Positions 1 to 64,000 of a stretch of 64,000 bases of DNA are shown here, piece after piece. The notes under the pieces are model-generated. The model made no database searches. It worked only from the letters and a program-made list of their open reading frames with translations, and had not been told where the DNA came from. Source of the stretch: Catajapyx aquilonaris (Eukaryota). The translations under genes were made by a program, and so were the position numbers. Location: contig KZ538551.1 of the NCBI GenBank assembly GCA_000934665.2, positions 62,001-126,000 of the forward strand, read 5' to 3'. Position 1 is the stretch's first letter. Each line of letters begins with the position of its first letter.

Positions 1-250
1 TTCATAACAATATGGAACAACACATGAGGGTTTGGCCTTTTATATTTTGAGCATAACTTTGCCTGCTAGTCGTCTCCACTCCAAAATGAGAGAGAATTAT
101 ATGCAAACCTGTAGGAAACCAAACCACACCCGCTGGCATTTACATTTATCTGGTACATTTATTCCACATAGAACAAGTCATAAATATATTTTACTCAACA
201 CGCATGTATTGTAAACATAATTCCATCTGAAACCTCTACTCACAGCCCAT

Positions 251-1279
251 TCATACGTATACCTTGTCAATTATGTGTGTCACACATTGCCTGCAAATGG
301 GGCATGTAGTTATGGGCATCATGGATTGGAGGCACTGACTACACAAGCAAAAGTGCTTGCAGGGTAAAAGAATAGCTGCTTTAGGCTCTGATTGACAAAT
401 AACACATGTCAGTTCGTCATGATCTCCAGAATGCTCTTTTATACTTTCTGCCGGCCTCTTCATTAACTCTGTCAACCGTTTCCAGGCTGCAAATGGCGCG
501 TTAATTGTCCAGGTTGCCCATCGCAGCATGGAAACCCAAAAGCGGATCCGCATCATAATCCACATTATCACTGTGAGTAAGACCAGGCCTGTGTACGTTC
601 CTGGTGGGGTGTCCATAAAAAAAGTCATCATGGACATCACCATTGAGGACAATAAGGACATGATGCCAAACACAGATCCGATGGCCACATTCGCCAGAGT
701 TAGGGCGACTTTGGCAACAGTGACAAGAACATATCTGGTGATGTAGTACGGAACGAATGGCAGATAGGAGACTCCTGTGTAAACGCTGGTTCCGAGCAGC
801 ACCATAGAGGCTCGGAGGAGGATGAAAGGTGCCAACACCACCGACTTCAGGAAGGCCAGGAGGTCCAGCACGGAGAGGCCAACCTGCAGAATGTAATGTG
901 TTACATCTCACGTATACGAAGGTTAGACAGCATGTAAGTGCGCTGATCTCACCTGGCCGGAAATCTCAACTGTAGTACCCAACGCCAACATAACAGACTC
1001 TCCCATCAGGTGGCACAGGCTATCCATGATCCTGACCACTGCCGCAACCCGTCCTCCAAGCTCCACCGCAAACGAGACAAACTCCTCGATCAAGACTCCA
1101 ACTCCCATCAGCACGTCAGCCATCCCCATGACCACCCCTCTAATGAGGGTGGCCACAATGGTCACGATGCCCTCCCCCACCACATTGCTATAAAATATCA
1201 GCAGGACGCCTCCGATCCACGTATTCTCCAGCACCGACTGCACCAGTCCGCTCACCAACTGCAACACTCCCACCACCAT
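251..1279 (-). CDS. RNF26: RNF26-like multi-pass membrane RING E3 ubiquitin ligase (coding exons 953-1279 and 251-883; ~319 aa)
   Basis: Long hydrophobic N-terminus plus C-terminal RING CVICQSEPKAAILLPCKHFCLCSQC...CPICR...KVYV. Phase-0 GT-AG intron 884-952 joins ORFs 923..1315 and 251..871. An acceptor at 1298 precedes the chosen ATG; a probable 5' UTR exon has a GTAAGA donor at 1690. Confidence 0.8.
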
Positions 1280-1389
1280 CGTCGTCGTCTGGTCGCCCTG
1301 CAACGTAATTATCATTAGAAAAGTACTGATGGAACCAGATGGAACTGTCAGCTATAAACTTAACGAATTAACATCATTACGCACATAAT

Positions 1390-1632
1390 GTATTGCATGT
1401 TATGTATTACATTACTATGTACACATTACATGTTATGTACTGTACAGCATGTATTACATGTTATGTACTGAGTACTGTACAGCATGTATTACATGTTATG
1501 TACTGAGTACTGTACAGCATGTATTACATGTTATGTACTGAGTACTGTACAGCATGTATTACATGTTATGTACAGTGACTTACATGTTATGTACAGCATG
1601 TGTTACATGCAGCATTATGTTATGTACAGTAT
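1390..1632. repeat. Minisatellite, ~35-bp unit (GTACTGTACAGCATGTATTACATGTTATGTACTGA), in the putative RNF26 first intron
   Basis: Three to four near-perfect tandem units with degenerate flanks, read directly. Confidence 0.9.
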
Positions 1633-2334
1633 TACAAGGTGCGGCCAAGGTGCTACATTATGTAGACTGAATACGACTGAAGGATCTTACACGACTGTTG
1701 GGATGTCCTTGCAAGAGGCGATGATGTTCAAGGCTTCTGCTGGTTCCGGGTGATGCAACTCGAGGGCAGTGTGTTGTTGGGACTCGACCAAGTTCTGCCC
1801 CTGGTCCGCCCCTGGGTCCGCCCCTAGAGCGGGCAAAGCCAGGCTTGAAGCCTTCGCATCGTTTTTGGATTCTTCTTTTTTTTTGTTATGCAAGATATGA
1901 AAGTTCGAATGCAGGGTTGCCAACATGTTAGCGTCAGCCTAACGTTCTCGCAGCTGTTGCCACATTTTAATCATATTCATATTTTAATTACATTTAATGA
2001 CAGCTACCATTGTTGGATAACCTTGTTGCGCTTTGAGGTCGCGTTTTCAAGAGGAGTCATGAAGCAGGGGAGCCAACAGAACCTGTTCAACCGCCAAGAT
2101 TCGAAATTATACGAATAACTACGTACCTCATTATCTTCCCTGGAAGTCTGCACACAGCCATTGTAATGTAATTACAAATAAATTAGACCAGTTGGAACCT
2201 GCCAGCTGCAACAGAACATGAATCAACAGTTCGACATGTACGAAGTAAGTGTTTTATTCAGAAGAAATCAAATCTTTCACAAACATTGATAGCTTAACTT
2301 CAATAAGGTACAAAATGAGGTCATAAACTCTTTT

Positions 2335-4896
2335 TTAAATTGGAGCGGGTGTGGGTACGTTTATGAGAGGCGAGTCCAGTACTTCAGTCGACGTCTGGCT
2401 TGCAGGTAGGGCTTGTATCTGCTCGTTTTGCTCCAGCAGTGATTTGTACAAGTCCTGTACAGACTCGCTGTGCTGTAACGCAACAATTAACAGGTCATTA
2501 CAAATTATATATTTTTTTGGAAACAATTCGGATATCTTATCGTCACTTGCAAGTACAGAAAAACACAATCATGAAATTATCCAAAAATTGAAAACATGAC
2601 CTTTGACTTTTATATCACTTTAATGGCATGTATTTATTTACTTACTTACGTACTTGTTTATTTTAAACTCTATGCTCACATGTAATATTTCAGACCATTA
2701 GAAATGGCATTGCAGACAAACCTGTGCGCCTGGCTGCAACGCTTTCATTAGAGTGTCCATCCTAGCTGGAGGCAGCTTCGCATGGACGTACCAAAGCAGC
2801 TTCAACAAGTGTGCAGTAACATTCTCCCTGGTCAAACCGGCAGAAAAAAACTCGTCGAACACTACGGTGCAAAAGTCCTCCGCCGCAAACTCTTCAGCGC
2901 ACGACGACACCAAGAGGGCGACCAGTGAGTGCAAGAACGGATCCTCGTATGCCCTTTCAGCCTCGCAACTGGCCAACACACCCAGAACCCGCATGAGTCC
3001 GACCCTGTCACGAGTCTTTGCCGTGTGCAGGGTGTAGTACATGGCCAGCGTACTGGCCACGCTGCTTTCCTGCACGTAGGCTTGGTACGCATCAGGTGGT
3101 GGGCCGGAGTGCTCGATAATTGTAAGAGCAGATTCCCGCTCATCAGGTGGCAACTTGCTGTTAGTGAGCCGTATCTGGTCATCAACCATCAACGAGACGA
3201 GAGCTGGAAGGAACTTGCTGACTATCTGGATGTTCAGCTTCGGCTCCTTGAATTCCTGTGAGTTGATCATTTCCCATGAGCCGAGTCCGAGAGACAGCAT
3301 TCGCAGGAGGAGGATCAGCACCGTATTTTCCTGCAAGATCAGACATTGCAAAGTGTTTGTCACAGAATGGAAGTTGAAATCCTTACCCTCGGTAGTCCCT
3401 CCAGGTTGATAAGATGCTGCAATATCTTCATGGCAGATGTTGCCAGGAAGTTGACGGCATATGGATCGCACAAGATCATCGAGAGGTCACCCAGCACTTG
3501 CTCCTGCCCTCGTTGGATGCTGTCCAGAAACCCTTGCAGCTCTCTGGACCGTTTAACGTCCACGTTCTTCTCCCGTACACATGCGTCCAGACACCAGGTG
3601 AACTTGTGGCATGGATCGACCGATATGATGTCTTGGACCTCCAGGTCATGAAGGGCCATCAGAAGCTCAGCTCGAAGTGTGCAATAGTGGATGTTACGTG
3701 TACGAAGGAACAATGTGCGGAGAAATTGCAGCACCATGTCATACAGCTTCACTTTCGAGCCGATCATATGGGCAAGCTTCTGGACCACCTCGCCTTGACG
3801 TCGCATCTGGAGATATAATCACATTAAGGTTTGTTAAAGTATTTTCACAGAGTATTGCTGACCTTAGGCGACGGGCTGAAGAACAGGTTGTTCAAATTCT
3901 CGTGGTTGAACAGTATAGCATCCTTATCCTTGACGTACTGGTTCAATAGAGGCGACACCTCGTCGCCGAACAGTGAGTGGTGGTCCTTCCAAATCTGGCG
4001 TTTAACCTCAGTGTCGCAGTCGTCGTACAGAGCCTTGTCGCTCACCTGCAACGTATCATTGCTGATTATGCCGTTTTTGTGCAATTTTAGCAACAATTTA
4101 CCAGCACTTTCAGGTACTTGTCTTCAATGTGGCTTATATTCTTGAGGATCCCCATCACCACCGGTCTCAACTGCTTCACCTTGATCACCGGGAAGCTCTT
4201 GACCAACAATTCCTTCAGCTTCTTGTCCTTATCTTTACTGTCGCTCTGTCCCAACTCTCCCACCTTCAGCACCAGCTTGTCCCTCAGCTCCTGCAATTAA
4301 AAAAAACAAATTAAACCCAATCATGAACTCAACATGTTACAACCGACTTTACCTCCATCACGGTTATGTGGAAGTCCAACCTCTGAATCGAATGAAGGTC
4401 AAGCAAGGGCAGCATCGGTCTCAGCGACGGCAACAGAATCCCATTTTCATGCTGAAATGTTGTGCAATATTAACCTGCGAACCACTACACACATCTCCAT
4501 CTCCATTACATAAAAGGCAAAGCTTGTTTGTCTGCCCATGGCAACAGTTTGTCCACGACAACGGTTTGCCTGTTTGTCTGCCCATGGCAACTACACTCAT
4601 CTCTACTTCTATCTCTATCATATAAAAGACAAAGCCTGTTTGTTTGTCCACGGCAACAGTTTGTCCATGACAACAGGATCACCATGGCAACGACGTGTAA
4701 AGAACAGGCTCTGCTGCTAGTTAATTATTCTTCAACTTTCAACAGGCCTTGAGTATGCGTAAAATATTTTCATATGCACCTGAAATTCCTCGATGGCTTT
4801 GAGCGGGTCGTTGCAGTTGGTCAGGGCGTCCCTGAGGTCATCCCTTCCTGGAATCCCAATCTCCTCCAGTCCAATGTCGCCCATAAGACCTGCCAT
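2335..4896 (-). CDS. NELFB: Negative elongation factor B (COBRA1), 7 coding exons: 4780-4896, 4353-4451, 4102-4290, 3863-4045, 3387-3806, 2722-3330, 2335-2472; 584 aa
   Basis: Recognisable segments ENGILLPSL, EVKRQIW, LFGDEVSPLL, LYDMVLQFLRTLFLRTRNIHYCTLRAELLM, VDPCHKFTWCLDAC, QEQVLGDLSMILCDP. All six introns are GT-AG and phase 0; the spliced frame is continuous (1755 nt). AATAAA on the minus strand near 2253-2258. Confidence 0.97.
4497..4720 (+). mobile_element. Non-autonomous Helitron-like repeat in a NELF-B intron
   Basis: ATAAAAG-AAAG-(GTTT)n head present twice, and a 3' end GAACAGGCTCTGCTGCTAG ending in CTAG. Related copies at 23169-23470, 34836-35050 and 38337-38438. Confidence 0.55.
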
Positions 4897-5055
4897 TTTT
4901 TTTTTCTTCCACAACTTCTGCAACATAAGATCAAAATGCAAAATGTCAATGGCACACACTCTGCCATTTTGCTGCATTAAAAAAACTGGTGTGCCACCAA
5001 ACTTACAGGTTCAGAACGTGCCCCTGATATCGTGCGACAAACCGTACCTGCTTAC

Positions 5056-5594
5056 ACCCAGCCAATTCGTCCAGAATTCGCCAAAACAGTGCAAAATATT
5101 CGCAAATTAATGGAAAAGATGACACCGAACCAGCGCCATCTTTGAATCCGAAGCTTCACGAACCGGCCGCTAGAGGCGTTATTCCTACAAAAATCATAAA
5201 ATATTTTAAACATATTTTGCCCCAATTTTAATAATTACTATTTAATTAGGATATGCATCAATGTTAATTAAGTACGCCCTTGTTTTAACTTGAAGCAACG
5301 TTGCCAATTTGCTGGCTCTGGAACAAAAATGGAACAATGGCAGCTTCACATGTTTTGAACTGTGGAAAAAAAAAAAAAGTGTGTTCGACTCACGGTTCTA
5401 CTGAAGGTTCTGCAGAACGCGGGTTAGAACCGGTTAGAACACCTAATGAAGAACAACCCTGGGTCAATTTAATGGAATGGTAGGTACCAGGTATGGCCAG
5501 ATGTGTAGGTATTGTCTTTCATGTCATGCGAATGGCCAATTCTAATTAGTAAGTCTAATAAGACCATGGCATTAATTACAGCGCATGAAGCAAG
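5056..5594. promoter_or_regulatory. Divergent promoter region between NELF-B (5' UTR exon, donor GTAAGC at 5055) and the TFIIB-like gene
   Basis: Head-to-head arrangement. YY1-type motif AAAGATGGCG on the minus strand at 5134-5143; CTCF-like CCGCTAGAGGCG at about 5167-5178. Confidence 0.55.
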
Positions 5595-8500
5595 ATGGAT
5601 GACGACACTATACACGACATATTGCTGCGGAAGAACCTGCCTGGGTGGGTCAAGCAGATCGTCGTGGAGAGCGGCTTGCTGAAGAATCGGCAGGAGTTGT
5701 ACGGCGTGGGCGGGGAGTACGTGGTGAGGTGGGTCAGGGTCGCTCAAGAATGGATGGCGCGGAGGAAGGCGGCAATGGAGGGTTGCCTGGATTTCAGGCA
5801 GTTGGCAGAGGCCGCTTTTCAGGCGGAGGAGCTGCCACGCTACCTGCCCATAATCGCGGCTACGGTGCAGGAAGTGTTGGAGGAATGTCCGCCACCCCCG
5901 CATGAGGTATGACGAGGGTGCCATATGTTAATAAATTAAAGAAAATTAATAGCTATTTATATTTGCAGGCACCGCAAGGGGATGATGACGTCATTTGCAT
6001 CGAGTCGTCTTGGATTCCCCGGGATGTTGAAATGGATGACGTGAGCAATTTCTTTGCGGCTAAACTGAACGTGTCTGAAAATCAACAGCCAGTGATTGAT
6101 GTCAATTCTCAAGGAGCAAATGGGTAAGTGCGGTGCAGCATTCAGGTGCACTGTACCCCCGATTATCCGAGCCGCACTGTTGTCGCCAGATAATCGTAAG
6201 ACATGGATAATTGGAAGATAGCTTAAAAATGAGCTCACCACTGGTTTTAAATGAATGACTGTACATACTGTATTCTGCTTTAAATAAGATTTAATAAAAG
6301 TTATTTAAATGTCCATAGATTTTTAGTTTGTATTCTGGAAAAAGTCTGTTACATTAATTTTCTTTGTTTGCAACAATTTTTGGGGGGCTTCACTTTGTTG
6401 TAGCCGTGCACAGATAATGCGTATCACGAATAACCCACACCCGGATAATCGGGAGTACAGTGTATTTCGTAACAGTTGCTCTGACCTTATGGATGGTAGT
6501 TGAAATATACAGGGTGGGCGTAAAGTCCCAGGACACCTGGCCTTTTTTTCCCTGCAAAACAAATCTGTGCATGGAAAATGTGTCGGAAATGCTGGTGTAA
6601 CATCTTCTGGACACTGACGGAACTGTTTGATGAGGGGAGACATCTGAGGACCCCCAACAACACCTATAAAAAGCATTTAGCAAGGGAAGTGTCTTTCACG
6701 CTTTCCGTCTTTCACATTTCCCATGCTGAATGCTTTTTTCTCCCACTCGTTCAAGTTACTTCTTCTCGGTGGGACCTTACCAAAAGGAGCCCTGACGATA
6801 TCCTGCATGATGTGCGTTATGTTCTTTCCCACATGAGGCCTCCCGTGGACCCACACAGTAGCCACAAGTCTCTCCTCCACAGTGAACCCGCTCGTATCTG
6901 CCATCTTGCACTGTTAACAGTGTTAACTTACTGTGGGTGTTGTTGGGGGTCCCCAGATGTCTCCCCTCATCAAACAGTTCCGTCAGTGTCCAGAATATGT
7001 CACACCAGCATCCCCGACACATTTTCCATGCGCAGATTTGTTTTGAAGGCAAAAAAAGCCAGGTGTCCTGGGACTTTTCGCCCACCCTGTACATAAAGCA
7101 AAGTATTGAAGAGTATTGGAGAAGATGGTATATGCCGATTTCATGTGGCCTGACCAGTCACCAGAGGGTTCATTGTATCGGTCAAAGAGATGGCCAGATC
7201 CATGTGTCTGGTTATTGCTGGCCACCCCTTAATGGGATCTAGGCCGTGATGAATTGTATGTACGTTGCAAATATAATTTTGGAATAATTGAATGGCCACA
7301 ACAACAATTTTCTTTTTAGGGTGCATGCAAGTCATTGGAGGTATGGTAAGTGAACCAGATTGTCCCACAAGCAATTTCGTCAAGTTTAAAAATATTTTTT
7401 GTTCCGTTTTGTAATTGGACTGAGGACATGGGAACATCAGTCTGCATTCAAAAATTATTGACTAGGATGCAGATTTAAATTGTGAGAAATGGCACAACTC
7501 AATTTGACCCGTTAATAATAATTGTTCCCATTTGCATGCTGTTCATGTATACCAGTCACAGGCTCGAAGACTAATTTGGTGCTTTCAGATCTGGAATGTG
7601 CCAGCATGTGACACCATCTGGCACCTATGATGACCCTATTATTCTATCATCCGATGATGAGCTGGAAGTAACTTCTCCACAGCCATACGAGTTGGAAGTA
7701 ACCTTTCTACAGCCAGACATTATTCCCTCAGGGAGCGTACCAACTGTAACACTTCCGCAGCCAGAGGTTGTTCTCTCAGTGAGCAGACCAACTGTAACCC
7801 TTCCGCAGCAGCCAGAAAGTGTTCCCTTGGTGAACATACTAACCGTAGCCCCTTTGCAGCGAGTAAGTCGTCCCTCAGCAACCAAGAAAAGGAAAAGGGT
7901 GACAGTACGTTCTTTGGCTTTTTACTTGATGGAATTTTCTTGCACGACTACTTGAGTTGTGAGACGTACGATAGACTGCTAGTTGACAATGATGGCACAA
8001 CTGCTGCAGAGAAATATGTAGTATGTAACAGAAGGCTGATCCCATTTCTAATTTTAGAAACCAACGGCGGCTCCTGAGATTGTTGAGACTCCTGATATAT
8101 ACTCGTACATACATAAATTTGGAGGCAGGATGAGGCTTTCAGGAGAAGTGGTTCGGAGAGCAATAGCCGTATGTCAGAAAACTAAAGGAATAGTACTTTT
8201 CCCAAGGAAAAAGGACTACAACGCTATGGCAGGTGCTTGCATCTACGTTGCATCTCGCTTGGAAAAACAGCAACGAACAATGATGGTAAGTACAGGCTAA
8301 GGTGCATATTTTACACTTTTGCCGGTCATCATGACATTATTTACTTCCTGGCATGTATGCTAATACGTGTATCACGCTTCCTTCGTTTGAGCATATCACA
8401 CGCATGATAGAAAAACCGCACGAATTTTTATTCTTACAGGAAATAGTTTCTGCATGTCAGCTACAGGGCAGGGGAAGGATACATCTCTACTTCATGAGGA

Positions 8501-9084
8501 TGAAGAAGCGTGGCATCGATGTTGGGGAAGCCATCAAATCTGTGGATTTAATCCCACACTTTTGCACAGAGCTACATTTCGAGGATAATGTCTCAGGAGC
8601 AGCCGTGTACATTGCTACCCGGGTTGACCAGTCTGGTGAAGTTGCTAAAGGAAGAGGGCCTGTAAGCGTGGCTGTTGCAGCCATATACACAGTTTTCAAG
8701 GTACATTATATGTTAAATATCCATGTGCAATGTCTAAAAATATTCATATGTAACAGCTTTTATTGCAAGGTGATGTCATGAACATGTTCATGAAGAACTG
8801 GCATGTTTACACATACTGAAGTGATTTTGTATTGCCCTGGTTAGTTGTGATCTTGCTACACTTACCACATTTTCTCTCCTCTCTTGCAGTCATTGAAGAG
8901 GTGTGATGATGCTCAGAAGATTGTCGCACATGCAGGCACAAAGGATTCTGTCATTAGGCCAATTTGGAAAGATGTAGTGGCCAAGGAAGAGTTGCTCTTC
9001 CCAAATGGCTATCTTCAGAAGCTTGCAGAGAGCCACGGAGCAGCAAAGAACCCCCACTCCCACTCAGCACAACTGGCAGGTTGA
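5595..9084 (+). CDS. Divergent TFIIB paralogue lacking the zinc ribbon; exons 5595-5906, 5969-6123, 7589-7904 (alternative donor after 7862), 8058-8285, 8440-8700, 8890-9084; ~488 aa
   Basis: All junctions are GT-AG and frame-compatible (1467 nt, no internal stop). Exons 4-6 align to the TFIIB core: YNAMAGACIYVASRLEKQQRTMM vs [37 protein letters not shown] vs [23 protein letters not shown] vs AGVADVTIR. The last two introns lie at the same positions and phase as in the neighbouring TFIIB. The link to exons 1-3 is inferred from splice phase only. Confidence 0.8.
6149..6462. mobile_element. pogo/Tigger-like MITE
   Basis: 21-bp TIRs with one mismatch: CACTGTACCCCCGATTATCCG (6149-6169) and CGGATAATCGGGAGTACAGTG (6442-6462), followed by TA. 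Confidence 0.7.
6510..7089. mobile_element. Tc1/mariner-type MITE with ~155-bp TIRs
   Basis: TA|CAGGGTGGGCG...CGCCCACCCTG|TA; arms 6510-6664 and 6936-7089 are near-complementary; TA target-site duplication. Confidence 0.9.
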
Positions 9085-9231
9085 TCCTAAGAATAAACAA
9101 TAATTATGGAGTATTCAGACACTACTAAAAGTAACGTTTTGTTGTGTGCAAAGGAGATTGGCCAAAAAAAAAAGGGTATTGATTACGACACTTATTTTCA
9201 ACTGAAGTTCTAAGTCAGAAGTGTAACATGT

Positions 9232-9382
9232 AAGCCGCTTTTACATGTGAGGGATGTTGCAACAATGACATATCGCTCAGCGAAAGTAACAATTGTGGTT
9301 ACAATAATATATTTTCACCCCAAACAATTTGTCTCATCGCTGCAACATCGCTGATCAAATCGCTCACATGTAAACGCGGCTT
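9232..9382. mobile_element. Small MITE (possibly PIF/Harbinger-like)
   Basis: 20-bp TIRs matching at 19/20: AAGCCGCTTTTACATGTGAG and CTCACATGTAAACGCGGCTT. Confidence 0.6.
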
Positions 9383-9665
9383 TGTACCTATATTTTTTTA
9401 AAGACTGGAAGCCTATTTGTAGCAGTGATGGGCACCATTCAATTCAAAGCTGAATCAGGCCACATTTGTCCAGTGAATTAAAAATAATTGGATGTGAACA
9501 GCAATGAGAATTGGAAAAATCTGAAGTGTGTAATGAATGGGACTGAATAAATTCAAAGGGAGACGTGGAGGGCTGAATAGTTGAAATACGTACGGAGCAG
9601 TGAATGATGCCCATCTCTACTTTTTTATCAATCTCATACAAAGAAAATGTGTAAAATGTACACCA

Positions 9666-9763
9666 GTGTACTATGGGCGCCAAAAGAATTGACCGGAGTT
9701 GATGGGCATATAGCGCCATTTACCCATCAACTCCGGTCAATTCTTTTGGCGCCCATAGTACAC
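9666..9763. repeat. Perfect 41-bp inverted repeat with a 16-nt loop (mini-MITE or hairpin)
   Basis: Arms 9666-9706 and 9723-9763 are exact reverse complements; internal TA|CTATGGGCGCCAAAAG termini. Confidence 0.9.
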
Positions 9764-9799
9764 AGAGCACATGGAGTCGTAATGGTAATAGGCCTACAT

Positions 9800-10300
9800 G
9801 CATTTTTCCTCCTTGGGTCATGTTAAGTCACTAATGATATTAAGTAAAGATGATCATGCAAAGTACATAACAAAAAAGGGGAATACAGAAGTATTCATGA
9901 TATAGTTCCCAAATTGCTGTCAATTAATTAAATTGTTTTCCATATAATTGTTTTGCCCTTAGATTTTAGATGCATTCATGTTTAATAATACGTGCTTTTT
10001 TCTACCAGGAACATGTTAATAAGTCACTAATGACATAAGACTGATCATGCAGAGTACAAAGTAATACGAAAGAGTTTCCAATGTTTCACCAATTGTCAAT
10101 TAATCGAAATGTAATTGTTCTGTCCTTGTTTTTAGATGCGTTCAGGTTTAATGGTGCTTTTTCCTCCCAGTGACATGTTAAGTCACTAACAACGTTAAGA
10201 AAGACTAGTCACGCAAAGTACAAACCAAAAAAGTGCAATGCAGAAGTATTCATAATATTTCCACAATTGCTGTCAATTAAATGTTTCTCATATAATTGCT
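9800..10300. repeat. Three degenerate tandem copies of a ~160-190-bp unit
   Basis: CATGTTAA(..)GTCACTAA...TCATGCAAAGTACA...TGTCAATTAA recurs at about 9819, 10012 and 10174. Confidence 0.75.
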
Positions 10301-10687
10301 GTAATTTGCATTATTTTAGCCTGCACTATTTATATGGCGTCGAGCATTTTATTTTCATAAGATGTATGCTCACTCATTAGATACAATCATGTACCTGAAT
10401 TGAATAAAATAATTTTTCAGCAATTAAGTGAAATTTTTGAATGACGTAGTTTGTCTAACCCACGCCAGATGGCAGCACTTTCCTGACAGGTGACACATCC
10501 TGGCACCAAAGCCCACCATTTTCTCCGAACTCGGGCCCGAGAAAAGATCAACACATCTGCAGCGACACCGCCATGGGCGCTGCAATTGTGGGCAATGCAT
10601 TGCATACGGATCCGCCCCGGGACACAGCGCCTCTTCTGGCCGAATAGTAAACGCATCTGAATTTACGCAATCCGTGGCCTACTTGTA

Positions 10688-10732
10688 TGACGTCACGATT
10701 GGAAAAATCGGGGTTTGATAAAATGGCCGCCG
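10688..10732 (+). promoter_or_regulatory. TFIIB proximal promoter motifs
   Basis: CRE palindrome TGACGTCA (10688-10695), inverted CCAAT box ATTGG (10698-10702), and YY1-type AAAATGGCCGCC overlapping the start codon. Confidence 0.55.
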
Positions 10733-13331
10733 TCGGCAGGTAATTTCTGAATCGAACGCTTCGAAAAATCCGGATTTGGACCCGGTTCTGGCCTCGTTTG
10801 GGTCTGGAAATGGTCGGGGGTCGGGCACGGGCGGGTCTAGCCACCAGGGGCGGCCAGTGGGCTGCCCCGGGGGCCACGGGCGGGCTGGGAAATGGGGAGG
10901 GGGAGTTCCAAAAGTTGTGAAATATTAATTTTGTTCTATTATTTAATGCTGCATATGAATTTATGTTGCAGCCGTGACACCCCGAAGGTATGCTGCTATG
11001 CCCACCCGGATGCACCGCTGATTGAGGACTACAGGGCCGGAGACCAGATTTGTTCCGAGTGCGGACTTGTCGTTGGGGACAGGTGCGTACCGCAGTTACA
11101 GCCTTTTACGACATGTAACGCAACTGTACTTGTAGGGTAATAGATGTGGGGTCTGAATGGAGGACTTTCAACAATGAGAAGAACAACGCGGATCCATCTC
11201 GTGTTGGCGGGCCTGAAAACCCTCTTCTCAATGGATCTGATTTGTCCACCATGATTGGGCCCGGGAGAGGAAACGCTTCGTTCGATGACTTTGGGGTGTC
11301 CAAGTACCAGAACAGGAGATCGGTAAGTTCGTTTACAGCTTGAGCGTACGTATGTATTGCGCTGTTTCGTTGATTCCAGATGAACAGCTCGGATCGTGCG
11401 CTGGTTAATGCATTCCGAGAGATCAGCAGCATGTCTGACCGGATTAACTTGCCCAAGACAATAATCGACAGGGCCAGCAACTTGTTTAAGATGGTGCATG
11501 ACGGGCGGAACCTGAAGGGCCGCAGTAACGATGCCATCGCCACCGCATGCCTCTACATTGCCTGCAGACAGGAAGGGGTTCCACGCACTTTTAAGGTAAC
11601 GCCCTGAGTAAGAATCGCGATCGGTACTTGACGGCCTGATTATTTGCAGGAGATCTGTGCTGTGAGTAAGATCAGCAAGAAGGAGATTGGCCGCTGCTTC
11701 AAGCTGATCCTGAAGGCGCTTGACACAAGCGTGGACCTTATCACCACTGGGGACTTCATGTCTCGTTTCTGCTCCAATCTTGGCCTGCCTCCAATGGTCC
11801 AGAGGGCAGCCACGCACATTGCCAAAAAGGCAGTCGACCTCGACATTGTACCAGGGAGATCGCCCATATCAGTGGCCGCTGCCGCAATATACATGGCATC
11901 GCAGGTATGGACCACACAGTTACGCTGGGGGGGGGAATAGGATGCAATAATGAGTCAACCCACGTAAGAACAGTTTCGAACAGAGGATTCATGACAAATA
12001 AACAAAGTCATTGTCATTTCTGATGAATCCTTTATTCCAAACTTACTAGTGTGTTAGGTGGCAAAAGTTTCTGGCCTATGCTCCAGGGTTGATGGAAATT
12101 AAACCACGGTAGTGTCATAAATGGACAAGTTTGTGCTCGCAAATTGAGTCACACACTTGAATAAACAACTTCAGTCAGACATGCTGCACCATTTCACATA
12201 GTATTGAAAGTCAAGTACGGAAAGGAAGGAATTACATCCAGTGCTATCAAACAGGAACTGTGGCTTCGAAAAGAATGACCATCCACCATGAGGTGATACC
12301 TGGCCCTCAGTGGCTGTTACTTGTTTTCAAATCTCAAAAAATACCTTCCAGATATATAGAAAAAATGAAAATTAATATAGTGCAGAAAACTAAACGATGA
12401 CAAGACTTCGTCACGTGTACTCCTATTGTTGCATGAGAACAAAGCGATGGCAGCAGATCGTAATTTCGTTTTCCGAACTGTAGTTGCAGGAGGCATTTCC
12501 AGACAAAACTTGGAACGATTTTTCCAACGGTATTGTTTGTTTAATTATTCGGAGATGTAAGGAATGTGTTGTAGTATGAGATGACAATACTGAAAAATGA
12601 TACTGTTGTTTTATATCCGTCACACCTTGAACACAGTCAGCCGGAAACTTTTGGTTCCTACCTTGTATTTCAAATGCAATGTTAATGTGTCATAATAGTT
12701 GCAATTTAATTATATTCACATTGTAATCATACTGAACCCTCTATATCAAAAACCAGTTTTAAATATTATTCAAAAGAAATTATTAATGATAATCGTCATA
12801 AACTAGAATTAACGCAATCTTTCTAAACAAAATGGGCAGCACTGGTGTAGTGGTTAGCGCCACATACTTCCACCTCTGAGGTCCCAAGTTAGATCTCTGG
12901 ATCGGACAGAGGATACTTCTGTGGATAGAGTTCCGATGGGTTCTCTCCATGTTCGCATGGGTTTTCTCGGGACTCCCGTTTCCTTTCACTATCAAAATCC
13001 ATCACAGAGCAGGCAGTGATTAAAGTCGGTTCACGAAAAGATGATCCCCTAAGAGGCTCAAGGAGGCCTGTCACGGGGTATCCATTATTATGACTTTGTA
13101 AACATATGCCATTTTTGTCAGTTGACAATCGCATAACACTGTCCGATTTTAATACCAATGTAATTTCAGGCGTCGGAGGACAAGCGGACACAGAAGGAAA
13201 TCGGTGACATCGCAGGCGTGGCTGATGTCACGATCCGCCAGTCGTACAAGCTCATGTATCCAAAGGCTGCAGATCTGTTCCCGGAAGACTTCAAGTTCGC
13301 AACGCCACTGGAACAGTTGCCTCAAATGTAG
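10723..13331 (+). CDS. GTF2B: Transcription initiation factor IIB; exons 10723-10739, 10972-11082, 11136-11322, 11380-11595, 11650-11904, 13170-13331; 315 aa
   Basis: Zinc ribbon (CYAHPD...[22 protein letters not shown]), B-reader/linker (DPSRVG), both cyclin repeats and HTH ([17 protein letters not shown]). All introns are GT-AG; 948-nt continuous frame. Confidence 0.99.
12834..13000 (+). mobile_element. tRNA-derived SINE with a V-SINE-like core, in TFIIB intron 5
   Basis: A box TGGTGTAGTGG (12843-12853) and degenerate B box GTTAGATC, then TGTGGA...GTTCTCTCCATGTTCGCATGGGTTTTCTCGGGACTCCCGTTTCCT, resembling the V-SINE central domain. Confidence 0.7.
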
Positions 13332-13724
13332 TGTGTTTAAAAAGAGTGTGCACAAACACTTTTTTTTTCCATTTCTATGCATAATATTAATGGTGTAATA
13401 ATGGGAATTGCACTGTGTCAATTTTTACAGTATTTCTAAGGGTTTGGTCAAATTTATTAAGATCTGAAGAGAGTCTTTTGCTCTGTGGGCTTTTGGATGG
13501 ATTACGCAGTTTTTTATATATAAAAAATTGTTGGTTGACTGGAAGACAATTTTAGGGTTTAGTTACATGTGTTGACTAGTTGTACTTTCATTTCGGGCAC
13601 TGTATCACTTGTGGGGGGGGGCGCAACATAATAATAACTTGTTGTTAAAGTACATGTCCATTTGTTTCACACTCATTTTACCTGCATTCATATCCGTTTT
13701 TGATCCTTCAAAAATGTAAAAAGT

Positions 13725-13960
13725 CCGAATTTGGCGATCCGAATATTTATAGTCTTCCGAACGTGTGCAATTCACCGAATTTGGCGTCGACTTTGAGCAG
13801 CGAGATCGAATGAGATTGACTTTTCGTGAGTTTTTAAATTAATTTTTCTGACTACCCAATGTATTTCTAGATTGTAATTTGCTGTACTTGTTTGCAGTGG
13901 AGGGGCGGATTTGCTGGCAGACAAGGTGAAGAAACGTCAGGTCTTGCTGCCTGTTGGCGG
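13725..13960 (+). pseudogene. Degenerate copy A of URM1 exons 1-2
   Basis: TTGGCGTCGACTTTG (start ATG changed to TTG at 13781), TGACTTTTC|GTGAGT donor, same intron 1 end, and an exon 2 copy from 13898 reading GGADLLADKVKKRQVLLP. Confidence 0.9.
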
Positions 13961-14003
13961 CAGTTTGGTTGACTTGACTTGACCGAGTTTAACTGATGCT
14001 TTT

Positions 14004-14151
14004 GTATCAACAGTCCAAAAAGAATTGTCCCGTCGCGTCGAGCGGGCAGCCACGCGTCAGGATGAAAGGAATCTTGAAACTGGTTCCTTTCATCCTGACG
14101 CGTGGCTGCCCGCTCGACGCGATGGGACAATTCTTTTAGAACTGTTGATAC
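14004..14151. repeat. Near-perfect 68-bp inverted repeat with a 12-nt loop (MITE-like hairpin) near the duplication junction
   Basis: Arms 14004-14071 and 14084-14151 are complementary with only a few mismatches; TA-flanked TCAACAGT...ACTGTTGA ends. Confidence 0.9.
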
Positions 14152-14164
14152 CATTTACCCTCTT

Positions 14165-14402
14165 TCCAATCAGATGGACAGAGCAGAACATGGCCTATAG
14201 AACGTGCTCCTATAGAGAAGGAATTATGCAGTCTGTACATGATGGCTTGATTATTCGCAGGAGATCTGCGCCGTGAGTAGCCACCATGAGGGTGGCGCTG
14301 CGGACAGGCTGATCCTCAAGGTTCTCAACATAAGTTTCATGACTTATTTTTTGCTCCAATCTTGGCTCGCCTCCGATGGTCCAGCCAGGCACATTGCCAA
14401 AA
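14165..14402 (+). pseudogene. Decayed TFIIB fragment (exon 4 acceptor, intron 4 end, deleted exon 5)
   Basis: TGATTATTCGCAG|GAGATCTGCGCCGTGAGT...GCTGATCCTCAAGG...TGCTCCAATCTTGGC...CACATTGCCAAAA is collinear with 11637-11828 but carries frameshifting deletions. Confidence 0.85.
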
Positions 14403-14417
14403 ATGAAAAAAAGAAAA

Positions 14418-14665
14418 GCAAATTCAAATTTGGTGCCATAATTTCAGATTATTTGGCGACCTGTTCAATAGTTGTCATTTGGCTGAATTTCATGCAATTC
14501 GCTCCTCAAATTTGGAGACTTTTCGTGAGTGTTTCTTTCTTCAGTTTTTTCTAGTTACCAAGAGTGTATTTCTCGATTGTAATTAGCTGTACTTGTTTGC
14601 AGAGGAGGGGCCGAATTTCTGGTCGACAAGGTGAAGAAACATGTCAGGCCTCGCTGCCTGCAGAA
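14418..14665 (+). pseudogene. Degenerate copy B of the URM1 promoter and exons 1-2
   Basis: AATTCAAATTTGGTGCC...TAGTTGTCA matches 17664-17726. The ATG is lost; the GTGAGT donor and TTTGCAG acceptor are kept; the exon 2 copy from 14603 reads GGAEFLVDKVKKH. Confidence 0.9.
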
Positions 14666-14729
14666 GTCCGATTGGTTGATGTTGCCGAGAGTTGCTTTGT
14701 GACCATTTCCCCCTCTTTTTCCCATTCAG

Positions 14730-17336
14730 ATGAGCAGCTCGAATCCTCGCCTGGCTAATGCTTTACAAGCAATGACCAGCGTGGCCGATCATATCAACCT
14801 GCCCAAGGCAACAGTCGACAGGGCCGGACACTTGTTTAGGACCGTGCGATTCAAGCATCGCACCAAAGACGCAATCGCATTCGCATGCCTTTACCTTGCC
14901 TGCAGACAGGACCACGTCCCCTGCAGCCTTCATGTAAGGCTAATTATGCGTAAAAGTATACAACGGGGTCACATTTAATAATAAATAGCATTAAATATAG
15001 GTATTTATAACTAATAAATTATTGTTTGTCATGTGTAAATCACTCATGGAATTAGCTCCTGGAGAAGAGCTAGTGCAATTGATGGCCTGATTATCATTGC
15101 AGGAGATCTGCGCTGTGAGTAGGATCGACAGGAAGGAGATTGGCCGCTTCTACAAGCTGATCATGAAGGCTCTCAACATCAGCGTGGACCAGGTGAACAC
15201 TGGGGACTTCATCGCTCGATTCTGCTCCAATCTGGGCCTGCCTTTGATGGTCCAAAGGGCCGCCACACACATTGCCGAAAAGGCAGTTGAACTCGGCATT
15301 GATTTCCACTCGAGATGGCCCACAACAGTGGCCGCCGCTGCAATATACATGGCATCGCAGGTATGGATCACATGGTTGTGCTGGGAGGGTACAATTTAAT
15401 ACCAGTGTTAATTGCAGGCTGATGTATCTGTAAGCTTAATTGGGGATGTTGTACCAAGTAATGATGGTTGTGGGGATATTGTTAAGGAGAAAGGGGGCAA
15501 CACCAAAGTCTAACTGGTTGGGCTACGTACCGGCAAGGACGAACCGCAGGGGTTTACGAAGCCTGCGTGAATTACAAATGCATTAACTTACCAAAATCAA
15601 GATAGTTTCAGTGGTTGAAGGGTGCAGGAGGACTGATGACATGAAGATCGAATGGAATTTATTCATACGAACATGATAGAGTTATCGTATCTAAGACAAA
15701 TTCAATAATATTTGATGGTTGGCAACAACAGTCATAATCGAGTCACTCAATTGTTGACGCCTAAGGAGGATACCGTGGAAACTGAATGAAATATAATAAC
15801 AAGTTGAATGAATGAAATGGTTATTTAATAATAATGTAATGAAAATAAGGTAAAGCATATATTTATTTAAGCAGTTAGCGTACGTAATTCCGCATAAGGT
15901 GTAGAGATGATATTTACACAAAATAATATTCTAAATCATGTGTGACTATTGTCACACGTGGATTCCAGTTGCACGCATTGCTGCTCATAATGAATTATTC
16001 ACTTATAATTTTATTTCGGGGTTCTATTACGTCCTTGGGTTTTTTGTGTAGGGGATCGGGCACTGCAGCACGTCGGGCCGGATACGTGTTCAAAATATGA
16101 AGGCTGTACTTGCAACGGGTTTTGAGATATGCTTGACAGAAAAACTCGTCTCAACAAGAACAAGGAAAATTTTCATTGTTGTTTTTGCACGAGGATCTTA
16201 CTTATAGGGACTATCATCAAGTGGGCCTTTAAAATTATTAAATATTCCAATGGAGTCTCACACTCCAACGTGCGTGAAAATAACATGACATACATGATCA
16301 ATAGCTGTAAATAAGACCAGGATTCCGAAATATGGTTTTCCTGATGACCGCCATTTTTATGAATTAATTACGCGCTAATGAGAGCCTAAAAACTTGGGGT
16401 CTGGGGCGTTTTACGTTCAGGAAGGGATGTAGTATCAGCACCGTAAATGGCATCTTCTCCGCCAAAAGTGAAATATTCCGTCACTATTTCGGACGTTCCG
16501 ACCCCACTACAAGTAAGTTTTCTAGAAATAAGGACTTATCTTCTGCCTGTAGGTTGTCTGTCTATTCTCACGTTATGGTTCCTTCACTTATGTATGGTAG
16601 TGAAGCGTGGGTCTGGTCAGATATGCATAAGAGTAGGGTGTTGGCTACAGAGATGCGTTATCTCCGGGCTGTTTGTGGGGTTACCAAGTTGGATAGGATT
16701 AGGAATGAGGAGATTTTGGAGAGGTGAGGTTAAAGATAAGGTGTGTAGGTCTACTCTGAGGTGGTTTGGCCATGTGGAGAGGATGAAGGAGGAGGAGATT
16801 GTGAAGAAGGTTAATTTGGGTGGAGTAGTTGGTAAGAGGGGCAAGGGTAGGCCTAGGAAGACATGGTTGGACCAGGTGGGCCAGTGTCTTAAGGGTGTTG
16901 CTAGTGTTAAGCCGAGACGTTCATGTGTCAATAGGACCATGGACGTGGCTGAGGCTAGGGTTGTTTGTTTGGATAGGTGTAAATGGCGTAGGTTAACTAA
17001 TGGGTAAATATGTCTGAGGATAAGGTGATGTCTGAGGTGGGGGGTGGGACAGGTTGTTTTTAGGTTTATTCTCATAAGTTTTATTAGTTCATATGTTGGG
17101 TTAGCTTGCATCTCCCTTCATCGCTGACTACCCCTCATAGGGAAATGTCGTGATGTTGTTGTTGTTAATTGCAGGCGTCTGAAGACAAGCGGACACGGAA
17201 GGAAATCTGTTACGTCGTTGGCTTGTATGACGTCTCTATCTGCCCTTTGTACAAGCTCATGTATCAGAAGGCTGTAGATCTGTTCCCGGATGACTTCAAG
17301 TTTGCGACGCCTTTGGAACAGTTGCCTAAAGCATAG
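14730..17336 (+). CDS. Core-only TFIIB paralogue; exons 14730-14933, 15103-15360, 17175-17336; 207 aa (could be a young pseudogene)
   Basis: Copies of TFIIB exons 4-6 with intact splice sites, only in-frame length changes (-12, +3, 0 nt) and a stop at the homologous position. The ATG is the first codon of the exon 4 copy. Confidence 0.65.
15420..17162 (+). mobile_element. Truncated RTE-clade LINE insertion (probably with deleted or nested interior) with a 14-bp TSD
   Basis: RTE C-terminal motifs YGSEAW...[22 protein letters not shown], then after a frameshift [10 protein letters not shown]...[12 protein letters not shown] (about 16590-17007). (TGT)n tail; TGTTAATTGCAGGC repeated at 15406-15419 and 17163-17176. 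Confidence 0.85.
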
Positions 17337-17777
17337 TATTAAAGAGAGAGTGCACATTTATGTATCACAATTGCACAACAACAACAACAACAACTTTTTT
17401 TTCGTTTTTTCGTTTTAAATATGGCGTAACAATAAGTGGCCCTACGCCAAGAACTAATAACTACCGGTATTAGCTCTTGCCCACGCTTGTTACACCATAT
17501 TTGCTGGCAATCCCACCCCAAATATTATTTGGGGTGAGATTGCCAGTTCTTACAGTATTACCGAGTTTGGTCAATTATGCAGATAAATAATGACAATGTC
17601 AAAGTACACGTTCAGTATGGTTTCATTTCACCCCCATTCATACCCTAATTAAATTATCTAGCGAATTCAAATTTGGTGCCGAAATTTCAGAATAGCTTTA
17701 GTTGGTGACATGTTCAGTAGTTGTCAGTTGCCTGAATATGTGTACCATGTCATTCATCACGTGCTCTCAAATCCAAT

Positions 17778-19878
17778 ATGGCGTCGACTTTGGGCCTCGA
17801 AGTTGACTTTTCGTGAGTGTTTTCCTTCAATTTTTTCTCATTACCAAGTACATTTATGGACTGTAATTAGCTGTACTTGTTTGCAGCGGAGGGGCCGAAC
17901 TGCTGTTCGATAAAGTGAAGAAACACCAGGTCTCGCTGCCCCTAGACGACCAAAAACAATGTGAGTCATGCCCCTGACAAATGGTCATGAACGTTTCCTT
18001 TTGCTGCTGAAAATATTAATTAAAATATCGGATTATATTTAATTGCGTTAAGTTAACTATTGCATTACATTTCATTGAATTAATTGCGTGAAATTAGATT
18101 ACTTACTATGTTAAATTTAATTTCATTGAATTAATTATATGAAATTACACTACTTACAATGTTAAATTAATTCCAATACGGTTATTCCAATATTAAATTA
18201 AACCATATCAAATTACATGCCACATTACATTATTTACAATGCTACATTAAATTCAATTACATAATTAAAATATTACATGAAATTCCATTGCATTTATTAC
18301 AATATTGAAATAAATGTTAAAATAAACAACATTAAATTACATGTTACATGACATTACAAGACAAATTAAATTATTGCATAAAATTAATTACATTTATTAA
18401 AATAATAAATTAAGCACAGTTGTAAAGGAAATAATGCGGTCCTGCCTTGTATGTCATGATAACTCGAGATTAAGTTTGCCATACTTTTCAGCTCTAAAAT
18501 CTGTGTTAGCTAGCTATTAGCGCAAAAATGGGATCCTCTGACTGCCACAACTTTCCAGCGAGCTGTTAGTAATGCCATCACTCCGCCTAATCACGTTTGA
18601 TGTCACCGGAACCATCCTACGCTTTCGGAAGAATCCGGCTGACCAGTATGCGGAGACGGCTGCCGCATTTGGCCTCGTTGCCGATCGCAGTCTAATGTTA
18701 TCCAGCTTCAAGTCAAGCTTCAAGAGAATTAATGAGCAGCACCCTTGCTATGGGGCGTTGACCAGCTTGGCTTGGGAGGACTGGTGGCGCAAAGTGGTCC
18801 TGGGCACGTTTCATGGTGCAGGGGTCGAAGGTCAGGCGTTGGGCGAGGTGGCCCAACGTTTGATCAAGTTTTATCACACCTCAGATGCTTGGGAGGTGTG
18901 CCCCGGGGCTCGTGAGATACTAGAAAAGTCACGGAAACATCGGCTTGAGGTTGGGGCGTTGTCCAACTTTGACCCGAGTTTGGACCCGCTTTTGGGCACT
19001 ATGGGAATCAGACAGTTGTTTGATTTTGTAGTCACGTCGCATGAAACTAAGTGCGCCAAACCAGGCTCAGCCATTTTTATAGCCGCATTAAACAAGTCGA
19101 AGTTTAATCTCAAGCCATCAGAGGCTGTTCATGTTGGCGACAACTACGAACTGGACTTTTTAGGTGCCAAAAAGGCAGGGTGGCAAGCACTGCTGGTTAG
19201 TCAGAACGTACCTGATGGAATTTCTAGTGAGCACCAGAAGTTTGTCTTTCCCTCACTGCAAGAGCTGTCCGCACACTTGTTCAGGTTGGGGATCCCATTT
19301 TTGCGATACACAGGTCGAAAGCTAGAATTTTACAGTTGTATTTGCTTGTTTCAGGGACAATTCAGCACTTACTGGTGTGGATTAAGGACAATCTGTTGCG
19401 GCAGAGGCCGGAATTGTTCATCAAAGGTGATTCGGTGTAAGTGTTAGCTGCGGAATCTTCTAAAAACATGCGATTAATACTAGGAAAACTTGTATCTTTT
19501 TTTCCCTGAAAATCTGGTCAACTCTTGGGTATTGTTGTTGCCAAGGTTTTTTTATTGAATCAGATTCCAATGTACACAAATGGGTTGGAAATATATTAAT
19601 TTACATACAGGGTTTTTATCGCTGTGTGTTGTATTCACACATTATGAAGTTCAACTTGTGCACAATGTTGTTGTTAATAAAATGTCTGCTATTGTTGCGT
19701 AGGAGGCCTGGAATACTTGTGCTGGTGAATGATTGCGACTGGGAATTGATGGTGAGTAGTTACCTGTGCATTGAAGGGATTTGCAATTAACAGATTTAAA
19801 TCGTTTCAGGGCAATTTGGATTACGAGCTCAAAGAAGGTGACAAGATATCGTTTATATCGACTCTACACGGAGGATGA
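17778..19878 (+). CDS. URM1: Ubiquitin-related modifier 1; exons 17778-17812, 17887-17960, 19355-19436, 19703-19751, 19810-19878; 102 aa
   Basis: Spliced product [102 protein letters not shown], with the URM1 signatures GGAELLF, RPGILVL.ND.DWEL and ISTLHGG. Missed by the ORF track because the exons are short. Confidence 0.98.
18521..19305 (+). promoter_or_regulatory. 16-bp perfect inverted repeat pair bracketing the HDHD3 exon (candidate long-range pre-mRNA stem)
   Basis: CGCAAAAATGGGATCC (18521-18536) and GGATCCCATTTTTGCG (19290-19305). Confidence 0.65.
18572..19385 (+). CDS. HDHD3: HAD-like hydrolase (HDHD3/Reg-2 type) nested in URM1 intron 2; likely exon 18559-19284 spliced to 19355 (stop 19383-19385); the unspliced ORF runs to 19447
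   Basis: HAD motifs LITFDVTGT (I), LSNFD (II), KPGSAIF (III), [18 protein letters not shown] (IV). CAG|GTTGGG donor at 19284/19285, where recognisable similarity ends. Confidence 0.9.
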
Positions 19879-21875
19879 GTCAGCATTTATTTTGTATCAG
19901 GGAATAATAATATTGTAATTCACATAATCTGCGGATACAATAATAATATAAAAAAGTGTGAGAACCCACAGCTTGCGATTTTTTTTCATCCTCGGTGACA
20001 ATTCCAACCTGTTCTTAAATGGTCCAGTGAACTCGTGTTTCTTTTCAACTCTTCATGAGGTTAGAACCATGTCCCCTTTGGCAGGGAAAACTTCCCTTCA
20101 AGTTTTGTGTTAAACTTCTGCAAACTTTATGAGCCTACTTGACAGATTTCCCAGGGGGTATTCCAGAGAAGAAGGAAGGAGCAGTCAGTGGAAAACAGGG
20201 ATCTCTCGCTGTACCGAGGAAAAAGAAGAAGAAGCACTAGTTAGCATTTCTAGTACAGTTATACTTTTCTTCACACCGAGGATAACAACAATGTGTGGAG
20301 GAAAAATATATATTTTCTGTTCCCTCGGGGTCCATCGCGTAGTGATAAATGAGGATCCATGATGGATTGACGTGCCTCGAGACAGAGAAGTCGAAGCAAA
20401 AGGGGCTGGTGATTAGAGGCTGGCTGGCCTCAGCAAATATGCTCCGATGCAGGGGGCTGGCTGCTGCCATGACGACGCCGACGACGCCATCCGTCTTGTC
20501 TCTTTCTCTCTGAAGTCTCCACAATAGCCTCCTACGATTTCCTTCAACCTGTGTGATCCAGATAAACAATTTTAAGTCGCTTCGGAACAAATTATTATTT
20601 TGATGTATTAATAAAAAATTTTTGAACATAACTCTGTGCATAAGGGGATGTAGGAGGGGCGGCCTTTTCTTTATCGACGTCGATATACCGAGGGGTTGAC
20701 TCCCTTGACATTTATGATCTTCGACGCCCGATATTTTTACTCTCGAAAGGTTTGAGAGAACTTCAGGCGCCTTTTTTGTATTCATTTAGCAGCCATATTT
20801 TCCACACCTGATTTAAGTGCTTCTGATCCTATTTTTTTTTGTACTGAGATTGTATATGACAAAAATATCATCTACATGGCGACTAAAGTCTGGATTGCAT
20901 TGTTAGCTGCCAGAACAAGAGCATTAAAAATTGATGCTCCATAATAGGAGACTCACCAACTGTGATGGTTTTGCTGTGTAGCTAATGCTCTAGATGGCCT
21001 ACAGTTTTCAGGATAATTCTATTATTGGACGACCTACTTTTGATTAGTACATTGAACAAACAGATCAGTAACCCTGGGGGTGCAGTGTCGTCAAGGAAAT
21101 GGAGAGAGCCGTTCTTTATTATTATTATTATTAGCGGCGGATAAGATTTGGTGCTCGTAGATTAATCACGTGCTGCTGTATACGTGCAGGGCTTGTCAAA
21201 AACTGGCAGCAAAATCCTTTTTTCCTCTCCAAAAAATAAGAAGAAGAGGAGAATGCAAAGAAGAGCAAAATGGGATCCCTGTATAAGAAAGGGAAAGGCG
21301 CGTCCTTTTCAAATCTCCCTTGTCTCCCGCGATGTGCGGAGAAAAGGAAGGGGACAACAAAAGGAGGAAAAAGCCGAGCAGACGCCTTCGTGTCAGACCT
21401 TATCACCAAGAGAAGCAACCCAAAGGCCCGACCCTCCCTTCCACATCCTTCATCACACCTGATGACGCTGTAACTTAAAGACGTGAGACTCGTCTTTCCG
21501 GAACCGGCTCACTAATGCAAAGAGTGGGGCCGGTTCTGGAACGGGTCCGGTTTCTCGACTGCAGTGTTATCTGTGCCTATAACCTGGAGGTGGAGACGCT
21601 GCATTGTTTGCAGGCTTTTGTCCCCCCTAGGGAGGCGAAGAAATCCGCAAATCCGTCCATGTCCCCAGAGGCACACTGCTACTGCAATGCAGGCCTATTG
21701 TTATCTCCTGCCCTTAATGAATGCAAGTGACTCCTGACGAGAATGGTTGAGTCTGCCTTCGACTTTCCTTGAGCCTCCAAATTGGCGGAAACTCTACAGT
21801 TTCTGATTCGCTTATCTTTAAACCCAAGGAATCGAGGAGAGAGAAACCCCCCCTCCCAGTTTATATCAGTCCCAT

Positions 21876-21880
<5 letters not shown>

Positions 21881-21922
<42 letters not shown>
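21881..21922. repeat. (AG)n microsatellite
   Basis: Read directly; a (CT)n tract also occurs at about 39338-39384. Confidence 0.95.
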
Positions 21923-21926
<4 letters not shown>

Positions 21927-22469
21927 CTCTTTATTTCCAAACAATGCGCAAGTCCACTCTGAAATTGAGAAGCCACAATCTGGGGGACTCTCAGCTTCAC
22001 CTCTTCTTTTTTTCTTCTTCTTCTTTCTTCCTCTTCACTCCATAACACCGACAGTCTCTTGGTTGATTGCAGAACAAACACCGGCGGCTTCCTCTCACTC
22101 TCTCGAGAGACAAAGAGCCAGCTGAGTTCCGGAGCAAGAAAACAGACCCCCTTTTGGTTGTTCCGCACTCCAGAAAACACGTCTGGAGACGCTCCTATGG
22201 GGGGGGGAGAAAAAATACAGGACTATTAGACACCCAAGCATTGTACAAATGATAGAAGGTCGAGGGTTTCATCGTATACTACGCTAATCCCCTTATTCTC
22301 TCCGTCTGCGTATATGTCCCTGTTGACTAGTCGCCTATAGGTAGTCAACCATATAGTTTTCACTTTCCCTGTTCAACAATTAAGAGGACAACGGTCTGAG
22401 AGGGTGGGACCCACTTCACTTGATTCACACGCGCTGGTTAGAACACCCTGGTGGGCTTTGTCAAACGCA

Positions 22470-22565
22470 GTGACTCATCACCAACGTGCATGTAGTACTA
22501 CTTTCCTCCCAAGAGTGGGAGTAGTCTGCAGCCTATGCGCCAACTGGTAGTGGCATATCGTACCA
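22470..22565. repeat. Dispersed repeat family (CTCATCACCAACGTGCATGTAGT...)
   Basis: Copies at about 22470-22565 and 23501-23583, and inverted at about 47497-47590. Confidence 0.7.
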
Positions 22566-23168
22566 CTACGTCCTAGGCGGGCCGGGCAGTGTTGCCAAAT
22601 TTTGATATAGTTATTTGATGAAATATTTTGGGGGGGTATAATATGCTAATCTCTCTCGCTCGAACTTTCTCAAGTGCCCACCCTCTCCCACCTTCTCTCT
22701 CTAGAACTAAATCGAAGGAAGGTCTTCCCTCCCCCCCTCCCATCGTCGTAAACCTCTCCTCAGTTCGGCGTGGAAATTGCAACTTCCTAAAAGGATTGCC
22801 ATCGGGATTCGAGTCGTTCCGCAACCCCCTCCATCCGCAACCCCCCTCTCCCCTGCCCTACCCTACCGCCTACCCTCCCTCAGCCTTCTCTCTAGAATTT
22901 ATCTGCAACGGAATAAATTCAACCCCCTTCTCCTCTTTTCCCGTCCTGAATTAATGTTAATGTGACCCCCCTCCCTTTGCATCGATCAAAAAAAGAAAAA
23001 GAGAAAAAAAAAGCCAGGCAGGGAAATCAGAACATCCCTGAGTTCTCCCAGAGCAGGCATAAATTTGCATGGGATGCGCACACATTTTTTGCAAAGAAAT
23101 ATGTTTCATCTGTAAAAAGAATATCGAACCTCCTGCTTGGTGGTAGGTTCTAATTTGGAAATAAATAA

Positions 23169-23470
23169 TCTTACATTATATAAAAGGGAAAGTTTGTTTG
23201 TTTGTCCCATGTCTCCTCCTCGCCCACACCTCCCCTCCACTCTATACCTCCCCCTATATCTCACATACTGGTTTACATGGCAACGTGGTTTATTCTTCAA
23301 TTCCCGTGCGAAGAACATACTGGTATCCTGCTAGCCTTACATTATATAAAAGGTAAAGTTTGTTTGCTTTTTATTTGTTTGTTTGTTTGTTTGACCATGG
23401 CATCAAAAAAACAGTGATTTTTGTTGATGGCATGGAAACGGGTCGCGGCAAGAACGGGCTCCGCTGCTAT
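23169..23470 (+). mobile_element. Two head-to-tail non-autonomous Helitron-like elements
   Basis: A|TCTTACATTATATAAAAGG...CTGCTAG (to 23334), immediately followed by CCTTACATTATATAAAAGG...GAACGGGCTCCGCTGCTAT. Confidence 0.65.
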
Positions 23471-25732
23471 TAAATCTGATAGAATTGGCTAGGCCATATG
23501 CTCATCACCAACGTGCATGTAGTTACTGCTTTCCCCCTGAGAGCGGCGGTACCTGCGAGTCACCTGGTTGTGGCATATTATACTGTATCAAATTGGGGGA
23601 AGTGTTGCCAAGTATGGCCAATTGCTAATGGAGTGAAGACAACTTGTGGTCAAGGCACTGAAAGGTGAATCCGTCGCACATAATTTGGCAAAAGGCTATA
23701 ATAATAATAATAATAATAAGTATGACAGTGAATATGAAACAACTTTAATGAGAAGTCCCTCCGATTTTACCACGTACTACTATTCTTCACTCATAGATGG
23801 CGCACATTCCCTCTGCACACTCCTGCCACCTTCAGGCCGTGCGATACTATATCAGGTCGGACAAACATCAGACGGAGAGAATAATTATGGCAACGTTGCT
23901 GGAGCAAGTTGAGGCCAAAAGGTGCTGATTTCTTCACATTTCCCGTTCTCCTGGATTTTTCTTCCTCCGTTTCCTCCAGCAGCCACGGTGGCAGATTTGG
24001 CTGGAAGGCAATAATGTTGGGGTGTGGGTGGGTGGCTGGATGGGTGGGGTGGAGGAGAAAGAATGTTCGCTGAGTAGCAGCAGGCACAATCCCCCCCTTT
24101 GGGGAAAAGGTGTGTGTAGGGAGGGAGAGAGAGAGGTGGGAAAGAGAGAGATTTAGTGGGCCATCTGAGATGGAAGCAAGGGTCCAATGGCCGGGCCTGG
24201 CGCCTCGTTAGCACTGCCCAGAACACCATGGAAGAGAAATCCTCCCTCAGGAGGGGGCGGAAACTCACTCGACTTCTTCAAAGCTTATGGACTACCTAAC
24301 ACCCCCTCATCTCATTCCTAAATTGCAGCATGACTCGCTCAAACGCAGCCGGCGCACTCTTGTTTACGGTTTTGCTCACAAGGGTGCGACACCTGCAGGG
24401 AAATACGTCAGGAGAGGGGGGGTTGAAGCCAATGTGACGAACCGTGACATAGGGTGGTGGTGGGGGGGAAATATTACGCCATATAGGAAGTCTGTAAAAA
24501 AGGAGAAATCAAGCCTCAAAGCCTTTTGCATGTTCAAGTAGAACAACTCCATTAGAAACACAAGAAATAAAACAGTGATGCCGAAGCTCTTGGGCGTCCA
24601 TTTGGTATGGGGGAACTAGAAAAGGGAAAAGGGCTTTAAAGGTAAAATAAAAATGAGGTTTACGCCAGGCTGCGCTTACTCCCAAACTCCACTCGGGCTT
24701 CTCTTAAATGGTTAAAAGCAGGTTAAGAGGGACCGTTAGGAGATGCGATTGAGTAGTTCGGTTTTAACTCCTCCAGATAAAACGGAATTCATTGTGCATA
24801 ATAATGGGAGTGGTCATATAAGATCATGGGATTTCTTTTCTTTTTTCCCCCCGTATTTTCCAAGTCAATAAGTGAAAAAAGCAGAGGCGCAAAAAATGGA
24901 ATAGTACAGGGTGTTACATTATTCGCAATCGTCATTTTATTAAGCAGTTATGCCGATTTTCAAAGGGGGAAAAAAATTAACAAATTATTATCTTTCCAAT
25001 CCAAACGCACGATTACACAAACGATGCGACAAATCAAAAAATTCGTAAGCCAATATTATTAGCAATAATTGTATAAAATCCCTTTTTGACCGCTTAAAAT
25101 TGACAATTACATTGTAACATTTTTACAAAAAAAATGAACAAATCGAACAATATTATCCTGGAGCTTTACATAAACCACAATCACTTTAACAATATGAAAG
25201 CTTTTTTTTTCATAATAGTCAAATTGCCCGAATGCAAAGGGCCAAAATGATTTTGTCCTCAACTTTTTTTGGCGAATGGTGCAAAAGGCGTCGACATATT
25301 GCCTGCATTTTCTGCCTTAATCTTTTTGTCTTGTACAGTACCAGACCAATTCAGCACACCCTGTAGCAGGTGATGCTTAGGGCCAATTAACTTCTTGAGA
25401 GTGTTGCTTTTGAAGTGAGGAAAAGCAGTTAGAGAGAGAGAGAGAAGTGTGTCTCTCCAGCTCTCTTCTGGCGCCATCAATTGAATAATAATTCCTCGTC
25501 GCCTTGTAATTAGAAGGGCAAAGATCCAGCTCGTTAGTTCATTACGAGGCCTCAGATTACTGCAATACAAGTGGATTCGGCTGCTCCCAGTCGTAACTAA
25601 AGAGCAAAGGAGCTCCGTAATTGTAGATTATTAAGCGCTTCATCCAACCTCTTTATCGTTAATAGTTCATCCGATCCCCTCCTGATCATGACCGCGTTCC
25701 AACAATGGTTCACGTCATTATTGCACCGGCGT

Positions 25733-25843
25733 GGAAATGAGTATAAGGCAGCAGACCTGAAGCTCAAATTAGCCTCCAAGAGAGGTCCTCCGGATGACCA
25801 CCTTCACTTGATCATAGATCTCTTGGAGGCTAATTTGAGCTTC
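25733..25843. repeat. Palindromic dispersed repeat family (TTGGAGGCTAATTTGAGC / GCTCAAATTAGCCTCCAA)
   Basis: Further copies at about 33556-33790 and 51547-51646, with fragments near 26035 and 37120. Confidence 0.75.
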
Positions 25844-26459
25844 GGCCCTAACAGAAATAGATGGCAAGAGTGTCGATGTAAAACTGATAAAAATTCAGGG
25901 TGTAAAGTTCAGACAATTTTGTTTTCTAAAAGTCTGTTTCATTTTTGTTCGCTTGCGAAACATATTGAATAGGCTAGTTGTCCTCGGACTTGATTTGCAG
26001 TATTTTATGATATGGCAATGATATGATAGTCGTTCCTTCAGGTCTGCTACCGTATCCTCATTCTGCAACTGTTAACAAACTGTAACACTACAGATGTTGC
26101 TGAATATTTTAGCGCCAATGCAGCAGAGTGATGTCTCCCTAGGGTTATGTCACTTTTGGTGACCACCAAGGGAATCCCCCCACCCCCCTTCTAAAAAAAA
26201 CAACAACTTCATCAACCGTCATTCCGACCGAAAATTTCACAGCAGAAAATTATGTGAAGAGTAATGAAATTAGGTGGAAATCCGGGTGAATGTGTGGAAG
26301 AGGGCGGGGTTAATTCGAGCTTCGCCCCGCAAATTTCGTGATTAGTCCCAGGATGCAACTGCATTATCTCCCTGCATTCCTCCCTAACCCCTCCCCCCCC
26401 CCTTCCCTCTGTATAAATCTTCCTCAATCCCACCCCCACCCTTCCCCTCCCCCCCCCCC

Positions 26460-26604
26460 NNNNNNNNNNNNNNNNNNNNNNNNNNNNNNNNNNNNNNNNN
26501 NNNNNNNNNNNNNNNNNNNNNNNNNNNNNNNNNNNNNNNNNNNNNNNNNNNNNNNNNNNNNNNNNNNNNNNNNNNNNNNNNNNNNNNNNNNNNNNNNNNN
26601 NNNN
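26460..26604. other. Assembly gap (others at 39385-39485 and 57733-57773)
   Basis: Runs of N flanked by poly-C/G or (CT)n. Confidence 1.
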
Positions 26605-26705
26605 AGGGGGGGGGGGGGGGGGGGGGGGAAGTGGAATGAACTGGCACGGAACGGAACGGATTGGCCCGGCGCGGCCAGTCTGAGCCATTCATAAGCTTAT
26701 ATAAA

Positions 26706-26826
26706 TGGCTAAGGTGTGCCTCTGTTTGTCCGGTGTATGTAGTACCACATTTCCCCCGCATGGCAGAGTGGCAGCACTGTGCAGAGAGGGAGGTCGCCAT
26801 CTATAAGCCAAGTACGTAACCACTAC
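26706..26826. repeat. Dispersed repeat family (TGCCTCTGTTTGTCC...CGCCATCTA...GTACTAC)
   Basis: Related copies at about 23770-23865 (inverted), 28556-28637, 36295-36350, 50841-50917, 52403-52468 and 61280-61338 (inverted). Confidence 0.65.
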
Positions 26827-29800
26827 AAAACCAGCACAATTGTAACGGGCTCCAATAAGCCATGGAATCAGCAAGATCTCCCGTCAATTGAAGCATGCTA
26901 ATTAAGGCAATCGGATGTCGTTAATCCCATGCGAAATTAGGACCAGGAATTTCCCTTCCAATCTCCTATGCAGCATGCTGTATATAGGAATGGCGGCGGT
27001 GGGATGATCCTTTCCCTTTGTAGCTGCTACATTTGACTTTACCACCTTGGTGGGTTTGCGATCGGGAAGTGTCGCGTAATAATGGCATTATTGGAAGCGA
27101 GATTTATGAGGGGGGGGGGGNTGACAAATGAGAGAGTGATTAATCGGGAGGTGGGGGGGGGGGAGGATGGGGTGACAATCTCCGGATATGCGAGGCCACA
27201 GGGCTTGTCCATATAAAGCCAGTCAATGTGGCAAGGGAGCTATATTAAAGCAAATAAATAAAATATTAAAAATTAATTACATAACATAGGAAGTAACAGT
27301 GCATAGTGTAATAACATCATCGTGTGAATGATATACCGCAATAAAAAATGAAATATAGGATAATACTCGTAAGTAAATGACGATAGAACGAAATAGATGC
27401 AATAAATAAAACATGAACTTTACGGATGACCCTAAAGCAGTTGCAATAACTCCTGCAATTTGTGATGCAATTTTTATTTCTGTCTTGGTTTTACCACCAT
27501 TTTTCCCCAGCATAATTCTCGAGAGTCAAAACAATTTTATTACACTTGTATCCCCACCAGTGCAATGATTTCTTTGCATGAGTGCACCTCATACACCCGA
27601 AGCAATGACGGATGGCCCTAGTCGAAAATATTAGTGGCCTGGATCATGTCTGCTCATGGAAAACGAGGCTGAGAGTGTTTATAGATGTTTCTGTGGGCGG
27701 ACTAGACGGCACCGAATTGCAAAAAAAAAGAAGAAGAAAAAAGAGCGAGCAAAAGTATAGTATATAGCATGGTATAGGAATTGCAAGAAGAAAGGGGGGG
27801 AAAAAGAGAGAGGCTGGCTCGCAAGTAAGCGTGTTCAGCAGAATGGAAATGAAAAGAAGGAAAGTCCGCCCCAGTTGGCCAAAGATCCCTCCGAAACGAC
27901 TACAAAAACCCTTTTGCAAGTCCAGAAGTAATTGGAGCTGCAGCTAGCAGCCAAGGAAGCGACTGGATTTACAATAGACCGTTTCTTTTGCCAGCTTCCA
28001 ACAACAGTTACAACAACAGCAAAAAATAGACGGAGGTTGTTATACACCCCACTCTAATAGACCGCCCAAATTTTATCTATGGAAAAAATGGTCCAGACGA
28101 TATGCTAAAGAGCTACTTCTAAAAAGTTATGGCTCCCATCTATCGTATAAGCAATACAGTTTGTAAATATTTTAGTTATGTAATATGTATTATGCAATAT
28201 GGTATCTTATAGGTAGTATGAATAGTTTTAATGTTTTATTTTTGTAATACATATTGAATACGTAAATGTAATATGTCATTTGTATTATTTAATTGTGTGT
28301 ATGATTTTAAATGTTTTATGTAAGATGTATTGTGTAATATTGTATCACTAATATGTAATAGGTAATATGGATATTTTAAATATTTTATTTGCGTATTACA
28401 TATTATGTAATTTTAATGTACTGTATATTATGTCATGTGTATTTTTATTTAATGATGTACCGGTATATTATTTTAAATATTTTCTTTGTGTAATATATAT
28501 TTTATATCAGTTATTTTATTTGTGATATATAATTGTGTTATGTAATAATCGAATATTGGCTTAGGTATGTGCCTCTGTCCGCGGTGAGTCATCACCAGTG
28601 TGCAGCGCCATATATGAGAGAAATATGGTACTACTACAGTTTGAATGCCCAGTGTTACCAGATTTCGGCCACTCTCGCATAGTAAATAAGTAATATGGTC
28701 CGGCCTTAGAATTACGCGAATTTGCCCCACGCTCTGTATACACACATTGCACGTTTGAACAAGTAGCCACACTCTGTCTCGCTGGCTCGTAAAACACCGA
28801 AGGTTTGTGCAGGGTAAAGTTGGCGGAATCCGCCAACCGCAGGCAAGGGTAAATGAAGTCGGGAGTACGGAGATGGGGGTGTTATTCAAGCAGCGCACTT
28901 TCAAAGTACTGAAGGGGAAAAGCAATTGTGTTGTAGTTTTGGGAGGATGGAGAGCTGGGGAGGGGAAGAGAAAACGATCGACTTGGGACAAGGGGGTTTT
29001 GGCCCCCCCGACCGTATTTTGCAGCTTCCGGATCCTGGGAATAACTAGGTGGCGGTTAACCCCCCCAGACGAAATGGCCGAATTTAACTAGGGTTATAGT
29101 ATGAGAGAGGCAGCTTCGGATCTTTCCAATCTGTCCCTGCAGCTATCTTGTGAGCACACCTGTTCTGTCTCCATACATTTTTGAATTGAATGCACCACCC
29201 CTATACTGTAAAAAAGACAGTCATTTTGATTGCAGTTGTATAAAGAGCTGTACTTTGAGAGCATGAGAGCTCGTCCTTTCCAGGTAATAAAATTTGCACT
29301 GTAGGTTTAAATGCCGACAAAGTTTGGCTTTTCGGCTTTTCGAGGAATCGTATTTAGTTTGCTGGCGGAAGAGTGATACAGTTTGAGTAATACCTGGAAA
29401 CAGCACCAAGGATGTGTAATGCGCGTAATTGGATAACCGCTGTCTCTCCGACTGTCGCATAAATTTTCTTTATAAAATTGTGTCATTTACAGCAATTATG
29501 ACGGATCATTTCAGAAAATATTATACTGGGCTTTTATACTTAAAAAGTTTGGCAGAAATGTTAGCAAAGGTTGCTGTCACAATCCACCAGAAAGATAATT
29601 TTTGTGGCTATTTATTTAATTTTTGTTCGGCACATGTAAAACTTGTTAACCTTGAGAGATAAGAGGCTGACCCGATCTTTAAGGCCCTGTAAAACTTGTT
29701 AGTAATTGCTGCTAAAATATTGCAAAATTAATCTGTTCGGCTTCTTAGAAAATCGGCAGAAACCTTTGTATACATGCAAGTGCAGCATATATTATTGCGT

Positions 29801-32340
29801 TTTTCATCAAGTTCGACATTTTTTTCAATCTTCTCCATCCAATACATGTTCGCTCTTTATCTTGAAAGGTGAATCAGTGCAATAATTTGTTCCAGATACA
29901 AAAATTGTTGGAAAAATTGGGAACGAAAATAGGACCAAGCGTGTGGGTTGAAGAAGAAGAGAAAAACATTTCTTTTGCAATCTGAGGCTCGCCTGAAGGC
30001 ATGTGAGAAAGTAGAGAGAGAAAAAAGAGAAGAAGTCAGTGTGAGTAAAAGAGTTTGTTTCCAGATCGAAACCTTTGCCGCCTCGTCCAGATTGAACTGT
30101 CACGAGACAGAAGAAGGAGAGATGCCAGGGTCTCTTTTTTTTCTCTCCCAGTTTCTTCTTCTTCTATACCATCTAACCTTCGCTCGGTTAGCTAACTCCC
30201 AGAAGTGGCACTTGCCCTTTCGCCTCTTTCAGGATCAAAAAAGCGCACTTCTTTTCTCCAAACCATATAGGTTTCAATGTCCTCTCCAGCAAAGTTTCGG
30301 ACACGACAATCTTGAACCATGTTGATTACACAATTAGCCCCCCCTAGAAATGTGGGAGACATCTGGATGCAAATTCCTCTCAGTCACACCCTTGTCTCTT
30401 TTCCCTGAAAGGAGAAGGTGTAACAACCCAATCGACCTGCACACTTCACAATAAAGCCGTAAGCTCTCTGGCAGCACCTCCCCCCCCCCTTTTCCACCCC
30501 TCATCAAAATGAACCCATTTGGTCCCAAAGGGTCCCCTGGAAGCATAATCCAGGCACATTATAATGGCATCGCTTCCTCTGTTGTAAATCAAGAGCAACT
30601 CTCCCACCCAAATGAAGTAGTGAATCTGCTCTAAGCCCTGTCCACGGCTCAGCCTGAATTTTAAGGAGACCAAACCATCTCCTCTCTATTTTTTTTCTAG
30701 TAGTCCTGAATTTCAATGCGATGGATGGTGACGTTTCAATCCCTCGGGGTTGGCCAATGTCGATGGCCATTCAGCCAAAAATGTTCAACTCCTGATTTTT
30801 TATTGCCATTTTCAAGAACTGCATCAAAAAATGTGGCAGAATCTGGACAATTCCGGTGTTGCAAAGCTTGGCAACACTGCCCGGCTCGCCTCCCACTTGG
30901 GAGGTAGTACGATATTCCGCAACCAGATGGCGCGCGCCTGCACACTACTGCCACTCCACGTGGTAACTATGGTGTACCTGTAAACTGTAAAATGCAAAGT
31001 GTTTGTCCCATAAACAAGTATTAAATGTGAATGAGTCGATGTCATTTTTGGTGGGCCAGACACGTATTTTTGGTGCTTTTTTAGCTCCATGTCGATTGAT
31101 GTCCGTCCGGACAAGTGAAGCCAAACGAGCCTCCCGGAGTTTAAAGACGTCTCTTGTTGGTTTTTTCGGGGGGGGGGGGNGGGGCACGGAGGTAAAGGAT
31201 CGTCAGAAATGGGACGAGCATCATAAAGGAAAATGGGCGACCCTTAACGAGTGGGTTGGCCTAGATCCAAGAGCGAGTTAGTGTCGGGGAGGCAAGTGCG
31301 AGTTTCTCTCCTAGATCACTTCCTCACCTCAAACTCTCTCTCTAGCCCCCATCTAGACCTGGTGCTGTAGAATGGAAGTTTAAACGGATACAAAGATGGC
31401 GGTGGTATATAAGGTAGCAGGGTCGCAACGGGGGAACCATCACAGGAATGGGAATGAGTAGAGCTGCTCAGTCTCTCTCTCTTTCCCCTCGTCTATTTCA
31501 CATGCAAAGACCGGGACCTGCCAGCCAAATTATTCCTCTCGCGAGTGAGCCACTTCCTCCATATCTCAACTTTTGCGTAAGTCTCTGGGATAAGGGAACG
31601 AAGGCTTCTTCTTCTTCTTCTTCTTCTTCTTCTCTCTTCTTCTCGTATCAGAAACTTTCACGCTCCGTCGCACCTTTTTTTCTCTTCTAAACATTATGCA
31701 TAGTGTGGCATATGTTGAATATTTTTTTGCAAGTTCGGTGCGCAAATGACATTCATCACATGGAACTGATCCGTGCCCACGTTTGATTACCAGACTCACC
31801 AGGGATGCTTCTTCATCATCTGCTCAGCATCATAACGCAATAGTTGATCAGCATCCAGCCAGGGGGGAAAGAAAAATCCCCCAGATACGTTACATCGATG
31901 CCAACAAATTTTCTGATTGTTTCGATATGTCTGACGGCAGGATTGGCACAACCCAATTCCCAAAAACTCGGAGCAGCAAAGGCCATTACATCTTCTGATA
32001 TTTCCCACAGGTCCATTGGCGGCAATGTCACCAAAAAATCACCGAAGAGAGACCGCAGCATCCTCTGCCAAAAGCTAACACTTCCGAGGAATTTTCTGTG
32101 GGGAGAGGAAAGTACTAGAGCCACTCCCGGAAGTTTTGATATTGATCGAAACGGACCGGTGTCAGTGGAAAAAAAAATGTTGCAGCATTGGGCCCATTTA
32201 CACTATACTTGAAAGTGGACCCAAAGTTCATGTCGAAACATTTAAAATGCTGAAAAATGACTTTCTTATTAACGTAGTTTCTGGTATAGAAGGCCCGGAC
32301 GATGATGACCTCTTGACCTCTTGCTCCGTTGACAAGCACC

Positions 32341-32415
32341 TCAAGCACTGATGTCCTCACACAGTTCTTGCTATCTTAAAACCACAAGAATTGCGTTTGG
32401 ACAATCAAAGCTTGA
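32341..32415 (-). ncRNA. mir-219: pre-miR-219 hairpin; mature 5p UGAUUGUCCAAACGCAAUUCUUG at 32385-32407, 3p arm 32347-32368
   Basis: Exact match to the bilaterian miR-219 mature sequence as I know it. The arms pair around a ~14-nt loop, with a basal stem TCAAGC/GCTTGA, apical UGUG, and a CNNC (CAAC) 16 nt after the 3p end. Confidence 0.97.
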
Positions 32416-32496
32416 CAATGCTGCAGGCATCGCTCCTTACAAGTCTTTTTCTCTCTCCTTCCCTCGCTTCAAATTAATTTCTCATTATTGAAATCT

Positions 32497-33172
32497 TAGT
32501 CGTTAGTAGGCTAGCACGTACTGTTAGTAGCAGTCAGTAACAGTTAGTAGTAATCAGTTAGTATATTAGTTAGTATCAAATTAGTATTACTTAGTAGGAG
32601 TCAGTTAGTAGTAGCAGTTAGTAGTAGTAGTAGTAGTAGTAGTTAGTTAGTAGCACTTAGTAGTAGTTAGTATCAGACAGTCAGTTAGTAGTATTACTTA
32701 CTAGCAGTCAGTTAGTAGTAGTAGTAGTTAGTTAGTAGCACTTAGCAGTAGTTAGTATCAGTCAGTTAGTAGTAGTAGTTAGTTAGTAGCACTTAGCAGT
32801 AGTTAGTATCAGTCAGTTAGTAGTAGTTAGTTAGTAGCACTTGGTAGTAGTTAGTATCAGTCAGTTAGTAGTAGTTAGTATAGTATCAGTCAGTTAGTAG
32901 TAGTTAGTATCAGCCAGTTAGTAGTAGTTAGTATCAGTCAGTTAGTAGTAGTTAGTATCAGCCAGTTAGTAGTAGTTAGTTAGTAGCACTTGGTAGTAGT
33001 TAGTATCTGTCAGTTAGTAGTAGTTAGTATCAGCCAGTTAGTAGTAGTTAGTATCAGTCAGTTAGTAGTAGTTAGTATCAGCCAGTTAGTAGTAGTTAGT
33101 ATCAGTCAGTTAGTAGTAGTTAGTATCAGTCAGTTAGTAGTCATTTAGCAGTAGTTACTTTTGTAGTTAGTA
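32497..33172. repeat. Complex (TAG)n/(TTAG)-based minisatellite, ~22-bp higher-order unit GTTAGTAGTAGTTAGTATCAGT/CCA
   Basis: Read directly. Confidence 0.95.
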
Positions 33173-34835
33173 CAAAAGAGTGTTTGATTCTTTCCCACCA
33201 TCAGGAGCTTACAAAATGATTCAGGAGTCTTTCAATAAGAAAATGTAAATGTGGAGACTGATCCGGATTAAATTTTTTTTATTCCTTTCCTTCTCCGGGC
33301 ATAGCTTGGTTTGAAAGCAGGGGGGGAAATGTCAAACTTCTCGGCAGACAAATTCTTTCTCGGCGCCCCCCCCCCCCCCCCAAAAGGCGCCACTTAATCA
33401 GCAAATCAATTAAAGACCGGCGCACGGGGTGATTGGATGGATGATCGAGGAGAAGGATGGAAGAAGAAAAGGCCAACTCTAATTGAGCAGTTCCCTTTTT
33501 TCTTTTCTTTTCAAAGTCTGAAAGGGGGGGGGGGGGGGTACAGTCGCGAAAAGGAGTGAGGTAGCAGACCTGAAGTTCAAATTAGCCTCAAAGTCAGCCG
33601 ATCCTCTCTTTACCTCACTCTTGGAGGCTAATTTCAGGTCTGCTATTTCACTCATTGTGGGCTGAAAAGAGTAAGGTAGCAGACCTAGTGATTTTCCTCT
33701 GGTATGCCACCTTCTCAATCCTTACACAAGGGGCCCTTTTTCTTGGAGGCTAAATTTTGAGCTTGAGGTCTATGCTACCTTACTCATTTCCTCGACTGTA
33801 TACAGTGCGAATCCAGGACATTTGTCCCGACTGTTCCGGGTTGAGAGACATTTCCTTGCTGGGTCTTGCAAGTGGTTGGGGCTTAGGTCCAAGGAATCCT
33901 TCTGGGAGATTAGGGGTGGGGTGGGTGGGCTCCTTTTCTCTCCCTGGGAAGAAACGATAAAAGCAGCTGCCGTGAGCCAAGTGCTTCCGATACGCCTCCG
34001 GGTACTCTTTTCGGCCAAAGCCAATCTTCCGATGGAGGGAGGGAGGCAGAACCCCGGATTTTGCAGGCCCTCCCCCATTCGCAGCACCATCCCTCACGGC
34101 CTTATCATGCCCTGTAATCACCCAGCACAATGCCCCCCACACCCCCATCCCCTCCCATCCCCCCAACACCTTACCTAGAAACTTTTAACGGCACAAAACT
34201 AGTTGGCGCGAAGGCTATGCTAACAACTTTCAACCCGGTGTGGATCTAGGGGGAAAGCTTTTCGCGGATCAAAATTTTTGCATAGTTGCGCAGATGCCCA
34301 GCACGCATCACGATGTCTAAGAGGAAATTTGCGAATGTAGATTCTGTTTTAAGAAAAGAAAATTGCGAATTAGCAGCTAACTTATTCCTTTCTTATAGAC
34401 ACAGCAGGTGGCCTATACTAACTTGTTCAAACAAACGAAACGAAACTAACTAGCACACACACGACGTTCTTTTATGAATATTTTATTGTGTAAAATATTA
34501 CACGAGGGAATTAAATATATAAAATACAATACAAACGTATGTAAATGTAATTATTAATGTATTTTTATCACGCATTATCCTCGAATTTTCTGCATTTATA
34601 TTTTATTGCGTATAATTATTTATTTATTTTCATTGCATGTTATTTGTAATTTGTCTTCAATGCGTATTAGTATTATTTTATTCACTTTGTTATATTACGT
34701 ACTTATTCATTTTATTATATTGTATACTATTTACAGTACGGTACTTCCTTTGTTATACCGTATATTACCGTACTTTTTCCATTTCATTTTCCCATTTATT
34801 ATTTATTCTTATTACATTGAATATTATTGTGAGTA

Positions 34836-35050
34836 ATCTTATACTGGGTACAAGGGAAAGTTTGTTTGTTTGTTTGTTTGTTTGTTTGTTTGTTTGTTTG
34901 TTTGTTTGTTTGTTTGTTTGTTTGTTTGTTTGTTTGTTTGTTCGTTTGTTCGTTTGTTTGTTCGTTTGTTTGTTTGTTTGTTCGTTCGTTCGTTCGTTCG
35001 TTCGTTCGTCCATTACAAAGGGGTTTCGGTCTTGCGAAGAACGAGCTCTA
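34836..35050 (+). mobile_element. Helitron-like element with expanded (GTTT)n(GTTC)n microsatellite
   Basis: ATCTTATAC...AAGGGAAAG(TTTG)n...GCGAAGAACGAGCTC, sharing head and tail with the copies at 23169. Confidence 0.6.
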
Positions 35051-38000
35051 CTCCTTATATAATACACCATACGTAGTATTATAATATATTATATTGTAGT
35101 GTTATTCCTTCGAAACAGGATGAAATCCGAAGGCTCCACAAGTTAATTGCATCCGTGCTTAGACTTGACCAAGTTGACTATTTGAGGGCCTAGTATGGAC
35201 AGTGAAGGTAACATGATGGAACACTTGAAATACCTCATCTTCGTAAGTAACCTCCGCACATTCACGCAAAATTCCCCTGCAGTTTATATCACTCTCTGTC
35301 TGTGTCCTAGTCCCAACTGAGTCCAACCTAGTTGATGGGCAAGTGTCCCTGTCCCATTCCGGCCAGGATTTGAGTGTCCAACCAGTACTACTACTCTTTT
35401 TGTGTGTGTGTTCCTGGAGGGTTGTCCTCCATCGTTTTGTAGAGCATTGCGCAGGTGTCCAACTGCCTCTCTTTCCCTAGGACTGGAAGCCAGAGGCCAG
35501 CAGAGAAAGAGCGTCGTTGAAAGCCAAGTGCACGGAGAGGGAGAGGAGGGTGGTCCATCAATAAAAGAAGAGACAGGGAACGTGAGGGCACAGTTGGGAA
35601 TAATTTCGGAGGCGATTCCACGTGATGGGAGAGATGTGGCCGAGGCAAAACCCCCTGCGAGTCCGGAGCAGTTTGCCACGATGCAACGAACGTCGACTGA
35701 CAGGGGGAGGAAATCTGCACCGATAGCAGCAGGGTCCTCACTGCCTGATATCGATGCCTCTACAGGGTGTCTAGTCAGCTGTTCGTCCAAACTCTTATAG
35801 AGCGAGCCCAAATCTTCATTTTCACGTACAGTGAGTGGTGCTGGAAATAATGGATTTCCACAAGTATATCGCCGGCTTTTTTAAAAAAAATATACATGAA
35901 GCACCTCCGTATTAGCACCTTCTCTTGGATCAAATGAAGTTAATTTCCACCACTGTACATGCGTCATTTGGTCTTCGCAGACTCGTTACATAGACAATTT
36001 GGATCAAACATTATGAATTAGCAAGGTTGTACCCAGTATATCGGACTATAAGGTTGGATCTTTATGAAACACCCTGTACGCTGTGTATAGGGGGGAGATG
36101 GGAGACTGTTCAGGATATGAGTATTCCGCCTTGGCTCGTCACACGGTATGACATGTCACTAACCATCAACTATGCATGAGAACCGTAGATTTGGTTCACA
36201 CCGGTTATTGCCAGGATCCCCCCCTCCCCCCCGCGGGTACTGCAACGGACCCCAAAAATTTACTGCATATTTCCCCATCATATATGAATTGGATCTGTGG
36301 TTCTGTTTGTCCGGAGTGTGCGCCATCTACGTGAGATGTATGGTACTGCGTTCACAGTATTGCCAAGTTTTGGCTCGAGTCGACATCTGCCAAGAATGCT
36401 TTAAAAGCAAGCCGCAATTCCAGGCATCGAGCGAGAGTTGCATGGCTCGCATTGTTGAGCAACCCGCATTCTTCCCGCGGGGAAAAAGGTGTAGGCGTCT
36501 TATCTATTTTACTTTCTTTTCCCCTCTCCTTTCCTCTTCTTCTCTCTCTCGCGAGTCGCAAACAGCCAGTCGCGCCATCCATATGCAAAAGACCCCCCGA
36601 GAATGAATCCTGTAACCATCAATAACCTCAGGAGCGATTCCCGTCAAGAGTTGGGGTCTAGCTTGCACCCACCCACCCACCACCCCAAGAAGAGAAGGAA
36701 AAAAAAAAAAAGATGGAGCCTAGAAGGCGCCTTCTACTATTTCCCGCCCACGTTTAGGATCGAGCCAACTTGGCATCGGCGCCTTGCAAATGGGGGCGTC
36801 CCTGGGCGTCTAGGCCAGAAGGAGGCTCCGGGCTGCTGGAAAAAGAAGACCATAAATCAACTAAGGGGGATGTGCTTCAGGCCCATGACGATCTTACCCT
36901 CTTTTGCGCATCATTGTTCCTAGACCCAACCACCAAAAAAAAAGGAGTAGAGACCGGACCCTCTGGTCTAATGAGCCGCTGTCAGACGGCTAGACTCACC
37001 AACCCATTTGACAAGCACGGGGATCAAAATCGGCGGATACCCATACAGTACAGTGCTGGACATTCGTCGTACTGGTGGCTCCACGAGCCGAGGGTAGCAA
37101 AAGAGCGAATCGAAAGTTGCCCTCCGGATGACCACCTTCTCTTTCCATTCGGTACGTCGCGTCGTAAGAAATTCAGCCGAGTCCAACTGATGAAAGGCTG
37201 GCTCAATCAAATGGGGGTAAGTTGAACCCCTCTCAAAAATATATTGTTGGGCCACCTGACCAATTGGCATCGAACCGCAATGGCTGACCCCCATATTTGC
37301 AGGCTTCAAAGTTCAAACGACTAAAGTTAGCAGCTAAAAGTAACTGATTAAAAAGCAGCTTAGTGCCGGGTGACTGAAACATGGGGTGCAATTAAATATT
37401 TCATGGGATCAACATGCTCCACCAAAAAGGGGTTTACGTATGTGAAGTGCGTCCCCCCCCCCCCCNATCAGTGGAAAAGGGGGGTAGCTTTGAACAGCGT
37501 TTAATTTCAATGTTCAAACATGGAGACTAACAATATTTTAGTTTCCCGAACCGTGTGTGGGTGTGAGTGTGGCCATGTTTATGCATCCAGAGACAGCAAC
37601 CTTTCAACCCGGAGCTGTTAAGCCCTCGTTTTGATATGCGCAGGGGACGGTAGCCTATGATCTGTAATCTGCCCCCTGCTGCCGTCACAGATGCGGTTTG
37701 TGACGTGAAAACGACTCTATTACGATATTTGACTCGTAACAAATGGCAATCAAACCCCACCACCAAACCCCCCTTTTTTTTAACACGCCCACTCCAACCC
37801 CTCCCACCCTGGGCTGTAATGCGACGTGACTTGAATCGGAGCCATGATTGCATTGAAAAGACCGCCTGATGTGTATGCCTCACCTTCCGACAAGTGTTGC
37901 ATACCACCTAGGATGAATGGTGATTACTCGCAGAAAATTCGATCCACTTTTAATCAGACTAATATTGTACCGGACAGACGCTGGGTACAGGTCGGTGCAC

Positions 38001-38169
38001 TTTCTAGTCGGCAATGTCTGTCTGTTTGTCCAGGGTGCTGTGTACACGTAGCGGTGGCATTACCCCTCATATATACAGATGGGGCATCCTTCTCACCACA
38101 CTCCTGCCAAAAACAAGCAAGAAAGCAAACTAACAAAAACGAACAACCTTTGCCTTATATTATATTATA

Positions 38170-38336
38170 TATTATATTACGGGATATAACAGACTTGAAG
38201 GGACCACCGAAATCATTCCGTTATAACCAAAGTCTGTTATAGCCGCGAATACACAACTCATCATAATTATGGAAGTTTGCAGGGACCGTCCTTTCGTGTC
38301 CGTTATACCCGAGGCCGTTATATCCGGATTCAACTG
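38170..38336. mobile_element. Tigger/pogo-like MITE remnant
   Basis: Repeated GGGACC...CCGTTATA subterminal motifs ending in GATTCAACTG|TA. Confidence 0.55.
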
Positions 38337-38441
38337 TATATAAAACCAAAGTTTGTTTGTTTATCTCTCACGTAATATCTACTTATATCTCTACAATATA
38401 GATTATAGAGACACAAACAAACTTCGCCTTTTATATAATAG

Positions 38442-38541
38442 AGATATTTGGTGGAATTTTGGTCCCATTGCTAACTTAGCAGTACCAGTGTTCGCGATGG
38501 CACTGATAAGTTCAGTGGGACCAAAATTCCACCCGATATCT
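38442..38541. repeat. ~100-nt imperfect fold-back element
   Basis: AGATATTTGGTGGAATTTTGGTCCCATTG pairs with CAGTGGGACCAAAATTCCACCCGATATCT, plus inner AACTTA/TAAGTT pairing. Confidence 0.75.
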
Positions 38542-39325
38542 TTAAAACTGAAACTGAGCAGCTGTGAATCACTGCTTATGGATCGTGGAAATATGTGCTA
38601 TTTTTAGTCTCAGTTACAAAATAGCTAAAAAAAATAAATGGTAAATAGCGGTTACAAAGTTATAGCTGATGTACAATTTATTTATGGCGTAACTTGGCTG
38701 TGGAGCGAAGGTAAAGTGATTTTTATTTTCTGCCAACTACACAGTGGCGTGTACGTATATTCACCGGTGGCGCAAACGGGAAGCAAGAAATCTATCTCCG
38801 GAACTTAAACAATTTATAAGTAGTGAGCTTTACAAATTCAGAGCTTAATTCTGTTCGCCTTACACTCTTTTGACTCTATATACGCAGGGCGGTTCTTGTA
38901 AGTCTCGGTTATAAATTATTTTGAAAGTGGGAGGGGGAAGGGGGACGAAGGGGGACGAGGGGGAGGGGAGGGGAGGGGAGGGGGGCGTGTTTGAATCTTC
39001 GCTCGGTTAAGTCCTGACTCTGACTCTCTCACTGGCGGAGCTATTCGGTATGCAAATTTAAACAGCAAAGAATCAGTAGCATTAATCTGCCAGCAACACC
39101 CACTAATTAAGGTACGGCTGAACCGCAGGCGGTTTGTGAAAATATTCGCCAGAATAAAGTACGTCTTTACCTTCCGCCCACTGGGAAGTAAAACCCGATT
39201 GCACCAACTACAGTCCAAGGTATAATTTCGTTAAAAGTAAACGTATTAGGCCGCAACCGAGTGCGCACCACAGTTCGCGCAGCTTGCACGGTTGGCATTA
39301 TCAATGATGGCTGGAAATCTCGCTC

Positions 39326-39384
<59 letters not shown>

Positions 39385-40320
39385 NNNNNNNNNNNNNNNN
39401 NNNNNNNNNNNNNNNNNNNNNNNNNNNNNNNNNNNNNNNNNNNNNNNNNNNNNNNNNNNNNNNNNNNNNNNNNNNNNNNNNNNNNGGGAAGTGGCCTTTC
39501 TCATTTCCGGAGCGCAACTAGAGTGAAATGCATGCGACGCGAAGCAAAGAGGGCAATGAGGTTTTATTATTATCTGTTCACCTTTTTGGAGCCCTGTTTG
39601 CGCATACCTCTCATACATCGCCCTCCACATAGTCTCACGACCAGAAAATTACTTCATTACGACGACGACTGGAGAGTGTCCTGCTTGGCAACCAAAACCG
39701 GCCTCCCCAAGGCAACGCTTAGGTTACGAAGCTACAAAAAGGGGGACAATTTACTTTGCTTCTTTCCCGCTGATTACCATGCTTGTCCTCGAGGGTTTTT
39801 TTTTTTTTGCATCACGTCGTCCGGACATCGCAGCCTACGCCCCGGTTTTAACTCGGTGTGTGACAAGCTGGATTTTACGTCCCTATGCTGTCAGGCGCTG
39901 TTAATTACGACTGTGAAGTACATCAGACTTGGATTAATTATGTCACGGACATATGCTACAGACGAATTTGCTACAGTTCGCGCAGCTTGCACGGTTGGAA
40001 TTAATCATGATACCTAGTTGGTGTACTAATAAATAGGCACTGCCATTATTTCCAACGCTACGTTTGTGGGAGCAAAATGGCCAACGCTTGCGACGTTGCC
40101 ACGGCTGCGCGACTTTTAAAATGTCGCATTATCCCACAGATAAGAAAATAAATGGCATTAATTTTGTTCGTTTATGACCCGTTCTAATGATAATCACCCG
40201 CCATATTTTGCCCTATCATGCCGGATCATGCACTTATTTCCAACGCTACCTTGGATGGGCAGAACATGGCCGACGTGACCAAGGCTGCGCGAATATTGGT
40301 CGTAAACCATATTGGCTAAT

Positions 40321-40615
40321 CACGCGAGCGTGATTCGAGTAGACTGTTACTCATTGGGCAGATGGAAATGACAACTTCGCTGAATGCGATGCAGATTCTA
40401 ATCGGACAACAATGGCATAGAATGTTGTCAGTCTCATTTCTCGTTGCCAAATCGCTAACTGGACAATCATTTTGATGCAGACTCGACCTTGGAGGGTACA
40501 GTGAACAAGGAAAACCGGAAGTGGCCGGTCACCGTTTGTCGCTATCTCTTATGGCTTGTGCCCTGATACATGTCCACAGACAGACGGACAGGGGCGTTCT
40601 ATAAGTTTTTTTTGT
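40321..40615 (+). mobile_element. Helentron/DINE-like dispersed repeat (second copy at about 60143-60475)
   Basis: Shared GAGCGTGATTCGAGTAGACT..TACTCATTGG, AAAACCGGAAGTGGCCGGTCACCG and GATACATGTCCACA-(GACA/GACG)n-CGTTCTATAAG. Confidence 0.65.
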
Positions 40616-41743
40616 ACGGGATATAGAGAAAAAATGATACAAATAAAGCACCATCATCCAGCTAAGAATAAAGTGCGTCCCGAATTTAGTTTGTTTGTCC
40701 GTTCTATTGATAGCCATGGCTATATTTTTGTCATATAATAATTTTTTTTCTTCCGGATCATGCTCTTGAGGAATCTCTCTCCGCAACTTGATAAGACGCG
40801 ATCTAAAAATATCCTCGTCGAGGGTATAATCGAATGAAGGAGCTGAGTTTAATTTCCGAGCTGAAGGACGTGCCCGAGTTACACCTGACTGCATGATCAG
40901 ATGCAAATTCGAAGTGATAAGGTAATCCCTCCTGGGGAAATAAAGTGTGTATGTTGTAATCTCAACGGTCCCATTTATCGCTTCATTCCCTGACAAACTC
41001 CCTTATCTGCTTCTCGCTCTATCGAATCCATTAACTTCCAGCCCAAGGATTCTATGATGAAGAAAGAAGAAGAAAAAAAAAAAGGATCTATCCCGATGAA
41101 GCCGAGAAGCTGCCAAACCCAAGCTCTTTGCCACGCTCAGGACTTAGTTTCTCGTAAGGCCCAGGCTTTTCCAGCGCAATTAGTAAACTTGCACCTCTCT
41201 TCGACGGAGTAGCAAGTTTTGGTTTGAGCCCAGGAAGAGCGATTCGAGTCCTGGGAAAATCCTGAGGAGGAAGGAAGTTGTTTAGGGTGGTGAGGTGTAC
41301 AAAACTTGTAACGCTTCAATCTCCGCCACTGTTCTTCTTCGTCTCAAAACCGCACCCCCCTTTCCTTTTATTAATGTACTGGAATTGATTGCACCCACTC
41401 TGCTCTCTCTCGGGCTTGAATATTAAACCAGGGAGCAAAATGGTTTGGGCTATATCCTCCCCCTCCCATCCGTCATTTTATTACCGGCTGACGTCTTATT
41501 TTGTCGCGAGCCGGTGTTTGGAGGTTTCCGGTTCGTGGTAAATGGAATTCACAGTACCTTTCAACCTTTTCGTCCCGGATGATGATGCGGAGTCCAAAAT
41601 TCCTGCGAAGAAAGGAAAGGCTTGTCAGTATTAATATTTGCAACACTGCCTGCCCGTCACAGTGGACGTAGTGCCATGCGTATCACATAGATGACGCAGT
41701 ACTGACCGCAAACAGAGTCACAGACGTCAGATGAATTCTCTTA

Positions 41744-41987
41744 CGAGCGCAACCGAGTGCGCACCACAGATCACGCAGCTTGCAGGGTTGGCATTATCAA
41801 TGATCTGTATAGTGGGTGTACTGGTAAATAACTGCTGCACTTATTTCCAACGCTACGATTGGGGCTAAATGGCTGACGTTTGCGACGTTCCCAATGCTCT
41901 ACGGGTGTGAATTAGGAGTAACTTTGGTAACATTGTTGTCAGAACAATGGAGCTGAGCGAGTGAGGGTGCGCACTCGGTTGGGCTCG
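41744..41987. mobile_element. MITE family with CGAGCGCAACCGAGTGCGCAC TIRs
   Basis: TA|CGAGC...GCTCG|TA. Another full copy at 45035-45296, a short copy at 56187-56273, and fragments at 39250-39310 and 39970-40310. Confidence 0.8.
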
Positions 41988-44900
41988 TATACATCTCTAT
42001 ACTTTTTGATGGGTTTGATAGTAAAACCCTGAGAAAGCCGACGCGGAAAATCAGGCTAGCCAATATTCTTATGTGAAAAAGTGGCGTAATTTTTAGCCAA
42101 GTTTGGTGTAAGACTGGAGCATTAGGGGTTCTCCACCCCTAGTAATGAATGAGGAGAGGTCTCAAACAGCAGTGAGGAAATTACCGGGTCTCTCGGATTA
42201 TCAGATGAGCAGTTATGGAGGAAATTGAGTTATAAATCTCCCCCCCCCCCCTCAACTCTAGTAGAAATCTTCCTTGTAAACAGTAGCTCTCTCTCTCTCG
42301 TAAAGCCCCCCCAGATTTATCTTGCTTTCACAATGTTGGATGCGGCCGCAACTAGGCCAAATTGCCAACACCAAATATTGACAGGGCCACCTGATCTATG
42401 ATGCAGATAGCAATCGGCGTGATGGCTCGGCACAGGCGGATATATACGGTGCATATCTTGTTTGTCACCCCCCTTTGCTAGTTGCGCGGAACTAATGGAG
42501 TCACACTCGTGACGGCTGCTGCCCCCCCACTCTCACACATACAGGGTGATACACTCACCCAAATTCACAGAGAGGCGTGGCTAATTTTACACGCAAAATG
42601 TAAGAGGAAACGTAGTACGTCTCTGAATCACGGACAGTCATTTCCACTTGGGTCACTTTTCATCCTTGCATGATGCAACCCAAATGTAAGCATTATTTTA
42701 AACACTTCGTTTAAATTTGGCGTCTCTGAAATGCCTCATTTACACGCTCAGTTTTAATTATGTAAGCAGATGACGTCACTGGATTTAACCCTGCCTAAAG
42801 TCACCGTCTCTGTTGAATTAGCCTACAATAGTTGCTGGTGTGAAGGACAAGTTTCTTCTTTGGACTGTGGACTGGGACAGTTTGCCACCCTGTACACCCC
42901 CCCTCCCAGTCCTCCCCCACCAAAAAACCTTGCATGGATAACTGTATTTTCCGGACCACCCTAACGGCTCGAAATGTAATTACGGTGTTAAACTCACTCT
43001 CGGCAGCACAAACAGTTCAGGTTTTTATTCTTTGTTGTGGAGGGAGGGGGGGGGGGCGCATGGCCTAACAAAAATTACGGGCTGCATCACTCCGGGAGCT
43101 CCCCCATCAGCCACCGGAGGATGCGATTAATAATTCCTATCCCAAAATTGCATTTTTTTTTGCAAAAAAATTTAGGGCTCACTTGTTACAAGGGAAGGGT
43201 AACTCTCTTTGTGTGTGCAGGTGTAGGCGTAATGAATCATGGTAAAATAAAATCACTCTTAATAAACTAAAGGAATACATATAACGAGCTTTGAAGGCGT
43301 GTGGGCACTTGATAGGTACAGCCTAGTTAGCTAGATAATTCACGGGAGCATCTCACGTGTGGCCAATACAGCCTGCGACACTTCCATCGTGGCCTCGGGG
43401 CCCACTCATGAAACACCTGGTGGTATAGTGGCCCCGGTTGGAAATCAAGGAAGCCATAGAGAGGAGTTGTCAGTCGGCATCAGAGAGATTTCCCTTGAAC
43501 AAGACCCATCAAACTCCCAGAGTTTGGGCTTTCCTCGGATTGCCCCGAGGGCGCCAATGCTATTGCGATGTGCCCAGATTGGTGTGCCGTTGGATCAAAT
43601 ATGGATTCCCCTTTTGCTTGGGCCATATAGCAGGCGCCCGGATAAACCCATTGCAGAGTAAATGTTGGGAGTCATAGAAGGGGGGGAAAAAGTCACTTTT
43701 TGTTGCCAATAGTATCCCCAAAGCGGATGCCATTTCACGTAGAAAGCTCTTTTTTTCTCTCTAAATAAAAGGTCGATGGGTGTTGCGTTTTCTATATAGG
43801 GGCGTTGGCCAAAATGTAACCTTCAATTCTCGCACAGGATCTGTGCTATAAGACGGGTCGATCTTTAGGATGAGGGCAATCAATTCGATCCCATGCATAT
43901 AAAAAAAAATAGATGCCTCAGAATCGAATGGAGAAATCAAGTCCCACTCACTTCATGCACCCTGCAATTTAAATGCAAATTCCAAGTATATTCGCAGATA
44001 TATAAAAAAAAGAAGAGTCATCATCGATTATGCTGATTTTATGTACGGAGACTGAAAAGTTATGGAGTTGGCAAAGTGATTCTTTCCGATATTTTTTTCG
44101 GTCGCGATTTCTAGTCTCCAGTGATGTTTAAAGGATGCATGGTAACTGAATTTTGACATACATTCCGGACTTCGCTAGACTGCTCATCCGGGCAAAATTA
44201 CTCTTTATCGCACTTGCACATTACTCTAGAAGACCATATCTACGAGTATTTTACCATTCGCATAGGCCTATACCATTATTGTCACAATTGAAGTGCTAAA
44301 CTTTTAAGCAGGGTCCATAAGTGACCAAACCGATTTTGGCAGATTTTCCTCTATTTTTTTTGAATCGGTTAATTTCCAAAGCGTGTGGGGGGTATGGAGG
44401 TGAAAAGCAAATAGTCTAGGTAGATTTATCATCGCGGTAGAGCAGTTCTGAAAAGAAGAGACTCGACCCTAGGAGTTTCTCTCTCCGGGGCCAGCAGCCA
44501 GCCCAGTTTGAATGTTCACGCCCTTCTTTTGTCTTCTCATCTCGAGGCGTCGAAAAGAGGTCCCCCCCCTTTTGCCAGCCTCCCAAATGATCTATTAGCG
44601 ACAGACCAAAAGGGAGGGAAGGGGAAGGAAAAGTGCGCCGAACCAACCCCTGTGGGAACTTCGACTTCCGACTTCTTACACCCCCACCCGGGATAAATCT
44701 TCTCTCGCTTTTTTTTCTCTCTCTCTCTCTCTTTCTCCTGAAGCAAAAGTCTAGCTGGGTGGGGGGCAATTCTAGGAGCAGACTTTTTTTGCGCACGAAA
44801 ACTCTCTCTCCAAGGCTCCCAGTTGTCATTCCGAGTCATAAAATCACAACCTGAGGTGCCAACTTTTGTAAAATATACTCTGGGAGAAGGCTGCTTTCTG

Positions 44901-45899
44901 CCTCCAGAAAAACTGGCTCTAAAAGGATTGGAAGGTAACCACATATATGCCTGAATTGTTGTTAAATATTTTAAATGAGCAAATAACTAAAAATATAGCG
45001 ACTTTGTACAAGGACGCTACGTATGAATTAGTTACGAGCGCAACCGATTGCGCAGCCACACTTGCGCAGCTTCATTGCTGACAACAACGTTGCCAGAGTT
45101 ATTCTCTATCAGCCAATTCACACCAGTAGCCTCTGAGGTTCGTTTCAGAGCCTTGGCAACGTCGCAAATGTCCGTCCACCCCAATCGTAGCGTTGGAAAT
45201 AAGTGTACAGCCACTGTACGGAGAGCTTACCAACTTTCACTGATAATTCCAACCGTTCACGCTGCGCCAACTATGCGGCGCACTGGGTTGTGCTCGTAAA
45301 AAATCATCTAATAAAATAATCATAATATGGCATGCAAGGTCTAATTAATCCAAAATTTTGCATTAAAAATGTGAATAAATTTAAATCTAGGTTATAACAT
45401 GAACCTTGGAGATAATGCAGCCCTCATCACCTCGCAAAAAAAATATTCGCATAAAACTGACCTTACCCACATCTCCGCAATCCGGTCAAATCCTTCCCCC
45501 ATTTAACTCGACTTTTTTTTTTAAAGGCGAGGCATAAAACCTGGCCCTTTAATTCCGGTAGGGGCCTCCAGACAAGCAGGGGCCAAATCTCCCGTATCAT
45601 TAGCCTCCAACTTGAAAATCCTTCATAAAACATGTCTCTCCGGACCCCCCCCCCTTCCCCTCCCCGGATTTTGCGGAAGCTGAGTCCGGTTTCATTGCTC
45701 TGACGTCATCCCTTAGTAGAAGGAAAATGGACCCTCTCGGACTTTGGTTTCGGGGGCTCACGAAACAACCAACGCGACCTCTGGGAACACACGATGAGGG
45801 TTTCCACAGGCCCCGGGGCTAATCGCAAATTTTCGCCCCCGGGGCCAGTCCCAGGGGCCACTTTGGCGGGGATTTTCGGGACACCCTTGCGACCGCGTG

Positions 45900-46990
45900 C
45901 AAAAGTTAACGCAAAACAGCTTTTGGCCAATTTGTGATTGCGCAGAAAAAATTAGGATGCAGTACAGGCACACTCCCAAGCGAAAATACAGGGTGGTCCA
46001 AGTTCAAGTGTCGTTTTATAACGGCGATTAATAGAAGCGCTTAACGATGACGTAGCAGCGACGTGTAAAATTGCCCACTTCGATTGCGCCGAAGATGCGC
46101 CGAAGTGGGACATTTTACGCGTCGCTGCTACGTCATCGCAAAATCACTGCTATTAATCGCCGTTATAAAACGACACTTGAACTTGGACCACCCTGTATAG
46201 CTGCTATTTTGCTAACCTCTATTTGTGTGGAAATAGTTCGGTTTTCTTCATGTTCGTGTAGGTTTTCTCATGATTTTACAACAAAATACGTGCAGCGTGT
46301 GCTAATATAATTATGCAAAAAAATAATTATGATACACTCCCAAGCGAAAATGGCAACGACGAAAAGAACTACTATTTTGCCAACTGATACATATTTGTGT
46401 GGAAATAGTTTCGGGTTTCTCCATGTCCGTGTAAGTTTTCTTAGGATTTTGCAACAAAATTTTTCTAAAATATGTAGTAGGCTATGTGCAAAAAAAATTA
46501 GGATGCAGTATATGGGCACACTTGCTCTCCAACAAAAATAGCAACATTGCAAATAACTGCTATTTTGCTAACTGCTAGTTTCGGTTTTCTTCATGTTCTC
46601 TTGGGTTCTCTCGGGATTTTACGACAGAAAAAAATCAGATCATAGGCGAGCAAGAAATTTGGATACAGGTATGGCTGTATGGGCACACTCCCAAGCTAAA
46701 ATAGCAACATCGCAAAGATCTGCAATTAATAGCAGTGTAAAATTAGCGTGGAAATTCTGTTTTCTCCGTGTTCGCCTCTGTTTTCTCGAGATTTTGCAAC
46801 AAACGTTTTTCCCAATATGAGTGCGAAAAATTGCGCGAAAAGTTATACAGTACGAGTATGGGCACACTCCCAAACGAAAATGGCAACGTCGCAGATAACT
46901 GCTATTTTCCTAACTAAATAACTGCTATTAATAACATGTAACGTGCTTTTCTCTGTGTTTACGTATAGGTTTTATCGAGATTTTTGCAAC
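45900..46990. repeat. Degenerate ~170-180-bp tandem satellite, about 5 units
   Basis: CACACTCCCAAGCGAAAAT(A/G)GCAAC-like anchor at about 45969, 46334, 46517, 46683 and 46862. Confidence 0.75.
45989..46195. mobile_element. Young Tc1/mariner-type fold-back MITE inserted into the satellite
   Basis: TA|CAGGGTGGTCC...GGACCACCCTG|TA; 46-bp perfect TIRs plus an inner ~38-bp inverted repeat. Confidence 0.9.
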
Positions 46991-49900
46991 GAAAAATAAT
47001 TTTCCAAATATGTGTAGGCGTGAGATTGTGTGGGTTTGGTGAGGCTACTAAGTGAAGCGGTTTGGAGATGCGAAAAGCACTGGGAATTATCGACCTGCAT
47101 CCACCTCCCGGTATACCCCTGGCAAGCAAGCAAGTAGAGAGAGAATCTCTCTCTCCCTCTCTCTCTTTCTCTTTCCTTCTCCCTCTCTCTCTGCAGGCCG
47201 GCAGGCTCTCGAGGTGTGAAATCCTTGCCATTGTATGCAAGGGGTTGTATCCCTCTGCTTGTGCCGCAGCCATCCATTTCCCTTCATTCGCTCCAGCAGT
47301 CACAGATCCTCCTTTTCCCTTATGATGCTCTACTGACCCTCGTCTCTACATCACACAGAACAAATTTCATGCTATTTCGCACCCATCCAATATCAATTTT
47401 GTACCAGTTTCGTACCAATTTTATATCAATTTCTTTATCAACTAGTAGCGGACCCGTTGCCAAATTTTGCCCCACCCCTCCCCCAGCTTGGACGTAGTAC
47501 AATAGGCCACTACTATAGTTGGCCCCTCTGGACACTCCTGCCACTTTCAGGATGAAAGTAGTACTATATGCACGTTGGTGATGAGTCACCGCCCGAATAA
47601 AGCCCACCAGATCGGTATAATTATACTATGCCCTCTAATTTGTAGAACAGGGATTCAAATGAAAGCTATGGTTCTGCATAATATGATGATTTCATACCCA
47701 TTACTGACTTCGCAGGTCAAAGGTCACTAGCCATTGTCTATTCTGGCTCTATTTTGGCGTTCTAGTCCTGTAAGAACATGGAGAGCTCGGGGCCATTTCA
47801 ATCCGCGAGTCCATTAATGATGCCGAATCAGGCTCAACCCGCCCACATTCTCATTACCTAAAAGCATTAAGGTCATTAATCTGCGCAGGCCTTTTCCACA
47901 TAATATAAGTGTGATTGGAGGGAAGGGCTATTAGTGAGAGGCCAAGCTGCAACCCCCACCCCCCCCTTAAAAAAAGTGCGTTGAGAAGAGAGAAAAAAAA
48001 TATTGTTTAGTTTTCTTGGGGTGCCATTACTGGTTGAGTGCCGTCTGTTGTTGGCAGGACCTCCCACTGCAGATTAATACCAGCCGAGCTAAGAGGCCGA
48101 TGAATCTACTAATCGTCAATTAAGCACCGGGGAAGGACCTCTCAGAACCATTCCCACACCCGTTAGATCAAGCCATGTTGTTACAACCCATTAGATTGGA
48201 TATAACAAAAAAAAATGGATCTATGCCCCCCAAACACGTTTTGAGAAAATGGACCAATCAAGTGTTATCGAGATTAACTTTTCCGCACAGATGCGCACTG
48301 GTCCCAGCTTCATTTTTTCTTGATTCGAAATACAACTGAACAACCACGGAGCTGGCTGGATGCGGATTGATTCGTTGTGTGGGAAGCGGACACGAACACA
48401 ACAAAGAGCTGACTATTTCATTTGTGTGCATCTGATACGTGACAATTTGGCGGGGAAATGGCTGAATCCTTACAAACTCATTTTTTGGGTTGTTTTGTTG
48501 GAGGCGGAAAAATAGGAACGATTGTGCAATCAATGTCTGCTGACTTCAAATAGTGTGGCGAATAGAAATGGGGAGAAAATTTGCGGTTATTTAAAAACTA
48601 ACACTTAAAAAAATGATGGAATCGTATTTATTAAGGGGTCAAGCATTAATGAATTTATAATGTGTGCGTATAAAAGAGGGTTAAGATTAATCTCTAGTTA
48701 GAGTCAAAAAAGGGGCGTTAATGTGTAAGTACAGCTAGTGCTTAAGCCATCTTCATAAAACCGACCGTTACTGCGTTGTAATTTTTACGAGTTAAAAACA
48801 TCTCTCTAAAAGTCCAAATCGAACGAAATGAACGTATTTTTCCTGATCGTTCCGGAACTGTCCCGTAATGTCAACCGGATTAGCACGAAGAGAAGCAAAT
48901 GTAAACATCATTATGATGAAGTCTACGCCTAAACAATATCGAATTTCTCTAGAGATGAAGACTGCTTGATAAACACGTTCTCTCGTGACTTTTAAGTACA
49001 CAGTACTTATAATTATGACCAACGTTGTAAAGAAAAAGCAGTTACTTTGCTCTCTTTTAAAGTAACGCAATCATGCAGTGAGCTGCAGTTTCATTACAGC
49101 AACATATCATGCAGTAGAGTAATCATGTTACTGTAGTGAAGCACCAGCCCGTGTCGTGTCACGTTCAGTCACTGTAATGCAGTGCAATCAAAATACTGAC
49201 TAATGGTAATGGAATTGAACCTGTGCGCATACTGTTCGTACAAATAATTTAGTTTCACCTGAGAGTACACACGAACCTTTTTGGACAGTTCAAGTGAACT
49301 TAAGTATTGATAATAATTATTCCTACTTTTTTAAACTATTGACAATAATTACATATGAAATTAGTAGTCAGTTACGGATTTATGCATTCTTGTGATCACT
49401 TTTGAAGCACCTTGTCGAGAGCTAATAGCGCCTAACTTGCCCACTTCCCGTTGAACAAGAGAGGCTCTTAGGTTGCGTACTTTCCAGGATGAACAGCTCT
49501 GATTCCATGGGAAGAGCTGGAGGGCCACTTCTCTCCATTTTTTTTTTTTAAGCAACGAACTTTTCAACCAAAGGTTCAATCACTTTCGGATACAGACAGT
49601 TCCGGGAACAGTTTTTTATATATATATAAAAGTGATCGCCATTTTGCTTCCAAGTCTAAATCTGGTTGGGAGGTAAAATGAGCCACGTGTTGGGGGAGGC
49701 TTCTTCCTAAATCGTTCCTAGGGTCAAGTTTCGCTCGCTCGTCCTTGATCAACTGAAATGAAAGTGTAGTATCCCAGGGCTATAAAACGCAGTTAAACTC
49801 GGAAGGGAGGGAGGGGGGAGAGGAAAAAAAGAGGGAAGAAGGAAGCTTTCTTCCCATCTCTCCAACCCGGAAAAATAAAGTGGAAAAGAAGCAGCTTCTC

Positions 49901-52900
49901 TTCTCTTCTCTTGACTTGGCGCATTCCAGCCTCTCCCTCCTCGAACTAAGCCATCAACTTTGCACGTTTGCATAGGCTTAATGTCGCATTAGGCGATAAT
50001 TTACAGATCCTCAACTCATTACTATTCACGGCATCATCAGTTAAAACCTTCCAAATTTAGTGAGGAAGAGGATTACCTCCGAGGAAAACGAGGCGAAGAA
50101 GAAAAGTAAGAAAATAAGTGCACTATGTCCTTGCATCATCAGGAAGAAGAAAAATCTAAGATAAATCAGTGCGAGTTCGAAGTAATTAGCAAAGTATTGC
50201 TCCGAAGCAAACAAGTTCAGTTCCTGGAACAAAACGTACTGTACTGCCCACACAGTAACTTCTGTTTCCAAAGAAATTAAATGAAAAAGCAGCAGTCAAT
50301 TTCACGTTATTTTGTTGTTTGCTCATTTTTGTTCAACTTTATTAGCGTAATTTGCTTTACATGTCTTCCTACATAATTATTATAGTGAAATTGACTTTTC
50401 CAGCGACATCCAATGTGAAAACTGATCTTTGTTGAAATATAACTATGGTCCATCCGGAAGCGTACTTGAGCTCCTTCAAATAATACTAGATGAGACCCTG
50501 CCAACTTCTCCCTCATGGGATGGAGGATACCTATCACAAGGAGAAGCCGGCGGTAATGGCCCCCACTCAAGTATCAAATTTCGGGGGGACGACCCATCAT
50601 CTACTGACTTAACAACCCTAGGCATTACGTTACTAAATAAACTGTCGGGAGGTGTGTTTTTAGCCGATAACGTCACTCGGCATAAGCCCGCAATAATTTC
50701 CACGTCGGTTTTTCTGGGTGTGTACGTAATTAAAGAACCTCCTTTTGTTAGTATACTACTTATACTGCTAGTAGCTGCTACTAACTACAAAAGTGTGAAG
50801 AATAAACGAAATGAATGTACTTTGGCTCTATAGGTTTGAGTCTCTGTTTGTCCGCGGTGAGTCATGCAACGACCCTGAGAGTGGCAAATGCGCCATCTGT
50901 CTGAGTAATTTGGTACTAAAGGCAGGGTGGCCAGATTGAACAGATTGTTTTTTTCTTCTTCTCAAAGTGTGTGAGGGTTGCATTTTTTTCCCCCCCATCG
51001 ACTTCATTCCTGACTCCTTCCGCAGGCGAGAGAACCCCGGGTTTGCCCTTGGAGGGTGGGGCTTGGCAGAAGCACAGTTCGGGATCATCGATCCAGCAGG
51101 GCTGCTAGCTGGCCCCATAGGGGACCAGACCAGGCAGTGCAGTGCAGGGGTGGGCTATACTGCAAACTAGAAACCTACCCCCCCTCGAAAAAAAACCCCC
51201 TCCTCTCATCCCTAAGCTTTGGACAAGTGGGCGCCAAACTCATCCTAATCACCCCCTGTCTTTTTGCACGGACCCCTCAAACGACCTGCGACCTTTCTGC
51301 TAACTAAAACTAGGCGATTGGAAGGCGGAAATGTGATCCTTTTGCACTACACGCTCCTCTGGTTTTCTCGTCGGAAGAGAGCTTTTAATTCTCCCAGTCG
51401 CCCCCCTCAATTCCGTAGTGGGTGGTTAGCAGTGGGGGAAGTTCCAGATAGATGATGTCCATTTCCGGCGTGGCAGGAGCCAAAACCTCGTTTTTTCTCT
51501 AGTATTTCGACTGATGTGCGGTGAGAGGTTATTCACTGGTACTATGCCCTCCGTATGACCACCTTCACTTACAGCGAAGGTGGTCATCGGGAGGGCCACT
51601 CTTGGAGGCTAATTTGAGCTGCAGGTATGCTACCTTGCTCATTTCCACGTGGGTAACTCACCTCATTGTTGGTATACCAGAGCTCTCTCGGTTTTATTTT
51701 TTTGCGACCGGTTTTTGTTTGCTGAACGCTCTGGATTATCTTGGGGGGGACTTGCTGGGTGCAAAACCTTTGACGTGTCCCCCCTCTACTAACCCTGGAA
51801 AAAGTTGGGTGGCTGTGGTCTTGGTGGCCATGTTTTCATTGCGGATCTAGACTAGGGGGTAGGGGGGGTTGCCCATAATCTCCTCAATCCCGAGGAGACG
51901 CTTTTGTGCAGTATAATCGACTCATATAAACCGGACGCTCATTTACATCCGTGCTGGTCAAGCCAACGTGAAGTAATCAAACCAGCCCTCAAAAAATTGT
52001 GTACACTTTTTTGCGCAATATTTCGGCCAACAAAATGAGAGAGAAAAACAGCTACACACAGGAAATTATAACAGATGGTTAAGATACTTACATTATATTA
52101 TATTAATTGTAATTTTTCTGGTGGAATAATTGAATTTAACGTGCTCGTGCTTTGGGCCCTATCTGGACCCCCCATATTGGTGCAGCTGTGATTCTCGCAT
52201 TCCCGGAATGGTTCAAAAATTGACAGGAGTTAATTATCGACCGGCGTTTGGGATTCCTGCGGTTCAGAGCCTGGCCTAACACTGTTTGCAGCGTGTGTTC
52301 CGCTCGTAACCAGAAGAAAATAGGATGTGCTGCAATTGCGCATACTTTCGCCCCCCAAAACCTTTTTTTTTGGAAAATAATGAATCGGCATCATACATAG
52401 AATTGGCTCGAGTCTGTGCCTCTGTTTTGTCCTGGGTTAGTCATCTATGTGAGGAATAGGGTACTACATTTTGGTACGGGATTGTGAATCATAAATTAAG
52501 AGCCGAATCTGCAGCTTTGTGATGTCAAAATGGGGGGCGCTAGAAAGGACCATTAGTCGTCTCAACTATAGCCTGGACTATAGTCCCTTGTTATATATAT
52601 AAAAAGAAGGAGAAGATCGATGGCACAGCATCAGCGCGATCGAGACGCAACAGCTTTAATGGGAATACGGGGAAAAAGAAATTCATTTCACGCCTCCGGA
52701 AACTCTCCCACCATTTTTTTCCCCCTCCTTCTTCCAGAGCTTCCAGGTTTTCTCCCCGCCGGGTTTCAAACTAAGGGGCTTCCCAAAAAAAAAAAAACTT
52801 TTTATGGTTTTCCATGGCAAACGAGCGTAATTCTAATTAAAAATCCCGCATAAACTTGAAGAAACTTATTCCCCATCTGTTTCAATAGAAGGAGGGGAAA

Positions 52901-55900
52901 AAAAAGAGAGAAGAAATATTTTTTTTGAACGTCGCAACTGTGGTATTTATCTTCAGGTCGAACTTTTTCCCTTCTTCAGAATTAGAAGAAGAAGAAAAAA
53001 AAATCCGGGAGTAGTTTGGATGAAATTACCGGTGTTAAATTAACGTTGCACTACCGCAGCTGCAGTGACTGCAAGTTTGGCAAGTTTATTACTCTCCGGC
53101 TCCACCGCTTAATGTACAATGTCTTACTACACTAGCAGCTAATTAAACCTTGTGAAGCAAAAATAAAAAATGTAGCATAGGGTACTACACCACGTCGTAC
53201 TTTATACTTTGCAAAAATCGTCCGGCTCGAACATGCCAATTGATCTGTAATATTTGCAACTATTACTGTTTTCGCCTGGCAATTCCATGCAAAAGTGGTA
53301 AACATGAATTAAAGCGCACCTAAACAAACAAAAAAGAAATACAGAAATAAAAATGTAAAGAAATAAACTGAATGACATATAAATGAATTAAATTACAAAA
53401 ATTCATTGCGAAAAAATTGAGTAATTGCAAAATAAAAATAAATTGTCAAATAATAAATAATCTTGAGTAAGAAGTTAAAATAGAATCGATGTATATTTTT
53501 ACAATAACTTAAAATAAGTTTAAAAAATATTTTAATAGATAAAATAAAGCAAAGTCGTATAAATGACTAAAATAAATTATGTTAATATATAAATGAAGCC
53601 AATGATTTTAAATCAATAAAATAAAATGCATAAATCTTACGAGTATAAGGAATAAATACATTTCACAAAATATTGTGCAGAAGACTGGAATCTCGAAGTG
53701 AGCAGTTTATTTTGAGAGCGTTTACAGTTCGTACGGATATTCAAGTTTCTCTTCTCTTTTTTTTACTGTGCAATAACAACTTGTTCCGGCATACAACTCG
53801 TGTAAGCCTGTCTCTCTTTTAGTTTTTTTCTCTCTCTATTTTTTTCCACGTGCCGTATTACACCCACAATGAAACAGCTGCAAGTTTTCCCATGCGGATC
53901 CCTCCAACCACAGCGATAACAGTTAGCCCGAGACTTCGACTACCAATATTTTTGCTCCACCCACCACCAAAAAAAAACTTCACGTCATTGCGACGATTCT
54001 TTTCGTCGAGTCTCATCCTCAGATTACCACCAGCCCGTGACTGTTGACTTCGTCAAAAAAAAAAGTGTACACGACCGAATAGGGAAAATAGCCGTTAAAG
54101 AAAGTTCACTTTTAGACTTTTTTTTCAGTCTCTTTTTTTTACCCCCACTGCGACGACTAACAGTGACACAAAAATCCTTTTACATCCGAAATCAAATCCC
54201 AGCAAATCGTTTAAACTTTCCTGTCAACAGAACCACCCCTCCAAAAGTCGCTTTCGGGCATTTTCCAGCCCCACAGACTTTGGTACTCTCCCCCTCCCTC
54301 CCTCTCTGTGAAGAGAGAATCTGTCGCTGCTCCTAATCGAAGCCATGTTTGGGGGGGTCCTTTATTCTCTTTTTGTAGGTGACCGGAAGTAGGGAAATCA
54401 AGAGCTGGCCGGATTCTGAGGGGTTTTTGCTTGATATTTTTATCCGGTTCTGCTGGCTGGGTTGATCATTTCCGGACAGACGACGACATGCCCCGAAAAA
54501 ACATGTGGGCTGAACAATGACTGCCAAACAGTTCAGAATTAGTCGATTCCCATGAAAGAAGAAGGAAAACTGGAAAAAGAAACATATCAAGCAATTTCTA
54601 AATTTTTAGGCAAAATTTCAGGTCTTATGAATTCGATTCGGATATTAAAAGTGGCAATAAATAGAGACCACATTTTTGCATAAATGTCATTTTTGATGAC
54701 ATTTTTGCATTAATTGCATATCGTGTATAAATGGCACTTTTTGCATTCATGTCATTTTTTGTATAAATGGCATTTTATGCATAAGTTTCGTCTTCTATTA
54801 ATATAATTTTTGCATTAATGTAATTTTTCATAAATGCCATTTTTTTCATCAAGGGAATCTGCCTTTCTATGAAATAACTTTTTTATTATTAAATCAGTTC
54901 GTTATAAAAATGTAGACTACTCTTTTTCGCAAAGGCTGAATCAATACGTTCATAATTGATATTTCCTGTTCATTAGCGGAATCGGATGGAATAACCTTTT
55001 CTCGCCTGAGTGATGAAACGATCGGGAGAAATTTTTTGTGCAAAAAAAGTTATCAGAAACGTAACCTTTGCGTGCAAATTTTTTTTAGCTGTCTTCTTCC
55101 CTCATTTTTTTAGACCGTTCAAGGAGGATCGATGAATCCGTAAAAGTGATCTCCGAGGTTTTCGTCGCAGGATCGGCTTGACAGAACTTGACGTCGGTTT
55201 TTGTTTGGCGAATTTTACCCCCCACAAATTGGCCTGTTTTTTTTGCCAAAAGAAAGGCAGAACACTCCACAACTTTAAAACGAACCGTGTTTTGAAGCCA
55301 GACTGGCCAACCTCATTTCCAGATAATTATGTCCCTTTTTCCCCTCGCCCAAATTAATAACTGGAGAGTTTTCTTAACGAAGTGCGCATATAAATGCCCC
55401 CCCTTTTCGGGCGAAAATGGTGAAAATAAGAGAACTTTTATTTTCTGAAGTCTAGTGGTCTGCCAGAAAGAGATAAACGCAGCTGTTTAGTTGGAGAATA
55501 AAAAGGACTTGGAATCAATGGAAAAAAGAAAAGAGGGCGTCGCGGTGCCTTCCACAGCAGGACAGCAATAAAAAAAACGAAGCCTTTGCAAAAGACTATT
55601 TTTTTGCACTATCCATGAACCGAGTTTGCGAAAATAGCTCTCAGAGGACTATCCTCTACAGTAAAATATAATTCACATCCTGTATCTTTCTCCGGGAATA
55701 TTTTATGGCCTGTTATTATTCCTCGACGTCACGTTTTTTGTCATTTCAACTCGGCTACATTTTTGCAGGTTTTTTTTTTGCGCTGAAATTTTTGTTGGTT
55801 AGTCTGTATGCTCGTGCATAATGCCAAAAAATTATTCGCCAAAGATTCGCGGAATAAACTGAATTATTTTTGCACAACGGTTTTCGCATTTTAAATTTCT

Positions 55901-56814
55901 GCGTGAACCTTTTTTTTGCAGATAAAAAAAATTCGGACTACACAGTTTCTGGCAGCCACTGAATTTTTAGAGCTTTTCACACACGTTGCGTATACACATT
56001 TCAATACATGCAACACCGACCCTGGGCTGAGCTGTATTCATGAGATCTGCGTTGAAAATTTTCGGCGGGGCAAAAGTCTCACAGGCCGTGTGGTAATGCA
56101 ATATTCTGGTGTAATAAAGCGTGCAATTGTGTTTAAAAAATTAGATTAGAGGTGCAATAAAAATTTTCATGATGATTTATTTAAAGGAGCACAACCGAGT
56201 GCGCACCACAGTTGGCGCCGCTTGCACGGTTGGAATTATGAAGCTGCGCGAGTGTGGGTGCGCACTCGGTTGCTTTTTTACTTGAATTCGTTTAATTTTT
56301 GGCCAGACTATACATGGCGTCACCTGGCCCATCGGTGTCAGCGTATCGATTCTCAATTAGGGGTACTGCTTGCGTACTACCACACCCTGTAATTACACAT
56401 AACATGGTACACATCCACGCCAGTCACTTCTGCTACCGGGTTTTCTGTCCGCGGCATTACCGGTGCATTAGTGCAGATTACGTGTTTTTTTTTCAGAGTG
56501 CGACCCATATTGAATTTTCGGGAGAGGGCCAATCCGAACCTTCCAAAAAAAAAAAAAAATCGGGTAGCATTTTCTCTGGATCCGCAGCCTCCCCACCATC
56601 ACACACTTTCATTCCTTTGAGTGCTCTGGCACATACTGTCACTGGCAGACCCCTCCTTTCAAACAGAGACACTATTTTGCTCCAGAGTTTTGTCACATCG
56701 GGCTAGCTGAGTGTAACATGGCTGAATGGGCGACAAGGTTTGATCCCATTGCATATTTCAGAGGCGTACCATTGCTGACAGGAAAATATATCTAGCAGAG
56801 GCAAGTCTAGTGCC

Positions 56815-57007
56815 GGACATTAATGGTGTCGTACTTGTGGCGCCACGAGCCGATGACGGCAAAAGAGCGGCTTATCAAACTTCACTCGCTCGAAATTCAC
56901 TCTCCTTACGTGTATTTTATCGTAACTTCATAAGTATACGGAGGGAAACTTTAGATTCGCTCTTTTCCCGACATCGTGGCGCCACCAGTACGACACCATT
57001 AATGTCC
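56815..57007. mobile_element. MITE-like element with 34-bp TIRs
   Basis: GGACATTAATGGTGTCGTACTTGTGGCGCCACGA and TCGTGGCGCCACCAGTACGACACCATTAATGTCC (one mismatch). Confidence 0.75.
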
Positions 57008-60000
57008 AGCACTGTTACTATCACTGAGCAAGTTATACTATTGCAGTCTATTCAATCTATTCCAATTGCGTGCCCGACACAGTGACAAATGCTGTTACTA
57101 TGTTTCGATCGCAACAAAAGCCATTCAATGAGCAGGATATTAACAGTGAAATCTGTTTCAAATTGCCAAAAAAAAAATTGTCGGATTGGCTCGAAATTAA
57201 TGTTTTAAAAACCCCTCCGTAATGATCTTAACGTGTGGCCAACGTATCTGTATTTAGGGCATTAAAAAGGTTGCATAAATGTATGCGGAAAATTTTCGAG
57301 CTCTGATCGCAAGCCAATTATTGTCATTGTTTATGAACCCCCCCCCNCCCCCCCCCCCCCACCACCCCTGGTTTTATTATTTGTGAACCCAGTCACACGT
57401 GGCAAAAACACTTGTCAGGGATTGAATTACCGCAAAACTCGCTTTTCAATTAATGCAGTACAACACTATGCCGTGCTGTAGAAAATCTATGTGTGTAATC
57501 CGCGGGGCTAAATATAGTGATGATAATCATTGCAGGGTTTAAGCCTCGGACATAGCCAGACCACTACTGGTCCTGCTGCTTCAAAAGCACACGAGTTCAA
57601 CCAGTGCTAAATTACAAGCTTGTCAGAGCTAGGGGTTCAGTGTGCAGAAAAATTTTCCCAAACTCTTTTTGTACCCTTCCCCTAGTTCTCCATTCGTTTC
57701 ACAACAACAGAAAATGTCCCCCCCCCCCCCCCNNNNNNNNNNNNNNNNNNNNNNNNNNNNNNNNNNNNNNNNNNCCCCCCCCCCTTCCAAAACCAAAAAC
57801 TTCCGACGCGCTTTTGCACTTGTTTCGCACTCCAAAAAACCGCAAAAACCCCGGCGGATAAAACAGCTCCAGTGTTATAAAAGGCACAATGCAAGTCTGT
57901 TGATGCTGAATATCTTGCAAGCTTTGTGCGAATAATGAACGTGTCATTAGACGTAGGGTTGGAATCGCATTAAATTCTGCATAATTTTTTTTGCATGAAA
58001 ATCTACTAGATGATCCAGATAAATTGATTATTTTTGTCGTTAAAATTATGCAGTGATTTTTTTGAACCCCCGATTAGCACTTATGCAATTAAGCGATTTG
58101 CACAATTTTACGCTATCAATCGTCCCTCAAAAATTTTTTCGCGGTCCTTTAAAAATTTCATAAATTTTCGCTTCGTGGTGAAGCTTCTGCTTCAAATCCA
58201 TACAAAAGTACAGTCAGTTAATGACTCGCCTGTACAGTTCAGCGTGATATTTGAGATTTCAGTCCGTGGGATACGTGGTCTTCAATTACTTCAAATGTTT
58301 ACTCTTCATACAGTATGCCCGCCATCAATAAAAAATTATACGAACTCATAACAAAATGTTCGTTTACTTAGTTATCTCCGCAAACAAAGGTATATTTTCA
58401 GGAAATATTGTTCATTTTGCTGCTATGAAACTGCGAGGTGTATGTAGTACCTGTCCCTCACACAGATGGCGTACTGCCACTTTCAAAGTTTACAGTTTAG
58501 GCCCTTTATGGAATCCGGTTTTCCTGATGATCAGTTTCGGTATTTGCTGTATAGAGTTGATCCGGAACCGATTTTCACCTGGCCCTCCAGATAAGCCCCG
58601 CACAACGATATGACCATCATGGTTTACTCCTCCATTAAAACCTCCCTTCCCTGATAAAGGGAACTCCGGGTATATAGGCGCCGGGCGCCAATGAATTAAA
58701 GTCCGTCGCAACAAAAGGAAAACGTTGAACATTATCCTCTCGGAGCTCCGCTGCTTTTATCGGATCTGAGCCCGGTTTCTATCCATGTGGGAGTTGGTCA
58801 ACCCTACTGGCTTTAGAATTACTTAATTAATGCGCTCTCTATAAAAAAACAGAAGTGCCTATAGTTTCCAACTTGGAAATCACTCCGTCCCTACAAACTT
58901 TACAAGAGGCAACTTTGCAGACTTTGGCAAAAATCTCCTGTTATGATAGCAAGCCAAAGGCACGCAGTCCGAATTGCCAATTGAGTTGGGTTTTTTTTTT
59001 GGTACTGCTGATGTCTCCCAGGCTGATGCCCCCTGCACTATTTCTTTTCTCCCCAACGTTCTTTCATTTCTTCCTTCTTGGGAGAGAGGACTTACATATG
59101 CAGGTCACGCTCCAAAAATACTGCCATCATCACTTACAGATTGCGCCACTGCGTCAGGACCTACCGGAAAAAAATCTCCGCATCTTTTTTTTTTTCGAGC
59201 CTTGCACCATATCGAAATGTAACATCTAGTTTTGATGCGAGTGGTTTCGATGGCCGCCACCGGTGGTAATGGGATCTATTATCGCGATTATGAAATATTG
59301 GGTCTCCTACCCATCGCCTGGCATTCAATGCCCCACTCCATGGATGGTAAATCAGCAGTAATTGTCATAAAACGTCAATAAAACGCACAGATTTTTTGGG
59401 GTACAAAATTTGGATTTTGGTGCACAAAACCGAAGCAAATACGTGCTGTTTACCTTAACTACACTGTTGGTGCAACCGGTCCTTAAGCCTCGATTAGCTG
59501 CTATTTAAGGAAGTACTACGCCTGCCATTAAGTTTGATACCAAGTTCACAGAGTAGCCAGTCTCACATGCGCCGACTGGAGCGACTAATCCATCATTGCT
59601 CCCCATTTAAGGGCTGGTCACTCACCGTTAGTATGTGTCCCCCGTCGGTATAGCACCGTCTCACAGCACGTTTTCCTCTGCACCTTATCGGAAAGGAGTC
59701 CCAAGAGGCACTGGCACGAGCCAACTGATCTGAGGGGGTCCAGTGACCAGCAAAATAAAGAGAGGGGGGGGAGAGAGAGGGAGGGAGAAAAGAGGAGACC
59801 CTTCTTTTCTTTTTCTCCTCCCCATCTGCGATCCCTCCCCTCCTCCTCCTCCTCTTTTCCTTCCACAGCATCCGTCCCCCTTCCGTCCTTTTCGCAGCAA
59901 AAGCCACACCTGCCCTCCATGTGACCACAGCAGCTGAAGGAAGGTAGGTTTACCTGGGGGTACCTCTCTTGTCTGTGGCTGCATTCGCGTGCCTAACCCA

Positions 60001-63000
60001 CCCACCCTGTTGCCACATCTTCACAGAAGATCAGGGAACAGGACCTGGAATTAAATTAGTTGACATGCATAAGTACATACTCAAAAGTACTTTAATAGTA
60101 CTGCCGGATGAAAATATTAAACAAGGTTGTAAAAAAAGAAATCACGAGAGCGTGATTCGAGTAGACTTTTACTCATTGGGTAGTGGGAAATGAGATTGAC
60201 AGACCCGATAATATACGACACGATGCTATCCTAATAGGACAACAATGCAATTGATAGTTGTCAGCCAAGGAATCCTATTTAAACGGTAATCTGCCTGTAA
60301 ATTGGAGTATAGAGTGAATCCGGAAAACCGGAAGTGGCCGGTCACCGGAAGTTGACCATGAAACCTATTTTGGTTACGCTGAATTCGAATCCGAAAACCG
60401 TTTGTTGCTATCTCCTGTGGTTTAGACCATGATACATGTCCACAAACGGACGGACAGAGCCGTTCTATAAGACTTTTTTTTCGACGACAAAAAGTCTAAA
60501 AACATGTTAAAAATTTAATCGAGCCGGCTTTTTTTTTGAACAATATCCTCTGTGTGTCCAGATCTGCTGGACACAAGATTATCGACTGGAAACGCCTCGA
60601 GAATTTTCTTCTTGTACTTTTTTTTTTAAAGTCCCGTTGACACCCTCTTGCTGCTTACTGATTCAAGATGGGCCAAGGGAGTTGGGTTGGGGAAAGATTT
60701 GGTTGGGAAGGAAGAATCCTCCCGAAGGCTTCCTGGGCCTCCAGGAGGAAACCCCCCCCCCCCCCCNCCGCAAAATGAAAAAGGAGATAAGGAGCCCAGG
60801 CAGGAGGGCCCCCGGATTTTGACCCCCGAGAGAGAATCCGGGAGAGGCCCCCACACCGGGGACTCTTCTCTATCTGGACTTCAAGCCCTGCATTTCAATC
60901 GCGCAAAGTTTTCCTCCAGTCCTAACTCTGGCAACCCCGCTACCCACCTGATCATATCCGAACAGTACTGAATGATTAAGAGGAAGTAATTACCACCATT
61001 GCAAACTGCACATTCCTAAGCAGTTTGTTTAATTTAAAAAATTGCACATATTTCTCTCTCCAACAGCGTAATAATAAGCAGCTTAGCCTATTTCTCTCTG
61101 TGAGTAACTGCTTAATAATTTCTTTGCGAAATGATTACAATATTAATGAGTAATTTTTATTTTATTTTATTCTTTTAATAAATTAATACTTAATATAACA
61201 GTAAATATTTCATAAATTTCATTAATAACTTATTAGGCGAATCACAATTGCCAAAACTTCCCGAGGCCCCCGACTGTCCACGTAGTACCATGTACCTCAC
61301 ATAGATGGCGCATCCTCCTACACACTGGACATACAGAGTCACCAATCCTATATAGCAGCCAATTCTATGCACTTTGCCATATTTTTCACTTTGCGAGTAA
61401 CCGCTTAATACTAACAGCTTTTTGCTATTATTATCTGCAAGTAACAGCTTAATAATATTTTTTTCCACACTTTCTGCGTATTGTTTGGAATATTTTGGTT
61501 GGGACCCTGCAGATGCTTCTATAAGGACAAGTTCGAGCATGATTCAAGGCCGGTTGGCTGTTTGACTTCTTCGATCATGCAACATGGCCCCCAATGGACC
61601 ATCCTCTCTCTTCCTACCGCCATCTGGAACCCTCACCTCCCAACAAAAGAGGCATCTTCCTGGGTCCGAATTGGGAGCAGTTGGTCCTGGGCAGGAGGAG
61701 GAAGGAAGGGATGGACCCCCAAGATTACCGTTGGGCTTCTTGCTTACACCTGGCTCCCCCCCCCCTCCCTCCCTTCATCTCTTCCCCCCCTTATAGTCTA
61801 CTCTTCTACCTGGGCCAACAATCCCCACCCCCATAGAACGGGTGTTTAGGCCCGGAGAAGGGCGTCTTTGGAACGTGCCAACAGTTGAAGGGGCACGCGA
61901 CCCCGAACCCCTCCCCAAAATCTTATTCAAAAGGTTAGGACCAGGTGGGCCAGGTTCTTTCGCCCATTATGCAATCTCTTTTCCTAACCGTTCCGTTCCT
62001 TAGAAGCTGAGCACAAAGCAGGAAGAAGAGAAGGAGGAAAAAAATCCCCAGGTTGCAGCGCACGGCTCATATGATCTCTTGGTAGCAGCCTCCACCTTGA
62101 AAAACCATCACAATGAGAGTTCATTTCTTGGCCCTTTGTTGCTTTCCTTAGGGGGGGCAGCGGCACATGGGCACAACCTCCCCAATACTGGGGCACATGC
62201 CTGCTGTGTCCTCGGGGACAAAGATGAGGAAGGAAGTGTGCCCAGGATGCACCTTTTTGAACCGGTTTTGAACCCAACTGATCCGCGTTTTGAAAGAAAG
62301 AGAAAGAAAAAACAACTTCATCAGTACATTTTATTCGCCAATCATGGCTTCTAATCAGGTGTGAAACTTGACACATTCCTGCAGCCTTCGCGCTTATTTC
62401 ACACCGGCGGACTAATAAATCCGGGTGCCTCCAAGCCATTGTCAGAAGGCCAGCTATCTGCCATTCAGATAACTGCGGGTTTTTAGCACGCGAAAAATAG
62501 TGGCCGAGGCTTAATCACCAAGTTTCATTTGTGCGTGCAAGGCTATATCATTCGGCCCCCAGTACTTTTTTTGGGAGGGTGCGGAGCTGGAGCTAAGAGA
62601 AGTGGAAAATCGAGAGCAAACCCAATTCCATTCAAACGGTTCAATTATCCTCATCCCCATAACTCTTCGGCTGGGGATTTGCTAGGTGTCGTGCCAAACG
62701 CGCGAGTAAATTATTCGCCAACCCCCCCTCCACCCTTCCACCCACCCTCCCTCCCCATTGCTGCAATACTATAGTGCTGCTGCAGACAACTGTGCAGTTT
62801 CGTATCCGGTAATGGATGGGCTTTATTGCTCTGTCCACCAATATGCCACCGTATCATTTGCATTCGGTTTTTGATGCATGAATTGCGCCCCACACCTATA
62901 TACAGTCACGCCCCCTTGTAAACTCGTTACTGCCGCACTACAATCCCTATAGTCTGGTCATGGACGTAACTTATTCATCGGGGCAACTTATCCATGGTGT

Positions 63001-64000
63001 ATAACTTACATTGGAGCAACTTAACACGGAGCTTCTTATCAAGCTGTGTAACTATTACCAGAAGGTAACTTACACCACATAATCGCAGATTTTCTTTAAT
63101 TTTTGATGCGATTACAGTACATACTATTGACGGAAGAGGTGTCCGCAGAAATTCGATCCGCCTTGTGCATCCTTCGGGACTTTTGCTAACCGTGCCGCGC
63201 TGCTTCTTCGCGAATCCGCGAGAAGAAGAAAAGAGAGACAAAAAAAATCGTCGGATCAAGGCCGAAGTCGACATGGCAAATGGCAATCGAGGCCGGCATT
63301 CCAATTAGTCTTGGAAAGAGAGAGAGAAAAAAGGACTTGATGTCTATACACCACACCCAAGTCACATCCCCTTAAGTCTCCTGGAGACACACACACACAA
63401 AAAAAAAAAACCAGACAGCAGATCACTTCAGACTCTAACTGACTCCACTCTCTGGACCCTCTTTTCAAGCACATCTCGTGTCGCATCATGTCTGCTCCTA
63501 CGCAAATCCCTGACTCCCATTTTGCAATTTTCAATCCTCTTTTTGATCTGGGCTCAGACTTGTGCCCGTTTTAGAACCGCCCACACTCGCGAATTTCAGT
63601 GAAATTGCGAATCTAAAATTAGCTACAGTTATTCAAAGAAACGAGACTGTTCGTTATTTTTAGCAACATGACCGCTTTATGAATTACGTCGTATTTTGCA
63701 AGCTATATGTGAAAAATTGCATTTGTGAAAAATGAGGCTCATCAATGTGATGAACCTCCTGTGAATTCACATTATTATTTTATTCGTGTAGTATTTACTT
63801 GATTGTTATTTTATTCGTGTATTTACTTGATTGTTATTTTATTGTTTAGTATTTATTGCTTATTTATTATTTTGTTGTTTATTACTTATTTATTTGTTCA
63901 TTGTTTTATTGCTTATTGCTTATTTTATTATTTGCTATTATTTTATTTTGTATTTTATTTATTCGGTATTTTATTTTTGTGTTGATATTCGTTCATTTTA

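Follow-up and report, generated by a model that had tools for sequence, protein, structure and literature searches.

A ribbon-less TFIIB paralog within a tandem cluster of TFIIB genes in the hexapod Catajapyx aquilonaris

Results

A cluster of TFIIB genes

The window analysed in this work is a stretch of 64,000 nucleotides from a Catajapyx aquilonaris contig (KZ538551.1). Its forward strand hosts the gene that we call paralog A (5595-9084), a diverged relative of TFIIB for which an original prediction had been made. This prediction overlooked two further genes on the same strand. The first is a canonical TfIIB gene (10723-13331), the parent, just 1.6 kb downstream of paralog A. It has six coding exons and encodes a 315 amino acid protein with ribbon, reader, linker and core. 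Exon 5 of this gene matches human TFIIB with an E-value of 4e-46, the protein is up to 88% identical to insect TFIIBs, and it is placed among the hexapods in a tree. ARAGORN reported no tRNA in a tRNA-like stretch near 12830-12900.

The other overlooked gene, which we call copy C, is a second ribbon-less TFIIB copy beyond the parent. Its exons lie at 14730-14933, 15103-15360 and 17175-17336, with intact splice sites and an open frame of 207 codons that begins at the ATG of the exon 4 equivalent. Copy C is core-only and younger than paralog A; 134 of 206 aligned residues are identical to the canonical core, and the pairwise dN/dS is 0.48. Upstream of copy C, also on the forward strand, are the degenerate remains of a TFIIB exon 5 (14243-14440, tblastn matches at 14258-14398 and 14349-14438), which we call the relic. 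Paralog A, the canonical gene and copy C therefore form a local cluster of three TFIIB genes, headed by paralog A, in this hexapod genome. The presence of copy C beside the parent indicates that the TFIIB core has been partially duplicated here more than once, and that paralog A is not a single odd gene.

On the other side, paralog A lies head-to-head with a NELF-B (COBRA1) gene on the reverse strand (2701-5160, Pfam COBRA1 E-values of 2.7e-84 and 8.5e-49). A minus-strand contig of the transcript run described below extends to 5160, which places the NELF-B transcript end at or beyond this position. The roughly 435 bp from there to the ATG of paralog A at 5595 are likely to be a shared promoter.

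Gene structure and transcription of paralog A

As predicted, six exons with GT..AG borders splice in frame, giving 1467 nt, i.e. 488 codons and a TGA stop, with no internal stop codon. The ATG at 5595 is found immediately 3' of an in-frame TGA. Exon 1 (5595-5906) contributes 104 codons with a GC content of 0.60; it is acidic, is predicted to be helical and hosts no known domain. The codon-usage score of this exon is +31.5 in the proposed frame, versus -33.3 and -19.7 in the other two. The GC-rich stretch around it has two further frames that are open too. Exon 2 (5969-6123) is acidic, carries the SIM-like segments VICIESS (5990-6010) and VIDV (6092-6103), and ends in a strong donor, TGG/GTAAGT. 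Exon 3 (7589-7904) has a further SIM-like segment, PIILSSD (7635-7655), young tandem repeats that keep the frame (7659-7809), and the basic patch KKRKR (7884-7898) that had been noted in the original prediction. A second possible donor for this exon, likewise in phase 0, lies at 7898/7899.

The remaining three exons encode the TFIIB core. Exon 4 (8058-8285) holds the first part of cyclin-like repeat 1, exon 5 (8440-8700) the end of repeat 1 and the start of repeat 2, and exon 6 (8890-9084) the end of repeat 2, which is the helix-turn-helix region, followed by a short tail and the TGA stop. An AATAAA is located just past the stop, at 9092-9097. In each of the six exons codon usage scores highest in the proposed frame. 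When exons 2 and 3 are scored independently, their best frames fit a phase-2 junction, and the frame of exon 3 fits exon 4.

The transcript data are contigs of one public run (X1) of unrecorded kind and tissue, which behaves as RNA because its contigs carry GT..AG joints. These contigs confirm three of the five junctions of paralog A: 5906/5969 (exons 1 and 2, where the last 49 nt of exon 1 are joined to exon 2), 8285/8440 (exons 4 and 5) and 8700/8890 (exons 5 and 6). Paralog A is a real, spliced and transcribed gene; a lack of expression would have spoken against the original prediction, and this run shows the opposite. The predicted splicing fares less well in the middle of the gene. Among the contigs of the run there is no 6123/7589 (exon 2 to exon 3) joint, and a contig covering 5967-6171 continues without a break for 48 nt past the exon 2 donor into the intron. 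The junction is unconfirmed because of this read-through, and the predicted joint is weakened. A transcript that reads through the donor runs straight into a TAA, and the product of some transcripts, or of all, may thus be confined to exons 1 and 2.

A contig over exon 3 covers 7588-7880 and starts one base before the acceptor, and the run contigs give no intron cover directly upstream of 7588. The contigs have gaps at 5616-5769, 7310-7463 and 7926-8079, which count neither for nor against the model. Around the last of these cover is missing from 7881 to 8112, hence the predicted 7904/8058 joint between exons 3 and 4 is uncovered.

A new N-terminal region

Canonical TFIIB has a zinc ribbon, a B-reader and a B-linker. 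In paralog A none of the three is detectable; exons 1-3 encode 261 unrelated residues in their stead, and the protein ends in a C-terminal tail of 22 residues. The absence of the ribbon and reader was predicted, and the following searches agree with it. At an E-value of 1 or below, Pfam reports no family in each of exons 1, 2, 3 and 6. Exon 2 of the canonical neighbour, a positive control, matches Zn_Ribbon_TF (PF08271) with an E-value of 5.4e-6. Exons 1-3 encode just four cysteines (2, 1 and 1, respectively). An HMM of the TFIIB N-terminus scores -1.8 on paralog A, and this is equalled or beaten by 637 of 1000 shuffled sequences. The pairwise N-terminal score against TFIIB is 35, a value that 42 of 500 shuffles attain, and a tblastn search of 5000 to 8058 found no relic ribbon. 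We also considered that the 'SIM' segments are relics of TFIIB motifs, e.g. the second CxxC knuckle. Visual inspection and the top-scoring local alignment both put the two in the same order, but the score is within reach of those same 42 shuffles and the HMM signal is nil, and we rejected the idea as unsupported.

Where else can these exons be found? In blastn and tblastn searches of the 64-kb window exons 1-3 have no second copy, the next best match having an E-value of 0.42 (52701-52811). A word-indexed search with exon 1 gave 0 of 170 candidates with an E-value of 0.001 or below, and the ESM Atlas gave no usable match for it. AlphaFold2 models exon 1 alone as all-helical with a pLDDT of 50.8, too poor for a fold search.

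RNF4, PIAS and Daxx are SUMO readers that contain SIMs. VICIESS and PIILSSD are similar to these in having a hydrophobic core that is followed by an acidic/Ser run, the SIM-a type; in paralog A they are short linear motifs only. Three SIM-like segments were originally predicted and all three strings are present. A strict SIM pattern, i.e. a V/I/L/P-rich hydrophobic core of 4 residues beside a D/E/S run, fits two of them, VICIESS and PIILSSD (at residues 112 and 172). The third, VIDV, lacks an acidic flank and does not fit. Against these two strict matches, 5000 shuffles average 0.13 (P = 0.0068), and the canonical TfIIB protein has none. With a looser definition there is one match where 0.95 are expected, no excess over chance.

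The Pro/Thr/Val repeat linker was thought to have about four copies. We find the motif VT.(P/L)Q(P/Q/R) five times, underlain by in-frame tandem repeats in the DNA of 30 bp x 1.9 and 48 bp x 2.1. The repeat copies vary at all codon positions, with 6 nonsynonymous versus 1 synonymous codon in one case and 3 versus 2 in the other. This region is under no visible constraint.

The TFIIB core

The C-terminal half of the protein is a TFIIB core, as the original prediction had it. Exon 4 matches PF00382 with an E-value of 4.3e-8 (33.5 bits) and exon 5 with 2.2e-7 (31.2 bits), so that the curated cut-off of 23.6 bits is passed by single exons. An HMM that we built from 100 animal TFIIBs aligns residues 277-465 of paralog A only, covering both repeats (E-value 1.9e-25), and a PDB search with exon 5 matches human TFIIB at 2.7e-4. 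Identity to the core of the neighbouring canonical TfIIB is low, at 57 of 180 aligned residues.

Paralog A has several features in common with canonical TFIIB, both its neighbour and human GTF2B: the two cyclin-like repeats, the TBP-contact Arg and Thr, R286, and the positions and phases of the last three introns. The intron positions were part of the original prediction. Compared with the adjacent gene, the exon 4/5 and 5/6 introns fall at the same aligned column and the exon 3/4 intron within 3 codons, all in phase 0.

The BRE-reading residues of human TFIIB are G153/R154 and V283/R286. Exon 4 of paralog A retains counterparts of human Y165, R169, R175 and T176, among them the TBP-contact Arg and Thr (human R169 and T176), which are R324 and T331 here. 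The DNA-reading helix is partly kept, with equivalents of R286 and K290 and an aromatic residue at 289. Other positions are substituted, namely K188 by Gly, G153 by Lys, V283 by Ser and T284 by Val; the R154 position is a Lys in one alignment and an Arg in the pairwise alignment. Judging from the altered K188, G153, V283 and T284, the TBP or BRE contacts of paralog A may differ. According to PMC7221094, the conserved Arg and Thr of TFIIB pair with E284 and E286 of TBP; PMC6004067 and PMC7221094 both deal with the roles of R169 and T176.

Divergence and selection

Between paralog A and its parent the synonymous differences are saturated (pS 0.75), with a pN of 0.49. The original prediction argued that an open frame is a sign of selection, and the intact frame at saturated synonymous sites bears this out: had it decayed neutrally, it would no longer be open at this distance from the parent. 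Furthermore, paralog A keeps 33 of the 63 columns that are at least 98% invariant in 100 animal TFIIBs, versus 21 of the 124 other columns (Fisher P 1e-6). The kept identities are 5-fold enriched on these family-invariant columns. The terminal branch of paralog A has 10 changes per column against a median of 0.1 in the tree, and its placement in the tree is meaningless because of this long branch.

No orthologue of paralog A was found in word-indexed searches with exons 1 and 5 or in a HMMER scan with exon 5; weak orthologues could be missed, because these queries are single exons. For exon 5 the word-indexed search gave 0 of 138 candidates at an E-value of 0.001 or below. The full scan of 1.84 billion representatives gave a single protein at this threshold, a mis-assembled canonical nematode TFIIB. 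Paralog A is an old, fast-evolving tandem partial duplicate of the hexapod TfIIB gene, and we are very confident that it is a tandem ribbon-less TFIIB paralog under selection.

Discussion

According to PMC4824122, basal-factor genes outside TFIIA and TFIID are single copy from yeast to humans, and PMC10671200 puts the number of TFIIB homologs in most eukaryotes at only two, which serve Pol I and Pol III. Pol II recruitment by TFIIB is described as the task of the zinc ribbon (PMC12082453). What, then, might a TFIIB without a ribbon do? Since the TBP-contact residues and part of the DNA-reading helix are kept and the Pol II-docking part is gone, paralog A is likely to be promoter-bound and unable to recruit Pol II via the TFIIB route. 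Our overall reading, to which we give a probability of about 0.5, is that it would act as a ribbon-less TFIIB duplicate on TBP- (or TRF-) bound DNA, without Pol II recruitment, either as a competitor or as an adaptor.

In such a mechanism the core would sit on promoter DNA that is bound by TBP or TRF, and Pol II would not be brought in by the TFIIB route, the docking ribbon being gone. From the residues discussed above, we put the specific claim that paralog A binds TBP-DNA without recruiting Pol II at slightly less than even odds. One option is that it would compete with TFIIB as a natural 'core-only' inhibitor. N-terminally truncated TFIIB binds TBP-DNA but is inactive; no paper came up when we searched the literature for a TFIIB core with a dominant-negative effect. 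The other option is an adaptor, with the new N-terminus bringing in other partners, SUMO-modified proteins being one candidate. The KKRKR would serve nuclear import. That paralog A works through SUMO, as originally proposed, is suggested by two short motifs and seems unlikely to us. In stalk-eyed flies the TfIIB paralogs are testis-biased, and by analogy the expression of paralog A is probably germline-biased. A more elaborate model, which we regard as a long shot, is that of an anciently retained 'anti-TFIIB' or adaptor with its core on TBP- or TRF2-bound DNA, whose phospho-regulated SIMs would read SUMOylated chromatin proteins. This would couple the SUMO/heterochromatin state to a block, or to a non-canonical licensing, of germline Pol II initiation. 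The protein would be a TFIIB-family counterpart of Moonshiner/TRF2, and copy C a second, younger core-only modulator.

Several other explanations have to be weighed against this. The two ends of paralog A could belong to separate transcription units: exons 1 and 2 would be a short transcript that starts in the bidirectional promoter of NELF-B and carries a 156-codon ORF (TAA at 6125-6127), exons 3-6 would be part of a separate mRNA with another 5' exon, and the 488-residue fusion would be an artefact or a minor isoform. The only contig over the exon 2 donor, which enters the intron and ends 48 nt further on at 6171, the missing 6123/7589 joint in the run contigs, and the GC-rich setting of exon 1 with its two other open frames all fit this idea. 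However, the donor is strong, the independently scored frames of exons 2 and 3 fit a phase-2 junction and that of exon 3 fits exon 4, and intron cover is absent just upstream of 7588. Moreover, the base at 7588 is common to the spliced (...GG) and unspliced (...AG) forms, and a contig that starts there is, we infer, what a k-mer assembly would produce where two low-depth contexts meet. Two units are therefore an unlikely explanation that still deserves to be taken seriously. A functionless, decaying duplicate, i.e. an expressed chimeric 'young gene' or a transcribed pseudogene, seems decidedly improbable. The extremely long branch of 10 changes per column, the failure of single-exon queries to find an orthologue, the unconstrained repeats of exon 3 and the dead exon 5 relic nearby are all what one would expect of decay, as is the near neutral rate of copy C on its own branch (pairwise dN/dS of 0.48 with a nearly frozen parent). 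Yet 488 codons and 10 splice sites are intact despite saturated synonymous sites, the kept identities are concentrated 5-fold on invariant columns (P 1e-6), and for both repeats a single exon is enough to clear the curated Pfam threshold.

A true alternative initiation factor is a further possibility, one that we consider quite unlikely. The new N-terminus would make contacts of a different kind with Pol II, Mediator or TFIIH, and the factor would drive a special set of genes, e.g. germline or transposon-derived transcripts, in the manner of Emit3. Specialized TFIIB-like factors are known, as the accounts of Emit3 (PMC12082453) and of an expanded plant family (PMC10671200) illustrate; testis TfIIB paralogs are strongly expressed in stalk-eyed flies according to PMC4824122; and the contact residues of the core are kept. 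Against this, exons 1-3 bear no likeness to a known Pol II-binding module. Finally, we looked for and rejected an identity with another member of the TFIIB family, i.e. BRF1, BRF2 or TAF1B/Rrn7, to which we attach next to no weight. A shared cyclin-like fold, and nothing more, speaks for such an orthologue. In the PDB search archaeal TFB and human and yeast TFIIB rank highest, BRF1 reaches an E-value of 0.25-0.31 only, and BRF2 and TAF1B are absent from the matches, in agreement with the original view that the protein is not BRF2 or another known family. Paralog A also stands in tandem with TfIIB and has introns in common with it, and it has neither a ribbon nor a BRF-type C-terminal extension.

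The reading of paralog A as a ribbon-less duplicate on TBP-bound DNA has parallels in other systems. Moonshiner, a TFIIA-L paralog, acts with TRF2 at Drosophila piRNA clusters, and testis TAFs also exist. The concept is the same, that of a germline paralog of a basal factor that retargets initiation via a new protein-binding part, although the family differs from that of paralog A and the likeness is conceptual. The TfIIB paralogs of the Diopsidae (stalk-eyed flies) are, like paralog A, lineage-specific insect duplicates that evolve fast, with several copies per genome (PMC4824122). According to that source, the diopsid paralogs are mostly testis-expressed. In the cluster here the duplicates are in tandem and ribbon-less, and one has new 5' exons. 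Similarly, the stage-specific Emit3 of Tetrahymena is presented as a lineage-restricted TFIIB relative without the B-reader elements (PMC12082453). Fast-evolving insect TfIIB paralogs have already been reported (PMC4824122); paralog A is a ribbon-less tandem form with a new N-terminus.

An expressed and retained copy with the TBP/DNA-binding core but no Pol II-docking ribbon would be a natural separation-of-function allele. Paralog A could reveal whether core-only TFIIBs occupy or silence promoters in cells and, if the SIM motifs work, there would be a direct link from SUMO signalling to the core promoter machinery. The locus is also of value for evolutionary studies. An old ribbon-less copy, the parent, a young ribbon-less copy and a dead relic represent several stages of duplication within a 12-kb stretch. 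Paralog A would likely have begun, like copy C, as a duplicate of just exons 4-6 and would afterwards have gained its new 5' exons from the divergent promoter region between it and NELF-B. The locus could show how a partially duplicated gene acquires new N-terminal exons.

Two MITEs were predicted to be confined to an intron, and both elements do lie in intron 2. The first (6149-6462) is MITE-like, with 21-nt terminal inverted repeats that are 95% complementary. The second (6505-7094) is a foldback or MITE-like element with arms at 6542-6673 and 6927-7058 that are 91% complementary; diverged copies of it, 90-95% alike, occur in the run contigs.

Gene model and transcripts

The six exons of paralog A, the TFIIB-like gene at 5595-9084 (+), lie at 5595-5906, 5969-6123, 7589-7904, 8058-8285, 8440-8700 and 8890-9084, as joined by coordinate in a reading of 5000-9600. 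Joined, they would encode 488 residues in frame, as originally predicted: all internal exon borders carry AG and GT, and the spliced 1467 nt contain 488 codons and a TGA, with no internal stop. An in-frame TGA immediately precedes the ATG at 5595, and an AATAAA (9092-9097) lies 3′ of the stop codon. Exon 3 has an alternative donor (7898/7899), likewise in phase 0, whose use would drop two residues. With codon usage in neighbouring genes (1248 codons) as the training set, the proposed frame scores highest in 6/6 exons. Scored independently, exons 2, 3 and 4 each have a best frame that agrees with the proposed junction phases, and these scores are indirect support for the junctions.

Contigs of one public sequencing run, run X1, were compared with 5000-9600; only contigs are available, the kind of run is not on record and 0.26 of sampled words were present. 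The contigs contain GT..AG joints at 5906/5969, 8285/8440 and 8700/8890, so the run behaves as RNA. Three of the five junctions (exons 1-2, 4-5 and 5-6) are thereby confirmed, with 7881-8112, which spans the exon 3-4 junction, free of contig cover. The two junctions that the original prediction had singled out, 6123-7589 and 7904-8058, fared less well. The exon 2-exon 3 joint was not confirmed in the contigs over 5000-9600; instead, the contig carrying the exon 1-2 joint reads 48 nt through the exon 2 donor to 6171, ending inside the terminal repeat of a MITE. In this unspliced form the frame closes at a TAA (6125-6127). A separate contig spans 7588-7880, starting one base 5′ of the exon 3 acceptor, with no intron cover immediately 5′ of 7588. 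That base is common to the end of exon 2 (GG) and the end of the intron (AG), and the start may reflect k-mer assembly of low-depth spliced and unspliced forms. If so, the exon 3 acceptor is used, with exon 2 as its candidate partner.

Both MITE-like elements at the locus do fall within a single intron, intron 2. Run X1 contigs over these elements (6232-7309) match at 90-95% and run out into dissimilar sequence, which indicates that the MITEs are multi-copy, with other genomic copies that are transcribed or lie within transcripts.

A TFIIB core without its N-terminal modules

In an exon-by-exon Pfam scan, the TFIIB repeat (PF00382, cut-off 23.6 bits) matches exon 4 (E 4.3e-8, 33.5 bits) and exon 5 (E 2.2e-7, 31.2 bits), while exons 1, 2, 3 and 6 match no family at E<=1. 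The best matches in a PDB sequence search are archaeal TFB and human and yeast TFIIB. An identity as BRF1, BRF2 or TAF1B was considered and rejected, as the same search returns BRF1 only at E 0.25-0.31 and the other two not at all. An HMM trained on 99 TFIIBs from databases and the canonical protein of the window aligns residues 277-465 only (E 1.9e-25). Its N-terminal counterpart, covering ribbon, reader and linker, was run on residues 105-277 and gives a score of -1.8, which 637/1000 shuffles equal or exceed; the positive control, canonical exon 2, matches Zn_Ribbon_TF (E 5.4e-6). Together the Pfam, PDB and HMM results identify the core as TFIIB and place ribbon, reader and linker beyond detection, bearing out both the predicted C-terminal core and the predicted loss of zinc ribbon and B-reader. 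Judged by sequence, paralog A belongs to the TFIIB family through its core but does not qualify as a canonical TFIIB, since two defining modules were sought and not found. Equivalents of human R169, T176, Y165, R175 and R286 are retained, and K188 and G153 are replaced by Gly and Lys.

A local cluster of TfIIB duplicates

The original prediction overlooked the cluster in which this gene lies. A tblastn search of the window with the paralog A model gives a 28% match at 11515-11892, within a canonical TfIIB gene (10723-13331, +; ORF list and sequence) located 1.6 kb downstream, which encodes 315 aa in six coding exons. Exon 5 of this gene matches human TFIIB (E 4e-46), identity to insect TFIIBs reaches 88%, and in a 26-row tree it groups with the hexapods (starred clade, 96/90), themselves within Pancrustacea (99/97). 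The claim that paralog A has TFIIB's intron positions holds: its exon 4/5 and 5/6 introns occupy the same aligned columns as in the canonical gene, and the exon 3/4 intron is at most three codons away, all in phase 0. The last intron of the canonical gene (1265 nt) has a tRNA-like stretch near 12830-12900, with no ARAGORN call.

A third copy, copy C, was found by tblastn with the canonical protein and has core exons only (14730-14933, 15103-15360 and 17175-17336, +). Its splice sites are intact, a 207-codon frame is open from an ATG at the start of the exon 4 equivalent, and Pfam TFIIB matches reach E 1.4e-8 and 1.8e-14; the equivalent of the TBP-contact Thr and several helix-turn-helix residues are altered. 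Its last intron (1814 nt) holds open frames of 119 and 186 aa (16368-17007, +) with no Pfam match, presumably transposon-derived from their resemblance. A frame-broken exon 5 relic (14243-14440, +), situated after the canonical gene and before copy C, marks another partial duplication, now dead. The locus is thus a cluster in which the 3′ (core) half of TfIIB has been copied repeatedly by partial duplication.

An earlier reported case of lineage-specific, rapidly evolving TfIIB duplicates comes from stalk-eyed flies, where each species has four additional copies, mostly testis-expressed (PMC4824122). In the literature searched, which lay mostly outside subscription journals, we met no description of an animal TFIIB paralog that lacks the ribbon and has its N-terminus replaced.

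Age and selection

Between paralog A and its parent, the canonical gene, core pS is 0.75 (saturated) and pN 0.49; the duplication is old, with replacement sites not randomised. Paralog A keeps 33/63 core columns that are >=98% invariant in 100 TFIIBs and equals the parent at 21/124 others (odds ratio 5.4, Fisher P 1e-6). That the 488-codon frame and all ten splice sites are intact at this divergence argues against neutral decay, in agreement with the proposal that the open frame is a sign of selection. Differences among the copies of the exon 3 repeats (in-frame units of 48 bp and 30 bp) are spread evenly across codon positions, with 6 codons nonsynonymous versus 1 synonymous and 3 versus 2; this linker is young and shows no visible constraint. 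Copy C shares 134/206 aligned residues with the parent at a pairwise dN/dS of 0.48; as the parent is almost frozen, this implies near-neutral evolution on the branch of copy C itself, yet its frame is still open. Database searches with single exons 1 and 5 found no orthologue of paralog A.

A new N-terminus and its possible role

Exon 1 (GC 0.60) is predicted to be helical at low confidence (pLDDT 50.8), and searches of sequence databases and the ESM Atlas found no relatives. Three segments resembling SUMO-interacting motifs (SIMs) had been proposed. Two of them, VICIESS (aa 112) and PIILSSD (aa 172), match a strict SIM-type pattern from the literature, against 0.13 matches expected (5000 shuffles, P 0.0068); the third, VIDV, lacks the acidic flank. 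The pattern is absent from canonical TfIIB and occurs 7 times across 120 TFIIBs (38,140 residues). We rejected the idea that the motifs are relics of TFIIB's own segments (e.g. PENPLL), since the order agrees by eye but not significantly.

In TFIIB, TBP E284 and E286 are the pairing partners of a conserved Arg and Thr (PMC7221094), and Pol II recruitment is the job of the zinc ribbon even in a specialised TFIIB (PMC12082453). We put the probability that paralog A binds TBP-DNA without recruiting Pol II at roughly 0.45. Its core would still sit on TBP/TRF-bound DNA, unable to bring Pol II the TFIIB way, and it could act as a competitor of TFIIB or, through the new N-terminus, as an adaptor; the SIM-type motifs make SUMOylated proteins candidate partners. 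The protein may also be autoinhibited, through its N-terminal 261 residues, which carry a net acidic charge (D+E 38, K+R 22), and its net basic core (K+R 34, D+E 22). KKRKR (aa 255-259) lies ahead of the core. The locus was correctly observed, and the original interpretation is partly supported: the paralog identity holds, and the role as an adaptor to SUMOylated chromatin is a candidate.

The NELF-B (COBRA1) gene (2701-5160, -) lies head-to-head with paralog A. A transcript contig reaches 5160, about 435 bp from the paralog A ATG, and the gap is likely a bidirectional promoter. This arrangement suggests that the new 5′ exons were recruited from such a promoter after a core-only duplication, which would have been of the kind represented by copy C. 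Other neighbours are a C3HC4 RING-finger ORF (254-907, -), a single-exon HAD-family hydrolase of 301 aa (18542-19444, +) and a weak Urm1-like piece (19464-19787, +).

Follow-up and report, generated by a model that had tools for sequence, protein, structure and literature searches.

The window analysed here, a 64,000-nucleotide stretch of a Catajapyx aquilonaris contig, carries three TFIIB-family reading frames (A, B, and C), all on the + strand and all with GT-AG introns (Table 1), which confirms the frames and positions proposed by a first-pass annotation. Gene B, flanked by copies A and C, has the CxxH..CxxC zinc ribbon (PF08271, E 2.2e-6 for the exon alone) and both PF00382 repeats; it is 89.8% identical to Cryptotermes TFIIB, and insect TFIIB orthologues are 85-90% identical to it. 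RNA joints came from X1, a single run of unrecorded library type with 12 joints listed and contig depth unfit for ranking genes. These joints covered 4 of the 5 introns of gene B, and the first intron was represented by a loose end matching exon 1. No single exon contains a whole cyclin repeat. The proposed three-member cluster holds as to its three frames, but a decayed fourth TFIIB piece (D) and two partial copies of URM1 (U1 and U2) are also there, and the order along the locus is B-U1-D-U2-C-URM1. Spacing is preserved, with approximately 450 nt from the B stop to the U1 start and approximately 440 nt from the C stop to the URM1 ATG. We take the 3' gene and its copies to be URM1, a putative name given without a family match. 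Mis-assembly of the region is unlikely, because the copies differ by 13-30% at the DNA level and carry private insertions, and because the listed pieces of the RNA contigs agree with gene B at every letter.

Table 1. Features of the TFIIB-URM1 locus, in positions of the window.
Feature	Position	Strand	Description or evidence
Copy A	5595-9084	+	493 aa, 7 predicted exons
A exon 1	5595-5906	+	New N-terminal part belonging to no known family, mostly helix by prediction; intron 5907-5968 spliced in X1
A exons 2-4	5969-6123, 7320-7340, 7589-7898	+	Low-complexity, acidic/Pro-rich; predicted from GT-AG and frame
MITE-like inverted-repeat element	6505-7094		In A intron 2; not present in the A copy on C3782
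A core exons	8058-8285, 8440-8700, 8890-9084	+	TFIIB cyclin repeats, 29% identity to B; introns 8286-8439 and 8701-8889 spliced in X1
Gene B	10723-13331	+	Canonical TFIIB, 315 aa, 6 exons: 10723-10739, 10972-11082, 11136-11322, 11380-11595, 11650-11904, 13170-13331
U1	13778-13972	+	Degenerate copy of URM1 exons 1-2, with an insertion and without the start codon
Hairpin	14004-14151		68-nt arms, inserted at the U1-D junction
D	about 14172-14403	+	Truncated, frameshifted fourth TFIIB piece covering the beginning of exon 4 and some of exon 5; sister of C
U2	14417-14680	+	Copy of URM1 upstream region and exons 1-2, directly 5' of C
Copy C	14730-17336	+	TFIIB core only, 207 aa, 3 exons matching B exons 4-6: 14730-14933, 15103-15360, 17175-17336
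URM1	17778-19878	+	Intact, 3' parent of the array; RNA joints 17960>19355 and 19436>19703
HAD hydrolase frame	18542-19447		Nested in URM1; PF00702 match

The last three exons of copy A correspond to B exons 4-6, with the same phase-0 intron positions and 29.4% identity over 194 columns (E 1e-16), and two A exons scored above the PF00382 cut-off of 23.6 bits (33.5 and 31.2). Three of the 6 predicted introns were spliced in X1; copy A is transcribed and spliced. Among the joints listed from X1, there were none for the introns of exons 2-4 and none tying the N-terminal exons to the core exons. Exon 1 had no match in Pfam, the protein database, or the Atlas, and its single-sequence fold model (pLDDT 50.6) had no match at E<=0.001. 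Exons 2-4 contain a pair of SIM-like motifs, one around residue 112 and one around residue 180 (shuffled sequence gave 0.39; P 0.054), and a basic stretch resembling an NLS closes exon 4; both assignments are presumptive. A broken copy of the 5' part of A is present on contig C3782.

Both extra copies had been described as lacking the zinc ribbon and reader, and every search agreed. A tblastn search of the whole window with B residues 1-105 matched only gene B (next best E 1.2), and PF08271 was found in B and not in A or C. The B-reader and B-linker were absent from A and C by tblastn and profile tests. Comparison with a profile of 69 animal TFIIB N-termini, together with local alignment, revealed no trace of ribbon or reader in the N-terminus of A; the score was 28, equal to the shuffle mean, and 451 of 1000 shuffles scored the same or higher. 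A vestigial ribbon/reader in A, first suggested by motif likeness seen by eye and by matching intron phases (2-2-0), failed this test and was rejected. The description of both copies as core-only holds for C, which consists of exons 4-6 alone, but not for A, which has 266 unrelated N-terminal residues. C scored 35.1 and 54.0 bits for PF00382; the last exons of A and C, searched alone, had no PF00382 match. Both cyclin repeats of canonical animal TFIIB (two PF00382 repeats plus PF08271) are retained in A and C, as are the intron positions of exons 4-6; the two copies differ from it in having no zinc ribbon, B-reader, or B-linker and in their 29% and 64% identity to B. Both share the intron positions of B and end shortly after repeat 2, which argues against descent from the Pol III factors BRF1 or BRF2, with their C-terminal extension. 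A separate gene on contig C334 is, by its motifs, presumably BRF1-like. The human TFIIB core is represented by structures 1VOL and 1C9B.

Copy C is 63.8% identical to B over 210 columns. It starts at TFIIB's own internal Met, its indels are all in frame (-12 and +3 nt), its junction lies at the 57-nt intron 3, and its last intron contains a retroelement-like insertion. The upstream part of U2 aligned to that of URM1 with a score of 84, compared to a shuffle maximum of 28; U2 may supply the promoter and 5' UTR of C. Splicing of U2 exon 1 directly to position 14730 would bring an ATG at 14492, otherwise out of frame, into the C frame; such a splice was not observed. D and C have F195Y, D203N, and T204I in common, and stops, frameshifts, or lost splice sites occur in D, in both URM1 pieces (U1 and U2), and in the A copy on C3782. 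As shown by comparison of these copies, C was born by tandem duplication of a unit comprising TFIIB exons 4-6 and the URM1 upstream region with exons 1-2, which left an intact TFIIB 5' and an intact URM1 3', separated by a URM1/TFIIB-core junction; the decayed sister D came from one more round of duplication. The ribbon of C was thus lost to the duplication breakpoint, which is shared with URM1. No joint of C was among the 12 listed from X1, and there was no depth in the bin 14519-15019, which is not proof of silence.

The two ribbon-less copies have separate origins, as first proposed. Four-fold sites were identical at 42 of 60 for B-C, compared to 7 of 27 for A-B and 6 of 23 for A-C, both near chance (0.20-0.23). 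A single truncation event giving rise to both was considered and rejected: A and C shared only 6 residues against B, compared to 12 shared by A and B and 82 shared by B and C, with four-fold sites saturated. The description of one old and one young paralogue also stands, A being the older and C the younger. In a 23-row tree of A, B, and C with 20 named proteins selected from among 120, C joined B (94/53) and A fell on an unplaceable long branch; A is therefore not datable from the tree. Searches for orthologues of A and C came back negative: A exon 1 had 0 matches among 170 candidates, an A core exon matched one canonical-type nematode protein with a repeated core, and C exon 5 retrieved canonical TFIIBs at 73% identity or below among the best 120 of 644. 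These negatives are weak evidence, because single exons were used as queries.

C has accumulated approximately 114 substitutions with no stop or frameshift and retains 5 of 5 splice dinucleotides, together with the start and the position of the stop. Neutral indel rates predict 3-15 frameshifts, and C has 0 (P 0.03 to 2e-7); the P value for a stop-free frame was 0.025-0.18 across models and 0.03-0.09 at the best-fitting divergence. Substitutions in C were more conservative than neutral (BLOSUM P 0.002-0.027), and hydrophobic-to-charged or -Pro changes numbered 1 compared to 5.8 expected (P 0.014). The signal of hydrophobic conservation in C hinges on Ala, with 5 compared to 16 expected when Ala is included and 7 compared to 9.2 expected for VILMFW only (P 0.29). 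Since the D/C split, D has undergone 25 changes and 4 indels and C 11 changes (P 0.014). Pairwise dN/dS for C was 0.51-0.67 (bootstrap 0.43-0.87), with 0.5 expected if only C were neutral. Against a conservation profile of 118 of the 120 proteins (P0001 and P0002, which have repeated cores, were excluded), changes in C fell on 38 of 114 animal-invariant positions and 34 of 92 variable positions (Fisher P 0.35), including G153, G247, S249, R286, and Q287. The near-neutral dN/dS and random changes at invariant sites fit a C that is a pseudogene, either recent or in slow decay, and that arose passively from the TFIIB-URM1 duplication, which would leave only A as a gene; so do the lack of a listed RNA joint, the insertion in the last intron, and the death of D and both URM1 pieces. 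However, the intact frame and splice sites, and the slower change of C than D, argue against it. We had at first thought a plain pseudogene rather probable; the frameshift and D comparisons lowered that estimate, and we now consider it unlikely. Retention of the C frame points to past selection, which would still be compatible with recent functional loss.

Copy A had no stops, frameshifts, or lost splice sites. Compared with the broken C3782 copy, 7 of 14 exonic indels were not multiples of 3, yet A is open (0.5^7 = 0.008). In the same comparison the N-terminus had a dN/dS of 0.69-1.06, with dN 0.10-0.115 against an intron divergence of 0.09. Both frames look selected. Had either copy been unexpressed or neutral, the first-pass annotation would have failed; A is transcribed and both frames are retained, but amino-acid rates are near neutral in both, and C had no joint in X1.

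Contact residues were scored from a largely presumptive list. C kept 12 of 22, with no enrichment of conservation, and A kept 10 of 22 (P 0.075, marginal), with alignment uncertain around 150-155 and 186-196; conserved-site enrichment in A gave P 0.087. Both copies keep Y165, R169, R248, and P250 and have lost S249. A, at 29% overall identity, also keeps G247 and R286, and it carries G153P (alignment uncertain), V283S, and Q287P, with K188, F195, and K196 changed. C carries G153H, G247S, S249W, A281Y, R286C, and Q287P. Changes in C affected 10 of 14 codons at 275-288 in the helix-turn-helix; clustering there was not significant in a window scan (P 0.27; block variance P 0.036) and was set aside. 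Residues 281-290 presumably read BREu. Neither A nor C retains the full set of BREd-loop (G153/R154) and BREu helix-turn-helix residues. G153 lies in the BREd-reading loop, in which G153/R154 have a role (PMC4529316), and R169 is marked on a TBP-TFIIB figure (PMC6004067). A literature search for contact-residue mutants gave no match.

On sequence evidence, A and C are real, lineage-specific, ribbon-less TFIIB paralogues, and by analogy they are plausibly germline modulators. The reading that we prefer, with belief and doubt about evenly weighted, is that independent, lineage-specific duplications of TFIIB core exons were kept as fast-evolving genes, with A the best candidate for a TBP-family competitor or adaptor and C a weaker binder. 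A and C would both be modulators of low abundance, probably with a germline bias, comparable to the TFIIB paralogues in the testis of stalk-eyed flies (PMC4824122). A would be the better candidate for binding a TBP-family protein through its six retained contact residues, and its N-terminus may serve nuclear import and tethering instead of Pol II recruitment. In C the cyclin fold probably persists, along with part of the TBP face of repeat 1, but the BRE-reading residues are lost; C would more likely bind TBP or a partner weakly, under relaxed selection, than act as a decoy that occupies promoters.

That A and C are instead selected dominant-negative decoys, sitting on TBP-promoter complexes and blocking Pol II recruitment, we find doubtful. 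Two independent ribbon-less, core-intact survivors start at the same exon boundary and retain four contact residues in common, and published work reports that the TFIIB core can bind TBP when the N-terminus is missing and that it occupies the U2 promoter more than full-length TFIIB does (PMC6004067). However, intron 3 is a natural phase-0 domain boundary followed by a Met, and survivors would therefore start there whatever their function. The interface of a decoy should also be strongly constrained, which the invariant sites and contact residues of C, and its replacements at G153 and the helix-turn-helix, do not reflect. The proposal of recurrent selection for decoys is thus not upheld, given the breakpoint loss of the C ribbon, the dN/dS of C, and the equal rates of change at invariant and variable sites. 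Similarly improbable is a scheme in which the Pol II-docking arm of A was replaced by a SUMO/chromatin-tethering N-terminus, holding TBP or TRF2 promoters polymerase-free or re-routing them, with C a second TBP competitor on a captured URM1 promoter. Very unlikely is an activating A, a Moonshiner-like basal factor tethered to chromatin that recruits Pol II by another route, so that its missing ribbon need not mean repression: the marginal SIM-like and NLS-like motifs, the precedent of Moonshiner as a fast-evolving TFIIA homologue initiating heterochromatin-dependent transcription (PMC12992792), and contact of the TFIIB core itself with Pol II (PMC4671959) favor it, but the specialised ciliate TFIIB Emit3 needs its ribbon for Pol II loading (PMC12082453), SIM enrichment is marginal, and the genome offers no additional TBP-family partner (one TBP and one TRF2-like locus among 5 matches).

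The zinc ribbon is the part of TFIIB that docks on Pol II, and core-only TFIIB, a construct made in the laboratory, binds TBP despite lacking the N-terminus. TFIIB had been called normally single-copy in animals, which is overstated: table 1 of PMC4824122 gives 5 copies in each of three stalk-eyed fly species and 2 in Anopheles gambiae. Stalk-eyed flies likewise have several lineage-specific, rapidly evolving duplicates, a likeness in duplication and rate, ribbon aside; their whole basal machinery is expanded, whereas the TBP family is not expanded in the arthropod studied here. C resembles Sdic of Drosophila melanogaster (PMC3395120), a tandem-array chimera lying between two intact parents with parts of both inside, its coding region from one parent and its upstream region from the other. 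Sdic is testis-expressed and functional; C is known from sequence, and its URM1-derived promoter is putative. The N-terminal zinc domain is also missing from truncated TFIIB-like factors of plants, among them Arabidopsis AtBRF5 (PMC7865254), but AtBRF5, as described there, has a linker and one repeat only, unlike A and C, which have both repeats, no linker, and descent from Pol II TFIIB. Tetrahymena Emit3 (PMC12082453) and Drosophila Moonshiner (PMC12992792) are divergent germline basal-factor paralogues that may serve as functional analogues for A, although Emit3 keeps its ribbon and Moonshiner is a TFIIA homologue rather than a TFIIB core. Searches of the open-access literature found no naturally occurring animal gene that has both repeats but lacks the ribbon, and no description of a natural dominant-negative TFIIB class in animals. 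If the regulator reading of A and C is true, they would constitute such a class, evolved twice independently in one animal, and if either competes with TFIIB, it would offer a direct route to tissue-level control of pre-initiation complex assembly. Even without competition, the locus is a clean example of how a chimeric gene is born, and D, U1, U2, and the A copy on C3782 serve as internal neutral controls, which makes selection on each copy testable.

Exon models built from the region 4000-20000 contained three TFIIB-family frames, all on the + strand: a canonical gene (B) and two copies without the ribbon (A and C). Residues are given in human TFIIB numbering, in which residue 179 corresponds to residue 178 of B. 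B was 85-90% identical to the top insect members of its 15 best homologues, Cryptotermes being the best (89.8%), which places the host among the arthropods. Ribbon and reader sequence, searched for across the window, was present in B and nowhere else, and no vestigial ribbon or reader was detected in A. A PF00382 profile search of the genome returned 8 matches among 11 candidates, 2 falling in each of these three frames and 2 in a BRF1-like gene on another contig (C334). The first-pass annotation had described A and C as core-only. Both do have the core exons and lack the ribbon and reader; however, A carries 266 extra N-terminal amino acids, encoded by its four predicted 5' exons, for which a search gave no family match.

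Features of the window, in window positions
Feature	Position	Strand	Description
RING finger (C3HC4) membrane-protein-like gene	251-about 1350	-	PF13920; downstream of NELF-B
NELF-B/COBRA1 gene	about 2335-5050	-	PF06209 match
A	5595-9084	+	493 aa; three core exons equivalent to C's, 29.4% identity to B, behind four predicted exons
Tandem duplications	7659-7793		In A exon 4; 30 and 48 nt
Palindrome	9666-9763		Between A and B; 49-nt arms
Degenerate triple repeat	9795-10300		Between A and B
B	10723-13331	+	Canonical TFIIB, 315 aa; ribbon exon, reader exon, both PF00382 repeats
U1	13778-13972		URM1 exons 1-2; decayed
D	about 14172-14403		Frameshifted; covers the start of TFIIB exon 4 and some of exon 5
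U2	14417-14680		Exons 1-2 of URM1 with the region upstream of them
C	14730-17336	+	207 aa; equals B exons 4-6; first residue is TFIIB's own internal Met; 63.8% identity to B
Retroelement-like fragment	16368-17007		Inside last intron of C
Intact URM1	17778-19878		Adjoins C; spliced in RNA run
HAD hydrolase frame	18542-19447		Nested within URM1 intron

Four-fold sites were identical at 42/60 between B and C, 7/27 between A and B, and 6/23 between A and C (chance, 0.20-0.28). A is older than the B/C split and is not a product of C's truncation; the two copies arose independently. A lies on a long branch of the tree, and a search for its orthologue found none.

Self-comparison of the window showed that the repeats extend into the gene adjoining C, which we take to be URM1, as well as TFIIB. 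The order is B, U1, D, U2, C and intact URM1. U1 and U2 have in common a junction sequence running into the TFIIB exon-4 acceptor, and D and C have three derived amino-acid changes in common. The layout is that of a tandem array whose three units combine TFIIB exons 4-6 with the URM1 5' end, with an intact parent on each side, and C lacks the ribbon because the duplication breakpoint excluded it. The array is like Sdic, as described in one account, in having tandem units between two intact parents (PMC3395120). The upstream region of U2 aligned to that of URM1 with a score of 84 (shuffle maximum, 28), which would make U2 a ready candidate promoter for C; younger age alone might explain the likeness.

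C and B were compared over 206 codons (dN 0.21-0.225, dS 0.34-0.42, ratio 0.51-0.67). At the 72 residues that differ, B matched the animal consensus at 59 and C at 4, so nearly all protein change lies on the C branch, where dN/dS is then about 1. Across 118 animal TFIIBs, changes in C struck conserved and other sites equally often (38/114 sites at least 95% conserved vs 34/92). C has zero stops and its indels are all in-frame, against 3-15 frameshifts expected at neutral rates, whether chosen conservatively or measured on a broken copy of A. Its substitutions were more conservative than in neutral simulation, and its sister D outpaced it (25 changes and 4 indels vs 11 changes). Hydrophobic-to-polar changes numbered 5 vs 14-17 expected, a deficit that was weaker once Ala was dropped (7 vs 9.2). 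A fair reading is that C was selected to stay open and is probably folded, with its surface released. C has G153H, G247S, S249W, A281Y, R286C and Q287P, and retains R154, Y165, R169, K189, G192, R193, K196, R248 and P250. BREd is described as read by TFIIB G153/R154 (PMC4529316).

A is a real gene because its 493-codon frame is unbroken, its synonymous sites are saturated and its RNA is spliced. A broken dispersed copy (G000:C3782:40205-42305; L013-L015) holds the upstream region, exons 1-4 and the start of exon 5, without the TFIIB core or the MITE, and is about 79% identical to A, gaps included. Between the two, 7/14 exonic indels were frameshifting and the A frame is open (P about 0.008, alignment-dependent). 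Pairwise dN/dS was 0.69-1.06; the N-terminal sequence is thus weakly constrained. The exon 4 duplications, not found in this copy, are an in-frame expansion of a low-complexity linker. The A core retains 10/22 listed contact residues vs a 29% background (P 0.075), including G247, R248, P250 and R286, and two SIM-like motifs were marginally enriched (P 0.054). A and NELF-B/COBRA1 are head-to-head with starts within about 700 nt, and may have a bidirectional promoter in common.

Contigs of the single run matched to the window (X1) skip GT-AG introns; X1 is therefore RNA. The 12 listed joints comprised 4 B introns, 3 A introns, 2 URM1 introns and 3 non-GT-AG joints that are repeat-derived, and the listed pieces had no differences from B. 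Expression of the extra copies was borne out for A, which is transcribed and spliced as modelled at 3/6 introns (5907-5968, 8286-8439, 8701-8889); none of the 12 joints linked its N-terminal exons to its core exons. For C, neither of its 2 introns was among these joints, although one run of contigs cannot establish silence. One URM1 joint (17960>19355) bypasses the HAD frame, and a separate 461-nt contig lies within that frame (18718-19178). A contig joining 15493>16509 shows many differences and is probably another copy of the element in the last intron of C; this fragment had no Pfam match and presumably resembles a LINE reverse-transcriptase tail.

The TFIIB core alone is reported to bind TBP, with occupancy above that of the full-length protein at a promoter named U2 in that source (PMC6004067). 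A would most likely bind a TBP-family protein, a role that we propose tentatively, and compete with or re-route TFIIB at some promoters, its new N-terminus providing localisation. C would most likely still fold and bind TBP with partial affinity, but no longer read the BRE. We lean slightly toward C being a functional gene still; a role as promoter decoy seems unlikely for it and is partly contradicted. The TBP family is not expanded in this genome (5 matches, 2 loci).

TFIIB duplicates in insects and truncated forms in plants are known already. Diopsids are described as having 5 fast-evolving TFIIB copies in each of three species, with nearly all basal-machinery duplicates highly expressed in testes, and An. 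gambiae as having 2 copies (PMC4824122). By analogy only, expression of A and C could be germline-biased. Plant TFIIB-like forms include one reported without the zinc domain (PMC7865254), and the ciliate specialised factor Emit3 is reported to require the ribbon (PMC12082453). TFIIB proteins of Cyprideis torosa (P0001) and Panagrolaimus sp. (P0002) have core exons tandemly repeated with identical sequence; these are probably assembly or annotation artefacts, but could be very young duplications of the same kind as here. Searches of the open-access literature gave no TFIIB paralogue from an animal that has both repeats but lacks the ribbon. The ribbon-less TFIIB core copies described here are real, arose twice independently and are open to testing, with a putative decoy role.

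What the first reader, a model, noticed from the sequence alone, without database searches (positions are those of the whole stretch)
14418..17336. Core-only TFIIB that appears to have captured a duplicated URM1 promoter and 5' exons
Copies of TFIIB exons 4-6 form an uninterrupted 207-aa ORF directly downstream of a URM1 promoter/exon 1/exon 2 copy that lost its ATG but kept its splice sites, giving a ready-made promoter and 5' UTR. Changes hit DNA-contact motifs: KGRSND to KHRTKD, PGRSP to HSRWP, and the BRE-recognition helix [10 protein letters not shown] to [10 protein letters not shown]. Structural stretches such as [23 protein letters not shown] are kept. The sister copy at 14165-14402 has decayed completely, which serves as an internal neutral control.
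Basis: partly seen in the sequence, partly recalled or inferred. Interest (0 to 1): 0.7.

Follow-up and report, generated by a model that had tools for sequence, protein, structure and literature searches.

The report
Core-only TFIIB duplicate behind URM1 fragment
An animal genome carries, next to its normal TFIIB gene, a partial tandem copy that still encodes only the DNA/TBP-binding half of this basic transcription factor and looks kept by selection, although nobody has yet seen its RNA.

Summary
Three exons (14730-14933, 15103-15360, 17175-17336) copy TFIIB exons 4-6. They keep every GT/AG and read as one 207-aa frame that starts at the equivalent of human TFIIB residue 107. It is the third unit of a tandem triplication of [TFIIB exons 4-6 + intergenic + URM1 5' end]. 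The breakpoint lies inside URM1 exon 2, so that exon's donor was not copied.

The substitution signal is mixed:
- Pairwise dN/dS to the parent is 0.40-0.48, which means roughly 0.75-0.9 on the copy branch.
- 37 of 115 universally invariant residues are changed, including R286C and Q287P in the BRE helix.

Neutral decay nevertheless fits poorly:
- There are only 2 indels, both in frame, against 6.6-19 expected.
- There are no stop codons (P about 0.06-0.08).
- Changes are clustered and conservative.
- 12 of 13 changed invariant hydrophobic residues stay hydrophobic (p = 0.002).

I read it as a selectively maintained, fast-evolving core-only TFIIB paralogue (confidence about 0.55). Use of the URM1-derived promoter is plausible but unshown.

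An older core-only TFIIB derivative with a new first exon lies at 7596-9084, so this architecture can persist in this lineage.

No RNA evidence and no orthologue were found.

The parts
14417..14524 (+). U2: copy of the URM1 upstream region and an exon-1 remnant; the URM1 ATG has been lost by deletion
   Evidence: It aligns to 17660-17812. The first 74 aligned nt are 86% identical (64 of 74).
14525..14602 (+). U2: copy of URM1 intron 1, with donor GTGAGT and acceptor TTTGCAG kept
   Evidence: Three-way alignment of the URM1 5' copies; pattern positions.
14603..14658 (+). U2: first part of URM1 exon 2. Homology ends here, which marks the duplication breakpoint. It holds a donor-like AAG|GTGAAG at 14631/14632 and an upstream ATG at 14641.
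   Evidence: sequence read.
14659..14729 (+). Junction and intron-3-derived acceptor region: long pyrimidine tract plus CAG, with an in-frame TGA at 14700-14702
   Evidence: Sequence. The sister fragment shares this tract.
14730..14933 (+). Copy exon A' (homologue of TFIIB exon 4), 68 codons. It starts with ATG at the position of human TFIIB residue 107.
   Evidence: Pfam PF00382 35.1 bits. PDB alignment.
15103..15360 (+). Copy exon B' (homologue of exon 5), 86 codons, with one 3-nt insertion
   Evidence: Pfam PF00382 54.0 bits.
16400..17110 (+). Repeat or retroelement-like insert inside the copy's last intron
   Evidence: ORF 16447-17007. It is covered by diverged RNA contigs that come from other copies. 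No Pfam hit.
17175..17336 (+). Copy exon C' (homologue of exon 6), 53 codons plus TAG. It contains the altered BRE helix. ATTAAA follows at 17338-17343.
   Evidence: PDB alignment to human residues 264-315.
14165..14403 (+). Decayed sister fragment (middle unit): the start of exon 4 and part of exon 5, with frameshifting indels and large deletions
13740..13972 (+). U1: the first URM1 5' copy, behind the parent TFIIB. It has lost most of the upstream block and shares the junction sequence with U2.
14004..14151 (.). Inverted repeat (68-nt arms, 96% complementary) between U1 and the sister fragment
10720..13624 (+). Parent TFIIB gene, 6 exons, full length with zinc ribbon
   Evidence: A spliced 1244-nt RNA contig with 0 mismatches. 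tblastn and hmmsearch hits.
17778..19437 (+). Real URM1: exon 1 at 17778-17812, exon 2 at 17887-17960, exon 3 from 19355
   Evidence: RNA joint 17960 to 19355; translation.
7596..9084 (+). TL2: an older core-only TFIIB derivative. Predicted exons are 7596-7862 (a new N-terminal exon), 8058-8285, 8440-8700 and 8890-9084, in all 316 aa.
   Evidence: Pfam PF00382 scores 33.5 and 31.2 bits against a cut-off of 23.6.

Best explanation
Origin. The stretch is the third unit of a tandem triplication. The first event was a tandem duplication with one breakpoint in TFIIB intron 3 and the other inside URM1 exon 2. It placed a copy of the URM1 5' end directly in front of a copy of TFIIB exons 4-6. Unequal crossing-over then made a second such unit. 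One unit decayed (U1 plus the sister fragment). The other survived (U2 plus the copy).

What the survivor is. It is a protein-coding gene, or was one for most of its history. It encodes a 207-aa TFIIB core: the two cyclin-like repeats without the zinc ribbon, B-reader or B-linker.

How selection acted. Selection has kept the frame, the splice sites and the hydrophobic core. Many ancestral surface residues have been replaced, including the BRE-reading arginine.

Likely action. This part is inferred, not shown. The product cannot dock RNA polymerase II, so it cannot act as a general initiation factor. It more likely acts through what remains of its TBP or partner-binding surface, as a competitor or modulator of pre-initiation complex assembly, or it has taken up a new partner.

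Likely expression. Transcription most likely starts in the URM1-derived 5' region. This too is inferred only.
For: Structure:
- The frame and all GT/AG sites are intact.
- U1 and U2 share the same junction sequence.
- Sister and copy share derived states such as T to I, which supports the topology (parent,(sister,copy)).

Selection on the frame:
- The copy exons carry 2 indels, of 12 and 3 nt, both in frame, against 134 mismatches. Eight unrelated repeat alignments in the same window give 58 gap openings per 332 mismatches, a ratio of 0.175.
- The expected number of indels is 6.6-19, which gives P(no frameshift) between 1e-2 and 1e-6.
- The neighbouring sister fragment and U2 are full of indels.
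- P(no stop) under neutral simulation is 0.04-0.12 over 90-150 substitutions, and 0.056-0.082 at the most likely 110-130.
- P(13 splice and ATG bases unchanged) is about 0.07.

Selection on the protein:
- Changes are more conservative than random mutation. Mean BLOSUM62 is -0.01 against -0.5 in simulation, with 0.1-1.5% of simulations reaching the observed value depending on the substitution number. For the 60 changes placed on the copy branch it is -0.08, p = 0.016.
- Changes are clustered. The longest unchanged run is 18 aa (p = 0.02), the top four runs give p = 0.0026, and dispersion gives p = 0.009.
- Of 59 outgroup-invariant hydrophobic residues, 13 changed, against 19.4 in simulation (p = 0.03). 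Twelve of those 13 remain hydrophobic, against 50% in simulation (p = 0.0018).

Family signal and precedent:
- PF00382 is still matched above its cut-off by exons A' and B'.
- The sister accumulated more lineage-specific changes than the copy: 38 against 15, p = 0.002, over all 204 ungapped columns.
- Precedent in the same window: TL2 is a much older core-only TFIIB derivative with the same exon boundaries and an open 316-codon frame.
Against: - Pairwise dN/dS is 0.40-0.48 by four methods.
- 60 of the 72 amino-acid differences fall on the copy branch. The copy-branch ratio is therefore about 0.75-0.9, which is close to neutral.
- Universally invariant residues changed as often as variable ones: 37 of 115 against 35 of 91, Fisher p = 0.38.
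- Pfam scores have fallen from 79.7, 79.9 and 25.0 bits in the parent to 35.1, 54.0 and no hit in the copy.
- R286C and Q287P (human numbering) sit in the BRE helix.
- The sister-versus-copy rate difference loses significance in the 79 cleanest columns (11 against 6, p = 0.33).
- The URM1-derived leader carries two upstream ATGs, and the main ATG has a weak context (sequence).
- No protein more than 74% identical to exon B' was found among 5.8 billion proteins, in either length class. No orthologue and no gene model of it were therefore found.
- The low divergence of U2 is shared by the apparently dead U1. It may reflect gene conversion and not promoter constraint.
Confidence: 0.55

Rival explanations
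1. It is an unprocessed partial pseudogene. A dead by-product of segmental duplication has drifted neutrally, and its frame is open only by chance.
For: - The copy-branch dN/dS is near 1.
- Invariant sites are hit as often as variable ones.
- Pfam scores are eroded and the third exon no longer matches.
- Key BRE-helix residues are lost.
- The copy lacks its own first three exons.
- No orthologue was found.
- Absence of stops alone is not very improbable (0.06-0.08).
Against: - The joint improbability of no frameshift (1e-2 to 1e-6), no stop (about 0.07) and 13 intact signal bases (about 0.07) is high.
- Hydrophobic residues are retained (p = 0.0018) and changes are biased towards conservative ones.
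- Changes are clustered.
- The sister unit of the same or younger age has collapsed.
Confidence: 0.3
2. The three exons are an alternative 3' cassette of the parent TFIIB gene. Parent exon 3 ends in phase 0 and would splice to A', which begins in phase 0. The result would be a full-length TFIIB isoform with a divergent core.
For: - The exons lie on the same strand, 3.4 kb downstream of the parent.
- The phases are compatible (sequence).
- A' has a strong pyrimidine tract and a CAG acceptor but no obvious exon of its own upstream with a matching frame.
- This reading would explain selection on the frame.
Against:
- The one RNA contig available shows only the canonical exon 5 to exon 6 joins.
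Confidence: 0.1
3. Repeated gene conversion from the parent, and not selection, keeps the frame open.
For: - dS differs among exons (0.65, 0.32, 0.42).
- The URM1-derived parts of all three units are less diverged than the TFIIB-derived sister, which suggests some concerted evolution in the array.
Against: - The longest identical nucleotide run between parent and copy is 26 nt, which is not unusual (p = 0.19).
- Overall nucleotide identity is only 78%.
- Conversion would erase substitutions together with indels, so it does not explain the low indel-to-substitution ratio.
Confidence: 0.05

Closest known systems
TFIIB core domain (TFIIBc, human residues 107-316), as used in structural work (PDB 1VOL, 1C9B, 5WH1)
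   Same: The copy begins exactly at the methionine that aligns with human residue 107 and runs to the C-terminus. It therefore has the same extent as the laboratory core construct. Zhang et al. 2016 (PMC5066616, passages read) state that residues 107-316 carry TBP and promoter binding, that the N-terminus contacts Pol II, and that N-terminal deletion makes TFIIB binding more transient.
   Different: This is a natural gene copy. It differs from its parent core at 72 of 206 residues, including G153H, R286C and Q287P. Binding to TBP or DNA is untested.
Plant TFIIB-like expansion (Arabidopsis BRP and BRF genes)
   Same: These are lineage-specific multiplications of TFIIB-family genes that include truncated forms. 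[quoted passage not shown]
   Different: Those are plant genes of separate origin. The form described here is from an animal, keeps both cyclin repeats, and sits in tandem with its parent.
Specialised or truncated TFB/TFIIB paralogues in other lineages (Tetrahymena Emit3; Sulfolobus TFB3; archaeal core-only TFB pairs)
   Same: These are extra copies of the factor with restricted roles. For Emit3 I saw the abstract of PMC12082453. For TFB3 I saw only the search listing and abstract start of PMC6101594. Core-only archaeal TFB paralogues were reported in the earlier finding e1-1237477.
   Different: Emit3 needs its zinc ribbon (section heading seen). From recall, TFB3 keeps the N-terminus and lacks the core, which is the opposite truncation. 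None of them derives from a tandem partial duplication fused to a neighbouring gene's 5' end.
Chimeric new genes made by partial tandem duplication (recalled as a general class from Drosophila and other genomes; no paper read here)
   Same: The duplication breakpoints lie in two neighbouring genes. This puts the 5' end of one gene in front of the 3' exons of the other on the same strand.
   Different: No chimeric transcript is shown here. The URM1 part contributes no coding sequence because its ATG is lost.

Membership tests
TFIIB family (general transcription factor IIB) | Two TFIIB/cyclin-like repeats (Pfam PF00382) | tested here: met
   Exon A' scores 35.1 bits and exon B' 54.0 bits against a cut-off of 23.6. 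Exon C' has no hit, whereas the parent exon scores 25.0. PDB matches to human TFIIB have E-values of 6e-15 and 5e-14.
TFIIB family (general transcription factor IIB) | N-terminal zinc ribbon, B-reader and B-linker, which contact RNA polymerase II | tested here: not met
   tblastn with a full-length TFIIB and an hmmsearch of all six frames find N-terminal exons only at 10841-11340, in the parent. Nothing lies between 13332 and 14729.
TFIIB family (general transcription factor IIB) | BRE-recognition helix residues (V283 and R286 in human numbering; their role is recalled from Lagrange et al. 1998, which I did not read here) | tested here: not met
   The alignment to human TFIIB shows V283 kept, R286 changed to C and Q287 changed to P.
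TFIIB family (general transcription factor IIB) | Binding to the TBP-DNA complex | not testable with these tools
   The spliced protein could not be submitted for folding or complex prediction, and no TBP sequence of this organism was at hand.
Unprocessed (duplicated) pseudogene | Disabling lesions: stop codons, frameshifts or lost splice sites | tested here: not met
   There are none in the 624 nt or the five splice dinucleotides.
Unprocessed (duplicated) pseudogene | Neutral pattern of substitution | tested here: inconclusive
   dN/dS and the count at invariant sites look neutral. The indel deficit, the clustering, the conservative bias and the hydrophobic retention do not.
Chimeric gene by partial tandem duplication (promoter capture) | The 5' end of the neighbouring gene is joined upstream, on the same strand, at a duplication junction | tested here: met
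   U2 at 14417-14658 is homologous to URM1 at 17660-17940. The junction sequence is shared with U1.
Chimeric gene by partial tandem duplication (promoter capture) | A transcript that starts in the captured 5' end and is spliced to the recipient exons | not testable with these tools
   Only one run was available, and it is kept as contigs. It gave no contig on the copy, which cannot be read as absence.

The most novel reading that the evidence does not exclude
This TFIIB locus repeatedly spawns zinc-ribbon-less TFIIB-core proteins that are kept by selection. The ancient one (TL2, 7596-9084) gained a new acidic, SIM-like N-terminal exon. The younger one (14730-17336) is driven by a captured URM1 promoter. 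Together they would form an undescribed animal class of Pol II-blind TFIIB cores. Such proteins would occupy or remodel TBP-promoter complexes as gene-selective regulators, with their DNA-reading surface retuned (R286C, and Q287P shared by both).
Probability: 0.2. Interest if true: 0.75.

Novelty: new variant of a known kind. Interest (0 to 1): 0.5.

Why it matters
As far as I recall, TFIIB is normally a single-copy, nearly invariant gene in animals. Known animal paralogues of general transcription factors concern TBP, TAFs and TFIIA, not TFIIB.

A natural protein that equals the laboratory TFIIB core construct would be a ready-made tool and a test case. It would show whether cells use Pol II-blind TFIIB cores to tune promoter occupancy.

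The locus is also a clean, datable example of gene birth. A partial tandem duplication fused two neighbouring genes, and an internal dead twin serves as a neutral yardstick.

If the copy proves silent, it is an ordinary old partial duplicate. The lesson would then be methodological: an open frame together with a branch dN/dS near 1.

Tried and rejected
- RNA evidence. The look-up of sequencing runs (kind rna) listed one run, X1, with its kind not on record and no RNA holder listed. Laid on 10900-19500, its contigs show spliced parent TFIIB and the URM1 exon 2-3 joint. No listed contig lies on 14344-15204 or 17214-17500.
- Whole genome. None is held for this window.
- Protein searches with exon B'. 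The longer class gave 659 hits and the near class 137, with 120 listed in each. None exceeded 74% identity.
- TL2 exon 3. The word-seeded search found nothing. The full HMMER scan of 1.84 billion representatives gave one hit, a canonical TFIIB.
- Earlier findings of this scan. Nothing came up near, in this genome, in relatives or by sequence. One analogue from another genome came up by words.
- Recent gene conversion. Rejected, because the longest identical run gives p = 0.19.
- U2 promoter constraint. U2-specific changes are fewer than the sister's: 7 of 150 against 11 of 79 to 38 of 204, p = 0.019 to 8e-5. I do not count this as support, because the apparently dead U1 is also little diverged.
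- Initiator-like motif in U2 and U3. I considered one, but dropped it because upstream ATGs in the real URM1 leader make that start site unlikely.
- Other checks. No tRNA was found in the repeat inside parent intron 5. The insert at 16447-17007 has no Pfam hit. A paper search for 'TFIIB core domain' plus 'dominant negative' found 0 papers.
- Structure and complex prediction. Not attempted, because the spliced protein is not a contiguous translation of the window.
Full report
**What is there**

The window is animal DNA with short GT-AG introns. The TFIIB it encodes is most like arthropod TFIIBs.

The canonical TFIIB gene has six exons on the + strand. One public run holds a 1244-nt contig that matches with 0 mismatches and joins 10968-11080, 11134-11321, 11379-11593, 11648-11901 and 13167-13624. 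Sixteen further letters of the contig match 10720-10735, around the start codon. With the cuts moved to GT..AG, exons 4-6 are 11380-11595, 11650-11904 and 13170-13331.

The real URM1 starts at 17778. Its exon 1 runs to 17812 and its exon 2 covers 17887-17960. A joint from 17960 to 19355 is seen in RNA.

**The finding itself**

Exons 14730-14933, 15103-15360 and 17175-17336 are copies of TFIIB exons 4-6. All five splice dinucleotides are canonical. The first exon opens with ATG directly after a long pyrimidine tract and CAG. The joined 624 nt read as 207 codons plus TAG.

Copy and parent core are 78% identical in nucleotides and identical at 134 of 206 residues. They differ by one 12-nt deletion and one 3-nt insertion.

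The copy begins at the methionine that aligns with human TFIIB residue 107 and ends at the C-terminus. That is the extent of the classical core domain, which carries TBP and promoter binding. The missing N-terminus contacts Pol II (PMC5066616, passages).

No zinc-ribbon, reader or linker sequence lies between the parent's stop and the copy. In human numbering they include G153H, R286C and Q287P, with K152, R154 and V283 kept.

**How it arose**

Three copies of the URM1 5' end exist:
- U1 at about 13740-13972, behind the parent gene.
- U2 at 14417-14658, in front of the copy.
- The real URM1 5' end.

Homology to URM1 ends inside exon 2. From that point on, U1 and U2 share a junction sequence that the real gene lacks.

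Between U1 and U2 lies the sister fragment (14165-14403). It holds the same acceptor tract, the first bases of exon 4, and part of exon 5.

The array is therefore three units of [TFIIB exons 4-6, intergenic, URM1 5' end]. The first duplication had breakpoints in TFIIB intron 3 and URM1 exon 2. The shared junction shows that the third unit came from unequal crossing-over.

Sister and copy share derived states that the parent and the outgroups lack, for example T to I at the residue aligned to parent position 98. The order of branching is therefore (parent,(sister,copy)).

This corrects one detail of the finding. U2 keeps the intron-1 donor and acceptor, but the exon-2 donor was never part of the copy.

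**Is the copy alive? Evidence for neutrality**

- Pairwise dN/dS is 0.48 (NG86), 0.48 (LWL85), 0.40 (YN00) and 0.42 (ML), with dS between 0.42 and 0.50.
- I compared against 23 outgroup TFIIBs from arthropods, molluscs, an annelid and vertebrates. I had fetched 24 and left out P0116, whose C-terminus is aberrant. In 60 of the 72 differences the parent holds the outgroup consensus. In 4 the copy does, and 8 are ambiguous.
- Nearly all replacement change is therefore on the copy branch. Its dN/dS is then roughly 0.75-0.9, which is an inference.
- The copy changed 37 of 115 residues that are invariant in all outgroups, against 35 of 91 variable ones (Fisher p = 0.38). The parent differs at 3 of the invariant sites.
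- Pfam scores fell by about half, and exon C' no longer matches.

**Is the copy alive? Evidence against neutrality**

- *Indels.* Eight unrelated repeat alignments elsewhere in the window have 58 gap openings per 332 mismatches, a ratio of 0.175. The sister fragment and U2 show similar densities. The copy has about 110 substitutions on its own branch, so 6.6 to 19 indels are expected. Two are seen, and both are multiples of three. The chance of no frameshift is 1e-2 to 1e-6.
- *Stops.* Simulations from the parent sequence leave the frame open in 4-12% of runs (90-150 substitutions), and in 5.6-8.2% at 110-130 substitutions.
- *Signals.* Thirteen splice and start bases unchanged has a chance of about 0.07.
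- *Kind of change.* The observed replacements are more conservative than simulated ones. Between 0.1% and 1.5% of simulations reach the observed mean BLOSUM62, depending on the substitution number. For the 60 polarised changes p = 0.016.
- *Place of change.* Replacements are clustered. The longest unchanged run is 18 residues (p = 0.02), the sum of the four longest runs gives p = 0.0026, and dispersion gives p = 0.009. From my reading of the printed exon sequences, the 18-residue run appears to contain four synonymous differences, so it does not look like a recent conversion tract.
- *Fold.* Of 59 invariant hydrophobic residues, 13 changed, against 19.4 in simulation (p = 0.03). Twelve of those 13 became another hydrophobic residue, against 50% in simulation (p = 0.0018). 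Of 53 invariant non-hydrophobic residues, 21 changed.
- *Sister control.* Over 204 ungapped columns the sister has 38 lineage-specific changes and the copy 15 (p = 0.002). In the 79 cleanest columns the counts are 11 and 6 (p = 0.33), so this test is only suggestive.

Taken together, the frame and the fold have been protected while the ancestral polar surface has been released or remodelled. That fits a fast-evolving functional paralogue better than a relic. It cannot exclude a gene that died recently.

**The 5' end**

U2 retains 64 of 74 bases of the block upstream of URM1. U1 lost most of that block. The unit with the retained block is the one with the live frame, but this is a sample of two.

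U2's own lineage shows few substitutions (7 of 150). However, U1 is also little diverged, so conversion among the URM1-derived parts is an equal explanation.

The possible leader has ATGs at 14492 and 14641. A donor-like AAG|GTGAAG at 14631/14632 would remove the second of these. An in-frame TGA at 14700 means the protein must start at 14730 unless parent exon 3 is spliced in (sequence). That last option gives the alternative-cassette rival, which the phases allow.

**An unexpected neighbour**

Upstream of TFIIB, on the same strand, lies a further TFIIB-derived gene that I call TL2. Its predicted exons are 7596-7862, 8058-8285, 8440-8700 and 8890-9084. All sites are GT/AG, all exons are in phase 0, and the product is 316 aa.

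Its last three exons have the same boundaries as TFIIB exons 4-6. Two of them match PF00382 above the cut-off, at 33.5 and 31.2 bits. Its core is only 29% identical to the parent core, and an open frame at that distance cannot be chance.

Its first exon is new, proline-rich and acidic, and has no Pfam match. No relative other than canonical TFIIB was found.

TL2 shows that a core-only TFIIB derivative can be maintained for a long time in this lineage. Like the copy, it has proline at the position of human Q287. Its 5' exon model is a prediction, and its expression was not examined.

**Comparison with what is known**

The product would equal the laboratory TFIIB core. Truncated TFIIB-like genes are described in plants (PMC7865254, passages). 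Specialised TFIIB paralogues are described in ciliates (PMC12082453, abstract) and in archaea (PMC6101594, listing only; earlier finding e1-1237477).

My paper searches turned up no animal TFIIB paralogue lacking the N-terminus. This is not proof of absence, because much of the older TFIIB literature is outside the searchable library.

**Verdict**

- The origin by partial tandem duplication is well supported (about 0.9).
- Maintenance of the frame by selection is likely (about 0.7).
- A currently expressed core-only TFIIB paralogue is my best single reading (0.55).
- Use of the URM1-derived promoter is plausible (about 0.35).
- The biochemical role is open.

Noticed in passing
window 7596-9084 (+): TL2 is a predicted 4-exon, 316-aa gene. 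Its last three exons are a highly diverged copy of TFIIB exons 4-6 (29% identity, PF00382 on two exons). Its first exon is a new acidic, proline-rich sequence containing DDPIILSSDDE. No relatives other than canonical TFIIB were found.
   Followed up: partly
window 14004-14151: A near-perfect inverted repeat (68-nt arms, 96% complementary, 12-nt spacer) lies between the first URM1 5' copy and the decayed TFIIB fragment. No other copy is in the window. It may be a foldback insertion or a repair scar that helped kill that unit.
   Followed up: partly
window 18542-19354 (+): A single-exon HAD-like hydrolase frame (PF00702, 77.5 bits) lies inside URM1 intron 2 on the same strand. An RNA contig covers it at 18718-19178.
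   Followed up: partly
window 12836-13090 (parent TFIIB intron 5): An interspersed repeat has very high summed RNA-contig depth (up to about 830) and many loose ends. ARAGORN finds no tRNA in it.
   Followed up: partly
window 13895-13921, 14575-14602, 17860-17886: The last 28 or so bases of URM1 intron 1 are almost identical in all three URM1 5' copies, including the apparently dead ones. They are far more conserved than the surrounding sequence. Gene conversion or a conserved intronic element could explain this.
   Followed up: no
window 10739: The RNA contig of the parent TFIIB appears to read G where the assembly has A at the last base of exon 1, if the intron is placed as GT..AG at 10740-10971. 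This may be a polymorphism changing Asn to Ser.
   Followed up: no
window 16400-17110 (+): A repeat with a 186-codon open frame (with a RWFGHVERM...[11 protein letters not shown] tail) is inserted in the copy's last intron. Diverged RNA contigs from other copies map on it, and it has no Pfam hit.
   Followed up: partly

Follow-up and report, generated by a model that had tools for sequence, protein, structure and literature searches.

At the cholinergic locus the intronless VAChT gene lies in the first intron of ChAT on the same strand, with one or more upstream non-coding exons in common, and at CDKN2A two reading frames of a common exon yield the unrelated proteins INK4a and ARF. In Drosophila melanogaster, 10 gene pairs and one triplet use one promoter, one first exon and one start codon in common (PMC4528330); for the Su(var)3-9/eIF-2gamma pair (Krauss et al. 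2006, as cited in PMC4528330), 80 N-terminal residues are common to both proteins. FlyBase also recognises 18 pairs with a 'multiphase exon', in which most overlaps are shorter than 40 nt and 26 of the 36 genes lie on polycistronic transcripts, and treats same-strand nesting in introns as too ordinary to flag (PMC4528330).

The locus described here lies in a window of 64,000 nt, the whole stretch of DNA that was analysed, from Catajapyx aquilonaris (GCA_000934665.2, contig KZ538551.1, positions 62,001–126,000 of the forward strand); positions below are numbered within the window. In a compact 2.1 kb on the + strand (17778–19878) it comprises a five-exon URM1 gene whose intron 2, of 1394 nt, houses an intact, intronless ORF for a HAD hydrolase of the REG-2/HDHD3 type on the same strand. 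The initial annotation had proposed this nesting, which was borne out both by reading of the sequence and by script; its junction arithmetic was correct throughout and the exon ends needed only minor correction of coordinates. As the best explanation of the locus, to which we give an even chance of being right, we propose a same-strand nested pair in which URM1 is the host of an expressed HAD gene that uses its own ATG and whose transcript finishes in URM1 exon 3 in the other frame. The features of the locus are given below, where X1 denotes contigs from one small run that lacks a recorded kind and was judged to be RNA-like solely by its GT..AG joints, and A1 denotes an alignment of 28 rows, consisting of the window HAD ORF and 27 of its 40 relatives.

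17778–17812, + strand: URM1 exon 1, with the ATG; 35 nt, ends in phase 2, donor TTC/GTGAGT; without RNA contig cover
17887–17960, + strand: URM1 exon 2; 74 nt, ends in phase 1; Pfam Urm1 profile 8–30; X1 joint 17960 to 19355
17990–18440, no strand: degenerate tandem repeats forming an AT-rich block within intron 2, with periods of 51, 31, 22 and 17 nt; without RNA contig cover
18518–18536, + strand: left arm of an inverted repeat; contains an upstream ATG (18528); its end is 22 nt short of the acceptor
18537–18558, + strand: putative acceptor region, from sequence reading only; CTGAC at 18538–18542, pyrimidine-rich tract, AG at 18557–18558
18559–19284, + strand: putative 'H' exon; 726 nt (3 x 242), HAD frame open throughout; X1 contig 18718–19178
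18572–19282, + strand: REG-2/HDHD3-type HAD coding sequence, starting with the HAD ATG; 237 codons as far as the putative donor; PF00702, TIGR02252, alignment A1
19285–19354, + strand: stretch between the HAD exon and exon 3; 70 nt, either a small intron (GTTGGG...TTTCAG) or coding read-through; without RNA cover
19290–19308, + strand: right arm of the inverted repeat; begins 6 nt past the putative donor
19355–19436, + strand: URM1 exon 3; Pfam Urm1 profile 32–56; X1 joints on both sides
19437–19702, + strand: URM1 intron 3; carries AATAAA at 19676 and TAG at 19445–19447 (stop of the unspliced HAD frame)
19703–19751, + strand: URM1 exon 4; X1 joint 19436 to 19703
19810–19878, + strand: URM1 exon 5; ends in GG and the stop; Pfam Urm1 profile 75–96, 29.2 bits

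VAChT has no coding sequence in common with its host ChAT, unlike what is predicted for the HAD ORF and URM1, and at CDKN2A the two frames arise by alternative first exons, whereas here they would arise by a nested gene. Ordinary same-strand nested genes (PMC4528330; PMC5174743) resemble the HAD gene in being short genes inside a host intron, but they own a stop codon and 3′ end, both of which the HAD ORF lacks ahead of the next exon of its host. As in the FlyBase multiphase exon pairs, one exon stretch would be read in two frames on the same strand, with an overlap of 31 nt in the spliced form; those pairs are mostly polycistronic (PMC4528330), whereas the overlap at URM1/HAD comes from a nested gene without its own stop and is, on the HAD side, predicted by sequence. 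The Su(var)3-9/eIF-2gamma pair is alike in that a housekeeping gene has an unrelated gene within one of its introns, in the same orientation, and one locus gives two proteins of unrelated function. For that pair a common first exon has been documented, whereas here it was proposed by the initial annotation and would involve 11 residues rather than 80; a nested gene ending in an exon of its host in another frame, as we propose for URM1/HAD, is unmentioned for Su(var)3-9/eIF-2gamma in the passages of PMC4528330 concerned with it. As far as those passages describe them, the pairs that FlyBase flags for 'CDS overlap' or a 'multiphasic exon', together with Su(var)3-9/eIF-2gamma, place the design of the predicted locus within a known insect kind. 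A literature search returned no paper pairing URM1 with HDHD3, or Urm1 with rhythmically expressed gene 2, and the titles and opening abstract lines of the literature on CG33276 held nothing bearing on gene structure. If the proposed arrangement is true, the locus would be a non-Drosophila addition to the small set of insect loci at which two unrelated proteins are made via shared exons, and would offer a 2.1-kb system in which to study how a same-strand nested gene avoids cutting the host transcript short.

URM1 is a ubiquitin-related sulfur carrier and modifier with roles in tRNA thiolation and urmylation, and its C-terminal Gly-Gly serves thiocarboxylation and conjugation. The five exons sum to 309 nt and encode 102 residues with HGG at the C-terminus, followed directly by the stop codon (19876–19878), and all four introns are GT..AG. 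Scanned singly against Pfam PF09138 (cut-off 21.8), exon 2 scored 15.5 bits (profile 8–30), exon 3 20.3 bits (32–56) and exon 5 29.2 bits (75–96), exon 5 alone among these three exceeding the cut-off; the peptide from exons 1 and 2 together scored 23.4 bits (2–29), and the matches are collinear. Intron 1 is 74 nt long and has strong splice sites (GTGAGT...TTGTTTGCAG), short introns of 52–74 nt being the norm here, and the ATG stands in a good context, with A at −3 and G at +4. An X1 contig with a depth of 48.7 contains the joints 17960 to 19355 and 19436 to 19703, both GT..AG; the X1 contigs lack cover over exon 1, the exon 1–2 and exon 4–5 joints, 18006–18675 and 19212–19345, intervals that include the ends of the HAD exon and the chimeric joints, and none of the contigs connects the HAD body to exon 3. 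The best explanation is that URM1 from exons 1–5 is the main product of the locus.

The HAD ORF runs from stop to stop over 18542–19447, with its own ATG at 18572. It matches PF00702 (77.8 bits, 1.9e-21) and the REG-2-like profile TIGR02252 (197.5 bits against a curated cut-off of 155.2, over positions 1–203 of 203), and 40 relatives were found at E ≤ 0.001 among 499 candidates, with a best identity of 41%; all relatives for which the source gives a name are called REG-2 or HDHD3. The 20 invariant columns of A1 are all retained, including D20, T24, S141, N142, D144, K173, P174, G199 and D205, columns that we presume to have catalytic roles, and the motifs that are kept are FDVT.T on the N-terminal side, which includes the Asp nucleophile, the loop SNFD, and the K-P and G-D...D motifs. 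The product is probably a phosphatase, its activity being predicted by family membership alone. The initial annotation had treated any functional link between this phosphatase and URM1 (tRNA thiolation, urmylation) as conjecture only, and nothing in the present results points to one. The body of the HAD ORF is transcribed at about a tenth of the URM1 contig depth: an X1 contig covers 461 nt of it (18718–19178) at a depth of 4.8, and depth is 0 over the rest of intron 2 (∼1 kb). Another contig (19409–19638) extends from exon 3 into intron 3 at a depth of 2.2.

Neither a stop codon nor an AATAAA or ATTAAA is found in the HAD ORF before URM1 exon 3, and any translatable HAD mRNA must therefore enter exon 3, in a frame that is not that of URM1. 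With neither a stop nor a poly(A) signal of its own, the HAD gene would yield a transcript that continues into this exon and ends there in the different frame. Judged from the reading frames, part of exon 3 would be dual-coding in any translatable HAD mRNA, irrespective of splicing of the 70 nt that separate the HAD exon from exon 3. It is in this 3′ half that the locus shared by URM1 and HDHD3, as claimed in the initial annotation, stands. The HAD frame is open across the entire exon 3, up to 19447. Joining the donor after 19284 to 19355 places exon 3 in the other frame, with a TAA stop at 19383–19385, which gives a product of 263 aa if translation begins at the URM1 ATG and of 247 aa if it begins at that of the HAD gene, and a doubly read overlap of 31 nt (19355–19385); in the unspliced form, all of exon 3 lies in the HAD frame. 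The HAD message could thus follow one of three routes. Splicing out of 19285–19354 would yield the 247-aa product with the stop at 19383–19385, read-through of this stretch with intron 3 retained would yield 291 aa with the stop at 19445–19447, and read-through with exons 3 and 4 spliced would yield 288 aa with a stop spanning their joint. The relatives end 0–15 residues past the last helix, and the 9-residue tail predicted for the spliced form fits them better than would the 54-residue, Cys-rich tail of read-through. The donor required, GTTGGG at 19284, is weaker than all eight donors read here, every one of which has A at +4. Downstream, the message may end at the AATAAA at 19676 in URM1 intron 3, the single copy in 19200–20300, or may use the last exons of URM1. 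If the phosphatase depends on URM1 exon 3, and possibly on the URM1 promoter, the two genes would be locked together, with neither exon 3 nor the HAD tail free to change; annotation pipelines would tend to omit or shorten one of these genes, or to fuse it wrongly. A strong-looking donor is also present within the HAD ORF (CTA/GTGAGC, 19226/19227) and would fuse HAD residues 1–218 in frame to URM1 residues 37–102; GTRAG occurs twice in the HAD exon, close to chance expectation, and this donor was rejected as the source of the predominant form, since downstream of it the HAD residues line up with the last helix conserved among the relatives.

At its 5′ end, the phosphatase is most likely translated from the ATG at 18572, where the relatives begin: this start lies four residues ahead of the [KR]LITFD motif, the same distance as in relatives P0002 and P0027, and a URM1-like N-terminal peptide was seen by eye in none of the 27 aligned relatives in A1. 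We infer that a start site inside intron 2 is the more likely 5′ end of the HAD mRNA. Several observations count against this. The initial annotation had described the sequence ahead of the HAD ORF as AT-rich and without an evident promoter, and the 611 nt 5′ of the HAD ATG contain neither a strict Inr (TCAKTY) nor a TATAWA, as against three strict Inr motifs in the 441 nt upstream of URM1. Four ATGs occur within 160 nt ahead of the HAD ATG, and that at 18528 opens a short ORF with its stop (TAG) at 18567–18569, a burden for a long unspliced leader. The credible acceptor 13 nt 5′ of the HAD ATG suggests that something is spliced onto the HAD exon, and the 247-aa form needs the weak GTTGGG donor. 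The initial annotation had taken the HAD exon to be an alternative exon of URM1. In this model, which is of the Su(var)3-9/eIF-2gamma kind, the URM1 promoter and ATG are used, the 11 codons from exon 1 are joined to 18559 with exon 2 skipped, and 19284 is joined to exon 3, to give the 263-aa phosphatase with an N-terminus derived from URM1. Such an arrangement is of a kind documented in insects (PMC4528330), would suit a minor isoform at a HAD:URM1 depth of ∼1:10 and would account for the lack of a strict core-promoter motif, as well as for the branch-like CTGAC, pyrimidine tract and AG directly ahead of the HAD ATG; the exon is symmetric at 726 nt, and its 3′ end is shared anyway, as neither a stop nor a poly(A) signal belongs to the HAD gene itself. 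By script, exon 1 (phase 2) joins 18559 in frame and exon 2 joins it out of frame, but three AG dinucleotides between the upstream in-frame stop and the HAD ATG and two possible donors make six combinations, two of which are in frame, exactly as expected from odds of 1 in 3 per combination, and we rejected the in-frame joint as evidence for a shared start because it is at chance level. Exon 1 would also have to bypass intron 1, and since this intron is short and has strong sites, splicing of exon 1 to exon 2 should win before the HAD exon is transcribed. Moreover, the ancestral HAD ATG is kept at its usual position, the relatives carry no URM1-like N-terminus (0/27), the GTTGGG donor is weak, and URM1 exons were found beside the HAD gene in none of 12 related metagenome-contig loci from unnamed taxa (tblastn, best E 1.3), most of which are short, with at least 2 kb on both sides in 5 of the 12. 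We regard the alternative exon as unlikely; the sharing of promoter and start codon claimed by the initial annotation was neither supported nor refuted, with the joint at chance level, the own ATG kept, a 74-nt intron to be skipped and a weak donor to be used.

The same acceptor could serve a bicistronic type of isoform, in which exons 1 and 2 are spliced normally and 17960 is joined out of frame to 18559, giving a 39-codon ORF (the URM1 N-terminus plus three residues) followed by HAD translation through reinitiation or leaky scanning. Dicistronic and polycistronic transcripts are recognised exceptional gene models in D. melanogaster (PMC4528330). This isoform needs a single alternative choice, of exon 2 to the HAD exon rather than to exon 3, and is compatible with rapid splicing of the 74-nt intron 1; its short ORF stops (TAG, 18567–18569) 2 nt before the HAD ATG. 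However, a gap of this size leaves very little room for reinitiation, and the good context of the URM1 ATG implies that leaky scanning would be poor. We consider this route distinctly improbable. That the HAD ORF is a recent inert or decaying insert, and its RNA signal merely URM1 precursor or intron debris, would be in keeping with the absence of any stop, poly(A) signal or recognisable promoter belonging to it, with the inverted repeat on both sides, as with transposon-borne inserts, and with the decayed duplicates of URM1 and TFIIB nearby. This is very improbable given 237 open codons, the retention of 20/20 invariant columns, a TIGR02252 score above the curated cut-off and an X1 depth of 4.8 on the ORF against 0 on the other ∼1 kb of intron 2. 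Finally, the acceptor at 18558/18559 might be a spliced-leader trans-splice site that provides the nested gene with a capped 5′ end, as in nematode or tunicate operons; trans-spliced genes typically show such an acceptor, here 13 nt upstream of the ATG, for which no partner donor is obvious. We know of no case of spliced-leader trans-splicing in hexapods, and the window is nearest to insects, its NELF-B exon being 72–76% identical to named insects, 66–67% to crustaceans and 69% to chelicerates. No Rfam spliced-leader RNA matched in the window, where mir-219 was the sole match at the gathering score. Trans-splicing was rejected on taxon, from the NELF-B identities, and we give it almost no credence. 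The nested pair with its own ATG is the reading that we retain.

The 16–19-nt inverted repeat that brackets the HAD exon is a new observation. Its sequence is unique, with two exact copies and three matches at up to three mismatches, against 0.74 expected; it closes a fold in both the MFE and centroid structures (z = −2.7), and none of 20 shuffles folded equally well. A more elaborate scheme can be built on it, in which the phosphatase is a cassette without promoter, stop or poly(A) signal that is driven by the URM1 promoter via alternative splicing and ends in exon 3 in the second frame. The choice of product would be set by the repeat (18518–18536/19290–19308), the pairing of which would either loop out the exon, its branch site and its donor, to the advantage of URM1, or back-splice a 726-nt circle in which the HAD frame is stop-free. 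We think it quite unlikely that this scheme is correct. Perfect inverted repeats of at least 16 nt within 2 kb are common in the window (142 seeds, collapsing to 15 pairs), and the initial weight given to the repeat as strong evidence was toned down because of this. Decayed duplicates of pieces of URM1 and TFIIB are also found in the neighbourhood of the locus.

The URM1 gene lies on the plus strand of the window, where five exons encode a complete 102-aa protein with a C-terminal GG. Its four introns (74, 1394, 266 and 58 nt) all have GT..AG borders, and three of the exons, each scanned singly, matched successive parts of the Pfam Urm1 profile.

Features of the window
254–907, minus strand, multi-pass membrane protein with a C-terminal C3HC4 RING finger (PF13920, 2.5e-12)
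2698–4896, minus strand, NELF-B gene with short introns (52–62 nt)
8335–8778, 13164–13328 and 15091–15396, Pfam TFIIB repeats
17778–17812, plus strand, URM1 exon 1 (e1), ending in phase 2
17887–17960, plus strand, URM1 exon 2 (e2)
19355–19436, plus strand, URM1 exon 3 (e3)
19703–19751, plus strand, URM1 exon 4 (e4)
19810–19878, plus strand, URM1 exon 5 (e5)
32341–32415, minus strand, mir-219 precursor (Rfam RF00251 at 65.1 bits; gathering score 54.5)

URM1 intron 2 carries, in the orientation of URM1, an ORF that is open over 18542–19447, has an ATG at 18572 and matches TIGR02252 (REG-2-like family IA HAD hydrolases; cut-off 155.2) with 197.5 bits. Searching 499 candidates returned 40 relatives at E ≤ 0.001 (best identity 41%), and those with a source-given name are called REG-2 or HDHD3. 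The ORF was aligned with 27 of the 40, leaving out four near-duplicate Lepidoptera rows (P0012, P0015–P0017) and the nine weakest rows (P0032–P0040), and in the resulting 28-row alignment it keeps all 20 invariant columns; the two genes are thus both intact. The same-strand nesting and the junction frames described in the initial annotation are confirmed. The ORF also contains a consensus-like donor at 19224–19234 (CTA|GTGAGC, cut after 19226) in the same phase as that of e2, and joining it to e3 would give an in-frame 284-aa fusion of HAD residues 1–218 to URM1 residues 37–102.

Transcription of the locus was followed in X1, the single sequencing run found, whose kind is unrecorded and which consists of contigs containing a fraction of 0.25 of the sampled words. 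Compared with 16800–20800, X1 behaves as RNA. It demonstrates URM1 splicing, because a 188-nt contig (depth 48.7) carries the joints 17960–19355 and 19436–19703, both GT..AG. A 461-nt contig (depth 4.8, one differing letter) matches 18718–19178 within the HAD ORF, and a 230-nt contig (19409–19638, depth 2.2) continues from e3 unspliced into intron 3. The HAD body is therefore transcribed at about one-tenth of the URM1 contig depth, with the remainder of intron 2 at no depth, these depths being rough since the contigs come from one small run. The contigs span no part of e1, the AT-rich part of intron 2, 18542–18675 or 19212–19345, and reach no HAD junction or end.

No stop codon occurs in the HAD frame 5′ of e3 and no AATAAA or ATTAAA between the HAD ORF and e3, so that any translatable HAD mRNA has to enter e3 and be read there out of the URM1 frame; the 3′ sharing and dual coding of e3 proposed initially follow from this. 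A motif scan of 19200–20300 found its sole AATAAA at 19676, in intron 3. This signal (19676–19681) lies 21 nt 5′ of the e4 acceptor, with a GT-rich run following it, and neither AATAAA nor ATTAAA occurs within 420 nt 3′ of the URM1 stop. Joining the donor after 19284 to 19355 reads e3 in another frame, as had been stated, up to TAA at 19383–19385, giving 263 aa from the URM1 ATG or 247 aa from the HAD ATG. If the 70-nt stretch thereby removed were left unspliced, the HAD product would be 291 aa with intron 3 retained (TAG at 19445–19447) or 288 aa with e3 and e4 spliced. The C-termini of the relatives extend 0–15 residues past the last helix; beside this, a tail of 9 residues, as in the spliced form, seems more natural than the 54-residue Cys-rich tail. 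The putative 70-nt intron is plausible in size, because introns of 52–74 nt are normal here, but its proposed donor, GTTGGG, is poor; eight readable local donors (four in URM1 and, located by eye, four in NELF-B, a fifth NELF-B gap being excluded as unresolved) have A at +4 in every case and a purine at +3 in seven.

For the 5′ end, we rank first a putative start site belonging to HAD itself within intron 2, ahead of the arrangement put forward in the initial annotation, in which e1 would be fused to a 726-nt HAD exon (18559–19284) and the HAD form would use the URM1 promoter and start codon. The HAD ATG is placed exactly where the relatives start, four residues before [KR]LITFD, and a URM1-like N-terminus is present in none of the 27 aligned relatives; both observations argue against such sharing, and a direct e1–HAD joint would also mean skipping the 74-nt intron 1, whose splice sites are strong. 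In favour of sharing, however, neither a strict Inr nor a TATA motif occurs over the 611 nt 5′ of the HAD ATG, whereas the 441 nt 5′ of URM1 contain three strict Inr motifs. Four ATGs occur within the 160 nt that precede the HAD ATG, and 13 nt 5′ of it come CTGAC, a pyrimidine tract and AG. The computed joint of e1 (phase 2) to 18559 is indeed in frame, although this fit carries little weight: the stretch from the upstream in-frame stop to the HAD ATG holds three AGs, which combine with two candidate donors into six joints, two of them in frame, as expected by chance.

Joining e2 to 18559 loses the frame. A putative e1–e2–HAD mRNA, which we rank third, would be the natural product if e1 and e2 were spliced first; it would open with a 39-codon ORF whose stop lies 2 nt 5′ of the HAD ATG. 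On balance URM1 and HAD more probably do not share a promoter and start codon, and the initial interpretation as a whole is partly supported.

The putative HAD exon is closely bracketed by an inverted repeat (18518–18536/19290–19308; 19 nt, one mismatch, 16 nt perfect), 22 nt 5′ of the putative acceptor and 6 nt 3′ of the putative donor. The sequence of the repeat is unique within the window, and it forms the closing stem of both the predicted MFE and centroid folds of 18440–19360 (z = −2.7). The repeat could loop the exon out of the URM1 precursor, favour back-splicing, giving a 726-nt circle with no HAD-frame stop, or represent the scar or terminal repeat of an insertion through which the gene arrived. 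It is a lead only; inverted repeats of such size are common in the window (15 pairs of at least 16 nt within 2 kb). The left arm includes the upstream ATG at 18528.

In the FlyBase survey of exceptional gene models (PMC4528330), same-strand nesting is too ordinary for flagging, distinct genes with a common promoter, first exon and start codon amount to 10 pairs and one triplet, with Su(var)3-9 in an eIF-2gamma intron as the model case, and exon regions read in two frames occur in 18 gene pairs, with overlaps mostly <40 nt. The URM1–HAD locus would add another example to these kinds; what is less usual about it is that the nested gene lacks a stop codon of its own. Our literature search found no report linking URM1 to HDHD3 or Reg-2, and the nesting was seen at none of 12 related loci, a weak test.

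The window DNA is, by its sequence, of arthropod origin. A 262-aa NELF-B exon (2698–3486, minus strand) gave 269 protein matches at E ≤ 0.001, and among the 120 of these listed, identity is 72–76% to named insects, 66–67% to crustaceans and 69% to chelicerates. The Rfam scan of the window returned nothing beyond mir-219 at gathering score.

Upstream of URM1 lie two decayed copies of its exon 1–intron 1–exon 2 region, at 13778–13951 (76% identity to 17775–17940) and 14417–14658 (71% to 17660–17940). In one, TTG replaces the ATG and 10 nt have been inserted; in the other, exon 1 is mostly missing and exon 2 carries 2 inserted nt. The donor of exon 2 is lost from both, and the 3′ end of intron 1 with its acceptor is better preserved than the exons. 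Pieces of a TFIIB gene are repeated at 8335–13354, 14703–15399 and 17166–17356, the last being a diverged last-exon copy (81% identity to 13161–13354, no Pfam score left) immediately 5′ of URM1, and this recurrence suggests that a TFIIB–URM1 segment was tandemly duplicated, with decay affecting different parts of the two copies. Within the second TFIIB-like copy, an ORF fragment at 16368–17007 (plus strand) has features typical of the C-terminal portion of non-LTR retrotransposon reverse transcriptases; its scanned part (16368–16724) has no Pfam match. X1 contigs over 16934–17201 have high depth and many loose ends, as expected of a repeat. In the spacer that separates URM1 from the TFIIB-like exon is a near-perfect palindrome (17504–17546) with 21-nt arms, 95% complementary, separated by 1 nt.

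Follow-up and report, generated by a model that had tools for sequence, protein, structure and literature searches.

In an arthropod, intron 2 of the URM1 gene carries a hydrolase coding block on the same strand, and a perfect 16-nt inverted repeat brackets this block at both ends. The favoured reading, to which we give a probability of roughly 40%, is that the arms base-pair with each other over a long range in the pre-mRNA and that the resulting stem loops out the nested candidate exon and favours URM1. A stronger claim, that one unit toggles between URM1 (a sulfur carrier and ubiquitin-like modifier) and a Reg-2/HDHD3-type HAD phosphatase through this single 16-bp RNA stem, is unlikely. The repeat lies within the window, by which is meant the whole 64-kb stretch of DNA that was analysed, and its parts are the following.

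18521..18536, + strand: 5' arm, CGCAAAAATGGGATCC, intronic, of the perfect 16-nt inverted repeat
19290..19305, + strand: 3' arm, the exact reverse complement of CGCAAAAATGGGATCC (match 16/16)
18518..19308, + strand: 19-nt form of the repeat with one mismatch (18518-18536 / 19290-19308), block included, from the repeat search

The initial annotation had described a perfect 16-bp inverted repeat with unique arms. Its coordinates and letters were confirmed at all 16 positions, and exact copies of the arms occur only at these two sites in the window. When up to three mismatches are allowed, the 64-kb window yields the two arms and one 3-mismatch match at 63144, for a chance expectation of 0.83 such matches; at two mismatches or fewer, no further arm match is present. 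In the 19-nt form found by the repeat search, 753 nt separate the two arms, and a TA dinucleotide stands at each outer end of the 18518..19308 span. Alignment of the flanks found no similarity of the arm surroundings past these 19 nt, and a longer, decayed inverted repeat was rejected on this ground. Across 533 windows of this genome, none of the noted stretches contained an arm look-alike, and no stretch resembling the locus was found among the other scanned genomes. A search of positions 17000-20500 against Rfam, at E values up to 0.1, returned no family.

The host gene has five exons, and the hydrolase block sits between the second and the third.

17778..17812, + strand: URM1 exon 1, with its ATG at 17778; boundary by inspection
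17887..17960, + strand: URM1 exon 2, ending at the RNA-like contig joint from 17960 to 19355
18559..19284, + strand: candidate exon H, 726 nt or 242 codons, from ttccag/C to CAG/gttggg, with no in-frame stop
18572..19285, + strand: HAD hydrolase open reading frame from its own ATG, 238 aa of homology (Pfam, homologues, alignment)
19355..19436, + strand: URM1 exon 3, bounded by the joints 17960 to 19355 and 19436 to 19703; Pfam Urm1
19676..19681, + strand: AATAAA in URM1 intron 3, the sole canonical poly(A) signal between 19285 and 20400
19703..19751, + strand: URM1 exon 4, start from the contig joint, end by inspection
19810..19878, + strand: URM1 exon 5, ending in HGG and then the stop; by inspection

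Judged from its sequence, the block is a HAD hydrolase of the Reg-2/HDHD3 subfamily, with both the fold domains and the catalytic motif residues present. Pfam recognises Hydrolase (E 1.9e-21), HAD_2 (E 4.2e-13) and Hydrolase_like (E 1.3e-9) in the open reading frame. In an alignment with nine homologues, seven residues (D10, T14, S131, N132, K163, G189 and D195) are invariant; for D190 the conservation is at least 90%. The best named homologues are Reg-2-like and HDHD3 proteins, the nearest being 38-43% identical, with 43% the best full-length identity.

A URM1-like N-terminal exon was found in none of 188 homologues. A loose URM1 pattern does occur in two of the 188, but only elsewhere in the protein, and these two carry no added exon because their N-termini are only 5-6 residues long. 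The Urm1 domain was likewise absent from all 12 long homologues. A literature search returned no paper joining URM1 with HDHD3, or CG33276 with CG3200, and the sole match for any two of Urm1, Reg-2 and dicistronic was an unrelated plant review.

The reading frames suggest how the block could be joined to its host, and to judge by them it looks built for splicing. It is intronless and has no stop of its own, the hydrolase frame remaining open until 19447. Exon 1 of URM1 ends with two spare bases, and a candidate join from exon 1 to H stays in frame, a fit that chance alone would give one time in three. In a candidate join from exon 2 to H, the URM1 frame would stop at a TAG TAA that overlaps the block's ATG. 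Joined to exon 3, H would meet a stop after 10 codons and give a protein of 247 aa; homologues measure 240-260 aa. The AATAAA at 19676..19681 could serve as the signal for an unspliced H transcript. An alternative donor at 19314 (CAG/gtcgaa), by which the hydrolase would be fused in frame to URM1 exons 3-5, was also considered and set aside as a poor site with a 1-in-3 chance of fitting the frame.

Three contigs at the locus come from X5, the one run that behaves like RNA. One of them joins 17960 to 19355 and 19436 to 19703, both with GT..AG ends; it records the direct joining of exon 2 to exon 3, the block being skipped. A separate contig of low depth (4.8) lies within the hydrolase open reading frame, at 18718-19178, and an unspliced contig covers exon 3 and intron 3 at a depth of 2.2. 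The signal in the open reading frame is possibly not mature mRNA, since the unspliced contig indicates that pre-mRNA or DNA is present in X5, and the contig depths are unfit for ranking the two products. The X5 contigs end short of both arms, of the candidate acceptor and of the candidate donors, leaving the junctions at the block ends outside their coverage. In each of three DNA runs, all made from one sample, 17407-20300 is covered by one contig without any difference. An assembly artefact was set aside on the agreement of these runs, which may themselves be the source of the assembly.

The placement of the arms relative to the candidate splice sites agrees with that described in the initial annotation. 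Counted back from the candidate acceptor AG at 18557-18558, the 5' arm occupies the stretch 22-37 nt upstream, in the branch-point zone; at the other end, the first base of the 3' arm is position +6 counted from the candidate donor GT (19285). The claim that the repeat brackets the HDHD3-type block was borne out as well, tightly so at both ends: the 5' arm stops 35 nt before the ATG, and the 3' arm starts 4 nt past the last homologous codon. The 3' arm also lies 50-65 nt upstream of the acceptor of URM1 exon 3. The general branch-point consensus is yURAy, and a plausible candidate adjoins the stem.

18538..18542, + strand: candidate branch point CTGAC, from sequence inspection and the yURAy consensus

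This motif is 18 nt upstream of the candidate exon start and 2 nt from the inner end of the stem. The 5' arm additionally carries an ATG (18528) in good context, which opens a 13-codon upstream ORF ending at the block's ATG. The candidate donor of the block, GTTGGG (CAG/gttggg), is weak; eight other donors in the window, four from URM1 and four from NELF-B, are mostly GTGAGT or GTAAGT-like, with one GTCAGC.

In thermodynamic terms, which give no evidence of folding in vivo, the stem is predicted to be strong and to dominate over the local fold. Its predicted duplex energy is -26.4 kcal/mol, and the predicted mean pair probability is 0.95 in all four folded contexts (intron 2; exon 1 to exon 3; 18400 to exon 3; the whole gene). 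When intron 2 is folded, the stem appears in both the MFE and the centroid structure. As long as the 3' arm has yet to be transcribed, only half pairing is predicted for the 5' arm (mean 0.5), and opening the latter by constraint is predicted to cost 14.1 kcal/mol. The extension by U-G and C-G pairs into the donor, as proposed earlier, is also predicted, with a probability of 0.55 for 18537/19289 and 0.43 for 18538/19288. An outer helix had been proposed as well.

18501..18506, + strand: 5' half of the outer helix, CTGTGT, with its partner ACACAG at 19308-19313

The two halves exist and are predicted to pair (p 0.77-0.99), but the pairing of the flanks is within chance. Shuffling the 21-nt flanks 2000 times reached the observed energy in 385 cases, and the same number of shuffles of the 31-nt flanks did so in 88 cases; among 253 real intron segments, 16 match the flanks in pairing. 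The outer helix was therefore set aside as independent support.

Under the favoured reading, the arms would pair in the URM1 pre-mRNA and a loop of about 750 nt would enclose the whole HDHD3/Reg-2-type block. With the stem closed, the branch-point and acceptor region of the block and its weak donor would be held at the foot of the helix, and the exon 2 donor would be drawn about 785 nt nearer to the exon 3 acceptor; the block would be skipped and URM1 mRNA made. With the stem open, the block would become available and might be joined in frame to URM1 exon 1. Alternatively, the block would follow exon 2, the URM1 frame ending at the TAG TAA over the block's ATG, or it would be transcribed from a start of its own. 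Formation of the stem in vivo, use of the block as an exon and a regulated switch between the open and closed states are inferred. For a choice controlled by the stem, as the initial annotation proposed, the predicted dominance of the stem speaks in favour, as does the exon 2 to exon 3 product expected of a closed stem; the weakness of the candidate donor speaks against it.

A doubtful alternative is that the repeat was left behind by the DNA event through which the block entered the URM1 intron, any RNA effect being incidental. The arms could be the TIRs of a small non-autonomous element that captured the gene, or a palindrome of 26 bp could once have stood here and been entered at its centre by an insertion that duplicated the palindromic GGATCC. 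The near-exact bracketing of the homology, with gaps of 35 nt on the ATG side and 4 nt on the side of the last homologous codon, would suit such an event, and an intronless block without its own stop is what a captured fragment might look like. A perfect repeat is expected of a young DNA-level duplication, and one made of Watson-Crick pairs without G-U suits a recent DNA event as well as it suits RNA selection. The window is also rich in hairpin and MITE-like repeats. TA dinucleotides border a 17-nt form of the repeat; however, TA alone carries little information and fits only when a mismatched terminal base is allowed. A 6-bp target duplication can be read from the arms because both inner ends are GGATCC, whereas inspection found no direct repeats of 3, 8 or 9-10 bp beside them. 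The 64 kb contain no further arm copy save the one chance-level 3-mismatch match, and there is no look-alike among the noted stretches of the 533 windows. Subterminal similarity past 19 nt is absent, the interior is free of transposase and non-coding sequence, and the candidate acceptor, branch point and donor are all inside the supposed insert. No empty-site joint was found in the three DNA runs of the single sample. A former palindrome split by an insert is itself unlikely in view of the scarcity of perfect short palindromes: the window has one with arms of at least 11 nt and none with arms of at least 13 nt.

The probability is similarly low that the repeat is a coincidence, without function and unrelated to the origin of the block. 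Intron 2 was put through 2000 dinucleotide shuffles, none of which produced a perfect 16-mer inverted pair (analytic expectation 4e-4), and to this extent the improbability claimed in the initial annotation stands. Shuffling the whole window gave at least one such pair within 1.5 kb in 3 of 100 cases, and base composition by itself would account for about 450 perfect 16-mer inverted pairs per Gb at spacings of up to 1.5 kb. A second isolated and unique perfect 16-nt inverted pair in the same window (22293-22308 / 23869-23884), which sits around repeat-rich DNA with no evident gene or role, indicates that the shuffle null understates the real background by a wide margin, and weakens that claim. 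Coincidence is further favoured by the post hoc choice of the repeat from a very large scan and by an outer helix no better than chance. Against it stands the closeness of both arms, at 40 nt or less, to the ends of a single coding block, a placement which would be met about once per genome on a rough estimate from the single control pair. Less probable still is a stem that forms but plays another RNA role, either in back-splicing to a circular RNA or as a panhandle damping translation, in which the 5' leader pairs with the 3' tail of an independent HDHD3 mRNA. The upstream ATG of the 5' arm, with its good context and its 13-codon ORF ending at the block's ATG, would suit the panhandle. A circle would carry an endless frame, because the 726 nt of the block are a multiple of three without an in-frame stop. 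Inverted repeats flanking an exon promote circularisation in the cases described in PMC4201285 and PMC4617980, but 16 nt is shorter than the approximately 30-40 nt given as sufficient in human cells (PMC4201285). Furthermore, no backward joint, as back-splicing would leave, appears in the X5 contigs, whose coverage is poor there and stops short of the block ends.

If the loop-out reading is true, it would add to the long-range loop-out stems already known and would provide a compact, easily mutated case in which RNA structure chooses between the products of two genes and not between two isoforms. It would also suggest how a gene landing in an intron avoids disturbing its host, namely by being looped away. 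This genome may contain further nested genes of the same architecture, and recurrence of the stem among them would point to a general rule of nested-gene insulation. If the repeat is an insertion relic or a product of chance, the locus is an ordinary nested gene.

Several known systems share parts of this arrangement. Some nested genes share the first exon or exons of their host, for example at the cholinergic locus, with VAChT in ChAT intron 1, and at the insect Su(var)3-9/eIF2-gamma locus. As in these two cases, the coding block at URM1 lies on the same strand in an early intron and is frame-compatible with host exon 1; neither is known to use a bracketing stem. Pack-type elements are TIR DNA transposons or MITEs that carry captured fragments of host genes. 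The resemblance here lies in a short terminal inverted repeat bounding a host-type coding fragment without its own stop. Unlike Pack-type elements, the repeat at URM1 lacks a clear target-site duplication, subterminal repeats and any further copy in the window, and its interior is fully coding.

Loci that produce circular RNAs through inverted repeats, such as Drosophila laccase2 (PMC4617980) and those studied with minimal repeats (PMC4201285), have an inverted repeat in the introns on both sides of the exon, as the candidate exon has here. The repeats described for those loci are 30-40 nt or longer and often transposon copies, whereas the arms at URM1 span 16-19 nt. In Dscam exon 6, as cited in PMC2724269, one docking site competes for many selectors and activates one exon. 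Long-range intronic RNA pairing would decide exon choice in both systems. Nevertheless, the docking/selector parallel drawn in the initial annotation did not hold: the URM1 repeat is a single pair, its pairing would repress the exon, and the 64-kb window contains no second partner at two mismatches or fewer. The comparison is unfit because of this missing second selector or docking partner.

Closer likenesses are provided by loop-out systems. In human genes, inclusion of an exon is reduced where complementary regions loop it out (Kalmykova et al. 2021, PMC8052449); the complementary regions described there lie in the introns on both sides, as at URM1, and more stable pairs go with lower inclusion. 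Those pairs were defined by conservation and their effect is statistical, and in place of a small cassette the loop at URM1 would enclose an entire coding block of 726 nt. In intron 4 of Drosophila Nmnat, the distal acceptor depends for its use on a stem that surrounds a proximal alternative terminal exon (Raker et al. 2009, PMC2724269). As described for Nmnat, complementary boxes flank the candidate exon at URM1, where pairing would bring the distal acceptor close and lower use of the proximal one, and the choice would change the protein made from one gene. The Nmnat boxes are reported as conserved across Drosophila species and were tested by mutations that disrupt and restore pairing, whereas the URM1 stem is read from one genome, by its sequence and predicted fold. 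The Nmnat alternatives are two C-termini of a single enzyme; at the URM1 locus, the choice would lie between two unrelated proteins.

Intron 2 of URM1 contains both halves of a perfect 16-nt inverted repeat, with CGCAAAAATGGGATCC at 18521-18536 (the 5' arm) and its exact reverse complement at 19290-19305 (the 3' arm). The pair is extendable to 19 nt with one mismatch, and a repeat search placed the spacer at 753 nt. When as many as three mismatches are allowed, the arms themselves and a single three-mismatch match at 63144 are the only copies in the 64-kb window, with 0.83 matches expected by chance. The repeat observation stands: the arm coordinates, the start of the 3' arm at +6 of a candidate donor and the flanking CTGTGT (18501) and ACACAG (19308) are as the initial annotation described. 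It also proposed that the repeat loops out an HDHD3 exon, a closed stem giving URM1 and an open stem HDHD3; the candidate exon for an HDHD3/Reg-2-type hydrolase spans 18559-19284 (+ strand). This interpretation is plausible and partly supported, drawing on geometry and predicted thermodynamics in a single genome, and the probability that the stem would affect splicing around the nested block is put at roughly 0.4.

The host gene was delimited by sequence reading and by contig junctions in X5, a sequencing run that is not recorded as RNA but is classed as RNA-like by its behaviour, and whose contigs miss both arms, the candidate acceptor and the candidate donors.

URM1 exons and the source of their boundaries
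17778-17812, + strand, exon 1 (sequence reading)
17887-17960, + strand, exon 2 (3' boundary from an X5 contig joint; start by sequence reading)
19355-19436, + strand, exon 3 (both boundaries from X5 contig joints)
19703-19751, + strand, exon 4 (start from an X5 contig joint; end by sequence reading)
19810-19878, + strand, exon 5 (sequence reading)

Together, these exons translate to 102 aa with a terminal HGG. An X5 contig of 188 nt (depth 48.7) links exon 2 to exon 3 and exon 3 to the beginning of exon 4, through joints 17960->19355 and 19436->19703 with GT..AG ends, so URM1 splicing passes directly over the block. This product matches a closed stem, but is equally expected of an ordinary intron. 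Another contig, of 461 nt with one base different (18718-19178, depth 4.8), lies inside the hydrolase frame, and a third, of 230 nt (depth 2.2), continues from exon 3 into intron 3 without splicing. Depth over the hydrolase is thus low and looks little above apparent pre-mRNA or DNA background. Three DNA runs from one sample each cover 17407-20300 in one contig, in which no sequence differences or alternative joints were found; the locus is thus genuinely arranged in this way in that sample, possibly the assembly source.

Several other features surround the gene. Just upstream, an open frame whose C-terminus resembles a retroelement tail (16447-17007, + strand) is probably a decayed retrotransposon fragment. 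A near-perfect 43-nt palindrome at 17504-17546 (21-nt arms, 1-nt spacer, 95%), some 230 nt before the start codon, might be an element of the promoter region or else a small foldback repeat. AT-rich tandem and dispersed repeats (18064-18373; periods 51, 31, 22 and 17; GC ~20%) occupy intron 2 over its first third, ahead of the bracketed block. The sole canonical poly(A) hexamer within 19285-20400 is an AATAAA inside intron 3 (19676-19681), and none was found within ~520 nt after the URM1 stop.

Between and beyond the arms runs an intronless open frame (18542-19447) whose ATG at 18572 begins a hydrolase of the HAD superfamily, with Pfam matches to Hydrolase (E 1.9e-21), HAD_2 (E 4.2e-13) and Hydrolase_like (E 1.3e-9). 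Among named proteins, its best matches are 'rhythmically expressed gene 2' of insects and springtails and HDHD3 of vertebrates (33-41% identity), and full-length identity is at most 43% among 1.84 billion representatives. In an alignment with nine homologues, D10, T14, S131, N132, K163, G189 and D195 are invariant and D190 is kept in at least 90% of sequences. Homology stops at ~19285, four bases ahead of the 3' arm, where the frame has no stop; it continues for 54 further codons, through URM1 exon 3 in another frame. Of the features observed, only the missing stop is more in keeping with a spliced exon than with a nested gene that is complete in itself. No Urm1 domain was found in 12 long hydrolase homologues, and no URM1-like N-terminal exon in 188; two loose pattern matches among the latter were dropped, their positions not being N-terminal.

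Candidate splice signals sit close to both arms. Two nt past the end of the 5' arm comes CTGAC (18538-18542), which fits the general branch-point consensus and is a candidate branch point, 18 nt upstream of ttccag|C (18558/18559). The candidate donor at 19285, CAG|gttggg, is weak; the eight other readable donors in the window, four in URM1 and four in NELF-B, are GTGAGT (three times), GTAAGT, GTAAAG, GTAAAT, GTAAGG and, in NELF-B, GTCAGC. The candidate block of 726 nt is exactly 242 codons. A putative joint from exon 1 to 18559 is in frame, adding 16 residues before the hydrolase methionine, while one from 19284 to exon 3 would meet a stop after 10 codons, giving 247 aa from the hydrolase ATG, a length inside the usual range of its homologues (240-260 aa for most). 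Splicing from another poor donor, at 19314, would produce an in-frame fusion of the hydrolase with URM1 exons 3-5. Since the prior for each of these matches in frame is one in three, the joints count as compatibilities rather than evidence. If exon 2 were joined to 18559, the URM1 frame would close after three codons at TAG TAA, whose TAA shares bases with the hydrolase ATG; the same TAG TAA closes a 13-codon upstream frame (18528-18574) that starts inside the 5' arm in good start context.

Folding predictions favour the stem. Its 16 bp have a predicted duplex energy of -26.4 kcal/mol, and the mean pair probability is 0.95 in each of four partition-function folds, whether of intron 2, of the stretch from exon 1 to exon 3, of 18400 to exon 3 or of the whole gene; as equilibrium predictions, these values are no evidence that the stem folds in the cell. 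The stem appears in the minimum-energy and centroid structures of intron 2, and blocking the 5' arm is predicted to cost 14.1 kcal/mol. If the nascent transcript ended immediately ahead of the 3' arm, the 5' arm would be only half paired, in weak local alternatives.

The repeat had been called unlikely by chance, which holds against shuffled sequence: no perfect 16-mer inverted pair arose in 2000 dinucleotide shuffles of intron 2, where 4e-4 are expected analytically, and 3 of 100 whole-window shuffles contain one within 1.5 kb. However, the pair was selected after the fact, and composition alone predicts ~450 per Gb. An empirical control is provided by a second perfect, isolated, window-unique pair (22293-22308 / 23869-23884, 1560 nt apart) in repeat-rich DNA without an evident gene, with no similarity found beyond its 16 nt; real DNA therefore yields such pairs more often than shuffles indicate. 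The proposed outer helix adds nothing, since equally good pairing arises in 385 of 2000 shuffles of the flanks at 21 nt, in 88 of 2000 at 31 nt and, among 253 segments taken from real introns, in 16. Nevertheless, the placement of the arms is unusual, each lying less than 40 nt from one end of a single coding block, and chance is considered an unlikely origin.

We regard a functionless relic of insertion as similarly doubtful. In favour of it, the ends of the homologous region nearly coincide with the arms, the block lacks introns and a stop, the two arms match perfectly, the 17-nt version of the repeat has TA on its outside, and the inner six bases of each arm form the palindrome GGATCC, so that the layout is readable as a 26-bp palindrome into which an insert came with duplication of 6 bp. 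However, just one perfect palindrome in the window has arms of at least 11 nt and none of at least 13 nt. The arms are flanked by no direct repeats of 3, 8 or 9-10 bp and show no subterminal similarity, the interior is coding throughout, and the candidate splice signals fall inside the supposed insert. No further arm copies were found in the window or among the examined stretches from 533 windows of this genome. The predicted stem might instead serve another RNA-level role, which seems improbable, and a small share of the probability is assigned to none of these readings. Elsewhere in the window, several inverted repeats of hairpin or MITE-like form, whose perfect cores measure 21-49 nt, occur at 6522-7077, 9666-9763, 14033-14122, 25759-25843, 45986-46198 and 56815-57007, and also at 41750/41966 and 56192/56257. 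One 16-mer among them forms inverted pairs at two separate sites and so is part of a repeat family.

No look-alike of the locus was found in the other genomes examined, nor any published link of URM1 with HDHD3 or Reg-2. The conserved neighbour NELF-B (COBRA1; exons 4896..2701, minus strand, short introns) is 73-76% identical to proteins from many insect orders alike, which shows that protein collections contain no close relative of this arthropod. Nearby, an open frame at 251-907 (minus strand), with several hydrophobic stretches and a RING-finger-like C-terminus, is likely to be one exon of a gene for a membrane E3 ligase.

Among known systems, the suggested analogy with Dscam docking and selector sites is a poor fit, as there is a single arm pair and no competitor. 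Circular-RNA loci carry longer repeats of ~30-40 nt (PMC4201285, PMC4617980), compared with 16-19 nt here. Genome-wide, human exons that are looped out through pairing of conserved complementary regions show lower inclusion, more strongly with stabler pairs (PMC8052449). The nearest tested precedent is the stem in Drosophila Nmnat intron 4, where boxes lie on both sides of a proximal, alternative terminal exon and the distal acceptor is used only if they pair (PMC2724269). If real, the URM1 stem would belong to this known looping type, with one unusual trait: the looped-out unit is an entire second gene.
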